This document shows positions 1-24,000 of a stretch of DNA of 24,000 bases, piece after piece; the first letter of the stretch is position 1, and each line of letters opens with the position of its first letter. Source of the DNA: an uncultured delta proteobacterium (GTDB lineage: Bacteria; Desulfobacterota; Desulfobacteria; Desulfobacterales; JAFDCJ01). The DNA lies in the NCBI GenBank assembly GCA_963769935.1, contig CAVYNY010000010.1, positions 567,890 through 591,889 on the forward strand. The letters are read 5' to 3'. Made by a program: the position numbers and the translations under genes. The notes beneath the pieces are model-generated. The model made no database searches, was not told where the DNA came from, and saw only the letters and a list, made by a program, of their open reading frames with translations.

Positions 1-223
1 TCTTCAACAGGTACAAATCAATCCTGTGGACCACAGAGGTGAATACCAGCTCCGGCTCACTCTCTGCCAGCATTCTGATCCGTAAAAGCGATGATTCGCC
101 CTCAAACAGCGGCGGGCCTCCTCCTGACGGATCTGCCACACCCTGACCGGAATCGCCAGCAGCCTTTGCCGCAATTCCCTGGGTTTCCGTGGATATGGTT
201 GGTGACCTCTGAGTATCTCCCAT
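1..223 (-). CDS. Intron-encoded reverse transcriptase/maturase, N-terminal 74 codons (partial, continues beyond position 1)
   Basis: Own translation of the minus frame from ATG 223..221 (RBS-like GGAAGGA 4 nt upstream): MGDTQRSPTISTETQGIAAKAAGDSGQGVADPSGGGPPLFEGESSLLRIRMLAESEPELVFTSVVHRIDLYLLK. The end resembles the ..LVFTSLAHHIDLDLLREA.. motif recalled from bacterial group II intron RTs. It is absent from the ORF track because it is open at the window edge. Confidence 0.5.
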   Translation of the reverse strand, partial: MGDTQRSPTISTETQGIAAKAAGDSGQGVADPSGGGPPLFEGESSLLRIRMLAESEPELVFTSVVHRIDLYLLK

Positions 224-908
224 AGTTCCTTCCAGAGAAACGTTATACCCGGCTTCTCCTTCCCTGCAGTGGGTCGCTTGGGCCTCACTTCCCCACCTTA
301 CCGGTCCAGCATTTACGTTCCTGACCATCGGTACTATGATCCGCTAAGACTTCCAGAAAGTCCATCTCGGGTTTGTTCGCTTTTCGCTATCCTCCCCCGA
401 TACCTTGTATTGCTCCTTTGCTTTCGTCTCGCTGGTCAGGTTAGAGCGCCCCTTCACAGCGCCTGGATTCTCGCCTCGTTGCGCTGGCCGGCACCCTCCA
501 ACCGGTTATTGTACACAAGGAAAACATCTGGATCTCCCGAGTTCCCAAGTTACCCCTATGAGCACATGCCCTGGTCTCAGACCCCGGTGGTGTCCCGAAT
601 GCTTGCCATAGCGCATGTGGGACTGCTGCCTTCCGGCCAGATGAACGCCGTCGGCTTTCTCTCATACAAGCGGAACTTATCCCAAGGTCCACAACTATAC
701 ATTTTTCGGGGCTCAATACACAGCCTGCATCCTTGATCCATCCGGCTTCGGACTCCCGTCTCCGGGTTGGCCCGCGGATTCACTACTGACCTGGTGGCTA
801 ACCTTTAGTCAGGTGGGACTTGAACCTAGGTGATCCTCACCCACTGGGTAACAATATCGAATTTCACCTCCTTGGAAGGTTCCCAACGATTCGGGCTTAG
901 CTGGGCAC
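1..908 (-). mobile_element. Group II intron, 5' part (ribozyme domains before and including the start of the intron ORF); the element runs off the left edge
   Basis: Minus strand 908->224 is about 685 nt with stops in every frame; the track shows only short overlapping ORFs there. An ORF starts at 223 and its product matches the N-terminus of group II intron RT/maturases. The minus-strand sequence at 908 reads GUGCCCAGCUAAGCCC, close to the GUGYG 5' consensus. That is also where similarity of the flanking exported-protein ORF stops. Domains V/VI lie outside the window and cannot be checked. Confidence 0.55.
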
Positions 909-1165
909 GACCACTCCTTTGTCAGGTGAATCGGCAGAACAGGCTGGAAGTTCATCACATCCTGCTCGCGGGTCTTGTCCGTCGCTTCCCCCTGCAAGTA
1001 GTAGCGGTTGAACTGAAAGTTCAGTGCCCAGATGTCCGCTACCGGGTTGTTGAGCTGCTTGGCCACATCGGCCATGGACTTGTGATCCGGCGCGGCGGGT
1101 TCGCCCGTCTGGGCACCTGCGCCGCCGGGCAGGCAAAAAACAATACACAGAAAACTAAAAGCCAT
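909..1165 (-). CDS. Exported, probably outer-membrane, protein: N-terminal part / 5' exon interrupted by the group II intron
   Basis: ORF 809..1165 gives MAFSFLCIVFCLPGGAGA|QTGE..., which is signal-peptide like. It continues AKQLNNPVADIWALNFQFN...NFQPVLPIHLTKEW. This resembles the N-terminus of a proteobacterial outer-membrane 'transporter' family (AK.L.NP...L...PFQNN...QPV.P..L...WNLI.R). Similarity ends after KEW at about 909, and the remaining 33 codons are read-through into intron RNA. An upstream out-of-frame ATG (1176) with a better RBS and a 6-A run (1135-1140) suggest an additional frameshift. Confidence 0.5.
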
Positions 1166-1383
1166 CGAATTTTCATAATTTATTCCCTTTCATGGTCTAT
1201 CGGAGCTAAAACCGCATTGCCTGTTTTAAACTCGGCTGGCCTTATTCCTCCTGACAGTCGGGTATGAGGAGCAGCTGAGGGTCGAGCGGCTGAACAGCCG
1301 CCGATCGCGCTGTCCGCCCCAACCTGTGTGCTGTCCATAAAGGCCGCTCTCCGACAAGCTTAACAGTAGATCGGAACGCAAAA

Positions 1384-2923
1384 TCACGGTTGAAGTTCGA
1401 TTTCTCCCGGCCGCCAGGTCTTGTCGAACCACGGCTCAAGCGGGCCGTACAGGCGCAGGATCATGAACCAGCCTTTGCCGGGAATCGTCTGCACCCAGTT
1501 GTTTTCCTTTCCTGCCGGAGCTTTGGGGCCGAAATAGACATCGACCGAGCCGTCCTTGTTGACGAGCAGATCCTTGTTCTGGCTGCTGACGCTGGGGAAC
1601 TGCTGATCGGTTTGGACCATCGAGCGCGTCTGGTTGTCATAGACGATGACCGACCAGAAGTCTTTGACCGGAATGTTTGGCGGCAGGTGCAGCTTATAGT
1701 TGTTTCCGCCCTCAAACGGGTTGCCGTCCGCGTCCTGTGCGCGACCAGGGATACTGCGAACCTTTGCCGACCATTTTCTCCGCCATGGCCGGCGTCACGC
1801 CGGTGGCGAAATAGTAAAAGAAATGGCCCCGTCCAGATTGGCCACGCCGGTGCAGCTCTCGAACTTGTAGCCGCCGAAGAAGGGCAGACGCCAAGGGCTG
1901 TCTGGATAGAAGAAGGCGTCTTTGTCACGAATCCTGAAGGCGATCGCTCGCGCGGTCACGCTGCCAATCTTCGCGGCGTCCGTCAGGATCTTCTTCATCC
2001 GATCATCGGGATTGAAGGGCTTGCCCTTCTCGATGCCGATCGAGGCAAACAGACCCAGCGTGGTGGGGTCGCTTCCCTCGCTTGGCTCTTCCTGAATGGC
2101 TTCGTTCAGGAGACTCCAGAAGGTGTAGTCGCTGGGCGGGACAAAGGTCGAGGGAATGCCCGGAGGCATTGACGAACTTCATCTCGGGAGGATTGGCCGC
2201 ATCGGAGAGCTGATAGATCTTCAGATGTTTCTTGACCGCCTCGACGCCGGGCTTGGTCGAGCCATCGACGAGAAAGGAGCGAAAGGGCATCCAGTTGCCA
2301 TAGGTGCTCGGCCGCACGACGAAATAGCCCTCGGGCACTTCGCCTTTGTAGCCCGGAGGCAGGATCAGATACTTGCCGCCTTTGCCATGGTCTGCACCTG
2401 TAATACCGATGTCGGCAACCCATTGATACCAGAAGTCATCGATGAGACCCAGAACCATGGGTGGAACCTCTACGACCAGCGGCCCCTTTTTCGTGTCAAG
2501 CCAAATGAAGCTATATATGGTGTTGTCGTTCGCCGTCAGTTCCACGGTTTTCGAATCCACAAGGTCTTCCCAGATCACATCTGTCTGGTTTACCGGTCCG
2601 AACTCGCGGAGCGTGGCGCGCATGCCGACCTGGTTGACTATCGGGATGGCAAGCAGGTAGGCCTGCAGCGCTCGCGAGGCATCCAGGTTGTCGTAGACTT
2701 TCTGCGTGGTCGCGTCATCGGGATAGCCGTAGTTCAGGTTCAGGGTGCCGATGGATGTTTCGACCTTGTCAGGTACCGCTATGCCCTGCGGTAAGGAAGT
2801 TGAATACTTGTACTCCGGTGCCGCCGGCGCACCTGAGAGCTGCGGTACGGTGCCGGCACATGAGGCGACCGTGATCAAGGCAGCCAATGCTGTGCAGATC
2901 GATAGTTGGTTGCGTGTTGTCAT
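1384..2923 (-). pseudogene. DUF1254/DUF1214-family lipoprotein gene disrupted by at least 3 frameshifts
   Basis: Four consecutive minus-strand ORF pieces in different frames join into one protein. Piece 1 (2923->~2165): MTTRNQLSICTALAALITVASC (lipobox) ...PEMKFVNASG. Piece 2 (~2160->~1840): IPSTFVPPSDYTFWSLLNEAIQEEP...GGYKFE. Piece 3 (~1850->~1735): RGHFFYYFATGVTPAMAEKMVGKGSQY. Piece 4 (~1745->1384): DADGNPFEGGNNYKLHLPPNIPVKDFWSVIVYDNQTRSMVQTDQ...GWFMILRLYGPLEPWFDKTWRPGEIE, a DUF1214-type C-terminus. A strong RBS AAGGAGG precedes 2923. Confidence 0.75.
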
Positions 2924-3167
2924 TCGTCTTTCCTCCTTTTACTGTAAGCGGTTCACTGAAATCAACTAATCCATCCGGCTTTTGGTAACAAAATCCTCCG
3001 AAGCCGTCCGCATTGAACCGATCTGCCGAACCCGCCGCTGCTCCGACCTCGGTATTGATTTCCCACACCTAATCCGGACAAGCCGGAATTGAAAATTGAA
3101 GATTTGTGCACAAAATGCACGAATTTAACTTCTAAGATCTATTCGCGGGTTTGGATTCTGGCCTGTT

Positions 3168-3470
3168 CTATGGTTTCCACGCCGGTCGAGTGCGCGATTT
3201 GTCGAAACGGATCTCCGGGGGTTCGGCGGCCATCTCGACCACCAGAAGAACTTTGCGGTATTTCTCGGATCGCAGATGACACTGCACGTCCTCGTCACTC
3301 ATCCAGAGTTCCTCGAGCAGGATAGCGCGCCCATCCTCCACACCCCCATAAAGCCAGCGGCCGATACAACCCGGCTCGAATTGGGTCTGCTCGGTCGTCG
3401 AACCCAGAATTTCCAAGGCCTCGCTCTGCTTTTCAAGTGGTATGAGCATCCTGATGGTGGATCGTACCAT
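3168..3470 (-). CDS. Small ABM/Dabb-fold protein (antibiotic-biosynthesis-monooxygenase-like), 100 aa
   Basis: Intact ORF. The pattern ...FEPGCIGRWLYGGVEDGRAILLEELWMSDEDVQCHLRSEKYRKVL...EPPEIRF matches the ABM signature recalled from YgiN-like proteins (epGC..y.ly.d.ed.n.f.l.E.W.s.e.l..Hl.s..f). It lies downstream of the predicted sigma-54 promoter at 3627-3645. Confidence 0.6.
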   Translation of the reverse strand: MVRSTIRMLIPLEKQSEALEILGSTTEQTQFEPGCIGRWLYGGVEDGRAILLEELWMSDEDVQCHLRSEKYRKVLLVVEMAAEPPEIRFDKSRTRPAWKP

Positions 3471-3626
3471 TCTCGTCCCTTTAAGAGTCTTCAGGTCGAC
3501 GGTTTGTAAACCGTCCGCCGGGGATCCGAACCCGTCCGGAGGTTCACAGAAATTATTGATACTATCTGATGAAACAGCGCAGGCATCTCTGTAGATCTAT
3601 AAAATTTTCCTGCTTCCCAACTATGT

Positions 3627-3645
3627 GAGCGAAATCTATGCCAGA
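3627..3645 (-). promoter_or_regulatory. Predicted sigma-54 (-24/-12) promoter P2
   Basis: Minus strand reads CTGGCATAGATTTCGCTC. GG (3642-3641) and GC (3630-3629) have the canonical spacing of YTGGCACGrNNNTTGCW. The -12 region ATTTCGCT is identical to that of P1 at 19987-20005. The site is about 155 nt upstream of the ABM-like start. Confidence 0.55.
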
Positions 3646-3741
3646 TGGATGAGAACAGGCTGCCTGTCGGATAAGACCCTTTATATATTAGATTTTTGCT
3701 AATTGGCGCCGGGTGAACGCAAGGGGAATAAAATCGGCTTT

Positions 3742-3777
3742 CTGCCGATATTTCGGCACACTGCTCTTATTTCGGCA
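3742..3777. promoter_or_regulatory. Predicted enhancer (UAS): palindrome TGCCGA-N4-TCGGCA plus an extra direct half-site
   Basis: TGCCGATATTTCGGCA at 3742-3757 is identical to 20102-20117. It sits exactly 100 bp upstream of the -24 GG of P2. TATTTCGGCA is repeated at 3748-3757 and 3768-3777, 20 bp apart. Confidence 0.5.
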
Positions 3778-4036
3778 TGCTTTTAAGGCCCTCACAAAAA
3801 TTTTTGAACTCTCAATCGGGAATTTGCCTTCTCCCGCGAAGCGACAGGATGCTATCAAATGCTTCCATCCAAGATCCTTCATAGCAGGGCTCCTTTAAAA
3901 CTAAAATGAGACGTTCAAACTAAGACGGGGCGTTCGTGCGAGCTTTTACAAATCGATAATCGCTGGTACTTCAAAATGCATCATCCGTCAAAAAATCTTA
4001 AATTCCCGGTCGAGGCAGGGCGCATTCGTATGGCCC

Positions 4037-4820
4037 TCAGGGCTGCAGGCCGACATTCGCGAGAGCGGTCCGGGCTGCTTCGGCGCTCAGCCGCTCGACG
4101 TGGGGCCTGACCTGCCGGATCACCTCCGGACTGAGAAACCGAAGATCGCTTTTCCAGGGAAAATCCGGCAAGGATGATTGGCTGCAGGGCGCCTGCGCGT
4201 AGCTTGCCAGGGTCGCCGGCCGAGTCTGGAAAATCGCGACAACGATGTTGGCATAGGGAGTTGCCGTGTTTTGGAAGGGCGAAAAAAATTGGGAGAGTCC
4301 CGAAAGAGCCTTGGTCCGGGTGTAGATTCCATAGCCTTTGGTGGCCACCGGATCATTAGCGATCTTAAAGCAGGCAACCTGCGGCCACCGGCCGGAGTCG
4401 TAGCTGCTTACGGAGATGATCAGATCCAGGCGGTTTTCTTCGGCGGTTTGGTTTATAAAGGCCTTGAGATCATCCCCCATCCACCCCGTAACGGCGTTGA
4501 GGATACTGTTTGACATCGACTGCTTCCAGTCTTGCGGGGCATTGCCCGCGATGGGGATAAACGTATAGCTGCCGCGGGCCCGCAAGTCACTTTCGATTGT
4601 CCGGGTGAGGTAACCCGGAATGTTCCAATCCACATTGTAATCTTTGGTAAAGCTGTCGAAGCGCAGCGATCCAACATCCACGTGGGTCATATCAGTCTCC
4701 AGCAGATTGAGGATGCCGATTCGGGCTTCCGGCGGCAACTGCAGCCGTACCGGTTGCGAACCCGCGCAACCCAGTTACGCTCATCATAATCAGAAACAAA
4801 GCAGGACGAAAGATGTGCAT
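4037..4820 (-). pseudogene. Hypothetical lipoprotein with a 1-nt frameshift inside the signal peptide (or an N-terminally truncated cytoplasmic version starting at TTG 4738)
   Basis: ATG at 4820 has a strong RBS (AAAGGAG, 9-nt spacer) and encodes MHIFRPALFLIMMSVTG... The main 233-aa ORF frame, read upstream of its TTG start, gives *LGCAGSQPVRLQLPPEARIG. Removing one A in GTAACTG (about 4774-4777) yields MHIFRPALFLIMMSVLGCAGSQ..., a textbook lipobox. The body has no family I can recognise. Confidence 0.55.
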
Positions 4821-4897
4821 GTGACAGGGCTCCTTTATTTTAGCAGCTAATTGACTGATTTTACGAAAAATGCCTGCTTAATTGTAATGGAAATTAT

Positions 4898-5116
4898 GAA
4901 AATCCCAAGCACCAAAAACCAAATCCCAAACAAATATCAATGATTCAAATTCAAAATTCCAAACAATTGAACCGTCCACAGTTGTGCCAACGGCATCATC
5001 ACCGGCAGACGAGGGGTTGAGAAGCGATGCGATACAACTATTTTGAATGTTTGGGTTATTGAATATTCAAAAATTTGCTATTTATTTGTAATTTGGTGCT
5101 TGAGATTTGGGATTTT
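4898..5116. repeat. Heptamer-periodic inverted-repeat element (about 219 nt) with a GC-richer unique core
   Basis: The left arm 4901-4963 is built of 7-mers: aatccca agcacca aaaacca aatccca aacaaat atcaatg attcaaa ttcaaaa ttccaaa. The right arm 5041-5116 is its imperfect reverse complement (tttggtgcttgagatttgggatttt versus aaaatcccaagcaccaaa). The core 4967-5040 contains the stem AGTTGT...ACAACT. A related module, ccaaaaaccaaat, recurs at 10839-10851. Confidence 0.5.
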
Positions 5117-5283
5117 ATTTTCTCACATCTTCTGGTCAAACTGGCTTAGAAGGCACTTTGGCGTGACCCTGGTGCATGTGATGACTCCTAACGAATCACT
5201 AATAGCTTCGACCTAAATTGAGCAATTAAATTGAGAAGATTGCTACAATCGCATGTGCAGGCAGGGACGTCCTCTGAGCTTTC

Positions 5284-8200
5284 CTAGCTTTTCAATTCGT
5301 TTGCCAATTTCAGGATGCCATCCACGTCAAAATCTTCAGACAGTTGAATGATTTTGTCACAAAAAGGTATCAGAACATTGTCTTCAGACTTCAATTCTTC
5401 GGCGATGGCCGCGGCTTGCATCACATCCCCCATTTCAGCCGCCGCTTTGATGCGATCGGCCGCTTTCTGAGCCAGATTATGCGGTACAACCAGCGTCCCG
5501 CCGCCGATCCTCTCGTTGGTTTTCTTTTCAGCCGTGGGCGCTATGATTTTAACCGCGTCCAGAGCCTGCTCGAGCGCACTTTCCAGTTCTGTTAATTTCC
5601 GGTTCAATTCCTTCTCGGAGGCAGACTTCGCAGTCTGCCCCTTAACAAGTTTTTCCATTGCCACGGCCGCCGCCTGAAGGTCGACGGCGGCCAGATTCCC
5701 GGCCAGCCCCTTCAGGTTGTGGATTAGGCTGTGGGTATGATTAAAATCATTGGCCGCCAAGGCTTCCCGAATTTCGGCGGCGGCGCTGCCGTAGTTGGCG
5801 CCGAAATCAAGCAGCAGCTTGCGGTAAAGGTGTTTGTTGCCCATCAGGCGCGCCAGACCGGCTGCCAGATCGAAGCCCGGCAATGATTCCGGCAGATGAT
5901 CTTCATCCGGCTCCGCCTGAACAGCTCCCGCGGATGCATCACTTGCCGGCGGCCCTACTGAGGCGGTTAAACTTTTTTGAACCACGATTCGCCCCGAAAC
6001 CGGCTTGATCCACTTTTGCAGGGCAGCAAACAGCTGGTCCGGATCAATCGGCTTGGTTACGTGATCGTTCATTCCGGCTGCAAGACTCTTTTGTTCGTCA
6101 CCGGACATGGCATGCGCCGTCATGGCGATAATTGGAAGGCCAAAGGCTAAAGGTGAAAGGCTAAAGGTTTCATCGCGGTATTCTGTCTTGTTTCCGCTAT
6201 CTCCGACTCGCTGTCCTATGTCCTCTGTCTTCTGACCTATGTCTTCTGCTTGCCGCGCCATAGCCCGGAGGGCGACGGCGGGTCCTCTGTCTTCCGCATT
6301 TACACTATGCGCTATGCTCTTTGCGCTAGGCTTTAAATTTTCAGCTTCCCACATCCGGATTTGCCTTGTGGCCGTGTATCCATCCATCACCGGCATCTGA
6401 ACATCCATGAGGACGGCCTCGAATTCCGCTGACTTTACCAGATCGACGGCTTCCTGGCCGTTATTGGCGATGGTGACTGTCAGCCCCGCCCCTTCCAGGA
6501 TCTCTTTGGCCACCTGCTGGTTGATTTCATTATCTTCCACCAGAAGCACCCGGGCTCCATAAATAGCCTTTAGCTGCCCGGCACTCGGTTCATTTGGCCG
6601 GCCGGCCGGAGATATGTCGTGAAGCTCTTTTCCCAGGGCCTGCATGACGGCATCGAACAGCATCGATGAGCTCACCGGCTTGATCAGAAAACCATCCAAT
6701 CCGATTTGATCGGCCTGCCGCATAATGTCTTCCCGACCGTAGGCCGTCACCAGGACGATGGCTGGGATTTTACTCAATTGTTTATGGGTCTTGATGCGCC
6801 CGGCGGCTTCGATGCCGTCCATGCCCGGCATCTTCCAGTCCATGATGACAAGCTCAAACGGTTTATCCCGGTCCACCCGTTCGATTTCCGCCAGGGCCGC
6901 TTGTCCGGAGGCTGCCAGAAAAACTTCGAATGAAAAAGATTCCAGAATTTCCTGCAGAATTTGGCGGGACGTGGCATTGTCATCCACCACCAGCACCTTC
7001 AAGCCTCGGATATCGGGCGACGGCACAAAACGCTTTTTGACCGCATCTTTTCCCAGACCGAAGACGGCCGTAAAATTAAAGGTCGTGCCTTTCCCGGACG
7101 CGCTTTCCACCCAGATCTCGCCGCCCATCAGATTGACCAGGCGCTTGCTGATGGTCAGCCCCAACCCGGTACCGCCGTACTTGCGCGTAGTCGAAGTGTC
7201 GGCCTGGGAGAAGGCCTGGAACAGCTTGGCCTGCTGTTCCGCCGTCATGCCGATGCCCGTATCCCGCACCGAAAACTGAAGGGTAACTTTATCCTCCGAC
7301 CTCATTTTTATCCGGGTGGTCAGCACAATCTCGCCTTGCTCGGTGAATTTTACCGCATTGTTTCCCAGGTTGACCAGGATTTGATTGAGTCTTAACGGAT
7401 CTCCGACCAGGAAGTTGGGCACCCGCGAATCGAGGTAGAACAAAACTTCCAGATTCTTTTTTTCCTGCGCTTTGATGGTGATCACATTGGCGACGTTATC
7501 CACGGTCTCCGATAGATCGAACTCCACGACTTCCATTTCCAGCTTGCCGGCTTCGATTTTTGAGAAATCCAAAATGTCGTTGATGATCCCCAGCAGAGAA
7601 TTGGCCGAAGATTGAATTTTGTTCAAATAATCCTGCTGCTTGGGCGTCAGCTCGGTTTTCAGCGCCAGGTGGGCCATACCGATTACGGCATTCATCGGGG
7701 TGCGGATCTCATGGCTCATGTTGGCCAGAAAATCGCTTTTGGCCCTGGTGGCGGCTTCGGCCTTAACCTTTTCTTCGTCGAGCTTCTCCATTATGTTAAG
7801 CATGGCCGATTGGGCCTCATCCAGTTCTTTAATGCGTTCATGCAGATCGTTCTCCATTTGTTTGCGCTCGGTAATATCCAGAAATGAGGCCAGGACATCA
7901 AGGACATCACCCTTTTCATCGCGCGTGCAGGCAACGGTTATATTGGTATATACGATTGCGCCGTCCTTGCGGATAAAGCGCTTGTCAAGGGTGTAGTTGT
8001 CGATTTGACCGGTCAGCATCCGTTCGAACTGTTTTACATCGGCAGTGAGATCGTCGGGATGGGTAAGCTCGGCCCAAGTCATCTGGCGCAGCTCATCCAG
8101 CGTATAGCCAAACATTCGCTGCAATTGATCATTGGCCTCCACCCATCCTTTGACCGGCGAGGTGATCGCCATTCCGGTCTGGCTATGCTCAAAATAACTG

Positions 8201-10596
8201 CGAAACCGGGCCTCTTTTTCCCGCATGCGCTCCCCCATCAGCTTACCTGCGGTAATGTCACGCAGTGATTCGATGGCACCCGCAACTTCACCGGCCGTAT
8301 TATAAAGCAGGCTGGCGGTCCCGCTGACATACATGCCGTTCTCGCCCAGCGCCGGGTGAAAGGATTCACTGATCAGGATTTCGCCGTCCTTTCTAACCGA
8401 CAGGTATTTCTTTTCATAGGTTGCATCCCAATCTTTTACCAGGTCGATTAAGACGGGGCGTCTTTCGCCGTAAAACGGCAAAGCATATTCATAATTACCC
8501 TTGCCGATCATATCCTCGGCGGGGATATTCAGAAGGTTTTCCATGGCCTTGTTCCAGGCGATCACGATGCCGTCGCAATCGATCACCCAGGTGGGGTCCG
8601 GTAAAAAATCGATAATCTGGGCCAGACGCCGCTGGGATTCCTTGGATGCTTTTTCAGTCCGCTGGCGCTCTTTCACTTCCCTGGCCAAAGTCCTGTTCCA
8701 GCGAAGAATGATAAGCAGAATAATTGCCGAGATCCCCACAGCGGCTGCCGCCACCCGGATGACCAAGCCCCAATCCACCTGTTGCTCAAAGCGGACATTG
8801 ATCCAGCGGTTTTGAATGTCTGTTTTTTCCGAATCCGGGACGGTGCCCAAGCTGATATTCAGGATGTTGACCAGGTCGGGCCAGTCTTTGCGCACCGCAA
8901 AGCGAAGATCATAGGTATCGGGGGTGGTCGTGACAATCTTGAGGTTGCTCAAACCCAATTTCTGCGTGGTATAGGTAATGGAGGCGAGATCGCCCACGAA
9001 GGCGTCTATGTGTTTCCTTGACAGGGCTCGCAGCGCATCCTCGATGTTGTCTGCCAGGTAAAACCTGCGGTTCGGATATTTCTCTAGGAGATATTCCTGA
9101 TTCGCACGATCTCGGACGAGGCCCACGCGACCGTCCTTAAAATCCTTGACAGTATTGCCGAATGGGACATTGTCCCGGGTGAGAATAACTTTGGGAGAAC
9201 TCAGGTAGGGATTTGTGAACAGAAAAACCTGCGACAGCTCCGGGGTCTTCGCCACACAGGGCAAAACGTCAATTTTTCCTGCTCGGGCAGCGTTCATGAC
9301 TTGAGTCCGGCTAAGCCCTTCAACCGGTTGCATGTTTATCTTCAACTGCCGGTTTAAGCGGCGGACATAATCTGCGGCGATTCCCGCAAAGATATGGGCG
9401 GCATCGAAATATTCAAACGGCGGCCGGTCCGGGTCCACACCGAGGCGGATATTTTTGTGCGCTGCCAGCCATGCCTTTTCGTCCACCGTCAGTTCGATGC
9501 TTCTTTGCCGGGGGGCGAGACGGGCCGCAATTTCATTCAGATCAAACTGGTACAGCTTGAGGGTTGGATTTTGGGCTTTGGAGAATTGACGAAAATCCAG
9601 CGATCGCACGGCCTGGGAGGTAAACGGAGCCAGGCTTTGGGCGTTGGCCCGCGTCAGGGCGACCATGGCCGATCCGAACTGCAGCTGTTCATTGGCGAAA
9701 TCGACGCCGTTGAGGTAGTCGAACAACAAGACGACGGCCCAGGCTCCATCCAAAAAGTGTCCTCCCACACTCACCTGCATATGGTCCTGCTGAATGGCTT
9801 CGAGGGCGTCTTTATCCCAATCGACCCCGCCGATGAGGATTTTCCGCTTTAGATGCAGCTCTTGAACAGCCTTCACCACACCCATCGCCATATTGTCGTT
9901 GGCGCACCACACAATGTTCACATTCGAATGCGAGCTGTAATAATCTTTAAATTGGTCATAGGCGGTTTGGCGGTTCCATTTGCCCGCGACAATTTTGAAG
10001 GCATCCAGCCCCTTTAAGTGTTTCAGATATTGGCTAAGGCCTCTCACCCGGTCGATGGAAGACTCATCTTTGGGATTGCCCTCGATGGCAAGCACATCAA
10101 AACGCTCGATGCCTTTTGATCTGGCCTCATTGATCAGTTGCTGAATGAGAAGGGTCCCGGCCTTGACATCATCCGGCAGCACACTGCTGATCCAGTATTC
10201 ATATTTGGTGCGCGGCAGAAGATCCTTTTCCGGCAGTTGGGAATTAATGAGTATGGCGGGCGTTTTATGATCTTCGGCAATCTGCAGGATCCGTTCGCCG
10301 GTGTTTTGGTACGCCAGAAAAATAATGCCGTCAATTCCTCCCCGGACGGCTTCTCTAACCTGCGCCACCATTTTCTCCGGATCGTCGTCGGCGTTAAAGG
10401 CCTGAAGTGTCACTCCCAGATCCGCGGCGGCTTCTTTAGTGAAAAAGACGGCTTTCGTCCAGAAAGGATCGTCGCGAGGGTAAAAAATGGCAACCTTGAA
10501 GTTTTTGGCGTATAGCGGCGGCGGCGCTGCGAGGCCTAAAAGAAGCAAGCATGTAATAAGAATTGAAAAAATGCATGGGGGAGTGAAACGTGCCAT
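5284..10596 (-). CDS. Hybrid sensor histidine kinase, 1770 aa: signal peptide, PBP type-1-like domain, SBP_bac_3-like domain, TM, PAS x2-3, HisKA, HATPase, REC, REC, HPt, C-terminal extension
   Basis: Uninterrupted 5.3-kb ORF. Signal peptide: [30 protein letters not shown]. Sugar-binding-protein-like region: [13 protein letters not shown]...[11 protein letters not shown]. Amino-acid-binding-like region: [16 protein letters not shown]... TM: [23 protein letters not shown]-box: [18 protein letters not shown] boxes: [26 protein letters not shown]1: [24 protein letters not shown]2: [35 protein letters not shown]. HPt: [14 protein letters not shown]. Confidence 0.92.
6136..6345 (-). repeat. In-frame, heptamer-built 70-codon segment in the alpha3-beta4 loop of REC2 of the 1770-aa kinase
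   Basis: It lies between the conserved IRMWE and [10 protein letters not shown] motifs. On the plus strand there are three blocks of 7-nt tandem units. Block 1, 6140-6167: ccaaagg ctaaagg tgaaagg ctaaagg. Block 2, 6183-6252: ten in-phase units including ctgtcct atgtcct ctgtctt ctgacct atgtctt. Block 3, 6303-6330: cactatg cgctatg ctctttg cgctagg. REC1 of the same protein has only 7 residues in this loop. Confidence 0.6.
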
Positions 10597-11035
10597 TGCC
10601 GCCTCTTGCTAAGTGCATGTATTCGTAAATACGCTAACGTATAAGAATAAAGCCGAACTATTGACAAAATACTGTTTTCCTGTGAATACGTTACTGTAAT
10701 TACGAAATAGAGTACTACTTCTTTAGGTATAAGGTTTGTCCTCCGGTCCTTGGGCAACTGTTATCAAATGGGATCGGAGGAACCTTTTCGGGGACGCCGC
10801 TCGAAGCGGTTGGTTTAGATTAAACTAAACACGAAACGCCAAAAACCAAATATCAAGCACCAGAAATTCTTGCCAAAAGATTCGTTTTTAACTTTTTACA
10901 TCGCCATCATTTTAGCTAATCAATCTGCCCTGACTGCCCTGAAAAATAACGAAAATTCAGACAATGGCTCATTATTTTCATTTGGGTAGTCTGTCAATTT
11001 TATAAAGATCGATAGAGCGAAGCGATTCAATAATT

Positions 11036-11072
11036 TTAGGCACTTTAGGCACTTTAGATCATTTTAGGCACT
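11036..11072. repeat. Tandem 9-mer array TTAGGCACT (3 good copies and 1 degenerate) in the inter-kinase spacer
   Basis: ttaggcact at 11036-11044, 11045-11053 and 11064-11072, with degenerate ttagatcat at 11054-11062. aggcacttt also occurs at 5151-5159. Confidence 0.6.
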
Positions 11073-11144
11073 TTTTTACAATACAATATCAGTATGTTAT
11101 AAAAGCTGCCGGAAGTTAAAATAAATAGGACACAGCAGAATTGA

Positions 11145-14114
11145 TTATCTTCTCAATTCATCCGCCAATTCCAGGATACCACTCAGGTCAAAATCCTCAG
11201 ACAGTTGAATTATTTTGTCACAAAAAGGTGTGAGACCATTATTTTCAGACTTCAACGTTTTGGCAATCGATGCTATTTGCACCACATCTCCCATTTCAGC
11301 CGCCGCTTTGATGCGATCGGCCAGGTCTCGAGCTATTTCGGGGGCTATACAGGCCATTTCGGATTCGGTGCACGCGACGGTTTTCTTTTCAGACATGGGA
11401 ACCAGGGTTTGAACCGCGTCCAGCGCCTGCCCGAGAGCTTCTTGCAGGTCTGTTAATTTCCGGTTCAATTCTGTATCGGAGGCCGCCTCCCCTGCCCACC
11501 CTTTAACGAGTTTTTCCATTGCCACCGCTGCTGCCTGGAGGTCGACGGCGGCCAGATTTCCGGCCAGCCCCTTCAAGTTGTGAACCAGGCCGTGGGCACG
11601 ATTAAAATCTTTGGCCGCCAATGCCTCACGGATGTCAGCGGCGGCGCCGCAGCAGCTGGCGCCGAAATCAAGCAACAGCTTGCGGTAAAGGCGCTTGTTG
11701 TCCATCAGACGCGCCAGACCCGCCGCCAGATCAAAGCCCGGCAAAGATTCAGGCAGTTCATCTTCATCCGTCTTCGCCTGAACAGCCTGCGCTGGTGCAT
11801 CAGGTACCGGTGACCCTCCTGAGGCGGGCAAACTTTTTGGGTCGACGATCCGCTCTGCAGCCGGTTTGATCCACTTCTGCAGGGCGGCAAACAGCTGGTC
11901 CGGATCAATGGGTTTGGTCACATGATCGTTCATCCCGGCCGCCAAACTCCTCTCCCGATCGCCGGCCATGGCATGGGCCGTCATCGCGATGATAGGAATG
12001 GGATGCTGGATGCTGGATACTGGATACTGGATACTGGTTGGCGGCAGTTCAGAGGACTGAGGACCCGTCTTCGTCGGGGTAAGTGAGGGAATACGCCGCG
12101 GCGAGCTGAGGACCGAGGGTTGGCCCTCGATTTCGGATTTTAAATCAGAATCCTCTCCGACAGTCTTCCTTGTTTTCAATACATCAGTATCCGCGTTAGC
12201 GGAGACTGATTCCCACTTCCGGATCTCCCGTGTGGCTTCAAAACCGTTCATCTCAGGCATCTGTATATCCATGAGCACCACATCGTAGATCCGCTCCTTG
12301 ACCATCGCCGCTGCTTCTTTGCCGTTGTTGGCAATGCTCACCACCAATCCTGCGTTCTCCAGAATCTCCTGCGCCACCTGCTGATTGATCGCATTGTCCT
12401 CCGCCAGCAGCACTTTTGCCCCGCGAATCTTATCAAGCTCCTGCGCCGCATCGGTCCCCGCCCGGGCTTCGCGCTCAAGCTCAGGAACTTCCTTGCCGAA
12501 AGCGGCCATGATCGCGTCAAAAAGCATGGACTGGCTCACGGGTTTGAGGAGAAAACCATCCAAGCCTATTTTCTCGGATATCCGCATGAGCTCTTCACGG
12601 CCATAGGCCGTCACGATGATAATCTTGGGCTTGCGGGGGATGTCGGAATGCCTGTTGATAATTTCGGAAGCCTCAATGCCATCCATCCCCGGCATTTTCC
12701 AGTCCATCACCACCAGCTGATACGGCCGGAGCTTCGCTTCCCTCGCCAGTTCTGCGATGCCCTCCTCCGCCGAGGCTGCCACTGAAACCTCAAAACTCAT
12801 GCTCGCAAGCAGCGTCTGTAGAATCTCACGGGAGGATGCATTGTCGTCCACGACTAAAACCCGCATCCCCTTCAGATCCAGCGACGGCTCCAGGTATCTC
12901 TCCGTCACTCTCCCCGTTAAACCGAATTTTGCGGTGAATATGAAATTGCTGCTCTTGCCGGGTTCGCTCTCAACCCAGATTTCCCCTTTCATCATGTTCA
13001 CCAGGTGCTTGGAGATGGTCAGCCCGAGCCCCGTTCCCCCGAACTTGCGCGTCGTGGACGAATCCGCCTGGGTAAAGGCCTCAAACAGCTTCTGCCTCTG
13101 CTCGGGGGTCACTCCGATCCCCGTGTCGCGAACGGAAAATCGAAGCATCACCCATTGTTCCTCTTTTTCCACCATTTCGGTGGCAAGCACGATCTCTCCG
13201 GCCTCTGTAAACTTCACCGCATTGTTGCACAGGTTGGTCAGCACCTGGCCCAGCCGCAATGGATCCCCCACCAGCGCCATGGGCACCTCCGGCGCCGTAT
13301 CCATCAGGAACTCCAGCTTTTTGTCCTGAGCCTTCACACCGGCAATCGTCGCTACGTTATCCAGGACTTCATCCAAGCCGAAATCCACAGACTCCATGTG
13401 CAGCTTCCCCGCTTCAATCTTGGAAAAATCCAAAATGTCGTTGATGATTCCCAGCAGGGAATTGGCGGAACGCTGGATCTTGTTCAAATAATCCTCTTGC
13501 TTGGGGGTCAAGGCCGTCCGAAGCGCCAAATGAGCCATTCCGATCACGGCATTCATGGGGGTCCGGATCTCATGACTCATGTTGGCCAGAAAATCGCTCT
13601 TGGCTTTTGTGGCGGCCTCGGCCGCCTGCTTGGCGAGGTGCAGTTCCTCAGCTCTGGTTTTTAATTCTTCGTTTTTGGCCTTCAGGTCGTTCAAAAGTTC
13701 CAGCCTGGAGGGACGTGCCAGACTTTGTCTTTGCATTTCGACAAACTCATCCGACAGGTGACCGGCGCTATCCGGCAGATAGCTGAATGTCCTGATTCTG
13801 ACCGTCTTCTGCTCAGTGCGGTCGATTTCAAATGTGTCAAAAAAAAATTTTAAATTCGGCATTGAGATCAATTGCTCAGGGCACTGAAAGGTCATCCATA
13901 GTCCGCTCCGGCCCTCACGCCGGTCAATGCCGACAGAAATTTTTGTGCCCTTGCCGCCCTTTCTTCCCAAGCCGGTGATTTCAGAAACAATCGTTTCCAG
14001 CCGGGTGGCATGAATCGGTTCGCAGCCTAAATCTTCGGCCAGCAAGCGAATCTTTTTCCGCGCCGCAACTCTGGTATTTTCGTTCTTTACCGATAAATTA
14101 CCGAGTTTGATCAT
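11145..14114 (-). CDS. Cytoplasmic hybrid histidine kinase, 989 aa: novel N-terminal domain, coiled coil, HisKA, HATPase, REC, REC, HPt, C-terminal extension. Paralogue of the 1770-aa kinase.
   Basis: Intact ORF with RBS GGAGG and a start that overlaps the rsbX-like stop by 17 nt. No TM segment. H-box [16 protein letters not shown]; [10 protein letters not shown]; DTGIGV; GGTGLGL. REC1: [27 protein letters not shown]2: [35 protein letters not shown]. HPt: [14 protein letters not shown]. From the H-box to the C-terminus it aligns by eye at roughly 70-75% identity with the 1770-aa protein. Confidence 0.92.
12000..12209 (-). repeat. In-frame segment of about 70 codons in the alpha3-beta4 loop of REC2 of the 989-aa kinase, containing a 7-nt tandem array
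   Basis: It lies between IRKWE and (I)[10 protein letters not shown]. Plus strand 12001-12035 reads ggatgct ggatgct ggatact ggatact ggatact, which encodes [13 protein letters not shown]; the repeat is therefore at DNA level, not protein level. The distal end has cagtatcc (12186-12193), complementary to ggatactg. There is an internal hairpin GAGGGttggCCCTC. Confidence 0.6.
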
Positions 14115-14709
14115 GCTTCCTACCTCCCAGATACTTCAGCACAATACAGGATGCGTCATCATTTTCCTTCCAAAATTGCTTGAGCAGCGCGCTGGCGATG
14201 GATTCCGCGGTACCTTTCAGTATTTCCGGACACTCGGAGAGTTCGAAATGCTCCTTAATGCCGTCTGAATGCATAACGAGAACATCTCCAGCCAATAGTT
14301 TCAGGGCTTGCTTTTTGACGGTGGACATCATGTAGCCGACGATTCCATCTCTGGAAACGAATCGAACGGCCCTCGGACCGAGCACCCTTACCACGATGTT
14401 GCCCATACCGACGTAAATCAGCTCGCCTGTCGCGGTGTCCAAACGGCAAATGGCCGCCACGGCGCCCCGCGTGCCCTTGAGACACGTATGCAGACCCTGC
14501 ATAACTTCGACCGGCTCTTTGCGGCAATTCTGTTCCAGATACGTTTGGGCTGTAAGCGCAACATCATGCGCTTCGCGCCCGTGGCCCAGCACATCAACCA
14601 GTGCCAGAAAACACCGGCCGTCAAACTCTTTTATGACCCCCGTGTCGCCGCATTCAGCTTCTCTTCGGGTAAGCGCTCGCTTTACCAGATGGCAGTCCAC
14701 TCTTGACAT
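14098..14709 (-). CDS. rsbX: PP2C/SpoIIE-type serine phosphatase, RsbX-like (about 203 aa)
   Basis: The start is taken at MSRVDCHL (ATG 14709) inside track ORF 14098..14997, because the upstream part of that ORF overlaps the rsbT-like gene. The sequence ECGDTG...ALVDVLGHG...[12 protein letters not shown]...GMGNIVVRV...LVMHSDGI parallels B. subtilis RsbX (..CGDSF..AVADGLGSG..RGATASILK..SVGNVRF..IIHTDGL). Confidence 0.8.
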
Positions 14710-15142
14710 AATCGCCCCACTTCCGTGTTGAAACAACGGTGCCGCGCCCCGGCTGAGACTCGATCCTGAACTCGTCCATAATCCGTTTAACGCTCGGCAA
14801 TCCCAGCCCCAGGCTGCCTTTAGTCGTGCTGAAATTATCCTGCAGCGCCTGTTCGATGTCTCTGATTCCCGGCCCGTCGTCACGGGCAATAATTTCGATG
14901 CCCAAGCGGTTGTTGCGTTGGACAATTCGCAAGGTAAGTTCGCCTTTTTGGGCATAGTTGACGATGTTGGTCGCGAGCTCTGAAGCCGCTGTGGCAATCA
15001 AAAACTGATTGACTTCATCGAAACCGGCCGCAGCAGCCAGGTGTCTCGCCGCTGTAATCACCTGCTCCTTGTCGTTCTGATCGGACAGCAGGATTCGTCT
15101 TTCATTATATTTCGGCGGGGCGGCCCGTTCATTGTTCACCAT
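14654..15142 (-). CDS. rsbT: RsbT-like GHKL serine kinase / switch protein (anti-sigma regulatory factor family)
   Basis: ATG 15142 has an AAGGGG RBS; the track ORF starts at GTG 15157. The start overlaps the rsbS-like stop by 14 nt. The sequence VITAARHLAAAAGFDEVNQFLIATAASELATNIVNYAQKGELTL..IIARDDGPGIRDIEQALQDNFSTTKGSLGLGLPSVKRIMDEF parallels B. subtilis RsbT (ISELARNIYLYAG..AEDQGPGIPD..GFSTSGGLGAGLPGVKRLMDEF). Confidence 0.85.
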   Translation of the reverse strand: MVNNERAAPPKYNERRILLSDQNDKEQVITAARHLAAAAGFDEVNQFLIATAASELATNIVNYAQKGELTLRIVQRNNRLGIEIIARDDGPGIRDIEQALQDNFSTTKGSLGLGLPSVKRIMDEFRIESQPGRGTVVSTRKWGDYVKSGLPSGKASAYPKRS

Positions 15143-15584
15143 CGCTGTCCCCTTCACCGTTTTCTATTACGATGCTATCCGGGTCCTCAGCGTCCTGAAC
15201 CCCCTCCTGAATCGATAAAACGTTTTGGATCTGCTCGAACCCGTCTTCCATGGTCAGGGCCGCACGGATACCATCGATTTCGACCTCCAGATCGATCAGC
15301 GACGATACGACGCCGGGCTGCAGGCCGACGAATACGTTCGCCACCCCCAGCAGCGACGTCATCCGCGCGGTGTCGGCCAGGAATTTGAACGCATGCGAAT
15401 CCAGGGCGCGCACCGTACTAAGGTCCAGTATCATCCCCCGTACTTTCGCTGCTTGAATTTTCTGCAAAATGGCCGTTCGAATTTTCATCAGCGTGTCATC
15501 GTAAAGCTCACCCTGCAAGGTAACCACAAGACAGCCGCGGATGGTGCTCATTGCGGTTTCGCTATCGATCAGCAGGCCTTTCAT
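15129..15584 (-). CDS. rsbS: RsbS-like STAS-domain protein with an acidic C-terminal tail
   Basis: The ATG lies 2 nt after the rsbR-like stop. The sequence CLVVTLQGELYDDTLMKIRTAILQKI..GMILDLSTVRALDSHAFKFLADTARMTSLLGVANVFVGLQPGVVSSLIDLEVE parallels B. subtilis RsbS, including the phosphorylatable Ser context (MIDSFIAK versus ALDSHAFK). Confidence 0.85.
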   Translation of the reverse strand: MKGLLIDSETAMSTIRGCLVVTLQGELYDDTLMKIRTAILQKIQAAKVRGMILDLSTVRALDSHAFKFLADTARMTSLLGVANVFVGLQPGVVSSLIDLEVEIDGIRAALTMEDGFEQIQNVLSIQEGVQDAEDPDSIVIENGEGDSDGEQ

Positions 15585-15586
15585 TA

Positions 15587-16411
15587 TCAGGATTTCCTCC
15601 CCAGGGGCTTGATTTCGCGCACCTCAAAATTCATCATCTTGAACGAATCCTCCAAGGCGTCTCTTAAAGTAGAGTTGGTCTTGACCTCACCCATCTCGAT
15701 TCCCAACTGGACGATCGTACTCGCCACAGCCGGCGAAATCCCGGAAATAATACACTGGCAGCCCATCAGCCGCGTGGCCTTGGTGATCTTGATCAGGTGA
15801 TTGGCCACGGCGGTGTCGACCGCTGCCACGCCCTGGATGTCAAGGATGATTACCTTGGCCGACGTCTCCTTTATTTTGGTCAGCATGGTGTTGGTCATCT
15901 GCTGAGCCCGCATGGAGTCGATCACACCCACCACCGGAAGGACCAGCACCCGGTCCCAGAGTTCGATGGTCGGCGTCGATATCTCCCGGATCGTGCGGCT
16001 TTGTTCTTCCAACCTTTGTTCATCGCGGACCTTCTCGCTGATGTCGAGCATAAATTCCAGACCTCCGATGACATTTCCTTCCGGGTCTTTGAGTGGGACG
16101 GCATAGTATTCAATGTACACGGTTTGATCGCCCATTGGAATCTCATTCCGACCGGACCGAACCTCATAATTCTCTATGGCCTGAAGCATTCGGCAGTCCA
16201 TGGTCTGGCAATGGGCTGAACCAAATAGATCGTAACAGTGCTGTGTTGCGACCTCCTCCCATGACTTGCCGAGGAATTTGCGACCGGCGGCATTCATGTA
16301 AATGATTTCCAAGTCTTTATTCACCGCCATTACCGGGGTAGGAATTTGTTCCAGAATCTGCTCCTGAATTCCAGAATATGCCTGATTTTCTGTTTTGATC
16401 TTTTCGTTCAT
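15587..16411 (-). CDS. rsbR: RsbR-like stressosome sensor: N-terminal Cys/His-rich PAS domain plus C-terminal STAS domain
   Basis: RBS AGGAG. The C-terminus VIILDIQGVAAVDTAVANHLIKITKATRLMGCQCIISGISPAVASTIVQLGIEM closely parallels B. subtilis RsbRA (IDITGVPVVDTMVAHHIIQASEAVRLVGCQAMLVGIRPEIAQTIVNLGIEL). The N-terminus is PAS-like (IPTPVMAVNKDLEIIYMNAAGRKFLG...). Confidence 0.85.
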   Translation of the reverse strand: MNEKIKTENQAYSGIQEQILEQIPTPVMAVNKDLEIIYMNAAGRKFLGKSWEEVATQHCYDLFGSAHCQTMDCRMLQAIENYEVRSGRNEIPMGDQTVYIEYYAVPLKDPEGNVIGGLEFMLDISEKVRDEQRLEEQSRTIREISTPTIELWDRVLVLPVVGVIDSMRAQQMTNTMLTKIKETSAKVIILDIQGVAAVDTAVANHLIKITKATRLMGCQCIISGISPAVASTIVQLGIEMGEVKTNSTLRDALEDSFKMMNFEVREIKPLGRKS

Positions 16412-16481
16412 TTTTTTCTCCTTTTTTATAAGGACAATACAGTCTTAACTTTGATTTCGTTGAATATTTTTAATTTTTTTT

Positions 16482-16560
16482 ATCACGAAAATACGAAATA
16501 TAGAAAGCACGAAATTTATCTTATCTTTTTCGTGTTTTCGTCCTTTCGTGCTTTCGTGAT
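16482..16560. repeat. Imperfect 33-nt inverted repeat built of (t)ttcgtg(n) 7-8-mers, between the asmA-like and rsbR-like genes
   Basis: Left arm 16482-16514: atcacgaaaatacgaaatatagaaagcacgaaa. Right arm 16528-16560: tttcgtgt tttcgtcc tttcgtgc tttcgtga t. 26 of 33 positions are complementary, with a 13-nt loop. T-runs flank it on the plus strand only. Confidence 0.6.
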
Positions 16561-16617
16561 TATTTTTTTGGTTTTCGCGGACCCGGGTTAGGGTTTTAAA
16601 CCGATATTCAACCGAGT

Positions 16618-19600
16618 CTATTGCCCGATGCTGTGGATGTTGCACGGATGGGCTTTATAAGCGCCGAGGTTGACAAAGGGCGCCAACAGTCCGAGCGGGC
16701 CGATCACCAGCGCACTGAGGGCCTTGGCGCCTTTCGATAATAGAGAAAACATATCCGGCCGCACCTTGGGGTCCGTGATCGGGCCGCTGACGCGCAGCTT
16801 GGTCCAAAAGTCCATGAGGCTCGGAAATCTGGGCTCCGGAACGAGCAAAAAATCAACCTGTTCCGTGCCCAGATTGATGTCGCCTTCGCCGGTCAGCACA
16901 CCCGCCTCGGTGTCGAACACGAACGCTTGGCTGGCTGCTATTCCGCTGCTGATATCAAATTGAACGACGGCGCACTTGATTTCTCCGCCTTCGTGGTGGC
17001 TGCCCCAGAAATGAATGACCTTTCTGGTAAGACCCAGCGAAATCAGGTCCAGGTAGTGGGTCAGGTAGCCTTTGCCCATGACGGCCCCCACGCTGCCGTC
17101 CAGACCGGCCATCAGATCATGCAGGGAGCCGCCCCGGCTATTGACATCGACGGCGATATCGAGGTGGGAACGGACCTGCTGGCTGATCCGCAGTCCCCGC
17201 AGAAGTCCGCCGAGGTCAAAGTCCTGGACGAGGAATTTGGCGGCGACCCGGGCCGGCGATTCGGGATAGAGATGGAAGTTGCCGGAAATTCGGGTCTGCT
17301 GGTAAGTCGCCTGAAGCGTTTCGACGTTGAGATCACCGTTCTCGACGGTGAGCATCAGGCGGCCGAACTCAAAGTTTGCATCGCGGGCGCGGACGTTTTT
17401 AGCATTCAGGCTGATGTCTGCGTCCACTTGCTTGAGAATATTTAAAGGCAGCGGATCATCGCTGAATAATCGGCCTTCCAACCTGCCGGGCTCCCTACCG
17501 GGCTCTTTTTCGTCCTGCCTCAGATTTTTCAGCAGCGCCGTCATATCCAGCAGCGAAGATTCCAGTCTCAATGTGATCTTCGGGCGTTCGCGAAACTCAA
17601 CTTTTGCCAGGCCGTTGAAGTCGCTTTTATCGACGACCGCCGTCAAATCGGCCAGGGAAAAAGACCGGGCCGACCCGCTGAGATGTCCGCTGAAATCAAA
17701 GGGGCCCAGTTCGGGGAGGTTGGCGCCGACCAGGGGACCGATCTCGGCCAATTCCTTTCCCCCGGCTTTCAGCCTCAGGTCCATGCCTTCGAGCGCCGGC
17801 AGGTCTTTGATTGTCCCGGTTGCCTCCAGGCTTAAGCTGCCGCGCCGGGCCTCGCCCCGGACCTCCTGCAGGGACAACGCCCCGGCTGAGCCCGCCAGGC
17901 GACCCTGCAGTGAAAACGCATCGGTCGGGGGCAGCTTCTGTCCGACAATTGTCTCAGCCTGGGCCAAGTCCTTGCCGGCCCCTTTCAGTCGCAGATCCAC
18001 ATGCCGAAAGGCGCGCAGGTCCCCAATCTTGCCGGTTACCGTCAGGTTCAGGTCGCCGCGTAGGGCCTGGCCCATAATGTCATGCAAGGACAGCGCCCTG
18101 CCGGAGCCCGTCAGACGGCCCTCCAGAACAAATTCATCCGTCGACGGCAGCTTCTGTGCTATGATCGACTCCGCCTGTGCCAGGTCTTTACCCGTACCCC
18201 TCAGCCACAAATCCACGTAGCGGAAGGCCGGCAGGTCCTCGATCGCACCCTCGACCGTCAGGTTCAGGCTGCCGCGCCGGGCCCGGCCCCGGATATCATG
18301 CAGGGCCAGCGCTCTGCCGGAGCCCGTCAGGCGACCCGCCAATTCAAATTCATCGGTCGAAAGCAGCTTCTGCCCGATGATCGACTCCGCCTGTGCCAAG
18401 TCATGGCCCGTGCCCTTAAGCCGCAGATCCACTTGCCGAAAGGCAGCCAGGTCCCCAATAGCACCTTCGGCCGTCAGGTTCAGGCTGCCGCGATGGGCCC
18501 GGCCCTGAAAATTCTGCAGGGACAGGGCTTTGGCTGAGCCAGTCAGACGACCCTGCAGGGCAAACTCATCGGTCGGCGGCAGCTTTTGACCGACAATCTC
18601 TCCCACCTGCGCCAAGTCCTTGCCCGTACCCTTGAGCTGCAGGTCCACGCCCTGGAAAACAAGCAGGTCCCCGATTGCACCCTCGGCCGCCAGGTTCAGG
18701 CTGCTGCGCCGGGCCTGTCCCCGAACGTCCTGCAGGGACAAGGCCTTGGCCGAACCCGTCAGACGGCCCTCCAGGGAAAACTCATCGGTCGGCGGCAGCT
18801 TCTGACCGACCATCGCTCCCACCTGCGCCAGGTCCTTGCCCGAACCCTTTAGCTGCAGGTCCATGTCCTGCAGCGCCATCAGATTGCCGACTCGACCGCT
18901 GACGGCCAACGCAGCCTCGCCGGCCGACACAGTGCCGCTGATGTTTTCCAGCATAGGAAACCGGCCGGAACCTGCCAAATGTCCGCTGAGATCGAAAGCG
19001 TCCGTCTGCGGCAGCTCTGCACCGATACCACGCCCTAACTCCTGGAGGCTCTTCCCAGCGACGCGAAACTTCAGATCAAGCCCTTGCAAAGCGCGGACCT
19101 CACCGATCGATCCGGCGAGGTTGACGGTTGCGCTCAAAAACCGTCCTGCCAGCTCAAGCGGAAACTGTTCGCCTGATACGATCCGCTGCAGCCGGCCGAT
19201 CCGGCCGGAAAGCGCAACGGGCTGCCCGTTGTAGTCGGCCTGGAGCTTGAGCGCCAGAAAATCAGGATCTGCCCGCCGGGCTATTTCAAGGCCGGCCAGA
19301 TTGAACCGGGTCGTATGGGCCGCTTTCTCATCGCGATAGGTGAGCTTAAGGTTTTCGACCCGGATATCCTCCACCGCGATATGCAGGCGGGTGGGCGGGC
19401 CGGATGGCGATGCAGAGCCGGCAGAGGCTGTAAATTGCCAGTTGCGTTGCCCGGCTGCATTCATCACCAGGACCACATCGACGCCGGATAGCGTAAGATA
19501 CTTCAACTCGACATCACCGAACAACAGCGGCAGGAGCCGGACCTTGGCCTCTATTCGCCGGGCGGTTATCATCTGCGGGTCGGAAGCCCAGGGGGCGTTG

Positions 19601-19818
19601 GCCAAAGCCACTTCCGTGACCATAAGGGCCGGTGATAAACCGAATTTAAGACCCACCTCGCCGCCCAGCGTCAATTCCCGGCCGGTGCGTTCTGCGACCA
19701 TCCGCTCGATCCGCGGCTTGAGCTTGGCGTAGTCGTAGGTGCTCAAAACCAGATAGGCCGCTGCCGCCAAAGCGACAATTAAAGCGGCCCCGACCAATGC
19801 AATCCATTTCCAACGCAT
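16618..19818 (-). CDS. AsmA-family protein (1066 aa) with an expanded internal repeat region
   Basis: Intact ORF. The N-terminal TM anchor and AsmA-type start are MRWKWIALVGAALIVALAAAAYLVLSTYDYAKLKPRIERMVAERTGRELTLGGEVGLKFGLSPALMVTEVALANAPW. The C-terminus is AsmA_2-like (..DLNVETLQATYQQTRISGNFHL.. GGEIKCAVVQFDISSGIA). Confidence 0.85.
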   Translation of the reverse strand: MRWKWIALVGAALIVALAAAAYLVLSTYDYAKLKPRIERMVAERTGRELTLGGEVGLKFGLSPALMVTEVALANAPWASDPQMITARRIEAKVRLLPLLFGDVELKYLTLSGVDVVLVMNAAGQRNWQFTASAGSASPSGPPTRLHIAVEDIRVENLKLTYRDEKAAHTTRFNLAGLEIARRADPDFLALKLQADYNGQPVALSGRIGRLQRIVSGEQFPLELAGRFLSATVNLAGSIGEVRALQGLDLKFRVAGKSLQELGRGIGAELPQTDAFDLSGHLAGSGRFPMLENISGTVSAGEAALAVSGRVGNLMALQDMDLQLKGSGKDLAQVGAMVGQKLPPTDEFSLEGRLTGSAKALSLQDVRGQARRSSLNLAAEGAIGDLLVFQGVDLQLKGTGKDLAQVGEIVGQKLPPTDEFALQGRLTGSAKALSLQNFQGRAHRGSLNLTAEGAIGDLAAFRQVDLRLKGTGHDLAQAESIIGQKLLSTDEFELAGRLTGSGRALALHDIRGRARRGSLNLTVEGAIEDLPAFRYVDLWLRGTGKDLAQAESIIAQKLPSTDEFVLEGRLTGSGRALSLHDIMGQALRGDLNLTVTGKIGDLRAFRHVDLRLKGAGKDLAQAETIVGQKLPPTDAFSLQGRLAGSAGALSLQEVRGEARRGSLSLEATGTIKDLPALEGMDLRLKAGGKELAEIGPLVGANLPELGPFDFSGHLSGSARSFSLADLTAVVDKSDFNGLAKVEFRERPKITLRLESSLLDMTALLKNLRQDEKEPGREPGRLEGRLFSDDPLPLNILKQVDADISLNAKNVRARDANFEFGRLMLTVENGDLNVETLQATYQQTRISGNFHLYPESPARVAAKFLVQDFDLGGLLRGLRISQQVRSHLDIAVDVNSRGGSLHDLMAGLDGSVGAVMGKGYLTHYLDLISLGLTRKVIHFWGSHHEGGEIKCAVVQFDISSGIAASQAFVFDTEAGVLTGEGDINLGTEQVDFLLVPEPRFPSLMDFWTKLRVSGPITDPKVRPDMFSLLSKGAKALSALVIGPLGLLAPFVNLGAYKAHPCNIHSIGQ
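17563..19074 (-). repeat. Coding tandem array, 7 x 216 nt (72 aa); the central five copies are highly similar
   Basis: The protein units start L(Q/R)LKG(S/T)GKDLAQ..GQKLPPTDEF.L.GRLTGS..ALSL....G.A.RGSLNL...G.I.DL..F..VD. They cover aa 249-320, 321-392, 393-464, 465-536, 537-608, 609-680 and 681-752; the first and last are degenerate. At DNA level, neighbouring central copies (17779-18858) are about 90% identical by eye over stretches such as actcatcggtcggcggcagcttctgaccgac. Confidence 0.85.
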
Positions 19819-19986
19819 GGCACACTTTACCTTTGCCGGCAGTTTTTTTGCTGCGGCGTTTCTTAATGTAAGGGTCTAATCTTCCTCAATAAACGGAAAT
19901 TGGAAAAAGTAACCGCTGTGGCTCAGCAAATTTATCACAAAAACCGCAAAAATTTACCCCCCAACGATACCAAGACGAGTAAACCA

Positions 19987-20005
19987 TAGCGAAATATGTG
20001 CCAAT
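19987..20005 (-). promoter_or_regulatory. Predicted sigma-54 (-24/-12) promoter P1 upstream of the asmA-like gene
   Basis: Minus strand reads ATTGGCACATATTTCGCTA: TGGCAC at 20003..19998 and the -12 GC at 19990..19989, with canonical spacing. It is about 170 nt upstream of ATG 19818 and directly downstream of the sigma-54 activator gene. Confidence 0.6.
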
Positions 20006-20101
20006 CTGGCAACAACTGATTGAAGGCGACATAAGGTGCCTTGGTAGCTGGGTTTATTCTCAGATGGAATGGGAAAAGCCGGCTTAAGAAATGCGGTGAT
20101 A

Positions 20102-20117
20102 TGCCGATATTTCGGCA
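20102..20117. promoter_or_regulatory. Predicted enhancer (UAS) palindrome TGCCGA-N4-TCGGCA
   Basis: TGCCGATATTTCGGCA lies 100 bp upstream of the -24 GG of P1 and 20 bp after the bEBP stop codon. An identical 16-mer with identical spacing to a second sigma-54 promoter is at 3742-3757. Confidence 0.55.
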
Positions 20118-20136
20118 GAACGCCCGTATTACAGCA

Positions 20137-22815
20137 TCACTTGGCGGGGCGCCGGATGCCCAGTTTTTTTATCTTCGACTGCAGGGTGGTGCGCTTGAGA
20201 CCCAGAATCTCCGCGGCACCGCCCTGTCCTGTAAGGCGCCAGCCGCTTTTCTCCAGAACGCCCAGGATGTGCCGGCGTTCGGCATCCGCCAGGCTGAGAT
20301 TCGCGGGGATATCGGAAGACGCCGTCCGGGGTGCGCTGACGTCCAGGGATTTGCCGCTGCTCACAATCATGGCGTGCTCGACGACATTTCGCAGCTCCCG
20401 GGCGTTGCCCGGCCAGAGGTAATGCTGCAGGTCTTCCATGCTTTTGCGCGGGATGTGGTCGATGCGCTTGCCCATCTTTTTTTCATACTGCCTGACAAAG
20501 GCCCAGACCAGCAGGGGAATATCCTCCGGCCGTTCCCGCAGCGGCGGCACGGCTATGGGAAACACATTCAACCGGTAATACAGGTCCTTTCTGAATTTTG
20601 CTTCGGCCACATCGCGGGCCAGATCCCGGTTGGTGGCCGCGATGATGCGCACGTTCACCTGCAGCGGCTTGGTGGATCCCAGACGCTCGAACCGGCCTTG
20701 TTCCAGCACCCGCAGCAGCTTGGCCTGCACATCCTGCGGCAGATCCCCGATCTCGTCCAGAAACAGCGTGGCCCCGTCGGCCACCTCGAAACGGCCCGTC
20801 ATCCGGGTCAGCGCACCGGTATAAGCACCTTTTTCACGGCCGAAAAGCTCGCTTTCGATCAGCGTGGGCGGCAGCGAGGCACAGTTGACGGTCACCAGGG
20901 ACCGGTCCTTGCGGGCGCTCAGTCGATGCACGGCCCGGGCCAGAAGCTCCTTGCCGGTGCCCGTTTCCCCCTCGATCAGGACGGTGGTATCCGTCCGGGC
21001 CACCTGCTCGACCTGGGCCAGAATCGCCTTCAGGGCACGGCTGCGGCCGACAATCTCCTCGTGCACATTCTGCAGCTCGATCTCTTCCCGCAGGTAGATG
21101 TTCTCCTTTTCCAGCTGCCGCTTGAGGCCTTCGATCTCCTCGAGTCTCACCTGCAGCTGTTCTTCCATCTGCTTGCGCTCGGAGATATCAATGGATACAC
21201 CCATCAGGCGTTCCGACTCCCCTGACGGACTAAAATAGGGACGGCCGCGACCGGCCATCCACCTGATAGTACCGTCGGGGCGGATGATGCGGTATTCCTC
21301 TCGAAAATCAGCCCGCGTCCGTTTGCACTCTTCTACGCTCCTGCGAATCCGAGCGCGGTCTTCCGGATCGACGATTTGCATGAAACCCTCGAAATTCAGC
21401 TCCTGCCCCGGGGCAAATCCATATAATTCCCTGGTTTTTTCGGTGCCCCAAATACGTCCGTTGGAAGTTTCTAAATTCCACAGGCCGGCTTCCGCAGAAG
21501 TGGCGGCCAGATTTAGGCGCGCCTCGCTTTCGCGCAACGCTTCCTCCGAGCGCTTGCGATCGAGCGCGGCGGCAAATACGGCCACGATGAGACTCATCCG
21601 CTGTACCAAATCCACCGGCCAGATCCGCTCCGCACGCACCGCCACTAGTGCGCAGGATCCCAGCGTCCTGCCTCCACTTAACATGGGAATTGAAAGCAAC
21701 GATTTCATGCCCTTGACCCGACAAAGGCGCCGCTCCCCTTCGGCTTCAGCCGGCAGGTCTTCCAGCCGATCGACCACCACCAAATTACCTTGCCGTAATT
21801 GCGCGATGTACCATGGCAATTGATGCTGCGAAAGGAAAACAGGCGCGGGCTCGATCCCTTCCAGATGATATTCAAATGCGCTTTGCAACCGAGCCCCGTC
21901 TTCGGTAAATATTCCTATGGAACACCGGTCCGCATCGAAAAATTCGGTGATGCGCTGGAGCCACTTATTGATTTCGCCTTCGACTTTATCGGTCGAAATG
22001 TTCACAAATCCGGCCGAAAGATCGGATATTAACTCCTCAAACCGCAGTCGATCCGCCGACTGCTGCCGTGTCTGGGCAAGCTGCAGGGTGTTTACAAGGA
22101 TCTCTCCCAGCAGGCGCAGCCGCGGAATATAATCTTCAGGCCAGGCACATTCTTTACGGACCGCATTTATGGAAATGATGTAATCCAATGAGGCACCGAC
22201 GGTGATCGGGATGTTCAGAGCGGATCGAATTTCCAATCTCTCGTATGTTTGCCGGTCGACCGCGGCCTCGCCCGGCAGCTCATCGCGTGTGGTGAAGGAG
22301 ACGACTTCATGCCGCTGAATAATTTTCTCGTAGACCCAGGGAAACAACATGAGGGAAAGGTCGGCATTTTCCGGTACGGGGGAAACCTCAGAGGCATACG
22401 CGACATGGGTGATCCGAAATGAAGTATCGATCGGTGAAATCCGGACCAGGCCGCAGCGGTCCACCTGGAAAAAATCGAGTATCTGCGTCAGGGCACTTCG
22501 AATTTGGTGATCGACCTGGTCAGGAGCCAAGTTGATAAATCGGGCCGAAAGGTCTGACAACAGCCGCTCAAATTGCAGGCGTTCTTTGAGGCCCACCTCG
22601 GCCAGTTTGCGCTGTTCGATTTCCCGATTCAGGCGTTCGCGGACGGCAGCCAATTGCTCTTTTGCTCCGGCCGAATCCACCGCCAGTGCTTTTACGGGCC
22701 GGGCCGGGCCCGCGTGCGACCGCAGCAGAGCTTCCCCGGCCCGCCGGCTGTCTGCATTTTTCTGCGCATATTGCCGGCGATTGGTTTTTGCATTTTCCAG
22801 TCGGTCGTTGACCAT
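20137..22815 (-). CDS. Sigma-54-dependent transcriptional activator (bEBP), 892 aa: GAF-like x2, PAS, AAA+ sigma-54 interaction domain, Fis-type HTH; no receiver domain
   Basis: RBS AAGGAGG. Walker A: [14 protein letters not shown] variant: EKGAYTGA. Also present: [56 protein letters not shown]-terminal HTH: [21 protein letters not shown]. The motif L.FE.L(L/I)SDLSA.F(I/V)N occurs twice and precedes the two GAF-like modules. Confidence 0.92.
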
Positions 22816-23042
22816 CCGAAGCCTCCTTGAGCTTCTGCCGCTGCCCCCGTCAGCTTGTCAAATTCCCGCATACGTGAAATTGATCGCCGACTTCGGTTCA
22901 GGTTTTCTCGAATCCAATCTATATGTGGATTCAAAACCTCAGATCAGGGGTTTTGAAACCACTTCCAGCCAATAACGACCATTAACTACACCCAAAGTTG
23001 ATCTATTGTCAAAGCCAATTTATTGTCAATTCCATGCGTTAC

Positions 23043-23687
23043 CTATTCGGGTGATGACGTTTTGTAAGGCCAGGAGCAAAATTTATTTAAAGGACATGCC
23101 GGGCATTTTGGTTTGCGGGCCGTACAGGTTTCGCGTCCGAAAAAAATAAGCCTCAACGAAAAATCACGCCACTCCCGTTTCGGTATGATTTTCATCAAAT
23201 CGAACTCGATTTTCACCGGATCTTTGTTGTCTGTCAGGCCCAACCGCTGCGCAATTCGACCGACGTGAGTATCCACCACGATTCCAGGGGTCTCGAAAAC
23301 TGCTCCCAGAACAACATTGGCGGTCTTGCGCCCGACCCCGGGGAGATTGGTCAGTTCCTCCAAAGTGCCCGGCACCATGCCTTTATGGACAGCCAATAAC
23401 GCTTGGCTGCAATTTTTGATATTTTTGGCTTTGTTGTGAAAGAAACCCGTCGGACGGATTAGCTGCTCGATGGCATTCAACGGCGCTCCGGCAAAATCAG
23501 AAGGCGTTTTCAGGTGCTTAAACAGTTCGCCGGTAACCCGATTGACCTGATTGTCGGTACACTGCGCCGACAGGATGACGGCCACCAGCAGCTGAAAGGG
23601 CGTTTCGTAATTCAGCGGGGTTTTGACTTCCGGGTAGCGTTCTCTAAGAATTTTGCGGATTCGATCAACGCGGTTTTTAAAGTTCAT
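23043..23687 (-). CDS. nth: Endonuclease III (DNA-(apurinic/apyrimidinic site) lyase / glycosylase)
   Basis: 214-aa ORF. FQLLVAVILSAQCTDNQVN; HhH-GPD motif LPGVGRKTANVVLG; catalytic VDTHV; C-terminal 4Fe-4S ligand pattern CTARKPKCPACPLNKFC (C-X6-C-X2-C-X5-C). Confidence 0.92.
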   Translation of the reverse strand: MNFKNRVDRIRKILRERYPEVKTPLNYETPFQLLVAVILSAQCTDNQVNRVTGELFKHLKTPSDFAGAPLNAIEQLIRPTGFFHNKAKNIKNCSQALLAVHKGMVPGTLEELTNLPGVGRKTANVVLGAVFETPGIVVDTHVGRIAQRLGLTDNKDPVKIEFDLMKIIPKREWRDFSLRLIFFGRETCTARKPKCPACPLNKFCSWPYKTSSPE

Positions 23688-23691
23688 GCTT

Positions 23692-23891
23692 CTGTCCGTT
23701 GTCGGTTGTCAGTTGCAAAAGTAAGATCGCTGGTCTATTTTATGAATCATGATTCTACGAATTGCAAATTGACGATGCATCAGTAGTTTTTTAATTTAGG
23801 AACACAGCATATAGGACGCAATTCCGTTGATCGTCAAGGTTTAATGATTTTTCCCACAAGTTACTGACAACGGACAACAAACAACAGACAG
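23692..23891. repeat. Heptamer-armed inverted-repeat element (about 200 nt) in the divergent nth / PP-loop intergenic region
   Basis: Left arm 23692-23713: c tgtccgt tgtcggt tgtcagt. Right arm 23863-23891: actgaca acggaca acaaaca acagaca g. About 18 of 22 positions are complementary. A 149-nt AT-rich core lies between them. The left arm begins 5 nt upstream of the nth ATG. Confidence 0.55.
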
Positions 23892-23941
23892 CGCGTGAAC
23901 AGCACCTTTAAACATAACATCAAAAAGGCAAAAGACGACGT

Positions 23942-24000
23942 ATGAATACCAATAAACAAAAAGCACGCGCTTTAGGCCTAAGCTCCGGCGGCCTGGATAG
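23942..24000 (+). CDS. N-terminus of a PP-loop (SGGxDS) ATP pyrophosphatase-family protein (partial, runs off the right edge)
   Basis: Own translation from ATG 23942: MNTNKQKARALGLSSGGLDS. SGGLDS is the PP-loop motif shared by MnmA, QueC, ThiI and argininosuccinate-synthase-type enzymes. The specific family cannot be assigned from 19 codons. Confidence 0.4.
   Translation, partial: MNTNKQKARALGLSSGGLD

What the first reader, a model, noticed from the sequence alone, without database searches (positions are those of the whole stretch)
3627..3777. Second member of the predicted regulon: the same UAS with an extra half-site drives a small ABM-fold protein inside a gene-decay zone
P2 (3645..3627, minus) and the palindrome 3742-3757 copy the P1 architecture.

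Here the half-site TATTTCGGCA is also repeated directly at 3748-3757 and 3768-3777. The 20-bp offset is two helical turns, a layout typical of cooperative bEBP oligomer assembly sites.

The only intact gene downstream is the 100-aa ABM-like ORF (3470..3168). Every other gene in the left 4.9 kb carries a lesion. Retention of an elaborate promoter for a tiny Dabb-fold protein suggests it belongs functionally to the bEBP / AsmA / stressosome cluster, for example as a small-molecule modifying enzyme or a ligand-related protein for the GAF/PAS sensor.
Basis: partly seen in the sequence, partly recalled or inferred. Interest (0 to 1): 0.6.

Follow-up and report, generated by a model that had tools for sequence, protein, structure and literature searches.

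The report
Sigma-54 enhancer-promoter heading a decaying ABM operon
This is a real, evolutionarily conserved sigma-54 promoter with a tandem activator-binding enhancer in front of a small ABM-fold gene; across the sulfate-reducer order Desulfobacterales that gene is the constant first target of this activator family, but in this genome the gene and its operon are broken.

Summary
The palindrome TGCCGAAATATCGGCA is at 3743-3758. The promoter TGGCATAGATTTCGCT is at 3643..3628 on the minus strand. The repeated half-site is at 3749-3758 and 3768-3777, 19 bp apart rather than 20.

The "extra half-site" is the conserved half of a second, distal 16-bp palindrome. P1 has a degenerate copy, as does a third module 30 kb outside the window.

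Four congeneric species keep both sites, the promoter and their spacing, while the DNA between has diverged. Order-wide, orthologues of the window's activator lie directly upstream of an ABM gene in 17 of 30 loci from 8 families. These loci carry tandem palindromes about 114 bp from a GG..TTTCGC promoter. The recognition helix changes together with the half-site.

The ABM gene therefore belongs to this activator's regulon and is probably its ancestral target. It is not intact here: one base is missing after codon 90, which removes a conserved C-terminal helix. The operon behind it is frameshifted and interrupted by an intron.

The design is conventional. The activator-ABM module appears undescribed. 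An earlier scan report on P1 reached a similar verdict.

The parts
3762..3777 (-). Distal activator site TGCCGAAATAAGAGCA. The left half is conserved and the right half is degenerate.
   Evidence: ATGCCGAAATAA is invariant in 4 species. In other families the same position holds a full palindrome TGCCGAAATAnCGGCA.
3743..3758 (-). Proximal activator site, the perfect 16-bp palindrome TGCCGAAATATCGGCA. It lies 19 bp centre to centre from the distal site.
3728..3739 (-). Possible weak third half-site AGCCGATTTTAT, a further 19 bp downstream. Together with the proximal right arm it also forms a terminator-like hairpin followed by a T-run.
   Evidence: Sequence and hairpin. It is only loosely conserved within the genus and is an inference.
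3664..3690 (-). Conserved AT-rich tract plus a CTTATCC..CAG block between enhancer and promoter. It is a candidate site for a DNA-bending protein.
   Evidence: CTTAT and CAG are invariant in the 4-species alignment. The match to the IHF consensus is poor, and binding was not tested.
3628..3643 (-). Sigma-54 -24/-12 promoter TGGCATAGATTTCGCT, with GG at 3642-3641 and GC at 3630-3629. The predicted start of transcription is near 3617.
   Evidence: The same GG-N7-TTCGC motif occurs upstream of ABM in 16 of 30 order-level loci.
3471..3617 (-). Predicted 5' leader of about 147 nt. GGAAAA near +15 and GACCTGAAG before the ribosome-binding site are conserved. The 8-bp palindrome at 3498-3515 is not conserved.
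3168..3470 (-). ABM-fold gene as it reads now: 100 aa, frame broken near 3199-3203.
   Evidence: Pfam PF03992 at 31.5 bits. It is 77% identical to orthologues over residues 1-91 only. 120 metagenomic homologues of at least 73% identity are listed, mostly 109 aa long.
3139..3198 (-). Out-of-frame remainder of the ABM gene, encoding the conserved tail IAHSTGVETIEQARIQTRE.
   Evidence: In the orthologue model this tail is helix 96-107.
1384..3068 (-). Broken DUF1254/DUF1214-type gene inserted between ABM and the next operon gene.
   Evidence: Pfam DUF1254. Intact homologues have open frames of 480-590 aa, whereas the window copy needs at least one frame change near 2133-2003 and shows further breaks.
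893..1153 (-). 5' exon of the 301-aa operon gene, which directly follows ABM in G013.
   Evidence: tblastn places residues 15-106 here and residues 101-301 at C10:566554-565952, left of the window.
1..892 (-). 5' part of a group II intron that splits the 301-aa gene. Its reverse transcriptase is frameshifted.
   Evidence: Rfam RF02005 at 572-822, and RF00029 at L018:14554-14628. RVT_1 is split over two ORFs.
4037..4820 (-). Upstream lipoprotein gene whose signal peptide and lipobox lie in different frames.
20137..22815 (-). Cognate activator with GAF, PAS, AAA+ (GAYTGA) and HTH_8 domains. Its recognition helix reads KRTTLQSK.
19988..20136 (-). P1 module in front of the asmA-like gene: distal site 20121-20136, palindrome 20102-20117, promoter 20003-19988.

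Best explanation
P2 is a sigma-54-dependent promoter served by a tandem enhancer. It heads an operon whose first gene is a small ABM-fold protein, followed by envelope and periplasmic genes.

Inferred mechanism: dimers of the GAF-PAS-AAA+-HTH activator encoded at 20137-22815 bind two 16-bp palindromes of the form TGCCGAnATnTCGGCA, 19 bp centre to centre. A weak third site may contribute. The bound dimers assemble into the active ring. The DNA loops over about 100 bp, possibly bent at the conserved AT-rich/CTTATCC block. ATP hydrolysis then opens the closed sigma-54 holoenzyme complex sitting on TGGCAT-N5-TTCGCT.

Shown: the sequence elements, their fixed geometry, their conservation, their order-wide linkage to this activator clade, and the co-variation of recognition helix and half-site.

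Inferred: binding, looping, sigma-54 dependence in vivo and the inducing signal.

Across Desulfobacterales the usual layout is activator gene, tandem sites, promoter, ABM gene, then variable cargo. In this genus the ABM operon with its enhancer sits apart from the activator (16 kb away in this genome), and copies of the cassette drive other envelope genes. In this genome the cassette is intact, but the ABM gene and most of its operon carry frameshifts, an insertion and an intron. P2 here most likely drives a recently inactivated operon.
For: - Uniqueness: the exact palindrome occurs twice in 8 Mb. The composite tandem pattern is found only at P1, P2 and P3. Only these three sites show a palindrome plus a promoter at 108-120 bp above noise.
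- Fixed spacing: 110-112 nt in 7 modules from 4 species.
- Phylogenetic footprint: both sites, the central block and the promoter are conserved in 4 species while flanking DNA diverges.
- Machinery: rpoN is present, and the activator has GAYTGA and HTH_8.
- No sigma-70-like promoter was found on the gene's strand.
- Order-wide promoter: GG-N7-TT[CA]GC lies 75-215 bp upstream of ABM in 16 of 30 loci, against about 0.013 expected per locus.
- Order-wide enhancer: tandem palindromes lie directly after an activator gene. Orthologous activators are adjacent in 17 of 30 loci from 8 families.
- Phylogeny: the window's activator nests, with 100/99 support, in a clade made only of ABM-adjacent activators.
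- Helix and half-site change together: LQSK with GCCGA, LYSK with GTCGA, LQAK with GCCCA, LGAK with GGCAA.
- Within the genus, ABM orthologues were found only in genomes that also hold the activator orthologue.
Against: There is no transcript, start-site or binding data.

The -12 element is TTCGCT rather than the TTGCW that predominates in this genome.

In this genome the downstream genes are broken, so the promoter may now be functionless.

Three congeners with the activator orthologue (G007, G008, G012) showed no ABM orthologue, so ABM is not an obligatory target.

The helix/half-site co-variation rests on a few lineages that may be related to one another.
Confidence: 0.8

Rival explanations
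1. The promoter and enhancer are real, and the operon is also intact in the living organism. On this view the frameshifts are consensus errors of a long-read metagenome assembly, so P2 drives a working ABM-led envelope operon.
For: - Each broken gene still reads as good protein on both sides of the break. The sulfatase pieces are 86-93% identical to G013, and the ABM tail is perfectly preserved out of frame.
- All characterised lesions are single-base indels. The two in one sulfatase gene are the same event, GATG to GATAG.
- Relatives are metagenome-assembled genomes.
Against: - About 17 kb of adjacent coding sequence has no break.
- Only 3 of 61 activator loci genome-wide are frameshifted, and 2 of those 3 sit next to ABM paralogues on other contigs. 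Random assembly error would not produce that pattern.
- The 2-kb insertion between ABM and the next gene and the group II intron are structural changes, not base-calling errors.
Confidence: 0.3
2. The palindromes are bound by a regulator other than the neighbouring activator, for example another of the roughly 60 bEBPs or a repressor. The similarity to P1 would then reflect a duplicated cassette rather than shared control.
For: The genome encodes 61 bEBP loci. P2 lies 16 kb from the activator gene. No binding data exist.
Against: - Across 8 families the tandem sites begin immediately after the stop codon of this activator clade.
- The half-site sequence changes together with the recognition helix.
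- The only other close paralogue in this genome (C35) carries LYSK, has GTCGA-type sites and is frameshifted.
Confidence: 0.07
3. P2 is a dead relic. The cassette survives only because too little time has passed for a roughly 50-bp target to mutate, and it no longer has any regulatory role.
For: Every gene it could drive is damaged. Paralogous ABM modules in this genome are also damaged.
Against: The 16-mer is identical to P1's, and all footprint blocks match the orthologues. This argues against decay of the cassette itself, but cannot exclude very recent loss of function of the operon.
Confidence: 0.25

Closest known systems
OrpR and the orp operons of Desulfovibrio vulgaris Hildenborough (PMC8359166, PMC3897727)
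   Same: A one-component sigma-54 activator in a sulfate reducer. Its palindromic sites lie next to its own gene. It controls a very small regulon, and IHF assists looping.
   Different: The OrpR site is GGGCGYRTTTTGCGCCC, which is unrelated to TGCCGAnATnTCGGCA. OrpR has a PAS domain with an Fe-S cluster, whereas this activator has GAF plus PAS. The targets are orp genes, not an ABM-led envelope operon.
FhlA (formate hydrogenlyase activator) and its upstream activating sequences
   Same: This is the best NCBIfam match of the AAA+/HTH part of the window's activator. FhlA also has a GAF-type sensor and an enhancer about 100 bp upstream of sigma-54 promoters.
   Different: The score is 387.5 bits against a cut-off of 830, and only the C-terminal half aligns. 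There are no hydrogenase or formate genes in the regulon. It is not a member.
NtrC at glnAp2 (own knowledge)
   Same: Tandem dimer sites about 100-140 bp upstream nucleate an activator oligomer that contacts the sigma-54 holoenzyme by looping.
   Different: NtrC is a phosphorylated response regulator. Its site sequence and spacing differ.
LsrG in the lsr operon, and PspA with PspF (own knowledge)
   Same: LsrG is an ABM-fold protein encoded in the operon whose inducer it processes, and it is among the structural matches. PspA is the first gene of an operon and feeds back on that operon's own bEBP. Both are precedents for a small first-gene product acting on its regulator's signal.
   Different: No evidence here for substrate, inducer or protein-protein contact. 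Sequence identity to LsrG is 14-16%.

Membership tests
Sigma-54 (-24/-12) promoter class | GG and GC doublets exactly 10 bp apart within TGGCAC-N5-TTGCW | tested here: met
   TGGCATAGATTTCGCT at 3643..3628. It has one departure, TTCGC instead of TTGC, which is shared by P1, P3 and the order-wide ABM promoters.
Sigma-54 (-24/-12) promoter class | The organism encodes sigma-54 | tested here: met
   PF04552 match at 207.5 bits in a 488-aa open frame at C22:558363-558839.
Sigma-54 (-24/-12) promoter class | Transcription starts about 12 nt after the GC and depends on rpoN | not testable with these tools
bEBP upstream activating sequence (enhancer) | Inverted-repeat sites 80-150 bp upstream of the promoter, usually in tandem | tested here: met
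   Two 16-bp sites lie 19 bp apart. The proximal site starts 115 bp before TGGCA. Spacing is fixed at 110-116 bp across species and families.
bEBP upstream activating sequence (enhancer) | Conservation in orthologous promoters while flanking DNA diverges | tested here: met
   Four-species alignment and order-level loci.
bEBP upstream activating sequence (enhancer) | A cognate activator with AAA+ (GAFTGA-type loop) and HTH domains, linked to the sites | tested here: met
   Sigma54_activat, HTH_8 and GAYTGA. Adjacency in 17 of 30 loci, the activator clade and helix/half-site co-variation.
bEBP upstream activating sequence (enhancer) | Physical binding of the activator to the sites | not testable with these tools
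   Needs EMSA, footprinting or ChIP.
ABM family (PF03992, dimeric alpha+beta barrel) | Profile match above the curated cut-off | tested here: met
   31.5 bits against a cut-off of 23.1 for the window copy, and 51.9 bits for the G010 orthologue.
ABM family (PF03992, dimeric alpha+beta barrel) | Ferredoxin-like beta-alpha-beta-beta-alpha-beta fold | tested here: met
   The model of the intact orthologue has pLDDT 91. Top PDB matches are ABM proteins 4dpo, 4hl9, 1y0h and LsrG, with TM-scores 0.75-0.80.
ABM family (PF03992, dimeric alpha+beta barrel) | Full-length open reading frame as in the subfamily (mostly 109 aa, with the tail S.G.E.IE.AR) | tested here: not met
   The window copy changes frame after residue 90, and the conserved tail lies in another frame.
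ABM family (PF03992, dimeric alpha+beta barrel) | Monooxygenase, isomerase or other catalytic activity | not testable with these tools
   No substrate is known. The organism is an anaerobe's relative, so an oxygen-dependent role is uncertain.
FhlA equivalog (NF011958) | Whole-protein score above the curated cut-off | tested here: not met
   387.5 bits against 830, and only residues 545-889 align.
OrpR regulon | The 17-bp site GGGCGYRTTTTGCGCCC | tested here: not met
   The site here is TGCCGAAATATCGGCA (compared with PMC8359166).

The most novel reading that the evidence does not exclude
The ABM protein may be a built-in partner of this activator family rather than cargo. It is the one gene always placed first behind the enhancer-promoter, while the genes after it vary (sulfatase-type, LolA-like DUF2092, DUF4410, DUF3313, outer-membrane barrel, flavoprotein reductase, solute-binding protein).

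It could make, destroy or sequester the small molecule sensed by the GAF/PAS domains, as the ABM-fold enzyme LsrG does for the lsr inducer. Alternatively it could act directly on the activator, as PspA does on PspF. Either role would give the circuit feedback.

The repeated breakage of ABM modules in this one genome would then be the coordinated loss of a whole signalling circuit.
Probability: 0.2. Interest if true: 0.6.

Novelty: new member of a known kind. Interest (0 to 1): 0.4.

Why it matters
Desulfobacterales genomes carry dozens of sigma-54 activators whose targets are almost all unknown. This work assigns one clade of them three things: a binding site (tandem TGCCGAnATnTCGGCA), a promoter variant (GG-N7-TTCGC), and a conserved first target, a small ABM-fold protein heading envelope and periplasmic gene sets. 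In congeners the same cassette drives AsmA-like, Pqi and cardiolipin-synthase genes.

That gives a testable handle on envelope and lipid-homeostasis control in sulfate reducers. It also offers a natural series of recognition-helix and half-site changes for studying activator specificity. For this genome in particular, it shows an intact control element outliving the genes it controls, or else flags a local assembly problem.

Tried and rejected
- **Reads and RNA:** Neither transcription from P2 nor the reality of the frameshifts could be checked.
- **Loose pattern search:** searching the 16-mer with 2 mismatches over 41 genomes gave no more hits than the reversed control. I replaced it with the composite tandem pattern.
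- **Zone-wide decay measure:** the share of DNA in stop-free frames of at least 200 aa did not single out the damaged zone (22nd percentile). I used breaks in the 61 activator loci as the yardstick instead.
- **5'-UTR hairpin:** the 8-bp palindrome at 3498-3515 is not conserved in the orthologues, so I did not count it as part of the element.
- **IHF:** the conserved central block matches the IHF consensus poorly by eye. I kept it only as a candidate bending site.
- **CxxC motif:** the window copy has lost the second cysteine of GC.SC, but so have several intact homologues. This is not evidence of decay.
- **Programmed +1 frameshifting at the two GATAG sites:** I considered this and set it aside, because tRNA re-pairing is implausible and there is no supporting evidence.
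- **NCBIfam:** it gave no name for the ABM subfamily, the 301-aa protein or the 829-aa P3 target.
- **Literature:** searches found no description of an ABM/bEBP module.

Full report
**What is in the sequence**

On the minus strand, reading 5' to 3', the intergenic region 3471-3800 contains the following elements.
- A distal site, TGCCGAAATAAGAGCA, at 3777..3762.
- A 3-bp spacer.
- A perfect palindrome, TGCCGAAATATCGGCA, at 3758..3743.
- About 100 bp of spacer.
- The promoter TGGCATAGATTTCGCT at 3643..3628.
- About 147 nt of leader.
- The ATG of a 100-aa ABM-family ORF at 3470.

The direct repeat of TATTTCGGCA is 19 bp apart, not 20. The same palindrome and a near-identical promoter stand in front of the asmA-like gene (P1) at the same distance.

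**Is it more than chance?**

- The exact 16-mer occurs only twice in the 7.99-Mb genome, both times in this window.
- A third module (P3) lies at C10:622302, 30 kb to the right of the window. It has a one-base variant of the palindrome, a distal half-site at the same 19-bp offset and the promoter TGGCACAGGTTTCGCT at the same distance.
- A composite pattern (distal half-site, N12, proximal core) hits P1, P2 and P3 with no mismatch. In 41 related genomes the reversed-pattern control gives a single hit.
- A genome-wide scan looked for a palindrome with up to 3 mismatches plus a good -24/-12 element 108-120 bp away. It finds only these three sites above the noise level.
- The genome encodes sigma-54.
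- No sigma-70-like promoter was found on the gene's strand.

**Conservation within the genus**

ABM orthologues of 74-77% protein identity exist in three other species: G010, G013 and a Desulfobacterales MAG found. In all three the following are conserved at the same spacing, while the DNA between them has diverged.
- The distal half-site ATGCCGAAATAA.
- The proximal palindrome.
- A central CTTAT..CAG block.
- The promoter CTGGYA..ATTTCGC.

Seven modules from four species keep 110-112 nt between the enhancer core and TGG. In G008 the same cassette drives two other gene sets: DUF2845 genes plus a cardiolipin-synthase-type gene, and a PqiA/PqiA/PqiB set. The regulon is therefore built from envelope and lipid-transport genes, and its content differs between species.

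**The "extra half-site"**

In other families of the order the same position holds two full 16-bp palindromes separated by 3 bp. An example is TGCCGAAATAGCGGCC-TGA-TGCCGATATTTCGGCA. P1 carries a degenerate copy (TGCTGTAATA) and P3 carries TGCCGAGATA. It is therefore a feature of the whole family, not a special addition at P2.

A possible third, weak half-site (AGCCGATTTTAT, 3739..3728) lies a further 19 bp downstream. It is only loosely conserved, and I treat it as an inference.

**Link to the activator**

- *Promoter upstream of ABM.* I searched 301 genomes of the order with the intact ABM orthologue. In 16 of the 30 best loci a GG-N7-TT[CA]GC element lies 75-215 bp upstream of the ABM start. 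About 0.013 are expected per locus.
- *Adjacency.* In 17 of the 30 loci, from 8 GTDB families, the gene directly upstream is an orthologue of the window's activator. These orthologues are 57-73% identical over the C-terminal 330-400 residues. The closest paralogues inside this genome are 49-57% identical over comparable spans.
- *Phylogeny.* A maximum-likelihood tree places the window's activator, with 100/99 support, inside a clade made only of ABM-adjacent activators. The sister clade is also ABM-linked.
- *Specificity.* The HTH recognition helix changes together with the half-site. KRTTLQSK goes with GCCGA, LYSK with GTCGA (L083 and this genome's C35 paralogue), LQAK with GCCCA (L077 and a Desulfococcus MAG), and LGAK with GGCAA.
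- *Co-occurrence in the genus.* ABM orthologues were found only in genomes that also have the activator orthologue. Three genomes with the activator orthologue lack an ABM orthologue.

All of this is correlative, but it is consistent. It makes the window's activator by far the best candidate binder.

**What the operon is**

In G013 the order is ABM, a 301-aa protein, an 849-aa sulfatase-family protein, Ysc84, DUF2092, DUF6515 and MscS. In G010 the order is ABM, DUF2092, a 104-aa protein, DUF1269, the sulfatase, DUF4410, DUF2092 and DUF6515.

Order-wide, the gene after ABM varies. It can be a sulfatase, DUF2092, DUF4410, DUF3313, an outer-membrane barrel, a CusF-like protein, a flavoprotein disulfide reductase or a solute-binding protein. 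ABM is the constant member.

The intact orthologue models with high confidence (pLDDT 91) as a beta-alpha-beta-beta-alpha-beta fold plus a C-terminal helix. It matches solved ABM proteins, mostly of unknown function, and also LsrG. No curated family names it.

**State of the locus in this genome**

- *ABM gene.* The ABM ORF is not intact. Relative to its orthologues and a paralogue, one base is missing near 3199-3203. The conserved tail IAHSTGVETIEQAR is readable only in another frame, at 3198..3139. The 120 close metagenomic homologues listed (at least 73% identity) are mostly 109 aa long.
- *Downstream of ABM.* A broken DUF1254-type gene occupies a roughly 2-kb insertion that is absent in G013.
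- *The 301-aa gene.* It is split by a group II intron whose reverse transcriptase is itself frameshifted.
- *Beyond the window's left end.* Two sulfatase copies each carry two frame breaks.
- *Upstream of P2.* The lipoprotein gene has its signal peptide and lipobox in different frames.

By contrast, about 17 kb of coding sequence to the right has no break. Only 3 of 61 activator loci in the genome are frameshifted, and 2 of those 3 sit next to ABM paralogues on other contigs. This favours real, function-linked decay over random assembly error.

Some features keep an assembly artefact possible, at roughly 30%. Every lesion I could characterise is a single-base indel in otherwise well-preserved coding sequence. 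Two of them are the identical change, GATG to GATAG.

**Comparison with what is known**

The design is the standard sigma-54 enhancer-promoter unit. The nearest studied case in sulfate reducers is OrpR with the orp operons. It has the same logic, but an unrelated site and different targets.

The activator's best curated match is FhlA, far below the family cut-off, so it is not a member. Searches of the literature, including the Desulfovibrio sigma-54 regulome paper, found no ABM-led regulon and no such site.

An earlier report of this scan on P1 (e1-2456217) reached the same general verdict for the P1/P2 pair. This report adds the following.
- The order-wide activator-ABM linkage.
- The tandem-palindrome reading of the half-site.
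- The recognition-helix/half-site co-variation.
- The third module, P3, with its activator relic (about 90% identical to residues 748-786 of the window's activator).
- The frameshift in the ABM gene itself.

**Verdict**

P2 is a real and conserved element and a new member of a known kind of system. It is of moderate interest. The more novel possibility is that ABM is a feedback partner of its activator. That remains open and is testable.

Noticed in passing
G000:C10:622100-622520 (locus L016:10100-10520), outside the window: A third enhancer-promoter module (P3). Directly upstream is a roughly 40-codon relic of an activator gene, about 90% identical to residues 748-786 of the window's bEBP. 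Downstream are a 36-aa single-helix membrane ORF and an 829-aa protein with no Pfam or NCBIfam match.
   Followed up: partly
G000:C35:121774-128900 (locus L017): A paralogous module in the usual layout: PAS-GAF activator (frameshifted before its HTH), TGTCG-type sites, promoter TGGCATGCATTTCGCT, a 115-aa ABM paralogue, a truncated sulfatase, Lnb_N, MipA and a PLD-type gene. Similar ABM modules with other palindromes lie at C38:21471-23450, C32:7390-8542/6879-7139 and C32:23495-23731.
   Followed up: partly
G000:C10:560373 and 559382 (left of the window): Both frame breaks in the 849-aa sulfatase-family gene are insertions of one A in the same context: GATG in G013 becomes GATAG here. The lipoprotein gene break near window position 4776 also looks like an extra A. 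This could be a systematic sequencing error or a mutational bias.
   Followed up: partly
window 1-892 and C10:566555-567889: A group II intron (Rfam RF02005 and RF00029) sits in the same orientation as the 301-aa gene it interrupts. Its reverse transcriptase is split over two frames.
   Followed up: partly
window 3733-3749 (minus strand): The right arm of the proximal palindrome pairs with GCCGAT just downstream and is followed by TTTTATT. This gives a terminator-like hairpin that could also end transcription of the upstream lipoprotein gene.
   Followed up: no
window 3595-3605 and 3485-3500 (minus strand): Two short leader blocks are invariant in four species: GGAAAA about 15 nt after the predicted start, and GACCTGAAG just before the ribosome-binding site. 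Their role is unknown.
   Followed up: no
locus L057 (G008:C41:106000-122524): In a congener the same activator and cassette drive two DUF2845 lipoprotein genes plus a cardiolipin-synthase-type gene. A second cassette 5.4 kb away drives a 312-aa protein with PqiA, PqiA and PqiB. A sigma-70-family sigma factor gene lies between the two cassettes.
   Followed up: partly

What the first reader, a model, noticed from the sequence alone, without database searches (positions are those of the whole stretch)
4898..5116. Intergenic ~220-nt palindromic element with heptamer-repeat arms and a GC-rich core: MITE-like element or structured RNA
Arms of about 65-75 nt (4898-4966 and 5041-5116) are imperfect reverse complements. 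They are internally 7-nt periodic (aatccca, agcacca, aaaacca ...).

They flank a core of about 75 nt with clearly higher GC (ccgtccacagttgtgccaacggcatcatcaccggcagacgaggggttgagaagcgatgcgatacaac). The core has its own closing stem, AGTTGT/ACAACT, and a small hairpin, tgccaacggca.

Modules of the arm recur at 10839-10862 (ccaaaaaccaaat, atcaagcacca). A similar arm-core-arm layout with different heptamers occurs at 23692-23891, and an arm-loop-arm hairpin built of 7-8-mers occurs at 16482-16560.

The size, about 200-220 nt, matches the in-gene inserts in the two kinases. Together these suggest a previously uncharacterised family of heptamer-based palindromic elements. They could be non-autonomous mobile elements, or substrates of a repeat-generating process. 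The unique cores might encode small RNAs.
Basis: seen in the sequence. Interest (0 to 1): 0.6.

Follow-up and report, generated by a model that had tools for sequence, protein, structure and literature searches.

The report
Miniature transposon carrying conserved heptamer hairpin
The flagged palindrome is the inner part of a 347-base gene-less jumping element (an ISAs1-type MITE) that landed just after the start codon of a lipoprotein gene. That is an ordinary kind of element, except that its 7-base-periodic arms stay almost unchanged across species while the rest of the element decays.

Summary
The palindrome 4898-5116 is the interior of a 347-bp element (4825-5171). This element has terminal inverted repeats starting with CAGGG and a perfect 10-bp target-site duplication, GTGCATGTGA.

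- **Empty site:** removing the element and one duplicate restores the ribosome-binding site, ATG and following codons exactly as in the intact orthologue of a sister species.
- **Copy number:** the arms occur about 170 times in this 8-Mb genome (60 paired elements). They are present in all 22 other sampled species of the genus.
- **Other copies:** several copies in other species have 7-10/10 duplications at the predicted positions.
- **Family:** CAGGG ends plus 10-bp duplications are the published hallmarks of ISAs1. No intact ISAs1 transposase, and none with matching ends, was found, so the mobiliser is inferred.

The small-RNA reading is not supported: there is no Rfam match and no covariation.

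Two things remain unexplained:
1. The arms stay about 91% identical to their consensus even in copies whose ends and core have decayed.
2. The 83-nt core shows a significant codon-phase signature but has no start codon.

Earlier agents of this scan found ISAs1-type MITEs with heptamer-hairpin cargo in other genomes.

Verdict: a new member or variant of a known kind, of moderate interest.

The parts
4815..4824 (.). Left copy of the 10-bp target-site duplication, GTGCATGTGA. On the minus strand it reads TCACATGCAC and holds the ATG (4820-4818) now used by the lipoprotein ORF.
   Evidence: direct repeat D5, 100% identical, spacing 357; 10/10 match at the position predicted from the inverted repeats.
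4825..4841 (+). Left terminal inverted repeat, CAGGGCTCCTTTATTTT (family consensus CAGGGCTCCGTCATTTA). Its reverse complement, AAAGGAGCCCTG, places a GGAG 9 nt upstream of the re-created ATG.
4842..4897 (+). Left subterminal segment of the class A element. It is only weakly conserved between copies.
4898..4965 (+). Left arm: 68 nt, about 9 phased CAAA-type heptamer units, C-rich and G-poor.
4966..5047 (+). Class A core. It is 82 nt here (1-nt deletion relative to the 83-nt consensus) and GC-rich.
5048..5116 (+). Right arm: 69 nt with a 2-nt insertion, TTTG-type heptamer units. It has its own conserved sequence and pairs with the left arm at about 72% of positions.
5117..5156 (+). Right subterminal segment.
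5157..5171 (+). Right terminal inverted repeat, TTTGGCGTGACCCTG (consensus TTTGACGTTACCCTG).
5172..5181 (.). Right copy of the target-site duplication, GTGCATGTGA. On the minus strand it holds the original ATG CAC of the lipoprotein gene.
5185..5189 (-). Original Shine-Dalgarno sequence (AGGAG) of the interrupted gene, 7 nt upstream of the original ATG. The element now separates it from the ORF.
   Evidence: One search compared with the orthologue.
4037..4820 (-). Interrupted lipoprotein-like gene. The start codon was re-created by the duplication, and there is an additional 1-nt frameshift in the signal peptide.

Best explanation
The region is a 347-bp non-autonomous transposable element (MITE) at 4825-5171. 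It was most probably moved in trans by an ISAs1-family DDE transposase.

**Inferred mechanism:** the transposase recognises the CAGGG-type terminal inverted repeats and makes cuts staggered by 10 bp at the target. Repair of those cuts gives the 10-bp duplication GTGCATGTGA.

**Effect at this site:**
- This copy landed right after codon 2 of a lipoprotein gene.
- The duplication re-created ATG CAC on the far side of the element.
- The element's left end, read outward, supplies a new GGAG ribosome-binding site. The original RBS and ATG now start a 13-codon dead-end frame that runs into the element.

**The flagged palindrome:** the 220-nt palindrome is internal cargo. It consists of two 68-nt arms made of phased 7-nt units around an 83-nt core. 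The same arms occur in other chassis in this genome: about 112-nt cores, 38-nt cores and coreless forms.

**What the arms do (inferred, not shown):** after insertion the arms are kept by selection while the ends and core decay, so the host or the element uses them. The most likely use is as a long RNA or single-stranded-DNA hairpin, or as a phased protein-binding array that works in either orientation.
For: **Shown**
- *Ends and duplications.* A 40-copy consensus reveals outer inverted repeats CAGGGCTCCGTCATTTA ... TTTGACGTTACCCTG. The window copy has a 10/10 duplication.
- *Other copies.* Duplications at the predicted positions score 9/10 (C22:439589), 10/10 (L025), 8/10 (L021, L022) and 7/10 (L026, L027, L182). 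In G000, 0.03 hits of at least 8/10 are expected by chance over the 67 combinations tested, and 2 were found.
- *Empty site.* The G010 orthologue (78% amino-acid identity) reads AGGAG-7nt-ATG-CGT-ATA-TTT without interruption. G000 reads AGGAG-7nt-ATG-CAC-[element + duplicate]-ATC-TTT.
- *Presence/absence between species.* In the argF-argB spacer the element is present in G000 and G008 and absent from 10 species. Of 20 G008 copies, at least 5 sites are 250-370 nt shorter in G000.
- *Copy number and range.* There are 174 arm hits and 60 pairs in G000. All 22 other sampled species of the genus have matches.
- *ISAs1 hallmarks.* Inverted repeats of 14-22 bp starting with CAGGG and a 10-bp duplication are reported for this family (PMC11946415). 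ISArsp11 has IRL CAGGGCTGATGC... and a 10-bp duplication (PMC6305408). An ISAs1 element in a sister species starts with CAGGGTGA....
- *Arm constraint.* Identity of the arms to their consensus is 0.91 whatever the age of the copy (slope 0.10). Core identity tracks decay of the outer ends (r = 0.72, slope 0.58). In the orthologous pair at argF-argB the arms are 87-91% identical, the core 54% and the neighbouring coding sequence 71-81%.

**Inferred**
- The identity of the transposase.
- The role of the arms.
Against: - No transposase with matching ends was found.
  - G000 holds only two ISAs1 fragments.
  - ISAs1 transposases occur in 5 of 22 relatives, but their loci lack CAGGG..CGTCA ends. The one whose terminal repeats were delineated (L162) shares only CAGGG with the MITE.
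  - No pair of the MITE's repeats at IS-like spacing was seen in G000 or in the genus.
- Only 2 of 60 paired elements in G000 keep intact ends and a duplication. Most copies, and all class B, class C and coreless forms, show no sign of this mode of movement.
- At four of six sites shared with G008 the G000 arms are partly lost, so the arm constraint is not universal.
- The left and right arms show no compensatory change: 72.0% paired against 71.8% after permutation. This argues against a purely structural constraint.
Confidence: 0.8

Rival explanations
1. The mobile and selected unit is the heptamer-armed palindrome itself, a gene-less relative of the heptamer-armed cassettes that elsewhere enclose the small S23p/Avd-like four-helix-bundle gene. 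It would spread by an unknown mechanism that targets palindrome centres and intergenic spacers. The ISAs1-type ends would be one chassis it happened to nest in.
For: - The same arms occur with four kinds of interior and with different outer flanks.
- Coreless 135-nt copies sit in the centre of other heptamer palindromes.
- One copy carries a nested foreign MITE.
- Seven PF05635 genes in G000 are each flanked by inverted heptamer arrays.
- The argF-argB spacer holds a different heptamer palindrome in each of 6 species.
- CAAATNN arrays are about 46-fold over control in G000.
- Earlier notes e1-3838629, e1-3901757 and e1-5184149 reached the same nesting view on other DNA.
Against: - None of 37 S23p loci in the genus carries these arms.
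- No target-site duplication or defined ends were found for the arm unit alone (by eye).
- For the window copy itself, the ISAs1-type ends and duplication fully account for the insertion.
Confidence: 0.3
2. The element is a structured non-coding RNA gene family (sRNA or cis-regulatory RNA). Its unique cores would be the functional part and the arms a closing stem.
For: - The fold is better than shuffled sequence, mainly on the minus strand (z = -4.0).
- A promoter-like site at the right end reads inward on the minus strand: TTGACC-16-TAAAAT, 10/12.
- Core length is kept at 83 nt in 24 of 40 copies.
Against: - No Rfam family matches at the gathering score or at E<=1.
- RNAalifold finds no consensus structure in the core on either strand.
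- The arms do not covary and can pair in three registers.
- Orientation relative to flanking genes is random: 22 ++ against 23 --.
- Cores are the least conserved part apart from the ends.
- The promoter spacing is not conserved in other copies (by eye).
Confidence: 0.07
3. The element carries, or recently carried, a small protein-coding frame of about 56 codons running from the left arm through the core to a TGA in the right arm. Heptamer gain or loss in the arm would switch it in and out of frame with a conserved upstream ATG.
For: - In one frame, differences among 24 ungapped cores fall 206/176/243 on codon positions 1/2/3.
- The synonymous share is 0.372, against 0.281 +/- 0.027 in a neutral simulation using the observed substitution spectrum (P<0.0005).
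- The frame is open in 22/40 copies, against 8.8 in shuffles.
- One metagenome copy (P0001) has one extra heptamer that joins the conserved ATG to this frame and gives a 60-aa ORF.
Against: - The consensus frame begins right after a TGA and has no start codon.
- Openness is not significant against a descent-from-consensus null: 17/24 against 13.9 +/- 2.3, P = 0.13.
- There is no Pfam or NCBIfam match.
- No longer parent gene exists in the genome or in the fetched loci.
- The 58 database clusters look like gene-caller ORFs on element copies.
- The window copy has a 1-nt deletion in the core.
Confidence: 0.1
4. It is a REP/REPIN-like palindrome moved by a RAYT (Y1 transposase), or a palindrome generated on the spot by slippage and strand switching.
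For: - G000 has 11 PF01797 (Y1_Tnp) matches.
- Heptamer arrays are known slippage substrates (PMC4679880).
- Different heptamer palindromes occur at one orthologous spacer in different species.
Against: - REP units are 20-40 nt and leave no target-site duplication. This element has 15-17-nt CAGGG inverted repeats and a 10-bp duplication.
- About 170 dispersed arm copies share one non-repetitive sequence of unit variants, which local genesis cannot produce.
Confidence: 0.03

Closest known systems
ISAs1-family insertion sequences (ISAs1, IS1358, E. coli H-repeat elements, ISArsp11) and MITEs that use their ends
   Same: Terminal inverted repeats start with CAGGG (ISArsp11: CAGGGCTGATGC...; here CAGGGCTCCGTC...). 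The repeat length is in the 14-22-bp range. The target-site duplication is 10 bp (PMC11946415, PMC6305408).
   Different: The element has no transposase gene. No ISAs1 copy with matching ends was found in this genome or genus. The interior is a 220-nt heptamer-periodic palindrome rather than a remnant of a transposase gene.
ERIC/IRU of enterobacteria and Correia (CREE/NEMIS) elements of Neisseria
   Same: These are also intergenic, imperfectly palindromic, about 100-350-bp multi-copy elements. They have size variants caused by internal insertions and are found inside operons in both orientations. They would be expected to fold as long RNA hairpins (established knowledge, not tested here).
   Different: They have different ends and duplications (Correia: TA). 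Their arms are not built from phased 7-nt units. RNase III processing or mRNA effects are not shown for the present family.
Heptamer repeats: cyanobacterial STRR, TAACTGA repeats of Beggiatoaceae (PMC4679880), paired heptanucleotide-repeat sites of Geobacter metallireducens (PMC2700814)
   Same: All involve 7-nt unit periodicity, intergenic location and lineage-wide enrichment. In Geobacter the repeats were drawn as paired inverted sets.
   Different: Those are short tandem arrays of one unit. Here each arm is a fixed string of about 9 different units, copied as a whole and carried inside a transposon.
Heptamer-armed S23p/Avd-like cassettes (PF05635, as in ORF-bearing 23S rRNA intervening sequences), as noted by earlier agents of this scan
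   Same: The design is the same: inverted arrays of 7-nt units around a central cargo. Seven such cassettes exist in this genome.
   Different: This element holds no S23p gene. Arm sequences are unrelated: 0 of 37 loci match. The S23p arms are perfect tandem repeats that differ from copy to copy.

Membership tests
MITE (miniature inverted-repeat transposable element) | Small (<600 bp) and without a transposase gene | tested here: met
   The element is 347 bp. Its longest frame is about 56 codons, with no family match.
MITE (miniature inverted-repeat transposable element) | Terminal inverted repeats | tested here: met
   CAGGGCTCCGTCATTTA at the left end; the reverse complement of the right end is CAGGGTAACGTCAAA.
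MITE (miniature inverted-repeat transposable element) | Target-site duplication of fixed length | tested here: met
   10 bp: 10/10 in the window and in L025; 9/10, 8/10, 8/10 and 7/10 in other copies.
MITE (miniature inverted-repeat transposable element) | Multi-copy, with filled and empty orthologous sites | tested here: met
   60 pairs in G000. Empty sites are seen in G010, in the argF-argB spacers and in G000 against G008.
ISAs1-derived element | Inverted repeat of 14-22 bp starting with CAGGG | tested here: met
   definition from PMC11946415.
ISAs1-derived element | Duplication of 8-10 bp (typically 10) | tested here: met
   PMC6305408.
ISAs1-derived element | A full-length ISAs1 partner with the same ends | tested here: not met
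   G000 has only fragments. The ISAs1 transposase loci of 5 relatives lack CAGGG..CGTCA ends, and the one element whose repeats were delineated (L162) shares only CAGGG. No inverted pair of the MITE's repeat lies at 1-2 kb. Many of the relatives are fragmented MAGs, so absence is not proven.
Structured RNA family | Match to a curated family, or conserved base pairs with covariation | tested here: not met
   Rfam; no covariation.
Structured RNA family | Discrete transcript | not testable with these tools
REP/REPIN with RAYT | Units of 20-40 nt as inverted doublets, with no target-site duplication | tested here: not met
   The arms are 68 nt, and the element has 15-17-nt ends and a 10-bp duplication.
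S23p (PF05635) heptamer-armed cassette / IVS-type element | Encloses an S23p four-helix-bundle gene | tested here: not met
   No such ORF lies inside. The arms are absent from 37 S23p loci.
S23p (PF05635) heptamer-armed cassette / IVS-type element | Inverted arms built of 7-nt units | tested here: met
   this element; cassettes in G000.

The most novel reading that the evidence does not exclude
The heptamer-periodic arms would be a functional module that the host keeps after the transposon has died. It would be an orientation-independent device in which the first-transcribed arm is always a 68-nt C-rich, G-poor, unstructured tract. The second arm then sequesters that tract into a long hairpin. 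Alternatively, the arms could be a phased array of CAAAT sites for a dedicated protein. ISAs1-type and other chassis would merely deliver the module. In this reading the 83-nt core is a decaying or phase-switchable mini-ORF. The heptamer palindromes seen across many phyla would then be one widespread, undescribed class of regulatory insert, and not junk.
Probability: 0.15. Interest if true: 0.8.

Novelty: new variant of a known kind. Interest (0 to 1): 0.5.

Why it matters
- **Classification:** the work turns an unexplained 'palindrome' into a defined transposon with exact ends, a dated insertion, and a concrete effect on a gene start. The element splits the RBS from the ORF and supplies a replacement.
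- **Arm constraint:** the 7-nt-periodic arms are held at about 91% identity across a genus whose genes are only 70-80% identical, even in copies that can no longer move. That is evidence for post-insertion use of heptamer repeats, a repeat class noted for decades (STRR, TAACTGA, Geobacter sites) without a known function.
- **Test material:** the family offers dozens of natural replicates of different ages for testing that function.

Tried and rejected
- **Autonomous partner:** searched with PF13808, NF033564 and PF01609 in the genome and the genus, with fuzzy searches for the terminal repeat in G000 and the genus, and with an exact-pattern scan of genome contigs. None was found. The best DDE gene in G000 is IS5-family. 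Apparent repeat pairs at 1.1-1.6 kb were chance matches or another palindrome family.
- **S23p link:** tested and not met at sequence level.
- **Orthologous site of the window copy via the kinase 3' end:** paralogues and low identity made it uninformative. It was solved instead through the downstream lipoprotein gene.
- **Neighbouring genes of copies:** they are not homologous to one another, so the flank conservation belongs to the element and not to a repeated operon.
- **DGR-like adenine mutagenesis of the core:** rejected. A positions are the most conserved, and the substitution spectrum is dominated by G>A and C>T.
- **Transposase-remnant origin of the core peptide:** no tblastn hit lies in any long frame.
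- **RNA.alifold:** it returned empty structures even for the arms, so its negative result for the core carries little weight. The explicit pair counts carry the argument.
- **P0004:** this 536-aa hit is an unrelated low-complexity tandem-repeat protein.

Full report
**1. The observation**

The stretch 4898-5116 is an imperfect palindrome. The repeat finder gives 42-nt arms that are 76% complementary, plus inner arm pairs. The fold beats dinucleotide shuffles, with z = -2.4 on the + strand and -4.0 on the - strand.

The arms are 7-nt periodic. Autocorrelation is 0.52-0.57 at lag 7 and 0.43-0.47 at lag 14, against a background of 0.25-0.33. The core shows no periodicity. No Rfam family matches at the gathering score or at E<=1.

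**2. A genus-wide family with modular interiors**

- *Copy number.* The element matches many places in its own 8-Mb genome. Separate profile models of the left and right arms find 174 arm sites. These resolve into 60 left-right pairs and 54 solo arms.
- *Arm sequences.* The two arms are not simple mirror images. Each has its own conserved string of about nine different CAAA-type units.
- *Interiors.* They fall into classes:
  - none (135-nt palindromes, 4-6 copies);
  - about 38 nt (3 copies);
  - about 83 nt (class A, 15 copies, including the window copy);
  - about 98-116 nt (class B, about 19 copies);
  - a few singletons.
- *Location.* All copies are intergenic. Neighbouring gene orientations are 22 ++, 23 --, 10 +- and 5 -+, so there is no orientation preference. 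The neighbours are not homologous to each other.
- *Range.* All 22 other sampled species of the genus have matches, as do 3 of 18 other families in the order. Public records with the same ends and arms are Desulfobacterales MAGs.

**3. True boundaries, terminal repeats and target-site duplication**

A consensus of 40 class A copies from at least 9 species shows that conservation extends about 67 nt to the left and 58 nt to the right of the arms. It ends in inverted repeats: CAGGGCTCCGTCATTTA ... TTTGACGTTACCCTG.

In the window this defines an element at 4825-5171. It is flanked by the perfect 10-bp direct repeat GTGCATGTGA (4815-4824 and 5172-5181).

At the same predicted positions other copies show:

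| Copy | Duplication match |
|---|---|
| C22:439589 | 9/10 |
| L025 | 10/10 |
| L021, L022 | 8/10 |
| L026, L027 | 7/10 |
| L182 | 7/10 |

In G000 an unbiased test of all CAGG...CCTG combinations around the 60 pairs finds exactly these two G000 copies. The chance expectation is 0.03.

**4. Empty site and effect on the gene**

The gene downstream on the minus strand has a 78%-identical orthologue in G010. There the sequence reads AGGAG, 7 nt, ATG CGT ATA TTT CGG... without interruption.

In the window, AGGAG, 7 nt and ATG CAC lie at 5189-5173. The 347-bp element follows, then the duplicated TCAC ATG CAC, then ATC TTT CGT.... Removing the element and one duplicate restores the orthologue's architecture base for base in layout.

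The element therefore inserted after codon 2. Three consequences follow:
- The duplication re-created the start codon.
- The outward-read left end (AAAGGAGCCCTG) puts a GGAG 9 nt before that start codon. The family consensus also contains this GGAG.
- The original RBS and ATG now open a 13-codon frame that ends inside the element.

The gene also has a 1-nt frameshift in its signal peptide.

**5. Presence and absence between species**

In the argF-argB spacer the class A element is present in G000 and its closest relative G008. Ten species have a bare spacer of about 55-65 nt. Six others carry other fillings built of unrelated heptamers.

Syntenic sites in G000 could be identified for 15 of 20 class A copies in G008:
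- 2 are shared in full;
- 4 are represented in G000 by partial arms;
- at least 5 are 250-370 nt shorter in G000.

**6. Which transposase?**

Published descriptions give ISAs1 elements inverted repeats of 14-22 bp starting with CAGGG and a 10-bp duplication (PMC11946415). ISArsp11 has IRL CAGGGCTGATGCAAAGTCG and the duplication GGAACAGCAC (PMC6305408). The element meets both marks.

The partner was not found:
- G000 has only two short ISAs1 fragments. Its best DDE gene is IS5-family.
- Five of 22 relatives have ISAs1 transposases. Their loci lack CAGGG..CGTCA ends, and the one whose terminal repeats could be delineated (L162, CAGGGTGAATTTG...) shares only CAGGG with the MITE.
- The terminal-repeat pattern is enriched in the genus, with 93 hits against about 13 for the control. 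It never occurs as an inverted pair at IS spacing.
- One species, G015, has six copies of a private repeat variant, which suggests a recent burst there.

Mobilisation by an ISAs1-family enzyme is therefore an inference from hallmarks and is not shown.

**7. The arms resist decay**

Mean pairwise identity among the 40 class A copies:

| Part | Identity |
|---|---|
| Left arm | 0.856 |
| Right arm | 0.819 |
| Core | 0.52 |
| Outer ends (ungapped) | 0.32 |

Measured against the consensus, outer-end identity ranges from 0.49 to 0.89. Core identity follows it (r = 0.72, slope 0.58). Arm identity stays near 0.91 (slope 0.10).

In the argF-argB pair of G000 and G008, three rare arm variants are shared, which marks the two copies as close relatives. 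Even so, the arms are 87-91% identical, the core 54%, the flanks 24-60% and the adjacent coding sequence 71-81%. A second pair gives 82-87% for the arms and 72% for the core.

Copies with dead ends cannot be kept by selection for transposition. The constraint therefore acts after insertion.

It is not a base-pairing constraint of the usual kind:
- Left and right arms pair at 72.0% of positions, against 71.8% when arms are re-dealt among copies.
- They pair almost as well when slid by 7 nt: 68% and 60%.

The constraint is also not universal, because four shared sites have lost part of the arms in G000.

What uses the arms is unknown. On either strand the first-transcribed arm is C-rich and G-poor (about 20 C to 3 G), and the second arm is its complement. 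This suits a device that works in either orientation. This last step is inference only.

**8. The core**

- *Neutral-looking decay.* The substitution spectrum is dominated by G>A and C>T. Adenines are the most conserved positions, so there is no DGR-like signature.
- *Unexpected codon-phase signal.* One frame shows the classical pattern: differences of 206/176/243 at codon positions 1/2/3. The synonymous share is 0.372, against 0.281 +/- 0.027 in a neutral simulation that uses the observed spectrum (P<0.0005). Frame openness is not significant (17/24 against 13.9 +/- 2.3).
- *No start codon.* The frame runs from a TGA at the start of the left arm to a TGA in the right arm (56 codons).
- *No relatives.* There is no Pfam or NCBIfam match and no long parent frame in the genome.
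- *Database hits.* A search of 1.84 billion proteins finds 58 clusters of 45-110-aa ORFs that look like gene calls on element copies. In one of them an extra heptamer joins the conserved upstream ATG to this frame.

I leave this as unexplained. The core may descend from a coding sequence, or it may be a weakly selected mini-ORF.

**9. Relation to the rest of the window and to earlier work**

- 16482-16560 and 23692-23891 are heptamer-armed palindromes of unrelated sequence.
- 10840-10865 is a fragment of the right arm.
- CAAATNN arrays are about 46 times over control in G000 and are enriched throughout the genus.
- Seven S23p (PF05635) genes in G000 are each flanked by inverted heptamer arrays of their own. 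None of 37 such loci in the genus has the present arms.
- Earlier agents of this scan reported ISAs1-type MITEs with heptamer-hairpin cargo in other genomes (e1-3838629, e1-3093281). They also reported gene-less heptamer-armed repeats in a Desulfobacteraceae-type genome (e1-3901757). The scan has therefore found this kind of element before on other DNA. I reached the ISAs1 assignment from the consensus ends before reading those notes.

**10. Limits**

- Most relatives are fragmented MAGs, in which insertion sequences are often unassembled.
- Class B, class C and coreless forms were not resolved to ends or duplications.

Noticed in passing
window 5173-5189 (minus strand) and 4818-4836: The lipoprotein gene's original RBS and ATG lie on the far side of the element. 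The RBS now in front of the ORF (AAAGGAG) is made of the element's terminal repeat. The gene also has a 1-nt frameshift in its signal peptide when compared with the G010 orthologue.
   Followed up: yes
L060-L083 (argF-argB spacers of 16 genomes): One orthologous spacer of about 60 nt is bare in 10 species. It holds the class A MITE in 2 species and other fillings built of unrelated heptamers (CTCGATA/CTGGATA, GCGCATA, CCTGAAA and others) in 6 more. It is either an insertion hot spot or a site of local genesis.
   Followed up: partly
G000:C19:91485 (locus L014), within the right arm: A different MITE of about 100 nt, with CCCTGTTAAAT...ATTTAACAGGG ends, is nested inside a class A right arm. The same end sequence recurs next to the arm pair at C11:605592.
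   Followed up: no
G000:C20:493936-494045 and C34:75701-75810: This is another palindrome family. It has ATTGAAG-type heptamer arms around a conserved core of about 70 nt (GGAAGTCGC.G.GCTCCGTCATT...), and part of that core resembles the MITE's terminal repeat.
   Followed up: no
G000 class B copies, e.g. C13:71742, C17:153233, C14:77962: Class B elements share the arms but have a 112-nt core with CACGAAA direct repeats and a GATCGC hairpin. They also have a CAGGGCCGGCG...GCCGGCTG inner frame and further conserved flanks (GGTTTCAGGTGTCAG on the left, CCTGAGAATTGACATGACACCCG on the right). No duplication was found for them.
   Followed up: partly
G000 coreless copies C32:60706, C16:98588, C33:72884: Coreless or short-core arm palindromes sit in the centre of GGAGTAT-type heptamer palindromes, giving an onion-like nesting. 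The same GGAGTAT units flank an S23p gene at C9:239319.
   Followed up: no
G015: Six copies carry the private terminal-repeat variant CAGGGCTCCGTCATG, which suggests a recent burst of this MITE in that species.
   Followed up: no
window 572-822 (minus strand): A group II intron domain match is present (RF02005, 105 bits).
   Followed up: no
window 11040-11075: A short tandem array of a 9-nt unit (AGGCACTTT) lies in the spacer upstream of the 989-aa kinase operon.
   Followed up: no

Follow-up and report, generated by a model that had tools for sequence, protein, structure and literature searches.

The window analysed here is a 24-kb stretch of DNA with two neighbouring, paralogous hybrid kinase genes, K1770 and K989, on its minus strand. 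In the K1770 protein, Pfam recognizes PBP, SBP_bac_3, PAS, HisKA, HATPase_c, two Response_reg and Hpt domains; the Response_reg match (PF00072, E = 7.8e-49) falls into three stretches and is split by an insert in the second receiver domain (REC2). Residues 5-926 are 85% identical to P0121, a stand-alone sensor of 971 aa, which on a syntenic contig is followed by a V4R gene and then by a separate 973-aa kinase. K1770 is a lineage-specific fusion of a stand-alone sensor and a kinase core. K989 has the same core (HisKA-HATPase-REC-REC-HPt) and shares 60% amino acid identity with residues 911-1769 of K1770. The features of the locus are as follows.

5284..10596, minus strand: K1770, gene for a 1770-aa hybrid sensor kinase (ORF list, translation), with the domain order PBP, SBP_bac_3, TM, PAS, HisKA, HATPase_c, REC1, REC2, HPt
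6346..6360, minus strand: IRMWE codons, end of alpha3, left boundary of the insert
6136..6345, minus strand: the K1770 insert, 70 in-frame codons filling the REC2 alpha3-beta4 loop, with a 7-nt period
6285..6336, minus strand: 5' block, units of the CATAGCG / CAAAGAG type (TRF 6305-6328, layout)
6248..6284, minus strand: nested GC-rich mini-element (GACCCGCCGTCGCC...GGCGCGGCAAGC) interrupting the heptamer tract
6178..6250, minus strand: central purine-rich block, ~10 units of the GACAGAR / GACATAG type (TRF, layout)
6134..6168, minus strand: 3' block, coding strand CCTTTAG CCTTTCA CCTTTAG CCTTTGG, peptide FSLSPLAFG
11145..14114, minus strand: K989, gene for a 989-aa hybrid kinase, paralogue of K1770 (translation)
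11997..12209, minus strand: REC2 alpha3-beta4 loop of K989, 71 codons (TRF 12001-12037 at 96% matches)
4899..5116, downstream of K1770: intergenic inverted repeat, heptamer arms AAATCCC / AAGCACC ... GGTGCTT / GGGATTT
10816..10866, upstream of K1770: intergenic heptamer-periodic tract (lag-7 segments)
23692..23891: intergenic inverted repeat, arms TGTCCGT TGTCGGT TGTCAGT ... ACTGACA ACGGACA ACAAACA ACAGACA (TRF, lag-7)

The K1770 insert is translated as 70 residues, AENLKPSAK...SLSPLAFGL, placed after IRMWE and before strand beta4; REC1 of the same protein has about 8 residues at the equivalent position. Measured against insert-less homologues, in which 16 residues separate MPVMDG from PIIAMTA, K1770 has gained a net ~65 codons (~195 nt). 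A sequence-only reading of this DNA had described 70 in-frame codons of 7-nt units in the REC2 loop. Our analysis supports the heptamer make-up and the loop position, and revises the boundaries: the gain is ~65 rather than 70 codons, and the heptamer register seems to extend into the codons for IRMWE. The significance that had been attached to a length of 210 nt, a multiple of 21, did not hold up, as this figure depends on the boundaries chosen, the gain is ~195 nt, and among 135 loops the value 0 is not over-represented for (length-16) mod 7. The boundary motif TGGGAA (W-E) is common to ~30 of 37 insert-bearing loops and missing in insert-less ones. Variation at the right-hand ends led us to reject TGGGAA / TTCCCA as terminal inverted repeats common to all loops.

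The lag-7 self-match of the insert is 0.512, compared with 0.259 +/- 0.031 for shuffled sequences (z = 8.3; 0 of 5000 shuffles equal), and z reaches 8.5 against codon shuffles. The match is higher at lag 7 (0.51) than at lag 14 (0.43) or lag 21 (0.40), and the normal lag-3 coding signal is absent, consistent with the earlier proposal that the periodicity is made at the DNA level and merely read in frame. The top-scoring 210-nt windows for lag 7 across the 24 kb coincide with the insert, the remainder of the gene scores 0.23-0.24, and heptamer periodicity in the coding DNA of K1770 and K989 is confined to the two REC2 loops. Tandem Repeats Finder (TRF) detects period-7 arrays at 6136-6167, 6212-6243 and 6305-6328, and a layout in rows of 21 nt keeps the units in register throughout, including a 35-nt GC-rich stretch that is not made of heptamers. 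The units are degenerate, and the longest perfect runs in any loop of the family are ~4 units. The GACAGAR / GACATAG type of the central block encodes EDRGQKT heptads in dozens of homologous loops. In the 3' block, three units are missing in the closest relative loop, so that a 21-nt indel (CCTTTAG CCTTTCA CCTTTAG) separates K1770 from P0015/L081; direct reading of the sequence places TCA in the second unit where TAG would fall in frame.

An AlphaFold (AF2) model showed the REC fold with pLDDT 85-93 outside the insert and with strands and helices in the expected order, and pLDDT 24-33 for the insert itself (residues 78-140 of alignment A1). The insert is predicted to be a disordered extension in a permissive surface loop that leaves the REC fold intact, in line with the earlier view that the site is structurally plausible. 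In the CheY fold, the alpha-to-beta loops lie opposite the phospho-acceptor pocket. Both the profile match and the retained (beta-alpha)5 fold place the host domain among the PF00072 receivers. The insert peptide most likely has no sequence-specific role. For two-component signalling it is of note that the receiver alpha3-beta4 loop tolerates up to ~100 extra residues.

Several other identities were considered for the K1770 segment. A stable mRNA hairpin was rejected, as RNA folding was no better than that of shuffled sequences (z = +0.9) and a search for inverted-repeat arms found none. A self-splicing intron or an intein was rejected as well: across the window, Rfam has a single match at gathering level, to a fragment of a group II intron (572-822), and Pfam finds no intein domain in the K1770 protein. 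The Rfam scan gave no match at the insert, and a known RNA family was likewise discarded.

The REC2 loop of K989 is unrelated in sequence to the K1770 insert, ends in (CCAGTAT)3(CCAGCAT)2, and is again heptamer-periodic (lag-7 0.39, z 4.6). To this pair we added 120 protein homologues and 50 metagenome loci from relatives of sediment sulfate reducers, giving about 135 distinct loops; the matches listed in a profile scan of genome contigs with alignment A1 were mostly distant kinases, with few informative Desulfobacterales loci. Loop length ranges from 16 to 113 aa, which speaks against the conserved, non-periodic domain of the same length that had been named as a refutation of the repeat reading. 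Lag-7 values are 0.34-0.86 in insert DNA and 0.14-0.29 in the flanking coding DNA. Recurrent loop peptides are exact translations of heptamers (ELKAQSS = AAAGCTC, HPASSIQ = CATCCAG, SNLQPPT = TCCAACC). In some loops the array begins within native codons of alpha3: (GAAATCC)x5 starts in E-I-R in L108, and (ATTCGGA)(ATTGGGA)(ATGCGGA) starts in I-R-N in L095 and L099. One 21-nt gap separates L163 from L147, L158 and L159, and two separate L095 from L135; relatives showing such indels have loops about 85-94% identical. All-against-all loop alignment was too permissive for indel lengths, and only clean pairs and the peaks at 21, 42 and 63 nt were used. Many loops contain inverted heptamer arms that form hairpins, and 9 of 37 fold better than shuffled sequences at z < -2 (L136 -8.3, L126 -5.1).

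Both loops in the window and several others in the family hold a nested GC-rich mini-element. The copy at 6248..6284 forms the sole stable local hairpin in the RNA fold of the K1770 segment and falls inside a 69-nt indel relative to P0015. An nhmmer profile recovered related copies in the K989 loop (12059-12107, in the opposite orientation relative to the gene) and in L132, L123, L087, L129, L113 and L109, flanked almost always by heptamer units such as GAGGAC.

The loop also coincides with a step in paralogue similarity. From upstream to downstream of the loop, DNA identity between K1770 and K989 rises from 0.5-0.7 to 0.77-0.88, and identity at four-fold degenerate sites from 0.43 to 0.69. 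The insert of K1770 matches that of P0015 at 86-91% identity, a value also given by its 5' block (6285..6336) against the P0015 loop; the upstream flank of P0015 is only ~67-70% identical, and P0015 has the gene context of K989. K989 and P0015 are orthologues, 76% identical, with unrelated loop content. In these identity profiles the loop behaves as a recombination boundary, and shuffling or switching of kinase output modules at this point is a testable idea. Right-arm type carries a weak phylogenetic signal (upstream flank identity 0.775 vs 0.711), which leaves descent and exchange undecided. The K989 insert, the hypervariability of the family, the mini-element and the recombination boundary had all escaped the sequence-only reading.

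Heptamer-periodic DNA is also abundant outside the loop. The window contains 10 lag-7 tracts; other lags give 0-5, and the chance expectation is 0.55. Family loci totalling 438 kb, which were chosen for containing the loop, hold 129 tracts inside and outside coding sequences, 80 of them outside long ORFs. Among the 49 within long ORFs, 37 were automatically classed as the REC2 loop and 10 of the other 12 proved on inspection to be parts of it, ~47 in total; the distribution is more site-specific than passive tolerance alone predicts. The two intergenic inverted repeats of the window have arms of 42 nt (76% complementary, 134 nt apart; lag-7 segments 4896-4963 and 5081-5116) and of 24 nt (83% complementary, 152 nt apart). 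The kinship proposed between these elements and the insert stands as a shared phenomenon of heptamer-periodic tracts and fails at the level of sequence, as BLAST found no similarity between the insert and either element. At one family locus, L014, 11 tracts lie within 11.6 kb, including 300-nt arrays, and further in-frame inserts occur in a HATPase_c hairpin and a linker.

We consider the best explanation, with a probability of roughly 0.6, to be that heptanucleotide repeat DNA of the STRR-like kind accumulated in a permissive REC2 loop and is translated as a disordered extension. On the best reading, this DNA arose and turned over in situ and was shuffled among paralogues by recombination. 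A short array would be seeded where alpha3 ends, on the native codons for I-R or E-I-R, and would then lengthen and shorten by slipped-strand mispairing in 7-nt steps, with functional alleles restricted to net changes divisible by 3 nt and to units that bring no stop codon into frame. Inverted array copies, probably made by template switching, would give rise to the hairpin arms, and a small GC-rich palindromic element would occasionally land inside the tracts. Homologous recombination or gene conversion would move whole loops and downstream modules between genes because the flanks are highly conserved among many paralogues. We infer the seeding, template-switch and gene-conversion steps from sequence comparisons. 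The K1770 copy itself is best explained as old and degenerate, hence fairly stable now. Observations that weigh on the other side are the concentration of coding tracts in this loop, the long loop kept by most of the family, a loop dN/dS of 0.43 rather than 1 in K989/P0104 (from just 14 differences), five loci with out-of-frame loops, and, for K1770, a fold no better than that of shuffles and an unchanged length in two near-identical assemblies.

The rival that survives best, although we regard it as improbable, is a selected variable-number repeat, either a contingency or tuning locus like NeuO or a built-in diversification cassette. Here one or two heptamers gained or lost would shift the frame, remove REC2 beta4-alpha5 and HPt and so turn output off, and three-unit steps would tune signalling through the changed length of the loop. 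Five distinct loci (L089, L113, L129, L142=L145 and L133) are frameshifted only inside the loop, with open upstream ORFs of 156-1167 codons (three >600, two reaching the contig end) and open downstream ORFs of 274-285 codons. L142 and L145 come from two different metagenomes, and most frameshifted loops are long. Out-of-frame loops with intact flanking ORFs could reflect switching rather than simple decay, but frameshifts in repeats may also be assembly or sequencing errors. The 21-nt indels between relatives fit the model, as do NeuO as a precedent for translated, disordered heptanucleotide repeats that modulate activity (PMC3046976) and the retention of the insert in most of the family. Only ~15 of 135 loops are short; since most members retain a long loop, some selection for a spacer is possible.

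Other observations point away from this model. The K1770 units are degenerate, with perfect runs of at most ~4 units anywhere in the family. In an independent metagenome assembly, contig_97174 of ENA ERZ25039495 matches the window at 99.7% identity over 20 kb. It contains the same 1770-aa ORF and the same 210 nt apart from a single SNP at 6329 (P1423H); the insert thus has the same length in both assemblies, and slippage in the K1770 copy stays a proposed process. The near-identical pairs L115/L116 and L137/L139 likewise show no length change. In addition, these are free-living sediment bacteria with dozens of paralogues, for which phase variation has no obvious selective regime that is known. 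A broader form of the idea, in which the loop is a selected diversification device that combines a slip-driven on/off switch with a crossover point for modules and loops, and in which the genomes may actively write heptamer arrays and inverted copies independently of sequence, seems to us equally doubtful. If it were true, one- or two-unit slips would amount to phase variation of REC2/HPt output in free-living sediment bacteria, and conserved flanks together with hairpin-prone repeats would provide a crossover point among dozens of paralogous kinases.

Slightly less probable still is an in-frame mobile palindromic element, RPE-like or MITE-like, that transposed independently into the loop of different paralogues. 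At 210 nt, the insert matches in size the two intergenic inverted repeats with heptamer arms (218 nt and 200 nt), the K1770 and P0015 inserts are much more alike than their upstream host sequences, and the small nested element recurs in both orientations. Many family loops are hairpins, and Rickettsia palindromic elements (RPEs) demonstrate that in-frame palindromic insertions can be tolerated (PMC10969869). However, the loops lack conserved termini and target-site duplications, with right-hand ends that vary; their arms are built from many unrelated heptamers; and the arrays start within native alpha3 codons. A BLAST search with the insert in 1.4 Mb of retrieved loci matched only REC2 loops of the same family and not the intergenic elements, and a search of a plasmid collection gave no match, so that no consensus recurring at many unrelated loci emerged from either set. 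The raised similarity also reaches into the downstream module, as expected for recombination between paralogues. With similar sequence found almost only in the same paralogue loop, and with arrays that start in native I-R / E-I-R codons, the likeness to RPEs suggested earlier was not sustained.

A protein-level low-complexity or heptad repeat, selected for its amino acid sequence, is very unlikely. Peptides with a seven-residue period do occur (AEDIGQK / TEDIGQR), charged residues are abundant in the segments, and dN/dS lies below 1 in one pair (K989/P0104, 0.43 in the loop, from just 14 differences, too few to decide). Against this, the DNA matches better at lag 7 than at lag 21, a given heptamer occurs in all three reading phases, and non-coding DNA contains these units as well as their reverse complements. 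Loop content is also unrelated between the 76%-identical orthologues K989 and P0015, and the insert has no predicted structure in the AF2 model. An assembly artefact or chimera can be dismissed as a negligible prospect: repeats are prone to mis-assembly and the source is probably a metagenome-assembled genome, but the independent ENA assembly reproduces the segment, its reading frame is open, and analogous loops occur in >100 independent contigs.

The preferred reading, repeat DNA grown in place and translated, has counterparts in several known systems. A search of a limited collection of papers found nothing relevant on heptamer repeats in Desulfobacterales or Desulfobacterota, and no published description of a heptamer-filled REC2 loop. 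Elhai and colleagues reportedly described, in Genome Research in 2008, small dispersed Nostoc repeats that lie within other repeats. Compared by description alone, the 37-49-nt GC-rich mini-element, which sits in heptamer tracts in either orientation, is similar, and the likeness is limited to this nested piece (6248-6284, 12059-12107).

Cyanobacterial STRRs are short tandemly repeated repetitive heptamers, with consensus units CCCCAGT, TTGGTCA and CAACAGT, and heptamer repeats were later found in giant sulfur bacteria. Repeats of the heptamer TAACTGA occur in Beggiatoaceae, cyanobacteria and Bacteroidetes (MacGregor 2015, PMC4679880). Like these, the K1770-type tracts are genome-wide, mostly intergenic tandem arrays with a period of 7, as seen in the 10 tracts per 24 kb of the window and the predominance of tracts outside long ORFs. 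They differ in their Desulfobacterales host, in their units and in their frequently inverted arms. Tandem copies of TAACTGA and of the three STRR units are absent from the window, and in the family loci only TAACTGA was recovered, in the Thiotrichaceae locus L030, which serves as a positive control. The proposed likeness to STRRs therefore holds for dispersed, mainly intergenic heptamer arrays and not for the characteristic units. Forward TAACTGA arrays cannot be translated because of their stop codons, whereas units of the K1770 family read through a protein domain.

RPEs are palindromic repeat DNA lying in frame within genes; the peptide they add occupies a part of the surface that tolerates it, and the fold of the host protein is preserved (PMC10969869). 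The K1770 insert resembles them as repeat DNA of about 100-200 nt in frame at a tolerated surface site (AF2-predicted) with the fold kept. For palindromic structure the picture is mixed: in K1770 the fold has z +0.9 and a search for arms found none, 9 of 37 family loops have z < -2, and the ends are unconserved. RPEs form defined sequence families with a conserved peptide in many unrelated genes; the K1770 loop, unlike them, has idiosyncratic content, belongs to one loop of one paralogous family and seems to have grown in place.

The poly-psi tract of NeuO in E. coli K1 (prophage CUS-3) is a heptanucleotide VNTR in a coding region, (AAGACTC)n (PMC3046976). In both NeuO and the K1770 loop, tandem 7-nt units inside an ORF are read so that three units make one 7-residue heptad (RLKTQDS in NeuO, the EDRGQKT type in the K1770 family, where the units are degenerate and translation is read from the open frame). 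In both, the encoded stretch is disordered, as predicted here, and the frame is kept only at copy numbers divisible by three (PMC3046976). In NeuO a single, perfect unit makes up the tract, which lies at the gene's 5' end and has proven high-frequency slippage and a dose effect on activity (PMC3046976), whereas the K1770 family has many degenerate units in an internal receiver loop, often with inverted arms and nested elements. Whole-unit changes appear here as 21-nt indels between loops ~85-94% identical, with no length difference at 99.7% identity, and the NeuO unit AAGACTC is absent from the window and the family loci.

We place the repeat-filled REC2 loop alongside the known in-frame repeat phenomena NeuO poly-psi and the RPEs. 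It is a natural example of repeat DNA of a non-coding type turned into protein sequence, and a warning for annotation that low-complexity loops in these kinases reflect DNA repeats and not domains. It also presents the same kind of DNA in one definable site of a well-understood fold, in hundreds of independent alleles that record birth from native codons, 7-nt growth, inversion, nested insertion, frameshift loss and transfer between paralogues. The mutational process thereby becomes directly measurable from metagenomic reads.

K1770, a hybrid kinase, carries two periplasmic-binding modules, PAS domains, HisKA, HATPase_c, two receiver domains (REC1 and REC2) and HPt, as assigned by Pfam. The alpha3-beta4 loop of REC2 holds an insert bounded by IRMWE, at the end of alpha3, and by beta4; REC1 has about 8 residues at the equivalent position. 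The two kinase genes and their inserts are:

5284..10596, minus strand: K1770, encoding 1770 aa
6136-6345, minus strand: K1770 insert, exactly 70 codons, in frame, AENLKPSAK...SLSPLAFGL
11145..14114, minus strand: K989, the next kinase gene in the window, with a HisKA-to-HPt core in common with K1770
11997-12209, minus strand: K989 insert, 71 codons, in the same REC2 loop and unrelated in sequence to the K1770 insert

The self-match fraction of the K1770 insert at a 7-nt offset (lag 7) was 0.512, against 0.259 +/- 0.031 after shuffling (z = 8.3; 0 of 5000 shuffles reached this value), with z = 8.5 against codon shuffles. The best lag-7 210-nt windows of the entire 24 kb lie here, and the rest of the gene gives 0.23-0.24. 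Together with three period-7 arrays reported by Tandem Repeats Finder, this bears out the 70-codon in-frame heptamer segment described in the sequence-only reading. Written in 21-nt rows, the units keep their register all the way from W-E to L-P, including across a 35-nt GC-rich stretch. The claim that the periodicity is generated at the DNA level and that a permissive loop tolerates it in frame also holds, since lag 7 exceeds both lag 14 and lag 21 and the lag-3 coding signal weakens within the insert. An assembly artefact had been raised as a concern. An independent ENA assembly (ERZ25039495 contig_97174), 99.7% identical over 20 kb, repeats the insert with one SNP, located inside it, confirming that the insert is genuine.

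The alpha-to-beta loops of the CheY fold face away from the side that holds the acid pocket, so an insertion in the alpha3-beta4 loop is sterically plausible, as had been proposed. An AlphaFold2 model from a 10-sequence alignment agrees: REC2 is predicted to be intact, with strands and helices in canonical order at pLDDT 85-93, and the insert (residues 78-140 of the alignment) has pLDDT 24-33.

K1770 is not an isolated case, and heptamer inserts in the REC2 loop recur in the family. The K989 insert closes with (CCAGTAT)3(CCAGCAT)2, and its lag-7 z is 4.6. A protein search with the C-terminal 571 aa gave 120 homologues at 58-69% identity, mostly from JGI and ENA metagenomes, the few named ones being Desulfobacterales. 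Measured from MPVMDG to PIIAMTA, the shortest REC2 loop in these proteins has 16 residues (YTATREIRKDERFKEL) and the longest 92, with a maximum of 113 among 50 metagenome loci fetched with their DNA. At those loci the insert DNA has a lag-7 value of 0.34-0.86, mostly 0.5-0.7, against 0.14-0.29 in the 300 nt on each side, and the loop flanks are near-invariant throughout the family. Repeated loop peptides correspond directly to tandem heptamers read in each of the three phases:

ELKAQSS: heptamer AAAGCTC
EDRGQKT: heptamer GGACAGA
HPASSIQ: heptamer CATCCAG
SNLQPPT: heptamer TCCAACC
GMRNAE: heptamer GGAATGC

Heptamer periodicity also extends to the genomic background. The window contains 10 lag-7 periodic tracts; shuffling predicts 0.55, and lags 4-14 yield 0-5. 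Paired tracts form two inverted repeats:

4899-5116: 42-nt arms, 76% complementary
23692-23891: 24-nt arms, 83% complementary

The suggested kinship of the K1770 insert with these intergenic elements stands as far as the type of DNA-level heptamer repeat is concerned, but BLAST of the insert over the whole of the fetched DNA (1.4 Mb) left both elements unmatched and found matches only in REC2 loops of the kinase family. Comparable tracts occur at other Desulfobacterales loci. The locus from Desulfococcaceae bacterium HSG8 (L014) has 11 in 11.6 kb, with perfect heptamer-armed hairpins and 300-nt arrays of CTGACGA-type units, and its kinase has three in-frame heptamer inserts:

5620-5720: HATPase_c beta-hairpin, a TGTCAGT/ACTGACA hairpin
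6662-6701: REC2 loop
6819-6875: REC2-HPt linker

Across 438 kb of family loci we counted 129 tracts, 80 outside long ORFs and 49 inside, the latter comprising 37 classed automatically as REC2 loop and 10 of the 12 others so placed on inspection (about 47 in total), in loci that had been picked for the presence of the loop.

Several other features were recorded in the window:

572-822, minus strand: group II intron domains D1-D4 (Rfam RF02005, 105 bits, E = 3e-29)
3931-4814: sharp divergence (49 differences) from a near-identical assembly, contig L168, which has only 5 SNPs in 4815-24000 and no similarity before 3931; this suggests a strain-level recombination or rearrangement boundary
11035-11074: TTTAGGCAC in 4.3 tandem copies, intergenic between both kinase genes and upstream of K1770; the copies may serve as a group of binding sites for a regulator
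16481-16565: intergenic hairpin with arms of tandem 8-nt units, CACGAAAA TACGAAAT ... / TTTTCGTG TTTTCGTC CTTTCGTG CTTTCGTG, resembling the heptamer elements in architecture but with period 8
17836-18863: 216-nt (72-codon) tandem repeat, 4.8 copies, 77% identity, inside an AsmA/DUF748-like ORF of 1066 aa (16618..19818, minus strand)

In many loops the left part is rich in purines, and the right part is rich in pyrimidines and complementary to it. RNA folding gave z < -2 relative to dinucleotide shuffles in 9 of 37 loops, with a mean of only -1.2; the L136 loop forms a hairpin that is close to perfect (z = -8.3), and L126 reaches z = -5.1. No fold was obtained for long one-sided arrays, L105 among them, the K1770 insert folds no better than chance (z = +0.9), and a search of it for inverted arms found none. 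Its single stable local stem is a GC-rich piece embedded in heptamer units, so the insert is composite, with at least three heptamer blocks and a nested mini-element. A profile built from four GC-rich pieces identified related copies in the K989 loop and at six other loci:

6248-6284: mini-element of the K1770 loop, GC-rich
12059-12107: K989 loop, opposite orientation relative to the gene
L132 3665-3705, L123 3791-3831, L087 3199-3247: copies at other loci
L129 3792-3831, L113 1280-1325, L109 749-778: copies at other loci

The mini-element is 37-49 nt long and GC-rich (GGACCCGYCKTCG ... CGCCGCGGCRAGC), occurs in either orientation in different kinase loops, and is nearly always surrounded by heptamer units such as GAGGAC. 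Such a piece may be a mobile palindromic element of very small size.

The insert most closely related to that of K1770 belongs to P0015 (locus L081), a protein assigned by gene context and 76% identity to the K989 lineage rather than to K1770; the genes upstream of it encode PAS-STAS, STAS, HATPase_c_2 and SpoIIE. The two inserts are 86-91% identical where aligned, against only about 67-70% in the upstream coding DNA. Two indels separate them, one of 69 nt, within which the nested mini-element lies, and one of 21 nt, made up exactly of CCTTTAG CCTTTCA CCTTTAG. Clean 21-nt gaps also separate L163 from L147, L158 and L159 (one gap) and L095 from L135 (two gaps). K989 and its orthologue P0104 (92% identity) have equally long loops with scattered substitutions, and their dN/dS, based on few differences, is 0.43 for the loop, compared with 0.19 on its upstream side and 0.31 on its downstream side. 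The argument drawn earlier from 210 nt being a multiple of 21 is no general rule, because loop lengths, once 16 is subtracted, do not favor multiples of 7 residues. At five distinct loci, the halves of REC2 lie in different frames of ORFs otherwise open for 156-1167 codons upstream and 274-285 downstream, across loops whose length is not a multiple of 3:

L089 536-874
L113 3647-3928
L129 3492-3928
L142/L145 (one locus) 3618-3928
L133 1787-1891

Phase-off alleles, young pseudogenes and mis-assembled repeats are all candidate explanations. A selected switch or tuning function of the REC2 loop is, in our view, unlikely.

With respect to origin, 17-residue loops are (GAAATCC)x5 with the first unit inside native E-I-R codons, and in L095 and L099 the array (ATTCGGA)(ATTGGGA)(ATGCGGA) starts within native I-R-N codons. 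Because arrays start in native codons, the W-E pair, which opens about 30 of 37 insert-bearing loops and is absent from insert-less ones, can be read as a variant unit in frame. These codon-born arrays and the confinement of BLAST matches to REC2 loops favor in-situ growth and paralogue exchange and argue against transposition of a defined element; a mobile-element origin of the insert is improbable.

Exchange is also suggested by the DNA identity between K1770 and K989, which has values of 0.5-0.7 between HisKA and alpha3 of REC2 but reaches 0.77-0.88 in the stretch that starts at beta4 and ends at the stop codon (5284-6135 versus 11145-11996), with four-fold degenerate third positions at 0.43 upstream (n = 148) and 0.69 downstream (n = 103). 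This step, absent between K989 and P0015, indicates that the loop marks the breakpoint of a gene conversion or a module exchange. Residues 5-926 of K1770 are 85% identical to P0121, a stand-alone 971-aa sensor. On the syntenic contig L169 (8001-14392), P0121 precedes a V4R gene and then a separate 973-aa kinase, whose loop is unrelated. K1770 is a recent, lineage-specific fusion, which cost the sensor its C-terminal tail and the kinase its N-terminus and eliminated the V4R gene. The kinase family is evidently recombinogenic.

The best-supported mechanism, to which we assign a probability of roughly 0.6, combines in-situ birth and turnover with inverted duplication, mini-element insertion and paralogue recombination. 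Arrays resembling cyanobacterial short tandemly repeated repetitive heptamers (STRRs) would arise and turn over within the REC2 loop, undergo inverted duplication and receive the nested mini-element, while recombination would exchange loops among paralogues; the product would be a disordered loop with no sequence-specific role. The family provides a large natural allele series for measuring a long-unexplained heptamer-repeat process.

Rfam has no family at the K1770 insert locus, a plasmid collection gave no match to the insert, and our literature search turned up no account of such heptamer repeats from Desulfobacterales or Desulfobacterota. Rickettsia palindromic elements are in-frame, tolerated and palindromic (PMC10969869), and the proposed likeness extends to in-frame placement and tolerance and, in some of the loops, to palindromic character, but BLAST of the K1770 insert against the fetched DNA found no conserved consensus at unrelated loci, which defines those elements. 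The likeness to STRRs applies to the genomic phenomenon, which is also akin to the TAACTGA repeats known in Beggiatoaceae and cyanobacteria (PMC4679880); the characteristic units of both are, however, absent here, in a heptamer-unit search that recovered tandem TAACTGA from a Thiotrichaceae MAG (L030) as positive control. In the NeuO poly-psi repeat of E. coli K1, (AAGACTC)n lies in the coding region, three units encode one RLKTQDS heptad, the motif is disordered, and the frame is kept only at unit multiples of three (PMC3046976). Although the REC2-loop units are diverse, degenerate and located within a domain, and switching by them is putative, NeuO poly-psi is the nearest functional analogue of these inserts.

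Follow-up and report, generated by a model that had tools for sequence, protein, structure and literature searches.

The closest described systems are the RsbRSTX modules of Vibrio vulnificus and V. brasiliensis with their VvD1/VvD2 outputs (PMC9237108, PMC4976288), in which RsbX comes directly after RsbT, a two-component output lies a few bases downstream, and RsbU, RsbV, RsbW and SigB are absent. HisKA/REC/HPt phosphorelays and other outputs behind RSTX modules have already been catalogued, and most RSTX outputs are without the RsbU_N domain (PMC9237108). In Moorella thermoacetica, as the work of Quin 2012 is cited in PMC4976288 and PMC12143880, the MtR-MtS-MtT-MtX-MtG stressosome controls a GGDEF cyclase. 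In B. subtilis, the stressosome module RsbRST addresses RsbU, which consists of RsbU_N, a coiled-coil linker and PP2C, and the linker-rigidification model for RsbT and RsbU has been widened to cover histidine kinases and proteins with GGDEF (PMC12143880). The stretch of DNA analyzed here (24,000 nucleotides, hereafter the window) carries a locus of the type published for Vibrio (Heinz 2022), i.e., an RSTX module with a two-component output; the configuration itself is thus not new, although a preliminary description had called it distinct.

The locus comprises five minus-strand genes from 16411 to 11145, on which the open-reading-frame listing agrees with the public gene calls for the source contig:

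15587..16411, minus strand: rsbR-like co-antagonist, 274 aa, with PAS sensor, linker helix and STAS domain
16025-16363, minus strand: PAS domain of the rsbR-like protein (aa 17-129; Pfam PAS_4, 7e-15)
15656-15964, minus strand: STAS domain of the rsbR-like protein (aa 150-252; Pfam STAS, 8e-16)
15129..15584, minus strand: rsbS-like antagonist, 151 aa, a single STAS domain (Pfam, 2e-11)
14654..15142, minus strand: rsbT-like switch serine kinase of GHKL fold, 162 aa (Pfam HATPase_c_2, 9e-13)
14098..14709, minus strand: rsbX-like feedback phosphatase, 203 aa, a single-domain PP2C (Pfam SpoIIE, 2e-12)
11145..14114, minus strand: hybrid histidine kinase, 989 aa, soluble HisKA-HATPase-REC-REC-HPt

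The junctions are as first described, with a 2-nt gap between rsbR and rsbS and overlaps of 14 nt (rsbS/rsbT), 56 nt (rsbT/rsbX) and 17 nt (rsbX/kinase), and a purine-rich, Shine-Dalgarno-like stretch inside the upstream gene precedes the start codon of each of the five genes.

Pfam domains and best PDB matches support the proposed identification of a genuine RsbR-S-T-X module. In a PDB sequence search, the linker and STAS domain of RsbR matched RsbR of the V. vulnificus stressosome (7o0i_B, 9e-49) and of Listeria (3e-27), and the threonines of VDT and A-x-T align; the PAS domain carries a C59-x7-H67-C68-x4-C73 motif whose Cys and His residues are kept in 5/5 unique PAS-RsbR orthologues. The best PDB matches of RsbS were its stressosome counterparts from Listeria (6qcm, 7e-18), B. 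subtilis (6jhk, 3e-17), Moorella (MtS, 2e-13) and V. vulnificus (8e-12), and its Ser63, in a D-S motif, lies in the conserved phospho-Ser column; by composition, the C-terminus after the STAS domain is a 29-aa acidic tail. RsbT has intact boxes (E55, N59, D88-x-G-x-G and G112-x-G114), and aligns with SpoIIAB through its N, G1 and G2 boxes (2.5e-8); in 17/17 distinct RsbT sequences from related loci, the catalytic columns are invariant. RsbX, in which the domain search found no RsbU_N domain, matched the Moorella stressosome phosphatase MtX (3zt9) at 1e-21 and B. subtilis RsbX (3w40) at 3e-8; since the alignment with MtX runs from residue 11 to residue 11, it supports the ATG at 14709. The reported absence of sigma-B, RsbU, RsbV and RsbW also held, as the window contains no other STAS, GHKL Ser-kinase or PP2C open reading frame and profile searches of its other large frames returned zero sigma-factor or Rsb-type domains. 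The five genes are best explained as one operon, encoding a stressosome module of the Vibrio type (RsbR-RsbS-RsbT-RsbX) together with the soluble hybrid histidine kinase that serves as its dedicated output.

The 206-nt spacer between asmA and rsbR contains one further feature:

16482..16560, minus strand: imperfect inverted repeat, 79 nt, with CACGAAA units

This repeat holds 5 of the 7 CACGAAA copies of the window, folds as RNA with -29.4 kcal/mol (z -4.65), and may serve the operon as an upstream regulatory site or structured element. An envelope or redox circuit, suggested earlier from the AsmA-like gene and a sigma-54 promoter, was not borne out, since neither AsmA nor the enhancer-binding protein adjoins the operon in any related locus. 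The only sigma-54-like site sits upstream of asmA, not of rsbR, and chance alone would give about 1.9 such matches per window.

The kinase consists of the following parts:

13707..14114, minus strand: HKN (name given here; aa 1-136), an RsbT-like GHKL pseudokinase, the proposed stressosome-coupling domain
13521..13706, minus strand: signalling helix (aa 137-198), a continuous predicted helix starting at a conserved S136-R-x-E-L and running into DHp helix 1 with His181
11145..13604, minus strand: transmitter and phosphorelay part (Pfam)
aa 171-236, minus strand: HisKA (Pfam), with H-box SHEIRTP from residue 180 and His181
aa 283-396, minus strand: HATPase_c (Pfam)
aa 419-535, minus strand: REC1, with D471
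aa 567-750, minus strand: REC2, with D616 and a low-complexity insertion of about 70 aa
aa 814-898, minus strand: HPt (Pfam), with H845
final ~90 aa, minus strand: conserved C-terminal tail

Pfam and the gene order agree with the earlier reading of a REC-REC-HPt kinase in the output position of the module, and its scores against NCBIfam BarA/TorS-like models fall under the equivalog cut-offs. As reported, it has no transmembrane segment (maximum KD 1.33 over 19-residue windows), and none of the five proteins has a segment that looks like one. It had also been said to have no classical sensor domain, which is literally true. No Pfam or NCBIfam model matches residues 1-136, but these residues form a conserved, folded domain that the earlier reading missed and that tells more than any other part of the locus.

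HKN is a real domain family with a confidently predicted fold. At E<=1e-3 it counts 188 cluster representatives, nearly always at residues 1-150, and the AF2 model of the domain reached pLDDT 87.6 and pTM 0.81. Among 79 full-length members, the Pfam partners were HisKA (67), SpoIIE (6), GGDEF (2), cyclase (2), EAL (1) and HD (1). By motif reading of translated sequences, one member is HKN-GGDEF-EAL (L008) and another is HKN-PP2C (L012), the exact layout of RsbU with HKN replacing RsbU_N; one HKN domain is found with many output types, as is RsbU_N.

HKN is homologous to RsbT. Against the co-encoded RsbT family, hhalign gave 97.3% (E 2.6e-11 over 108 columns), compared with only 13% against the same kinases' own CA domains, and the HKN HMM likewise matched the RsbT of the window at 2e-8 and left the CA domain unmatched. 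The top 15 Foldseek hits were all partner-switching, STAS-binding kinases (SpoIIAB, RsbW, UsfX and SiaB; E 1e-4 to 4e-2, probability 0.99-1.00). In the alignments, the N-box Asn column is unconserved, the G1 and G2 boxes and the ATP lid are absent, and the stretch across the RsbT G1 and G2 boxes is about 20 residues shorter in HKN. With these motifs lost, HKN cannot be a kinase; judged by its sequence, it is a copy of RsbT, the switch kinase of the same module, that has lost catalysis and ATP binding. Basic residues of helix alpha1 are kept (R19 in 130/135 members, K21 in 127/135, R23 common), and chained alignments place R19 within one residue of SpoIIAB R20. In B. subtilis RsbT, the alpha1 residues R19, R23 and N24 have been implicated in partner binding (PMC12143880).

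Related loci were fetched by HKN patterns alone, so that neighbouring genes did not bias the sample. In 20/20 informative loci, rsbX (or rsbT where rsbX is missing, as in L002 and L009) lies immediately upstream of the HKN gene, and R-S-T genes are present wherever the DNA extends far enough; synteny of the kinase with rsbRSTX, on which the preliminary description had staked its reading, held in every informative relative. The contig labels are Nitrospira, Desulfobacterales, Dehalococcoidia, Atribacteria, Marinifilum and Thalassospira, and, beyond the 20 loci, cultured Vibrio aquimaris has the same HKN arrangement after rsbT/rsbX. The tight rsbX/kinase overlap is also conserved: 11 related loci have ATGA (-4), 2 have -8, and L016 has -17 like the window. 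This kinase has its own Shine-Dalgarno sequence, and kinases of the hybrid type can take in further inputs, as would suit HKN being a mere dimerisation or ligand-sensor domain in a kinase co-transcribed for co-regulation or acting upstream of the module. We consider this very improbable, given the conserved start/stop overlap, the position of HKN directly after rsbT/rsbX across several phyla with any effector domain, and its descent as a paralogue of RsbT in particular. The predicted helix 137-198, which leads from HKN into the H-box, suits a direct coupling as well. HKN is very probably the domain by which the module controls the kinase, and the best reading is that it functionally replaces RsbU_N as the stressosome-coupling domain.

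As to mechanism, we tentatively propose as the likeliest, inferring the docking mode, that HKN docks on STAS partners and is freed by RsbT-driven phosphorylation. The binding partner is putative here, the direction of effect presumed and the physiological signal conjectural. As in characterised members of the family, RsbR (through a PAS sensor with the conserved Cys3-His motif) and RsbS would build the STAS core, RsbT would act as a serine kinase on STAS domains, and RsbX would reset them. HKN would keep the ancestral docking of RsbT on the unphosphorylated STAS domains of RsbS/RsbR, and the kinase dimer would itself be a stressosome client through HKN. When the sensor fires, RsbT would phosphorylate the STAS Ser/Thr, HKN would be released or re-paired, helix 137-198 would repack, and autophosphorylation and the phosphorelay His181 -> Asp471/Asp616 -> His845 would switch state. 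RsbX would reverse the switch; in short, RsbT would write, RsbX erase and HKN read STAS phosphorylation.

Several points speak against STAS docking. In the SpoIIAB-SpoIIAA complexes (1TH8/1TID), part of the contact with the STAS protein is made by the ATP lid, which HKN has lost. Without a preference for different STAS domains, HKN and RsbT would be rivals for the same sites. The HKN of the window carries Gly at position 48, a site occupied by Arg in 107/135 members. Moreover, since RsbS of L012 is without a phosphorylatable Ser/Thr (MDFEDF) and L002 and L009 are without rsbX, phospho-release cannot account for everything in every lineage.

Alternatively, on stress, free RsbT could leave the stressosome, bind HKN and rigidify helix 137-198, so that the kinase is activated in the way that RsbU is by RsbT; binding could be, e.g., as a SpoIIAB/RsbW-style GHKL heterodimer or with RsbT against HKN plus linker. 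Among GHKL anti-sigma kinases, dimers are established for SpoIIAB and RsbW, whose fold is exactly the one nearest to HKN. A natural tandem HKN-HKN protein (P0003) is at least as compatible with a mechanism based on dimerisation as with STAS docking, HKN stands in for RsbU_N in the PP2C protein of L012, and helix 137-198 is predicted to be unbroken (DSSP on an AF2 model of aa 1-410, pLDDT 89.1), an N-domain/helical-linker/effector layout that fits the RsbT-RsbU linker-rigidification model (PMC12143880). Such a route would, however, leave unexplained the conserved alpha1 basic residues, typical of a STAS/partner-binding face. Two-hybrid screens did not detect VvRsbT-VvD1 binding (PMC9237108), which is as a STAS-docking output predicts and counts against RsbT binding to HKN, in both cases only if VvD1 carries HKN. 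On balance, we regard RsbU-like activation as possible but unlikely.

S/T136 at the helix N-cap is kept in 130/135 HKN members (L140 in 122/135), S44, T37 and T41 are highly conserved, and RsbT is catalytically intact in all loci, which would suit RsbT transiently phosphorylating the output kinase at S/T136 or another conserved Ser/Thr of HKN, with HKN mainly a recognition element. Yet Ser/Thr is a common N-cap feature of helices, and S44 lies in an S-E-L motif common to RsbT and is probably structural. The known target of RsbT-type kinases, the D-S/T motif of STAS folds, is absent from HKN, and phosphorylation of this kind would not account for a receiver that is itself a paralogue of RsbT. 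We therefore find it improbable, although Heinz et al. suggested this mechanism for outputs without RsbU_N (PMC9237108).

The pseudo-RsbT domain suggests a testable answer to how RSTX modules address outputs other than sigma-factor phosphatases. The window shares its gene order with the Vibrio modules, but has a Cys-rich PAS sensor in place of their haem globin and, unlike VvD1/VvD2, a REC-REC-HPt hybrid kinase as output; V. aquimaris has the same PAS-RsbR/HKN-hybrid-kinase layout. Whereas published work finds no recognisable RsbT-receiver domain in the Vibrio outputs, the window kinase begins with an RsbT-like pseudokinase. Compared with Moorella, the window has a similar RSTX-type module with a non-sigma output, its RsbX is closest to MtX, and GGDEF outputs also occur in the HKN family, but MtG uses RsbU_N (PMC12143880) where the window kinase uses HKN. 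As in B. subtilis (PMC12143880), the effector that comes after the stressosome module consists of an N-terminal receiver domain, a long linker helix and a catalytic domain that acts as a dimer, and PP2C is also found behind HKN; however, RsbU_N is a four-helix bundle and HKN, the homologue of RsbT, has an alpha/beta GHKL fold, the effector here is a histidine kinase with no sigma-factor branch, and rsbX stands before the effector rather than at the operon end. Finally, the HKN model shares with SpoIIAB, RsbW, UsfX and SiaB a predicted beta-alpha-alpha-beta-beta ... beta-beta core and the conserved alpha1 basic residue, but these are free proteins, whereas HKN forms part of a larger enzyme.

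The five genes of the operon were defined from an ORF list and from independent gene calls (ENA ERZ25039495 contig_97174), which agree. They are listed here with the large ORFs outside the operon.

Genes of the operon and other large ORFs of the window
16411..15587, minus strand, rsbR-like gene, 274 aa
15584..15129, minus strand, rsbS-like gene, 151 aa
15142..14654, minus strand, rsbT-like gene, 162 aa
14709..14098, minus strand, rsbX-like gene, 203 aa
14114..11145, minus strand, hybrid kinase gene, 989 aa
19818..16618, minus strand, AsmA-like protein, outside the operon
22815..20137, minus strand, GAF-PAS sigma-54 activator (enhancer-binding protein), outside the operon
5284-10596, 1770-aa membrane hybrid kinase, downstream of the operon kinase
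Endonuclease III, outside the operon
DUF1254 protein, outside the operon

The tight packing given in the preliminary description was borne out by the ORF list, i.e., rsbR and rsbS are 2 nt apart and the next three junctions overlap by 14, 56, and 17 nt, and a Shine-Dalgarno-like purine-rich stretch lies before each start codon, within the preceding gene. None of the five proteins contains a TM-grade hydrophobic segment. The reported lack of sigma-B, RsbU, RsbV, and RsbW also held, with no further STAS, GHKL Ser-kinase, or PP2C ORF in the window and no sigma-factor or Rsb-type domains detected by Pfam in its remaining large ORFs.

Profile searches backed the naming of the four small genes, which matched PAS plus STAS (RsbR), STAS (RsbS), HATPase_c_2 (RsbT), and SpoIIE (RsbX) in Pfam; no NCBIfam equivalog was found for any of the four. 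In PDB sequence searches, the linker and STAS domain of RsbR matched the RsbR of the V. vulnificus stressosome at 9e-49, and the threonines of its V-D-T and A-x-T motifs (T200 and T232) are in register with those of V. vulnificus and Listeria RsbR. Among PDB sequences, RsbS was closest to its stressosome counterparts from Listeria, B. subtilis, Moorella, and V. vulnificus (7e-18 to 8e-12), and its Ser63 (D-S) lines up with the phosphorylatable serine of the Listeria and B. subtilis proteins. RsbT keeps its N, G1, and G2 boxes when aligned to SpoIIAB, and these boxes are invariant in 17/17 distinct RsbT sequences from related loci; since no PDB RsbT sequence matched it at E ≤ 0.001, its orthology rests on context and family. 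RsbX is a single-domain PP2C of 203 aa (SpoIIE alone in Pfam), encoded directly after rsbT, that matched Moorella MtX at 1e-21 and B. subtilis RsbX at 3e-8 (PDB sequence search). Its alignment with MtX starts at residue 11 in both proteins, thus supporting the upstream ATG and the 56-nt overlap. Judged by these sequence comparisons, the four small genes are a stressosome RsbR-RsbS-RsbT-RsbX (RSTX) module of the Vibrio type. In stressosomes, RsbR and RsbS build a pseudo-icosahedral core of ~1.5-1.8 MDa that sequesters RsbT.

The PAS domain of RsbR, for which no PDB relative was found by sequence, carries a C59-x7-H67-C68-x4-C73 motif (RsbR aa 59-73; window 16193-16237, minus strand). This Cys/His motif is kept in 5/5 unique PAS-RsbR orthologues, namely, those of the window and of four related loci (L015, L017, L019, and L020). 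It suggests a redox or metal input to RsbR. The motif may bind a metal or an Fe-S cluster or sense redox state, and the input signal would then be defined by this site.

We also examined the region upstream of rsbR, where an AsmA-like protein and a sigma-54 promoter had been read as a hint of envelope stress. No sigma-54 match was present in the 206-nt asmA-rsbR spacer, and sigma-70 and terminator scans of it gave nothing convincing. The single sigma-54-like site, TGGCACATATTTCGC (one mismatch; 20003..19989, minus strand), has asmA on one side and the enhancer-binding-protein gene on the other; with ~1.9 such matches expected per window, a single site does not exceed chance. It would drive asmA, not necessarily rsbR. 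A sigma-54 promoter before rsbR was therefore rejected. Since neither an AsmA nor an activator homologue lies beside the module in any related locus, the envelope-stress hint finds no comparative support. The spacer contains a 79-nt imperfect inverted repeat/hairpin (16482-16560; RNA fold -29.4 kcal/mol, z -4.65) made of five CACGAAA units, of which there are seven in the whole window. Because A-runs flank it on the sense strand, this hairpin is not a canonical asmA terminator; it may serve as an array of regulator-binding sites or form a structured leader.

The last gene of the operon encodes a hybrid kinase with the following domains.

Pfam domains of the operon kinase
aa 171-236, HisKA
aa 283-396, HATPase_c
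aa 419-535, REC1
aa 567-750, REC2, interrupted by a ~70-aa low-complexity insertion
aa 814-898, HPt

All catalytic and phospho-accepting residues are there (H181, G1 DTGIG at 330, G2 at 360, D471, D616, and H845). With NCBIfam scores of 507 bits for BarA (cut-off 890) and 433 for TorS (cut-off 676), the kinase is, by its motifs, a BarA/TorS/ArcB-type hybrid without orthology to a named kinase and without a membrane or periplasmic sensor. The 1770-aa membrane kinase has two periplasmic binding domains, TM, and two PAS domains. From the DHp domain onward (transmitter-REC-REC-HPt), the two kinases are 60% identical in amino acid sequence, and the last ~850 nt of their genes are 80% nucleotide-identical; both have the ~70-aa low-complexity REC2 insertion and a conserved post-HPt tail of ~90 aa without a Pfam match. 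This likeness suggests a recent duplication or gene conversion, and the paralogy from DHp onward hints that both kinases feed one common response regulator or downstream partner. No response-regulator gene was found in the window or the extended contig.

We then turned to the kinase N-terminus. Residues 1-155 had no Pfam or NCBIfam match, even at lax thresholds (Pfam E ≤ 0.1 to 10), and the same region of six relatives was likewise without a match. An AlphaFold2 model of aa 1-136, hereafter HKN, was obtained from a 49-sequence alignment (pLDDT 87.6, pTM 0.81), with the element order beta1, alpha1, alpha2, beta2, beta3, short helix, beta4, beta5, and two C-terminal helices. This is an alpha/beta GHKL fold, and with no Pfam match either, an RsbU_N four-helix bundle was rejected. 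When the model was searched against the PDB with Foldseek, the best 15 matches were all partner-switching anti-sigma serine kinases (SpoIIAB, RsbW, UsfX, then SiaB). By hhalign, the HKN family aligned with the co-encoded RsbT proteins at 97.3% (E 2.6e-11, 108 columns, HKN 6-113 = RsbT 16-143), compared to only 13% with the kinases' own HATPase_c (CA) domains, and the HKN HMM matched the window RsbT at 2e-8 and not the CA domain. On these hhalign values, we rejected the idea that HKN arose by duplication of the CA domain of the kinase.

The stretch of HKN corresponding to the G1-G2 span of RsbT is ~20 residues shorter and lacks both motifs, and the column of the N-box Asn is unconserved (I/S/L/A/R). 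Since HKN has no N-box Asn, G1 (DxGxG), G2, or ATP lid, it is a pseudokinase relative, not a member enzyme. HKN is thus, as far as sequence can tell, an RsbT paralogue that is no longer able to bind ATP and has been fused to an output enzyme. The residues that hardly vary among HKN domains are R19, K21, R38, S44, E45, F92, D93, and S/T136-R-x-E-L. Helix alpha1 carries R19, K21, and R23, and in chained alignments R19 falls ≤1 residue from R20 of SpoIIAB, an arginine that contacts both SpoIIAA and sigma-F. In B. subtilis RsbT, the alpha1 residues R19, R23, and N24 are implicated in RsbU binding (PMC12143880). Residue 48 is Gly in the window (13971-13973) and Arg in 107 of 135 family members; L015, the closest full-length relative (64% identical), has Arg at this position, and the change to Gly48, which lies in the putative binding face, may be specific to this lineage. 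When aa 1-410 were modeled (AlphaFold2, pLDDT 89.1), one unbroken helix was predicted that leaves HKN at residue 137, takes in the H-box, and ends at residue 198, i.e., a rigid predicted connection from the catalytically dead domain to His181.

To see how widespread HKN is, we ran an exhaustive phmmer search with kinase residues 1-150 against 1.8 billion cluster representatives. This recovered 188 relatives at E ≤ 1e-3, including 71 at E ≤ 1e-10; the match lies at residues 1-150 in nearly all, and the host proteins are 400-1350 aa long. Word-index protein searches with the window HKN, the 49-sequence alignment, or the V. aquimaris HKN returned nothing useful. Pfam was run on 79 full-length members.

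Domains found by Pfam among 79 full-length HKN members
HisKA, 67/79
REC, 29/79
PAS, ~19/79
HPt, 17/79
SpoIIE/PP2C, 6/79
GGDEF, 2/79
Adenylate/guanylate cyclase, 2/79
EAL, 1/79
HD, 1/79

Motif reading of translations added HKN-GGDEF-EAL in a Thalassospira locus (L008), HKN-PAS-GAF-GGDEF-HD in a Dehalococcoidia MAG (L006), and HKN-PP2C-HATPase_c_2 in locus L012 (4438-7665), an RsbU-like phosphatase in which HKN replaces RsbU_N. L012 encodes RsbT and RsbX in one stop-to-stop frame, and the phosphorylation position of its RsbS reads MDFEDF, without Ser/Thr. One family protein of 552 aa (P0003) carries tandem HKN domains (residues 1-131 and 122-272) ahead of HisKA-HATPase, a hint at pairing between HKN domains. 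The public names of the members are generic ("PAS domain S-box protein," "hybrid sensor histidine kinase," and "response regulator").

Using HKN peptide patterns alone, 12 loci were fetched from reference genomes and MAGs and nine from metagenomes. In 20/20 informative loci, rsbX (or rsbT) was directly upstream of HKN, with rsbS and rsbR further up where the contig reached; L011, with 17 nt of upstream DNA, was uninformative and left out of this count. Two loci (L002 and L009) have no rsbX, and rsbT is the gene directly before HKN. In L005, the RsbX C-terminus lies within the first 150 nt. Eleven loci share a 4-nt overlap (ATGA) of the rsbX stop with the HKN start; two have 8 nt, and the window, like L016, has 17 nt. 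PAS-type RsbR is kept in the subfamily of the window (L015, L017, L019, and L020; 1e-105 to 1e-147). With taxon labels of MAG contigs taken as deposited, the loci come from Nitrospira, Desulfobacterales, Dehalococcoidia, Atribacteria, Marinifilum, Thalassospira, and one Methanomicrobia bin. The last of these is a 127-kb contig (JAUVXU010000004.1, L007) with a complete RsbR-S-T-X-HKN-kinase locus, binned as a Methanomicrobia archaeon; either an archaeon carries a stressosome or the contig was misbinned.

The same layout was found by tblastn against annotated plasmid/chromid records in a cultured strain, Vibrio aquimaris THAF100 (L023; pTHAF100_a, NZ_CP045351.1, ~965-971.7 kb), in the order PAS-PAS-RsbR, RsbS, RsbT, RsbX, HKN-hybrid kinase (HKN HMM E 1e-36), and REC protein; the PLSDB gene table shows no features there. 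The linkage of the kinase to rsbRSTX, which the preliminary description had drawn from one operon, therefore extends to all informative relatives, from several phyla, and to V. aquimaris, and the synteny is strict. A lack of such synteny in relatives, which the preliminary description had named as a refutation, is thus not what was found. That module and kinase are not directly coupled at all is very improbable, set beside this arrangement.

The partner of HKN we infer from these features. We tentatively favor docking of HKN on the STAS domains, a reading that we place somewhat short of an even chance. In the simplest evolutionary route, rsbT would have duplicated and one copy fused to a downstream effector, which would at once have tethered that effector to RsbS/RsbR. 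Active RsbT would then release the effector by phosphorylating the STAS sites, RsbX would reset the system, and the fused copy would be free to lose catalysis. RsbT would thus write the STAS phosphorylation state, RsbX erase it, and HKN read it, with a histidine kinase, PP2C, GGDEF/EAL protein, or cyclase as the docked effector. If so, RsbT would never need to bind the output, which would explain why RsbT-output interaction screens in Vibrio failed. STAS docking also fits the undetected binding of VvRsbT to VvD1 (VV2_0077), a two-component protein downstream of the V. vulnificus RSTX (PMC9237108), if VvD1 carries HKN. On the other hand, HKN is without the ATP lid, which contributes to STAS binding by SpoIIAB, the RsbS of L012 has no phosphorylatable residue, rsbX is missing from L002 and L009, and the window HKN carries Gly48 in place of the usual Arg; these points complicate the docking model.

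The RsbS of the window ends in a strongly acidic C-terminal tail of 29 aa with 10 D/E and 0 K/R (aa 123-151; window 15129-15218), and comparable acidic tails of 25-38 aa are found in 12 of 14 unique HKN-linked RsbS proteins (L001-L020). The solved RsbS chains (115-123 aa) lack such a tail, as do L004 and, apparently, V. aquimaris. The tail may pair electrostatically with the basic face of alpha1, either in HKN or in RsbT. The main rival to STAS docking, which we consider possible though rather doubtful, is that released RsbT binds HKN, either as a GHKL-type heterodimer or through HKN plus linker, and rigidifies the helix as in RsbU. Both the tandem HKN-HKN protein P0003 and the fact that SpoIIAB and RsbW are dimers argue for such pairing. 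A kinase-substrate relay seems improbable beside these two. Under STAS docking, HKN could make up another widespread receiver class for stressosome outputs, separate from RsbU_N, in which a pseudokinase derived from RsbT brings its effector onto the STAS lattice and reads the phosphorylation state there, a proposal that we hold with reserve.

RSTX modules in which RsbX comes right after RsbT and a PP2C, c-di-GMP, or HisKA/REC/HPt protein is encoded a few bases further on have been catalogued for globin-type RsbR (Heinz et al., PMC9237108), and the V. vulnificus stressosome operon with its downstream two-component system was noted in 2012 (PMC3360785). The "distinct configuration" claimed in the preliminary description thus belongs to an already published class (PMC9237108). 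RsbU_N is missing from most such outputs, the mechanism of transmission was left open, and RsbT-output binding was not detected (Heinz et al. 2022, PMC9237108). Neither full-text literature searches nor Pfam, NCBIfam, or the source annotations turned up a receiver domain described as RsbT-like or as a pseudokinase. The operon is therefore a further member of the known RSTX class, and HKN is probably a new way of coupling the module to its output; if HKN has already been described elsewhere, the locus is one more known RSTX-two-component member. A common HKN domain makes the transmission from stressosomes outside Firmicutes to their outputs experimentally addressable, with V. aquimaris THAF100 as a cultured, tractable host of the same layout. 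An HKN sequence model can also annotate ~190 protein clusters now labeled just "histidine kinase" or "response regulator."

Compared to the outputs of the RsbU_N type, i.e., RsbU, MtG of the Moorella thermoacetica module, and NreB-like kinases, the window kinase is alike in having a long helical linker to a dimeric effector. It differs at the receiver, since in those proteins the RsbU_N four-helix bundle binds RsbT, whereas the window kinase has no RsbU_N. A receiver, a helical linker, and a dimeric effector have been proposed as a general, exchangeable design spanning RsbU, histidine kinases, and GGDEF proteins (Baral et al., PMC12143880), and the predicted layout of the window kinase, with HKN, the helix from 137 to 198, and DHp, corresponds to this design.

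Follow-up and report, generated by a model that had tools for sequence, protein, structure and literature searches.

Results

Two paralogous hybrid kinases carry an extended REC2 loop

The window, i.e. the whole 24,000-nt stretch of DNA analysed here, encodes two paralogous hybrid histidine kinases on its minus strand, delimited as open reading frames and by their Pfam domains and, for gene A, by its translation. Gene A (11145–14114, 989 aa) has the Pfam domain order HisKA, HATPase_c, REC1, REC2 and HPt; in gene B (5284–10596, 1770 aa), the same HisKA-HATPase-REC1-REC2-HPt core is combined with periplasmic-binding and PAS sensor domains. The receiver domain is matched by Pfam PF00072 with an E-value of 3.5e-51, and the catalytic residues of A REC2, read from the translation, are intact (E-D in LLAEDN, D in VLMDIQMP, T in AMTAHA and K in VTKP). 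In this domain, the conserved Thr lies 96 residues from the phospho-acceptor Asp; among about 170 receiver domains from 161 related loci, 86 have a distance of exactly 30. The additional residues lie in the alpha3-beta4 loop (KWESVSAN...SSIQHP, 12000–12218, minus strand), which was delimited by receiver spacing, homologues and the alignment with 8phn_A. It comprises 73 codons compared with 7 in the canonical receiver, leaving about 66 extra, and agrees with the roughly 70 codons that an earlier, sequence-only reading had placed after IRKWE.

The alignment of A REC2 with the solved receiver 8phn_A (E-value 1.8e-28) falls into two pieces broken by the insert, query residues 76–144 of A corresponding to just 7 residues in 8phn_A. 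In an AlphaFold2 model of A, residues 77–137 have pLDDT values below 50 and lack secondary structure; this model, computed from a 17-row alignment, is poor (mean pLDDT of only 52) and was used only for the unstructured state of the insert and its position between alpha3 and beta4. On the basis of the 8phn_A alignment and this low-confidence model, the insert of A is placed in the alpha3-beta4 loop of REC2. With 74% polar or disorder-promoting residues, its peptide is polar and is probably disordered. The REC2 domain of B carries a loop of 72 codons at the identical position (6139–6354, minus strand; located by TRF and lag-7 autocorrelation).

The loop DNA is periodic at seven nucleotides

The DNA of the loop is periodic at 7 nt, not at 3 nt. 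Its nucleotide autocorrelation peaks at lag 7, reaching 0.40 in A and 0.50 in B over a background of about 0.25 (0.26 for B). At 12001–12037 (minus strand), TRF detects a heptamer array, (AGYATCC)5.3 on the coding strand, with period 7, 5.3 copies, 96% matches and a score of 60; the heptamers described earlier at 12001–12035, ggatgct twice and ggatact three times, are exact. This array is the peak lag-7 match of the whole window (0.63). A lag-7 match of at least 0.47 was obtained in 299 seventy-nt scan windows, compared with 2.3 on average and at most 40 in 200 shuffles, and the period-7 signal of the A array is thus far above chance. Translation passes through all three frames of each array and thereby yields 7-aa peptide repeats, as three 7-nt units encode seven amino acids. 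There are 5 AGYATCC units in A, and the homologous arrays of the related loci L162, L163 and L082 hold 7, 8 and 8.

Further into the insert of A, a GC-rich block of 39 nt without period 7 (12066–12104; with its flanks 12057–12113, minus strand, coordinates read from the sequence) splits units of the CCTCAGT type. The 9-nt direct repeat ctgaggacc is found on both sides of it (12057–12065 and 12105–12113) and may simply represent array units. The block is missing from the homologous insert of P0002/L162, with which the A insert aligns at the DNA level over the 5' 115 nt and the 3' array. A protein search using only the insert gave no candidates, an outcome probably due to the word index, as P0002 clearly has words in common with it. 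Two AAATCCG units at 12128–12141 (minus strand; peptide KSEIE), recognised from the sequence and from homologous modules, are the remnant of a SEIRNPK-type array that is common in homologues. As a whole, the A insert folds as RNA with a z-score of -1.9 relative to shuffles (8 of 200 as good), which is not significant, and the same holds for the B insert (z -0.45).

In B, three period-7 arrays surround a GC-rich block (6136–6167, 6212–6243 and 6305–6328, by TRF), and the period-7 segment extends over 6122–6382. These three arrays were missed in the earlier reading. As claimed there, the inserts of A and B are dissimilar: alignment on the same strand gives nothing (195 of 300 shuffles equal it), and the two do not align as a conserved domain. 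A 26-nt match between 12050–12075 and the reverse complement of 6271–6296, also noted before, holds at 20 of 26 positions by our own count. The best local alignment of A with the reverse complement of B is 18/22, a value reached by 3 of 300 shuffles; it arises because A has CCTCAGT-type units where B has the complementary ACAGAGG-type units. A common GC-rich mini-element in opposite orientation in A and B was considered and rejected, as 261 of 1000 shuffles equal the similarity.

Homologous loops vary in steps of seven residues

The comparison data are assembled metagenome contigs. The window itself lies on a metagenome contig; the best genome hits are 55–64% identical, and the assignment to Desulfobacterales comes from what the related MAGs are called. 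Among 112 homologues, the alpha3-beta4 loop ranges from 7 to 80 aa, and it reaches 111 aa in related contigs (L082). By our own count from the homologue list, it is at least 19 aa long in about 75% of close homologues; insert-free (KDERFKE) and near-insert-free (NLKSEIRN) loops are common in the same kinase family. The lag-7 peak lies between 0.44 and 0.68 in 10 of 11 homologous loops longer than about 27 aa; the long loop of L123 showed no period-7 signal. At the amino acid level, the autocorrelation of the inserts is 0.243 at lag 7 and about 0.06 at other lags. The loops of homologues differ mainly by blocks of 7, 14 and 21 aa and by whole modules: between related inserts, 62 gaps measure 7 aa, 23 measure 14 aa and 12 measure 21 aa, while off the heptad there are 24 of 6 aa, 7 of 8 aa, 3 of 13 aa and 1 of 15 aa. 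Length steps of 21 nt, for which the sequence-only reading had suggested a test, are thus present. Genes with 93–95% identical flanks carry unrelated or half-swapped inserts. Loops of 7–111 aa, differing in steps of 7, 14 and 21 aa and diverging between near-identical genes, support both the expansion hotspot and the hyper-evolving linker that had been suggested; in contrast, the proposed constraint on length fails, since the 73 codons of A and the 72 of B both fall within this continuous range. In the shortest variant, IRNLKSEIRN, the native ATCCGAAAT codons appear, from our own back-translation, to be repeated in tandem; a lag-7 signal was measured at this loop in L092.

Longer inserts are nested inverted arrays able to form long hairpins, e.g. 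(GGAATGC)n...(GCATTCC)n read as GMRNAEC...SAFRIPH. The fold z-scores of such inserts relative to shuffles are -5.55 (L082), -5.57 (L088) and -6.22 (L095), and the hairpin idea applies only to these longer homologous inserts and not to the two copies in the window. Both flanking motifs could be located in 86 loops, and none of these is an out-of-frame allele.

A putative hairpin module at the 5' end is more conserved than its surroundings

At the 5' end of the A insert lies TGGGAATCAGTCTCCGCTAACGCGGATACTGATGTAT, a 39-nt hairpin module (12179–12215, minus strand) recognised by its identity across genes. It can form a hairpin of 6+5 bp and includes the inverted repeat cagtatcc of the sequence-only reading, which is present, but at 12185–12192 rather than 12186–12193. 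Among 5000 shuffles, 93 had an 8-mer complementary to the A array elsewhere in the loop; this complementarity is thus weak but above chance. Across 7 genes, identity over the module amounts to 95% (98% at third codon positions), compared with 70–71% (50–51% at third positions) for the REC2 flanks of the same genes. Ten of the 11 pairs of the hairpin are invariant and none shows a double change; covariation among the 7 genes is accordingly absent, the pairs being invariant. Within the first 33 nt, variation is confined to the loop and one bulge position. The module is present in about one sixth of the inserts (own count from the homologue list), occurs once in the window and is restricted to REC2 loops in about 1 Mb of fetched loci. 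No Rfam family matches the insert. Conservation beyond that of the flanks suggests either that the module was copied recently or that its nucleotide sequence or a structure is under selection.

Heptamer arrays also occur outside the REC2 loop

Similar arrays are present in intergenic DNA. A lag-7 scan of the window yields four period-7 segments, 4880–5136, 6122–6382, 11954–12090 and 23674–23942. The first is an intergenic element with two inverted arms of degenerate heptamers (AAATCCC, AAGCACC and AAAAACC with their complement; inverted repeats I1/I2), separated by about 134 nt. Within the last, TRF and the lag-7 scan define an inverted pair at 23693–23890, made up of (GTTGTCN)n at 23693–23717 and (ACAACNN)n at 23866–23890, located between the endonuclease III gene and the next gene. 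The GTTGTCN/ACAACNN unit family is also found in L022 (Desulfococcaceae HSG8), and intergenic heptamer arrays occur in L022, L164 and L165, the tract of L165 consisting of GGATRCT and GCTCAAA units. In L164 and L165, which are long-read contigs, the kinase is split into several called genes with breaks away from the loop; these may be assembly errors. Further heptamer tracts in coding DNA were found in other kinase loops, namely a HATPase_c loop and the REC-HPt linker (L022 and L152). Kinase loops are the only coding hosts seen, in loci picked by homology to kinase A, so that the share of arrays in kinase loops is biased.

Discussion

We propose that the insert is probably an in-frame read-through of a heptanucleotide repeat mosaic located in a permissive loop, mainly a by-product of repeat dynamics and not, in the main, a domain selected for its amino acid sequence. 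We suggest the following scenario, in which (i) arrays would expand, contract and be exchanged at the DNA level; (ii) slipped-strand mispairing, hairpin-promoted misalignment, and recombination or gene conversion among the many paralogous kinases and other arrays would bring this about; and (iii) variants that break the frame or create stops would be removed by selection, so that the surviving changes would total multiples of 3 nt, most simply three units, or 21 nt. The product would be tolerated because the alpha3-beta4 loop faces away from the phosphorylation site of the CheY-like fold and because the peptide, which is polar, probably lacks order. If the shortest variant IRNLKSEIRN is a tandem repeat of the native ATCCGAAAT codons, this would suggest growth in place. 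As part of the same explanation, the insert of A is likely to be an old, partly eroded copy, with its clean five-unit array, unit remnants, GC-rich interruption and conserved 5' hairpin module. Since the inserts of A and B show little excess folding, hairpin-driven dynamics may no longer operate in the copies of the window. That most close homologues keep some insert suggests that the loop could be useful.

A purely neutral account does not predict selection on the 5' module, which is far more conserved than its flanks. It is conceivable, albeit rather unlikely, that the insert carries a nucleic acid signal, in which the conserved hairpin, and elsewhere the long array hairpins, would act in mRNA or DNA, possibly as a pause, a processing or protein-binding site, or a recombination signal for cassette exchange. 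The near-identity of the module at third codon positions, the restriction of changes in its first 33 nt to the loop and one bulge position, with 10 of 11 pairs kept, and the very stable folds of some homologous inserts are in line with such a role. Nevertheless, recent copying between paralogues could equally give this conservation, and the lack of covariation leaves the hairpin structure unproven; moreover, only about a sixth of the inserts have the module, Rfam holds no match, and the whole inserts of A and B fold no better than shuffles.

Selection on the peptide itself is unlikely to be the main explanation. According to such a reading, the loop would be a functional, hypervariable disordered segment, e.g. 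a docking or insulating surface keeping paralogous phosphorelays apart, and the heptamer repeats would be the means of generating its diversity. Disordered alpha3-beta4 insertions of fungal receivers have been proposed to bind partners (PMC8510515), several paralogues per genome appear to exist (two in this window), near-identical genes differ mainly in the loop, and most close homologues maintain an open, stop-free insert (about 75% with at least 19 aa, by our own count). Yet the periodicity lies in the nucleotides, the peptide composition follows the unit sequence, variants with no or nearly no insert are common in the family, and like arrays also occur in non-coding DNA.

We also considered a speculative and improbable extension, in which a self-propagating family of heptamer-array hairpins in Desulfobacterales-like bacteria would colonise permissive surface loops of signalling proteins (the REC alpha3-beta4 loop, the HATPase_c loop and the REC-HPt linker), with the conserved module as a recombination or priming signal, together forming a cassette-exchange system. 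If true, a loop would diversify quickly across dozens of paralogous phosphorelay kinases, and their expression or their choice of partner might be tuned in this way.

An element related to MITEs or associated with palindromes, bearing terminal inverted repeats and having landed independently in both paralogues in opposite orientations, is very unlikely; one kind of element in two orientations had been mentioned as a possibility in the sequence-only reading. More than 100 homologues share a single codon position for the insertion, no target-site duplication is visible in the sequence at the borders of the A and B loops, and the ends differ between inserts, with no conserved element ends found. 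The 9-nt repeat at 12057 and 12105 corresponds to array units and borders only a block inside the insert, and the GC-rich block of A is unrelated to that of B. The inserts, which can have any length between 8 and 111 aa, are pieced together from modules that are interchangeable; the apparent tandem repeat in IRNLKSEIRN, again by our own back-translation, would suggest growth in place. What speaks for an element is the terminal complementarity over 8 nt in A (93 of 5000 shuffles), the match of A with the reverse complement of B (18/22; 3 of 300 shuffles), the strong inverted repeats of the long homologous inserts, inverted heptamer elements of a similar kind in intergenic DNA, and the 5' hairpin module, which could be an end recognised by an enzyme but is confined to REC2 loops in about 1 Mb of a sample biased toward these kinases. 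As the long homologous inserts hold both unit orientations as nested inverted arrays, the weak terminal inverted repeat of A is an eroded trace of this architecture and not a transposon end.

It is highly improbable that the arrays serve as a contingency switch, in which one or two heptamers more or fewer would cause a frameshift that inactivates HPt and the second half of REC2: although the repeat is non-triplet and lies within an ORF, copy number varies among homologues, and a change of one or two units truncates A in silico at residues 708–738 (a three-unit change stays in frame), none of the 86 homologous loops is out of frame, the A array is short (5 units, two unit variants), the arrays of homologues are mostly imperfect mosaics that are poor at slipping, and the bacteria are free-living, of the sediment type, whereas such switches are typical of host-adapted pathogens.

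One would expect coding DNA either to exclude non-triplet repeats or to use them as on/off switches. The kinase family described here breaks that expectation: its 7-base repeats are translated into rapidly changing loops, up to about 110 residues long, within an otherwise highly conserved domain. Read as a repeat mosaic, the insert would identify selfish or slippage-prone DNA as a source of long disordered insertions in bacterial proteins and mark the alpha3-beta4 loop as a permissive site of the receiver fold. For annotation, it is a warning that peptide repeats such as SAFRIPH, SEIRNPK, TEDRGQR and SIQYPVS are translated DNA repeats and not protein motifs. Should the hairpin module or a cassette-like exchange prove active, this would represent a new route to diversifying signalling proteins.

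Comparison with known systems

Simple-sequence repeats within ORFs cause phase variation in contingency loci (PMC4692102, PMC8262952). The arrays described here resemble these in that a non-triplet repeat lies in coding sequence, where a change of a single unit shifts the frame. They differ in the absence of out-of-frame alleles (0 of 86), in their short and imperfect tracts, and in their in-frame length changes and module exchange.

According to the review PMC10969869, which cites Ogata et al. 2000 and 2002, RPEs are palindromic elements of about 150 bp that occur in frame within unrelated protein-coding genes. Like these Rickettsia palindromic elements (RPEs), the inserts are hairpin-forming repeat DNA in frame in functional genes, apparently tolerated at permissive places; the in-frame hairpin repeats leave the ORFs intact, with strong folds in L082, L088 and L095 and weak ones in the window's own copies. 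RPEs are discrete, of fixed length, share a family consensus and are scattered over unrelated genes. In contrast, the inserts found here have no fixed length or ends, consist of 7-nt arrays, and occupy one loop of one kinase family plus a few other kinase loops.

Disordered insertions in the alpha3-beta4 loop are common in fungal receivers (Ssk1 and several hybrid kinase groups), the insert of Ssk1 measuring 38 ± 16 aa (PMC8510515). The fungal inserts and those of the Desulfobacterales-like kinases occupy the same loop, on the face opposite the active site, and are polar, rich in Pro and Ser and of a similar size class; unlike the latter, the fungal inserts are not reported as nucleotide repeats (PMC8510515). 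Insertions of this kind are more prevalent in the receivers of fungi than in those of bacteria, and partner binding is hypothesised only (PMC8510515); a bacterial family possessing them is therefore unusual.

The closest parallels in the DNA itself are heptanucleotide repeats, of which TAACTGA is known from Beggiatoaceae, cyanobacteria and Bacteroidetes (PMC4679880) and GGGAATC/GGGGAYT from Xanthomonas and Nostoc (PMC4692102). Described heptamer repeats are mostly intergenic and under-represented in coding DNA, with few coding cases in hypothetical proteins (PMC4679880, PMC4692102); TAACTGA arrays are occasionally translated, as LSVISYQ (PMC4679880). In the literature searched, heptamer arrays are described neither for receiver loops nor for Desulfobacterales. 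Like the cyanobacterial STRR, Beggiatoaceae and Xanthomonas repeats, those studied here consist of 7-nt units in tandem, fall into several families per genome, vary in copy number, show direct and inverted arrangements and form intergenic arrays; head-to-tail 7-nt units, intergenic arrays and copy-number differences were all found in the window and the related loci, and by our own comparison the ACAACNG/TGACAAC units of the window are one base from a rotated TAACTGA. Heptamer repeats as such are thus already known, and their biology now includes Desulfobacterales-like organisms in addition to cyanobacteria, large sulfur bacteria and xanthomonads. What is new is the occurrence of heptamer arrays in frame in a receiver loop: in contrast to STRR-type repeats, they form in-frame mosaics of several unit types in a defined loop of a conserved catalytic domain, in more than 100 homologous kinases.

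Position of the insert in the second receiver domain

The insert in kinase A (a hybrid histidine kinase of 989 aa; 11145-14114, minus strand) consists of repeat DNA with a 7-nt unit that is translated in frame within the α3-β4 loop of the second receiver domain (REC2). Kinase A and its paralogue B, a hybrid histidine kinase of 1770 aa (5284-10596, minus strand), share the C-terminal domain order HisKA, HATPase_c, REC1, REC2 and HPt, and the loop lies at the same position in both: 73 codons in A (12000-12218, minus strand), from the end of helix α3 (..EIR) to strand β4 (IPIIAMTA), and 72 codons in B (6139-6354, minus strand). The phospho-acceptor Asp and the conserved Thr are 96 residues apart in A and 95 apart in B; in most receiver domains from 161 related loci this spacing is exactly 30. 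REC2 of A aligns in two pieces with the solved receiver 8phn_A, query residues 76-144 replacing 7 residues of the structure. The AlphaFold2 model of this domain is weak (mean pLDDT 52) and keeps the usual β-α order, with residues 77-137 at pLDDT <50 and without secondary structure; 74% of the insert residues are polar or disorder-promoting. In A, REC2 retains its catalytic residues and HPt its histidine motif; in the CheY fold, the active site and the α3-β4 loop are on opposite faces. Disordered insertions in this loop are frequent in fungal receivers and less usual in bacteria (PMC8510515).

The window comes from a metagenome contig (ENA ERZ25039495, contig_97174); its nearest relatives are found among MAGs carrying the names Desulfobacterales, Desulfococcaceae, Desulfobaccales and the like. 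Kinase A is the final gene of a partner-switching cluster (14098-16411, minus strand), preceded by PAS-STAS, STAS, anti-sigma-type HATPase_c_2 kinase and SpoIIE phosphatase genes, the end of the last overlapping its start codon. DNA identity between A and B reaches 81-83% over the HPt end (5285-5804 versus 11146-11665) and around HisKA (7518-7762 versus 13379-13623), and only about 71% over the REC region; gene conversion between the two kinases could have produced this unevenness.

A seven-nucleotide period in DNA and protein

Across the window, 299 stretches of 70 nt reached a lag-7 match of 0.47 or higher, compared with a mean of 2.3 in shuffled sequences, and every other lag gave at most 86. 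They cluster in six clear segments, namely the two REC2 loops, two intergenic inverted-repeat arms and two inverted arrays near 23.7-23.9 kb; a seventh (692-770) barely reached the cut-off. The five heptamers read from the sequence alone at 12001-12035 are exact (TRF: period 7, 5.3 copies, 96% matches), and TRF also found three period-7 arrays in the insert of B that this reading had overlooked. Since 7 and 3 have no common factor, successive units of a heptamer array are translated in each of the three frames in turn, producing a peptide with a period of 7 aa; in A, the units AGTATCC and AGCATCC give SIQYPVS and SIQHPAS. In silico, changing the array of A by one or two units truncated the protein at residues 708-738, and a change of three units kept the frame; no out-of-frame alleles occurred among 86 loops.

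A search with the REC2-HPt part of A found thousands of relatives, and the loop could be delimited in 112 of the best 120. Among these, its length ranges from 7 aa (KDERFKE, an ordinary loop) and 8 aa (NLKSEIRN) up to 80 aa; in contigs for which DNA was available it reaches 111 aa. The inserts are mosaics built from a few recurring peptides with a 7-aa period, whose back-translation into heptamers was borne out by the available DNA: GMRNAEC (GGAATGC), SAFRIPH (GCATTCC), SEIRNPK (TCCGAAA), TEDRGQR (ACAGAGG), KAQSSKL (AAAGCTC), SVLSPQS (TCCTCAG), TSNLQPP (ACCTCCA) and SIQYPVS (AGTATCC). At the amino-acid level, autocorrelation within the inserts reaches 0.243 at lag 7, compared with about 0.06 at the remaining lags. 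Gaps between related inserts measured 7 aa in 62 cases, 14 in 23 and 21 in 12; the neighbouring lengths were less frequent, with 24 cases at 6 aa, 7 at 8, 3 at 13 and 1 at 15. In 10 of the 11 homologous loops longer than about 27 aa with DNA, nucleotide autocorrelation peaked at lag 7 (0.44-0.68); the remaining one, L123, gave no period-7 signal.

Inverted arrays and a conserved 5′ module

Insert variation takes the form of 7-aa blocks and modules, often with an inverted pair of arrays. Within long homologous inserts, first-half arrays find their complements in the second half, as in (GGAATGC)n ... (GCATTCC)n and (ACTGAGG)n ... (CCTCAGT)n, and folding as RNA or DNA gave z scores against shuffles of -5.55, -5.57 and -6.22 at the related loci L082, L088 and L095. 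The window's intergenic elements have the same inverted design. Its own inserts (fold z -1.9 in A and -0.45 in B) are eroded versions of this architecture, which also explains two weak signals of the sequence-only reading. The first, a terminal octamer cagtatcc complementary to the heptamers, is present, one base away from where it had been placed (12185-12192); it is expected by chance in about 2% of shuffles and falls within a conserved 5′ module. The second, a 26-nt reverse-orientation match between the two kinases, holds at 20 of 26 positions by hand count; the best local alignment of the inserts in this orientation is 18/22, equalled in 3 of 300 shuffles, and same-strand alignment of A and B revealed nothing in common. 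The match arises because A has CCTCAGT-type units where B has complementary ACAGAGG-type units.

The 5′ module comprises the first 39 nt of the A insert (TGGGAATCAGTCTCCGCTAACGCGGATACTGATGTAT, 12215 down to 12179, minus strand) and recurs in six other genes for which DNA was obtained (L095, L162, L164-L167). Pairwise identity across these seven kinase genes is 95% (98% at third codon positions), compared with 70-71% (50-51%) in the 120 nt of REC2 coding DNA adjoining it on each side. The module can fold as a 6+5 bp hairpin in which 10 of 11 pairs are invariant, and differences within its first 33 nt are confined to the tetraloop and one bulge position; no covariation was seen in the hairpin across the seven genes, and an Rfam search returned no match. 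In the window and the approximately 1 Mb of fetched loci it occurs in REC2 loops only. Its sequence conservation would fit either recent copying among paralogues or selection on the nucleotide sequence.

Fast, modular turnover

All insert comparisons are between assembled metagenome contigs. Gene pairs with 93-95% identity in the REC2 and HPt flanks have clearly different loops, for example 8 versus 31 aa, and in other such pairs one half of the insert is common and the other different. The counterpart of the A insert in P0002, the homologue encoded at L162, is about 80% identical over the first 115 nt and shares the terminal AGYATCC array (the coding-strand reading of the A heptamers), with a differing middle part. 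The copy number of this array is 5 in A, compared with 7, 8 and 8 in three other genes. Within its heptamer tract, A carries a 39-nt GC-rich block lacking period 7, missing from the L162 insert and bounded by a 9-nt direct repeat, ctgaggacc, at 12057 and 12105 (region 12057-12113). B has a GC-rich block at about 6247-6281, and the two interruptions proved unrelated when compared with each other. In two long contigs gene calling divides a homologous kinase among several genes (L164 5584-11458, L165 1254-11161), and L095 has a frame break after β4; none of these breaks lies inside the heptamer loop, and errors in long-read assembly or pseudogenes may account for them.

Repeats outside the REC2 loop

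In the approximately 1 Mb of loci scanned, a sample biased by its retrieval through homology to kinase A, the majority of period-7 tracts lie in the REC2 loop; the others are in a HATPase_c loop, the REC-HPt linker and intergenic DNA. The HATPase_c-loop arrays are translated in frame between a conserved (D/Q)xGE(I/V) stretch and a second motif, in two genes of L022 (3468-3626, 7820-8088) and in L152 (2107-2233), one L022 tract exceeding 90 aa (SGQSSVV...), and the linker array is at L022 4675-4785. An intergenic array in L022 (45 copies, 1371-1712) has the unit TGACGAC, the reverse complement of a coding-array unit 6 kb away, and an intergenic tract of L165 combines GCTCAAA with TGGATRC, which is the GGATRCT of the sequence-only reading.

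The intergenic region that separates kinase B from the ORF 4037-4738 downstream of it contains an inverted repeat with period-7 arms at 4880-4988 and 5035-5136; two 42-nt degenerate-heptamer arms (AAATCCC / AAGCACC / AAAAACC), 76% complementary, enclose 134 nt of spacer. A tract related to this element is found at 10827-10880. Between the endonuclease III gene and the gene that follows it, an AT-rich spacer is bordered by the inverted arrays (GTTGTCN)n (23693-23717) and (ACAACNN)n (23866-23890), whose unit matches units in Desulfococcaceae HSG8 (L022). Repeats of other periods were also seen: a period-9 intergenic array, TTTAGGCAC x4.3, between kinases A and B (11035-11074); two roughly complementary period-8 arrays, ACGAAAAT and TTTCGTGC (16485-16558), between the PAS-STAS gene and an AsmA-like gene; and, within this AsmA/YhdP-like gene (16618-19818, minus strand), a 216-nt (72-aa) unit present in 4.8 tandem copies with 77% matches, at 17836-18863. 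Group II intron domains D1-D4 (Rfam RF02005, 105 bits, E 3e-29) match at 572-822 (minus strand), near ORFs 269-736 and 1390-2172.

Proposed mechanism and comparison with known repeats

In the scenario that we consider most likely, (i) arrays would grow, shrink and be swapped through slippage, through misalignment promoted by hairpins, and through recombination or gene conversion between paralogues; and (ii) selection would retain only inserts that lack stop codons and have a total length divisible by three, which would also give the inserts their mosaic look. By this reasoning, a unit that includes a stop codon in one of its frames (ACTGAGG, for example) would be tolerable for at most two consecutive copies, with L082 as an illustration.

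Heptamer repeats are over-represented in bacteria; accounts of them exist for cyanobacteria, Beggiatoaceae, some Bacteroidetes and Xanthomonas, and place them chiefly in intergenic DNA, with inverted arrangements and occasional translated tracts in hypothetical proteins (PMC4679880, PMC4692102), and coding DNA is expected to hold repeats whose unit length is a multiple of three (PMC4679880). The TAACTGA repeat of Beggiatoaceae is one base from the unit of the arrays at 23.7-23.9 kb. A search of the literature outside subscription journals found no description of heptamer arrays within receiver or kinase domains, or in Desulfobacterales. Rickettsia is known to carry palindromic DNA in frame within functional genes, there in the form of discrete elements (PMC10969869).

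What the first reader, a model, noticed from the sequence alone, without database searches (positions are those of the whole stretch)
19987..20117. Sigma-54 promoter plus palindromic enhancer directly behind the bEBP gene, with the same architecture repeated 16 kb away
The minus strand at 20005..19987 reads ATTGGCACATATTTCGCTA, i.e. TGGCAC-N5-TCGC with -24 GG and -12 GC at consensus spacing.

Exactly 100 bp upstream (g20002 to t20102) lies TGCCGATATTTCGGCA, an inverted repeat TGCCGA-N4-TCGGCA. I found this 16-mer only once more in the window, at 3742-3757. There it is again exactly 100 bp (g3642 to t3742) upstream of a second minus-strand sigma-54-type promoter, CTGGCATAGATTTCGCTC.

The roughly 100 bp between palindrome and promoter is unrelated in the two copies. 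The conserved spacing is therefore not a by-product of a segmental duplication, which argues for functional constraint. By my rough estimate, a chance 16-mer repeat in 24 kb is expected about 0.1 times. Adding a shared second motif (ATTTCGCT) at identical distance makes chance very unlikely.

The palindrome sits 20 bp after the stop of the GAF-GAF-PAS-AAA+-HTH activator, so that protein is the obvious candidate binder. The predicted target is the AsmA-like gene. No convincing terminator follows it, so the target may extend to the downstream RsbRSTX-kinase cluster.
Basis: partly seen in the sequence, partly recalled or inferred. Interest (0 to 1): 0.72.

Follow-up and report, generated by a model that had tools for sequence, protein, structure and literature searches.

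The report
Conserved sigma-54 enhancer-promoter pair, FhlA-type
Two real, evolutionarily conserved sigma-54 promoters share a tandem activator-binding enhancer about 114 bp upstream, very probably bound by the neighbouring FhlA-like activator; this is a new but conventional regulon of cell-envelope genes in sulfate-reducer relatives.

Summary
The 16-mer TGCCGATATTTCGGCA lies at 20102-20117 and 3743-3758, not 3742-3757. Each copy sits upstream of one of the only two sigma-54 consensus matches in the window. The spacing is 114 and 115 bp, so it is not identical.

- The palindrome-promoter pair recurs directly behind the orthologous activator gene. I found 37 non-identical sites from metagenomes and genomes, spaced 110-116 bp, mode 114.
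- Each enhancer is tandem. A perfect proximal palindrome is preceded by a degenerate distal copy 19 bp upstream, which abuts the activator's stop codon.
- An A-tract at -82 to -76 and TTATC at -57 to -53 are conserved at fixed positions.
- The activator's DNA-binding helix covaries with the site. KRTTLQ proteins carry TGCCGA/TCGGCA; KRTTLL relatives, like E. coli FhlA, carry TGTCGA/TCGACA.

The motif is therefore a one-base variant (TGC-N10-GCA) of the classic NifA/FhlA TGT-N10-ACA enhancer.

Targets across relatives are envelope genes: AsmA, cardiolipin synthase, DedA, DUF2845, MarC and a small ABM protein. Site B drives the ABM gene, the most conserved target. Extension into the RsbRSTX-kinase cluster is partly supported: one relative has a compact operon of that kind.

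Verdict: real, functional, and a new member of a known kind.

The parts
20137..22815 (-). Activator gene (bEBP), 892 aa. Two GAF-like domains, PAS, AAA+ sigma-54 interaction domain with a GAYTGA loop, and a Fis-type HTH ([17 protein letters not shown]).
   Evidence: Pfam Sigma54_activat E 1.3e-69, plus GAF, PAS_3 and HTH_8. Translation. Internal GAF duplication. Best NCBIfam model is FhlA, at 387 bits against a cut-off of 830.
20121..20136 (-). Distal, degenerate enhancer site A (TGCTGTAATACGGGCG). It directly abuts the activator's TGA stop codon and starts 19 bp upstream of the proximal site.
   Evidence: Sequence. The same TGA-TG(C/A)CG... arrangement is conserved in orthologues and paralogues.
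20102..20117 (.). Proximal enhancer site A: the perfect palindrome TGCCGA-N4-TCGGCA, centred near -132.5.
   Evidence: Conserved in 37 non-identical sites.
20030..20059 (-). Central conserved module A: A-rich tract GAATAAA (-82 to -76) and TTATG (-57 to -53). Candidate DNA bend or architectural-protein (IHF-like) site.
   Evidence: Promoter-anchored conservation profile. Only a weak match to the E. coli IHF consensus.
19988..20003 (-). Sigma-54 promoter A, TGGCAC-N5-TCGCT. GG is at 20002/20001 and GC at 19990/19989. Predicted transcription start is near 19977.
   Evidence: The regulon-wide consensus is cC-TGGCAC-g.ATTTCGCT.
16618..19818 (-). AsmA-family gene (1066 aa), the first gene downstream of promoter A after a roughly 160-nt leader.
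   Evidence: Pfam AsmA E 6e-35. AsmA lies downstream of the same enhancer and promoter in 6 sites.
11145..16411 (-). RsbR (PAS-STAS), RsbS (STAS), RsbT-like kinase, RsbX/SpoIIE phosphatase and a hybrid histidine kinase. Possible, unproven, downstream extension of transcription unit A.
   Evidence: Pfam. No further sigma-54 or enhancer site in the window. A compact equivalent operon sits behind the enhancer in L099. A 206-nt gap with a hairpin lies in between.
3762..3777 (-). Distal, degenerate enhancer site B (TGCCGAAATAAGAGCA), starting 19 bp upstream of the proximal site.
3743..3758 (.). Proximal enhancer site B: the perfect palindrome, identical to that of site A.
3670..3699 (-). Central conserved module B: GCAAAAA (-82 to -76) and TTATC (-57 to -53).
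3628..3643 (-). Sigma-54 promoter B, TGGCAT-N5-TCGCT. Predicted transcription start is near 3617.
3168..3470 (-). ABM-domain gene (100 aa), the first gene downstream of promoter B and the most widely conserved target of this activator family.
   Evidence: Pfam ABM E 2e-7. ABM homologues lie directly behind the activator, enhancer and promoter in many loci, including activators only 50-77% identical.

Best explanation
Both sites are activator-dependent sigma-54 promoters served by a tandem enhancer.

Proposed mechanism (inferred from the anatomy below and from established knowledge of this activator class):
1. Dimers of the adjacent FhlA-type activator bind through their C-terminal Fis-type HTH. 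They occupy the perfect palindrome TGCCGA-N4-TCGGCA (centre about -132) and a weaker copy 19 bp further upstream.
2. On an unknown signal sensed by the GAF-GAF-PAS module, the activator assembles into an active AAA+ ring.
3. The intervening DNA carries a fixed A-tract and TTATC module around -80 to -53. It loops, with or without an IHF-like protein.
4. ATP hydrolysis then remodels RNA polymerase-sigma-54 held at TGGCAC-N5-TCGCT.

Outputs:
- Promoter A drives the AsmA-like gene, and possibly the stressosome-kinase genes behind it.
- Promoter B drives the ABM-protein operon.

Shown here: the sequence elements, their conservation, their geometry, the gene associations, and the protein-DNA covariation.

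Inferred: binding itself, looping, the transcription start sites and the signal.
For: - The only two sigma-54 consensus matches and the only two palindromes in the window are paired, at 114 and 115 bp.
- The pair is conserved behind the stop codon of orthologues at 59-85% identity, and of a 719-aa GAF-only paralogue family whose AAA+-HTH module is about 90% identical.
- There are 37 non-identical sites, spaced 110-116 bp with a mode of 114.
- In 516 kb of loci chosen only by protein similarity, the palindrome occurs 35 times against about 1.1 expected.
- Specificity covaries. Of 44 distinct KRTTLQ-type HTHs, 35 are followed by at least two TGCCG/CGGCA pentamers and none by TGTCG-type sites. 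Part of this set (L082-L199) was picked by the DNA pattern itself. KRTTLL-type relatives L019, L020 and L034 carry TGTCGA-N4-TCGAC in the same tandem 19-bp arrangement.
- E. coli FhlA has KRTTLL, and TCGACA/TCGTCA half-sites occur upstream of hyc/hyp and fdhF.
- Other genomes also carry two such sites: L011/L012, L171, and L084 with L145 on one contig.
- The activator has an intact Walker A motif, a GAYTGA loop and HTH_8.
Against: - There is no experimental evidence: no mapped transcription start, no binding assay, and rpoN was not seen because it lies outside the window.
- The -12 element is TCGC rather than the consensus TTGC.
- Site B has no adjacent activator gene, so its activator could be a paralogue encoded elsewhere.
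- The match of the central module to the E. coli IHF consensus is poor at both window sites.
- A weak sigma-70-like match (TTGCCA-18-TATGGT) overlaps promoter A.
Confidence: 0.85

Rival explanations
1. The enhancer is real, but one or both sites, especially site B, are served by a paralogous activator rather than, or in addition to, the adjacent 892-aa protein. The candidate is the 719-aa GAF-only family, which has a nearly identical AAA+-HTH module. Different sensors would then converge on one enhancer code.
For: The paralogue family shares about 90% identity over the AAA+-HTH module and the same HTH sequence. It is followed by an identical enhancer and promoter. In several genomes the shorter form, not the long form, sits next to the ABM gene (L032/L033). 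No activator gene or remnant lies next to site B.
Against: No paralogue is present in the 24-kb window or the 35-kb source contig. Whether this genome encodes one is unknown. In L011, L012 and L015 a single long-form activator is followed by both sites in series.
Confidence: 0.25
2. The palindrome is an RNA hairpin that terminates or stabilises the activator's transcript, not a protein-binding site.
For: It lies 19 nt after the stop codon and can form a 6-bp stem with a 4-nt loop.
Against: No U-tract follows it, and the terminator scan does not report it. The same element sits 280 bp from any upstream ORF at site B. Across 37 sites the arm sequence is fixed, and variants are single-arm changes that break pairing with no compensatory pairs. 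The arm base covaries with a protein residue instead. The distance to the promoter is fixed.
Confidence: 0.03
3. The downstream genes are transcribed from sigma-70 promoters or by read-through from the activator gene, and the -24/-12-like elements are inert.
For: A 9/12 sigma-70-like match (TTGCCA-18-TATGGT, 20012..19983) overlaps promoter A. The activator gene is co-oriented with no terminator in between.
Against: The sigma-70-like hexamers are not conserved in orthologues, whereas TGGCAC and TTTCGCT are nearly invariant. Site B shows the same sigma-54 element without an upstream co-oriented gene close by.
Confidence: 0.05
4. The repeat is a chance match or the residue of a segmental duplication or mobile element.
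For: An identical 16-mer appears twice in 24 kb. Roughly 0.1-0.3 such pairs are expected by chance.
Against: The flanks are otherwise only 39% identical. The pair architecture recurs in dozens of independent genomes.
Confidence: 0.01

Closest known systems
E. coli FhlA and its upstream activating sequences at hyc, hyp and fdhF
   Same: - It is the best-scoring named family; the match covers the AAA+ domain through the HTH.
- The recognition helices are nearly identical: [17 protein letters not shown] in FhlA against [17 protein letters not shown] here.
- FhlA-region half-sites are TTTCGACA, ATCGACA and TTTCGTCA; here they are TTTCGGCA and TATCGGCA.
- Both have clustered sites roughly 100 bp or more upstream of a sigma-54 promoter and an N-terminal GAF-type sensor.
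   Different: - The score of 387 bits is far below the equivalog cut-off of 830.
- This protein has an extra PAS domain.
- No hydrogenase or formate genes are among the targets; the targets are envelope genes and an ABM protein.
- The half-site has G where FhlA sites have A or T, matching Q against L in the helix.
NifA-type TGT-N10-ACA enhancers (the class also cited for FhlA and many Clostridiales activators, PMC6615313)
   Same: Inverted repeat with a 10-bp interval between the outer triplets, located upstream of a -24/-12 promoter and bound by a GAF-AAA+-HTH activator. The KRTTLL relatives found here carry exactly TGT-N10-ACA, as TGTCGA-N4-TCGACA.
   Different: The window's motif is TGC-N10-GCA. 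It is recognised as a longer 6+6 palindrome, arranged as a tandem pair 19 bp apart, with a tightly fixed distance of 114 +/- 2 bp to the promoter.
Adjacent-operon activators of Desulfovibrio vulgaris (sigma-54 regulome, PMC4641369)
   Same: One-component GAF/PAS activators in sulfate reducers that control a neighbouring operon through a palindrome upstream of a sigma-54 promoter. Variant GAFTGA loops such as GAYTGS and GAYTDA are regarded there as functional.
   Different: That study covers Desulfovibrionales. A text search of it found neither this motif (GCCGA, TCGGC) nor AsmA, monooxygenase or FhlA.
PspF and the phage-shock response (from my own knowledge, not tested here)
   Same: A sigma-54 activator that controls a small regulon of inner-membrane and envelope-maintenance genes, with IHF-assisted looping.
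   Different: PspF lacks a sensor domain and is controlled by PspA. No psp genes appear among the targets here. The resemblance is thematic only.

Membership tests
Sigma-54 (-24/-12) promoter | GG and GC dinucleotides 10 bp apart within TGGCAC-N5-TTGCW | tested here: met
   TGGCAC-ATATT-TCGCT and TGGCAT-AGATT-TCGCT. One departure from consensus: -14 is C instead of T. This departure is conserved across the regulon.
Sigma-54 (-24/-12) promoter | Conserved at orthologous positions | tested here: met
   37 non-identical sites have near-invariant TGGCA and TTTCGCT.
Sigma-54 (-24/-12) promoter | rpoN-dependent transcription start about 12 nt downstream of the GC | not testable with these tools
   No transcriptome data. 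rpoN is not in the window.
Bacterial enhancer-binding protein (bEBP) | AAA+ sigma-54 interaction domain (PF00158) with Walker motifs and a GAFTGA-type loop | tested here: met
   PF00158 E 1.3e-69. [13 protein letters not shown] and GAYTGA are present. GAY variants are regarded as functional in PMC4641369.
Bacterial enhancer-binding protein (bEBP) | C-terminal HTH that binds an upstream activating sequence | tested here: inconclusive
   HTH_8 is present. Binding was not assayed. HTH residue and half-site covariation (Q with C/G, L with T/A) supports direct recognition.
FhlA (formate hydrogenlyase activator) equivalog | Score at or above the curated NCBIfam NF011958 cut-off over the full length | tested here: not met
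   387.5 bits against a cut-off of 830. The match covers only residues 545-889.
FhlA (formate hydrogenlyase activator) equivalog | Controls hyc, hyp or fdhF-type genes | tested here: not met
   The downstream genes are AsmA, ABM, Cls, DedA, DUF2845, MarC and others.
TGT-N10-ACA class enhancer (NifA/FhlA type) | Inverted TGT...ACA triplets separated by 10 bp, roughly 80-150 bp upstream of the promoter | tested here: not met
   The geometry is met, with the centre near -132. The triplets are TGC...GCA. The exact TGT...ACA form is found in KRTTLL-type relatives. This is therefore a one-base variant of the class.
Intrinsic terminator | G+C-rich stem followed by a U-tract, with stem pairing maintained by compensatory change | tested here: not met
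   No T-run follows, and the scan does not report it. Variants break pairing and none are compensatory.
IHF-assisted sigma-54 promoter | WATCAANNNNTTR site between enhancer and promoter | tested here: inconclusive
   The A-tract and TTATC module is conserved at a fixed position. Only 9 of 35 sites match the E. coli consensus with at most 1 mismatch anywhere in the spacer, at scattered positions (3 near -76, 3 at -67). Neither window site matches.

The most novel reading that the evidence does not exclude
The enhancer code defines a previously undescribed sigma-54 regulon for envelope and membrane-lipid remodelling in Desulfobacterales-like bacteria. Its members are an AsmA-like lipid transporter, cardiolipin synthase, DedA, DUF2845 periplasmic proteins, MarC and a conserved ABM protein.

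The regulon would be run by FhlA-type activators that keep one output module and one enhancer but swap sensor modules (GAF-GAF-PAS against GAF).

In this genome and at least one other, it would also be wired directly to a stressosome (RsbRSTX) and hybrid-kinase phosphorelay.

A single helix residue (Q or L) would set the enhancer base (G or A).
Probability: 0.35. Interest if true: 0.55.

Novelty: new member of a known kind. Interest (0 to 1): 0.4.

Why it matters
- It gives a concrete, testable regulatory code for an abundant but uncharacterised activator family. That code comprises a binding site, a fixed geometry and a promoter flavour. The family is found in sediment Desulfobacterales and is currently mis-labelled 'formate hydrogenlyase activator'.
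- It links sigma-54 to AsmA-like, cardiolipin synthase and DedA genes, whose regulation is poorly known.
- It offers a natural one-residue, one-base specificity pair (Q with G, L with A) for FhlA/NifA-type HTH domains.
- It suggests transcriptional control of a proteobacterial stressosome cluster.
- None of this changes how sigma-54 enhancers are thought to work.

Tried and rejected
- Rfam on the whole window found only a group II intron, and nothing at either site or leader.
- The 163-nt leader of promoter A folds no better than shuffled sequence (z 0.08), so no riboswitch or attenuator is proposed.
- I looked for a decayed activator gene next to site B and found none.
- The exact ABM protein is not on record in the contig index.
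- The IHF consensus scan gave only weak support.
It did not return the source genome. It therefore could not give a regulon census or an enrichment figure for this organism.
- Literature searches found no description of this motif or regulon.
- The terminator reading, the sigma-70 reading and the duplication reading were considered and rejected, as set out under the rival explanations.

Full report
**1. Observation**

The minus strand reads TGGCACATATTTCGCT at 20003..19988 and TGGCATAGATTTCGCT at 3643..3628. These are the only two matches to TGGCA-N6-TYGCW in the window, against 0.38 expected. A relaxed scan adds nothing convincing.

The 16-mer TGCCGATATTTCGGCA occurs at 20102-20117 and at 3743-3758. 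No other copy exists, even with 2 mismatches in the arms. The spacing from palindrome start to the T of TGGCA is therefore 114 nt at site A and 115 nt at site B, not identical. The palindrome at A begins 19 nt after the activator's stop codon.

**2.

Both sites carry a second, degenerate copy starting exactly 19 bp upstream of the perfect palindrome.
- At A it is TGCTGTAATACGGGCG (20136..20121), directly abutting the TGA stop.
- At B it is TGCCGAAATAAGAGCA (3777..3762).

The spacers are mostly unrelated. Promoter-anchored identity is 39%, against 26% for shuffles. They do share an A-rich tract at -82 to -76 and TTAT(C/G) at -57 to -53.

**3. Genes**

On the minus strand, in order of transcription:
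- an 892-aa activator (two GAF-like domains, PAS, AAA+, HTH_8);
- site A;
- AsmA-like (1066 aa);
- RsbR, RsbS, RsbT-like, RsbX/SpoIIE;
- a 989-aa hybrid kinase and a 1770-aa hybrid kinase;
- a 233-aa unknown ORF;
- site B;
- an ABM-domain protein (100 aa) and a DUF1254 protein.

The activator has Walker A, DEIGD and a GAYTGA loop. Its two N-terminal GAF-like halves are 31% identical. The window comes from a metagenome contig. The same protein also lies on an 825-kb NCBI contig.

**4. Conservation**

A protein search found hundreds of orthologues. Those with a source-given organism name are from Desulfobacterales MAGs, and many are labelled 'formate hydrogenlyase transcriptional activator' by their source. 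It also found a 719-aa GAF-only family that is about 90% identical over the AAA+-HTH part only.

Eighty metagenome loci were fetched by protein similarity alone. The palindrome followed by a sigma-54 element recurs immediately behind the activator's stop codon.
- Pooling all loci gives 37 non-identical sites.
- Spacing is 110-116 bp, with a mode of 114.
- The consensus is cC-TGGCAC-g.ATTTCGCT.
- The A-tract and TTATC module sits at fixed positions.
- In the protein-selected 516,509 bp, the palindrome with at most 1 mismatch occurs 35 times against about 1.1 expected.

The AT core flips orientation between loci (AAATAT or ATATTT) while the arms stay fixed. Arm variants are single-sided and break pairing. 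That fits a symmetric protein-binding site and not an RNA stem.

The 719-aa paralogue (L200) has the identical arrangement: palindrome 19 nt after the stop and promoter 116 nt further on.

**5. Who binds**

The C-terminal helix [11 protein letters not shown](M/I)KKLGI accompanies the TGCCGA-type site throughout. More distant relatives in the protein-selected set have L at the Q position (LGMKRTTLLSK; L019, L020, L034). They carry TGTCGAAATAAAGTC.. followed 19 bp later by TGTCGA-N4-TCGAC. This is the same tandem layout with T/A in place of C/G.

Tabulated across distinct HTH sequences:
- 35 of 44 Q-type proteins are followed by at least two TGCCG/CGGCA pentamers, and none by TGTCG-type sites;
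- 3 of 4 non-E. coli L-type proteins have TGTCG/CGACA.

The loci fetched by DNA pattern (L082-L199) are biased towards the motif. The protein-selected loci L002-L081 are not, and they show the same split.

E. coli FhlA has [17 protein letters not shown]. The hyc-hyp and fdhF upstream regions carry TTTCGACA, ATCGACA, TGTCGAC and TTTCGTCA/TGACGA. This covariation is the strongest available evidence, short of an experiment, that the adjacent activator's HTH reads the palindrome.

**6. Targets**

Genes behind the enhancer-promoter pair vary but share a theme:
- ABM protein (12 sites, including activators only 50-77% identical);
- DUF2845 small secreted proteins;
- a 188-aa membrane protein of unknown family;
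- cardiolipin synthase (PLDc);
- DedA/VTT;
- AsmA (6 sites);
- MarC;
- DUF3302 plus an HlyD-like protein;
- a 313-aa protein of unknown family with an N-terminal signal-like hydrophobic stretch (cluster C5; no Pfam hit);
- a DUF4410 lipoprotein;
- a sulfatase.

In L011, L012 and L015 the order is activator, site, small lipoprotein, second site, ABM. The window has the same order, with 16 kb in place of the small gene. Other genomes also carry two sites: L171, and L084 with L145 on one contig.

**7. The Rsb extension**

No other sigma-54 or enhancer site exists in the window. The 206-nt AsmA-RsbR gap contains a long hairpin built of CACGAAA repeats (z -4.9), flanked by A-runs rather than followed by a U-tract. 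It is not a canonical terminator in the sense direction.

In L099, a 76% orthologue, the promoter is followed by SBP_bac_3, a PAS sensor, RsbR, RsbS, RsbT, RsbX and a kinase, with gaps of 23-79 nt. In L002 (82%), AsmA is followed by an unrelated gene. The link is therefore plausible but not general.

**8. Comparison with what is known**

The best named family is FhlA, but the score is far below the equivalog cut-off: 387 against 830 bits, with only the AAA+-HTH part matching. The targets are unrelated to formate metabolism.

The motif is TGC-N10-GCA. This is a one-base variant of the TGT-N10-ACA class described for NifA, FhlA and many Clostridiales activators (PMC6615313). The general pattern of an activator controlling the adjacent operon through an upstream site and a sigma-54 promoter is well documented in sulfate reducers (PMC4641369). 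A text search of that study found neither this motif nor AsmA, monooxygenase or FhlA.

The genome-wide composite scan also turned up Bacillota activators (Cytobacillus and others) with PRQTLQYKL helices followed by TGCCGAATAATCGGCA and a sigma-54 promoter. This suggests the TLQ/TCGGCA pairing is widespread.

**9. Verdict**

Mechanistically it is a textbook enhancer-dependent sigma-54 system.

What is new:
- the particular regulon, consisting of envelope and lipid genes plus an ABM protein;
- the tandem 19-bp site layout abutting the regulator's stop codon;
- the rigid 114 +/- 2 bp geometry;
- the Q/L to G/A specificity correlation.

I rate it a new member of a known kind, of moderate interest.

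Noticed in passing
window 572-822 (-), with ORF 809-1165 (-): A group II intron (Rfam RF02005 D1-D4, 105 bits) begins inside or just after a 118-aa ORF. That ORF matches the N-terminus of a 313-aa protein family of unknown function (cluster C5), which in L171 and L014 lies behind the same enhancer and promoter. The gene in the window appears to be interrupted by the intron.
   Followed up: partly
window 1384-2923 (-): The DUF1254 gene downstream of the ABM gene is split over three frames: 2923..2003, 2169..1795 and 1620..1384. The last piece ends with a DUF1214-like C-terminus. This looks like a frameshifted pseudogene or assembly errors.
   Followed up: no
window 16482-16560 (-): A long imperfect hairpin built from CACGAAA/TTTCGTG repeats lies in the AsmA-RsbR gap (whole gap z -4.9 against shuffles). 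It is flanked by A-runs and has no U-tract in the sense direction. Its role is unknown.
   Followed up: partly
window 5284-10596 and 11145-14114 (-): Two tandem hybrid histidine kinases share a kinase-REC-REC-Hpt part that is about 60% identical. The larger one adds periplasmic-binding, SBP_bac_3 and PAS domains. Its PAS segment is nearly identical in motif to a stand-alone PAS sensor in L099.
   Followed up: partly
L200 6001-8300; P0084-P0099: A 719-aa GAF-only activator family has an AAA+-HTH module about 90% identical to the window's protein, with an identical enhancer and promoter. It is followed by unknown genes, cardiolipin synthase, DedA and AsmA. This looks like sensor swapping on a fixed output module.
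   Followed up: partly
L092, L093, L118, L120, L133, L137, L146, L147, L157, L176 (Cytobacillus, Bacillus, Sporosarcina): Bacillota sigma-54 activators with the helix PRQTLQYKL are followed by TGCCGA(A/G)TAATCGGCA and a TGGCA-N6-TTGC promoter 110-122 bp downstream. The half-site is the same in a distant phylum.
   Followed up: no
L032/L033 6033-6048: A perfect TGCCGAAATATCGGCA also lies at the 5' end of the activator gene itself in this paralogue locus. This may indicate autoregulation or a divergent target.
   Followed up: no
L019, L020, L034, L061, L071 downstream of the activator: These relatives use promoter variants with TGGAAT instead of TGGCAC, for example TTGGAATGATTTTCGCA. The -24 element is therefore relaxed while the TTCGCA -12 flavour is kept.
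   Followed up: no
window 19983-20012 (-): A sigma-70-like match (TTGCCA-18-TATGGT, 9 of 12) overlaps sigma-54 promoter A. The hexamers are not conserved in orthologues.
   Followed up: partly
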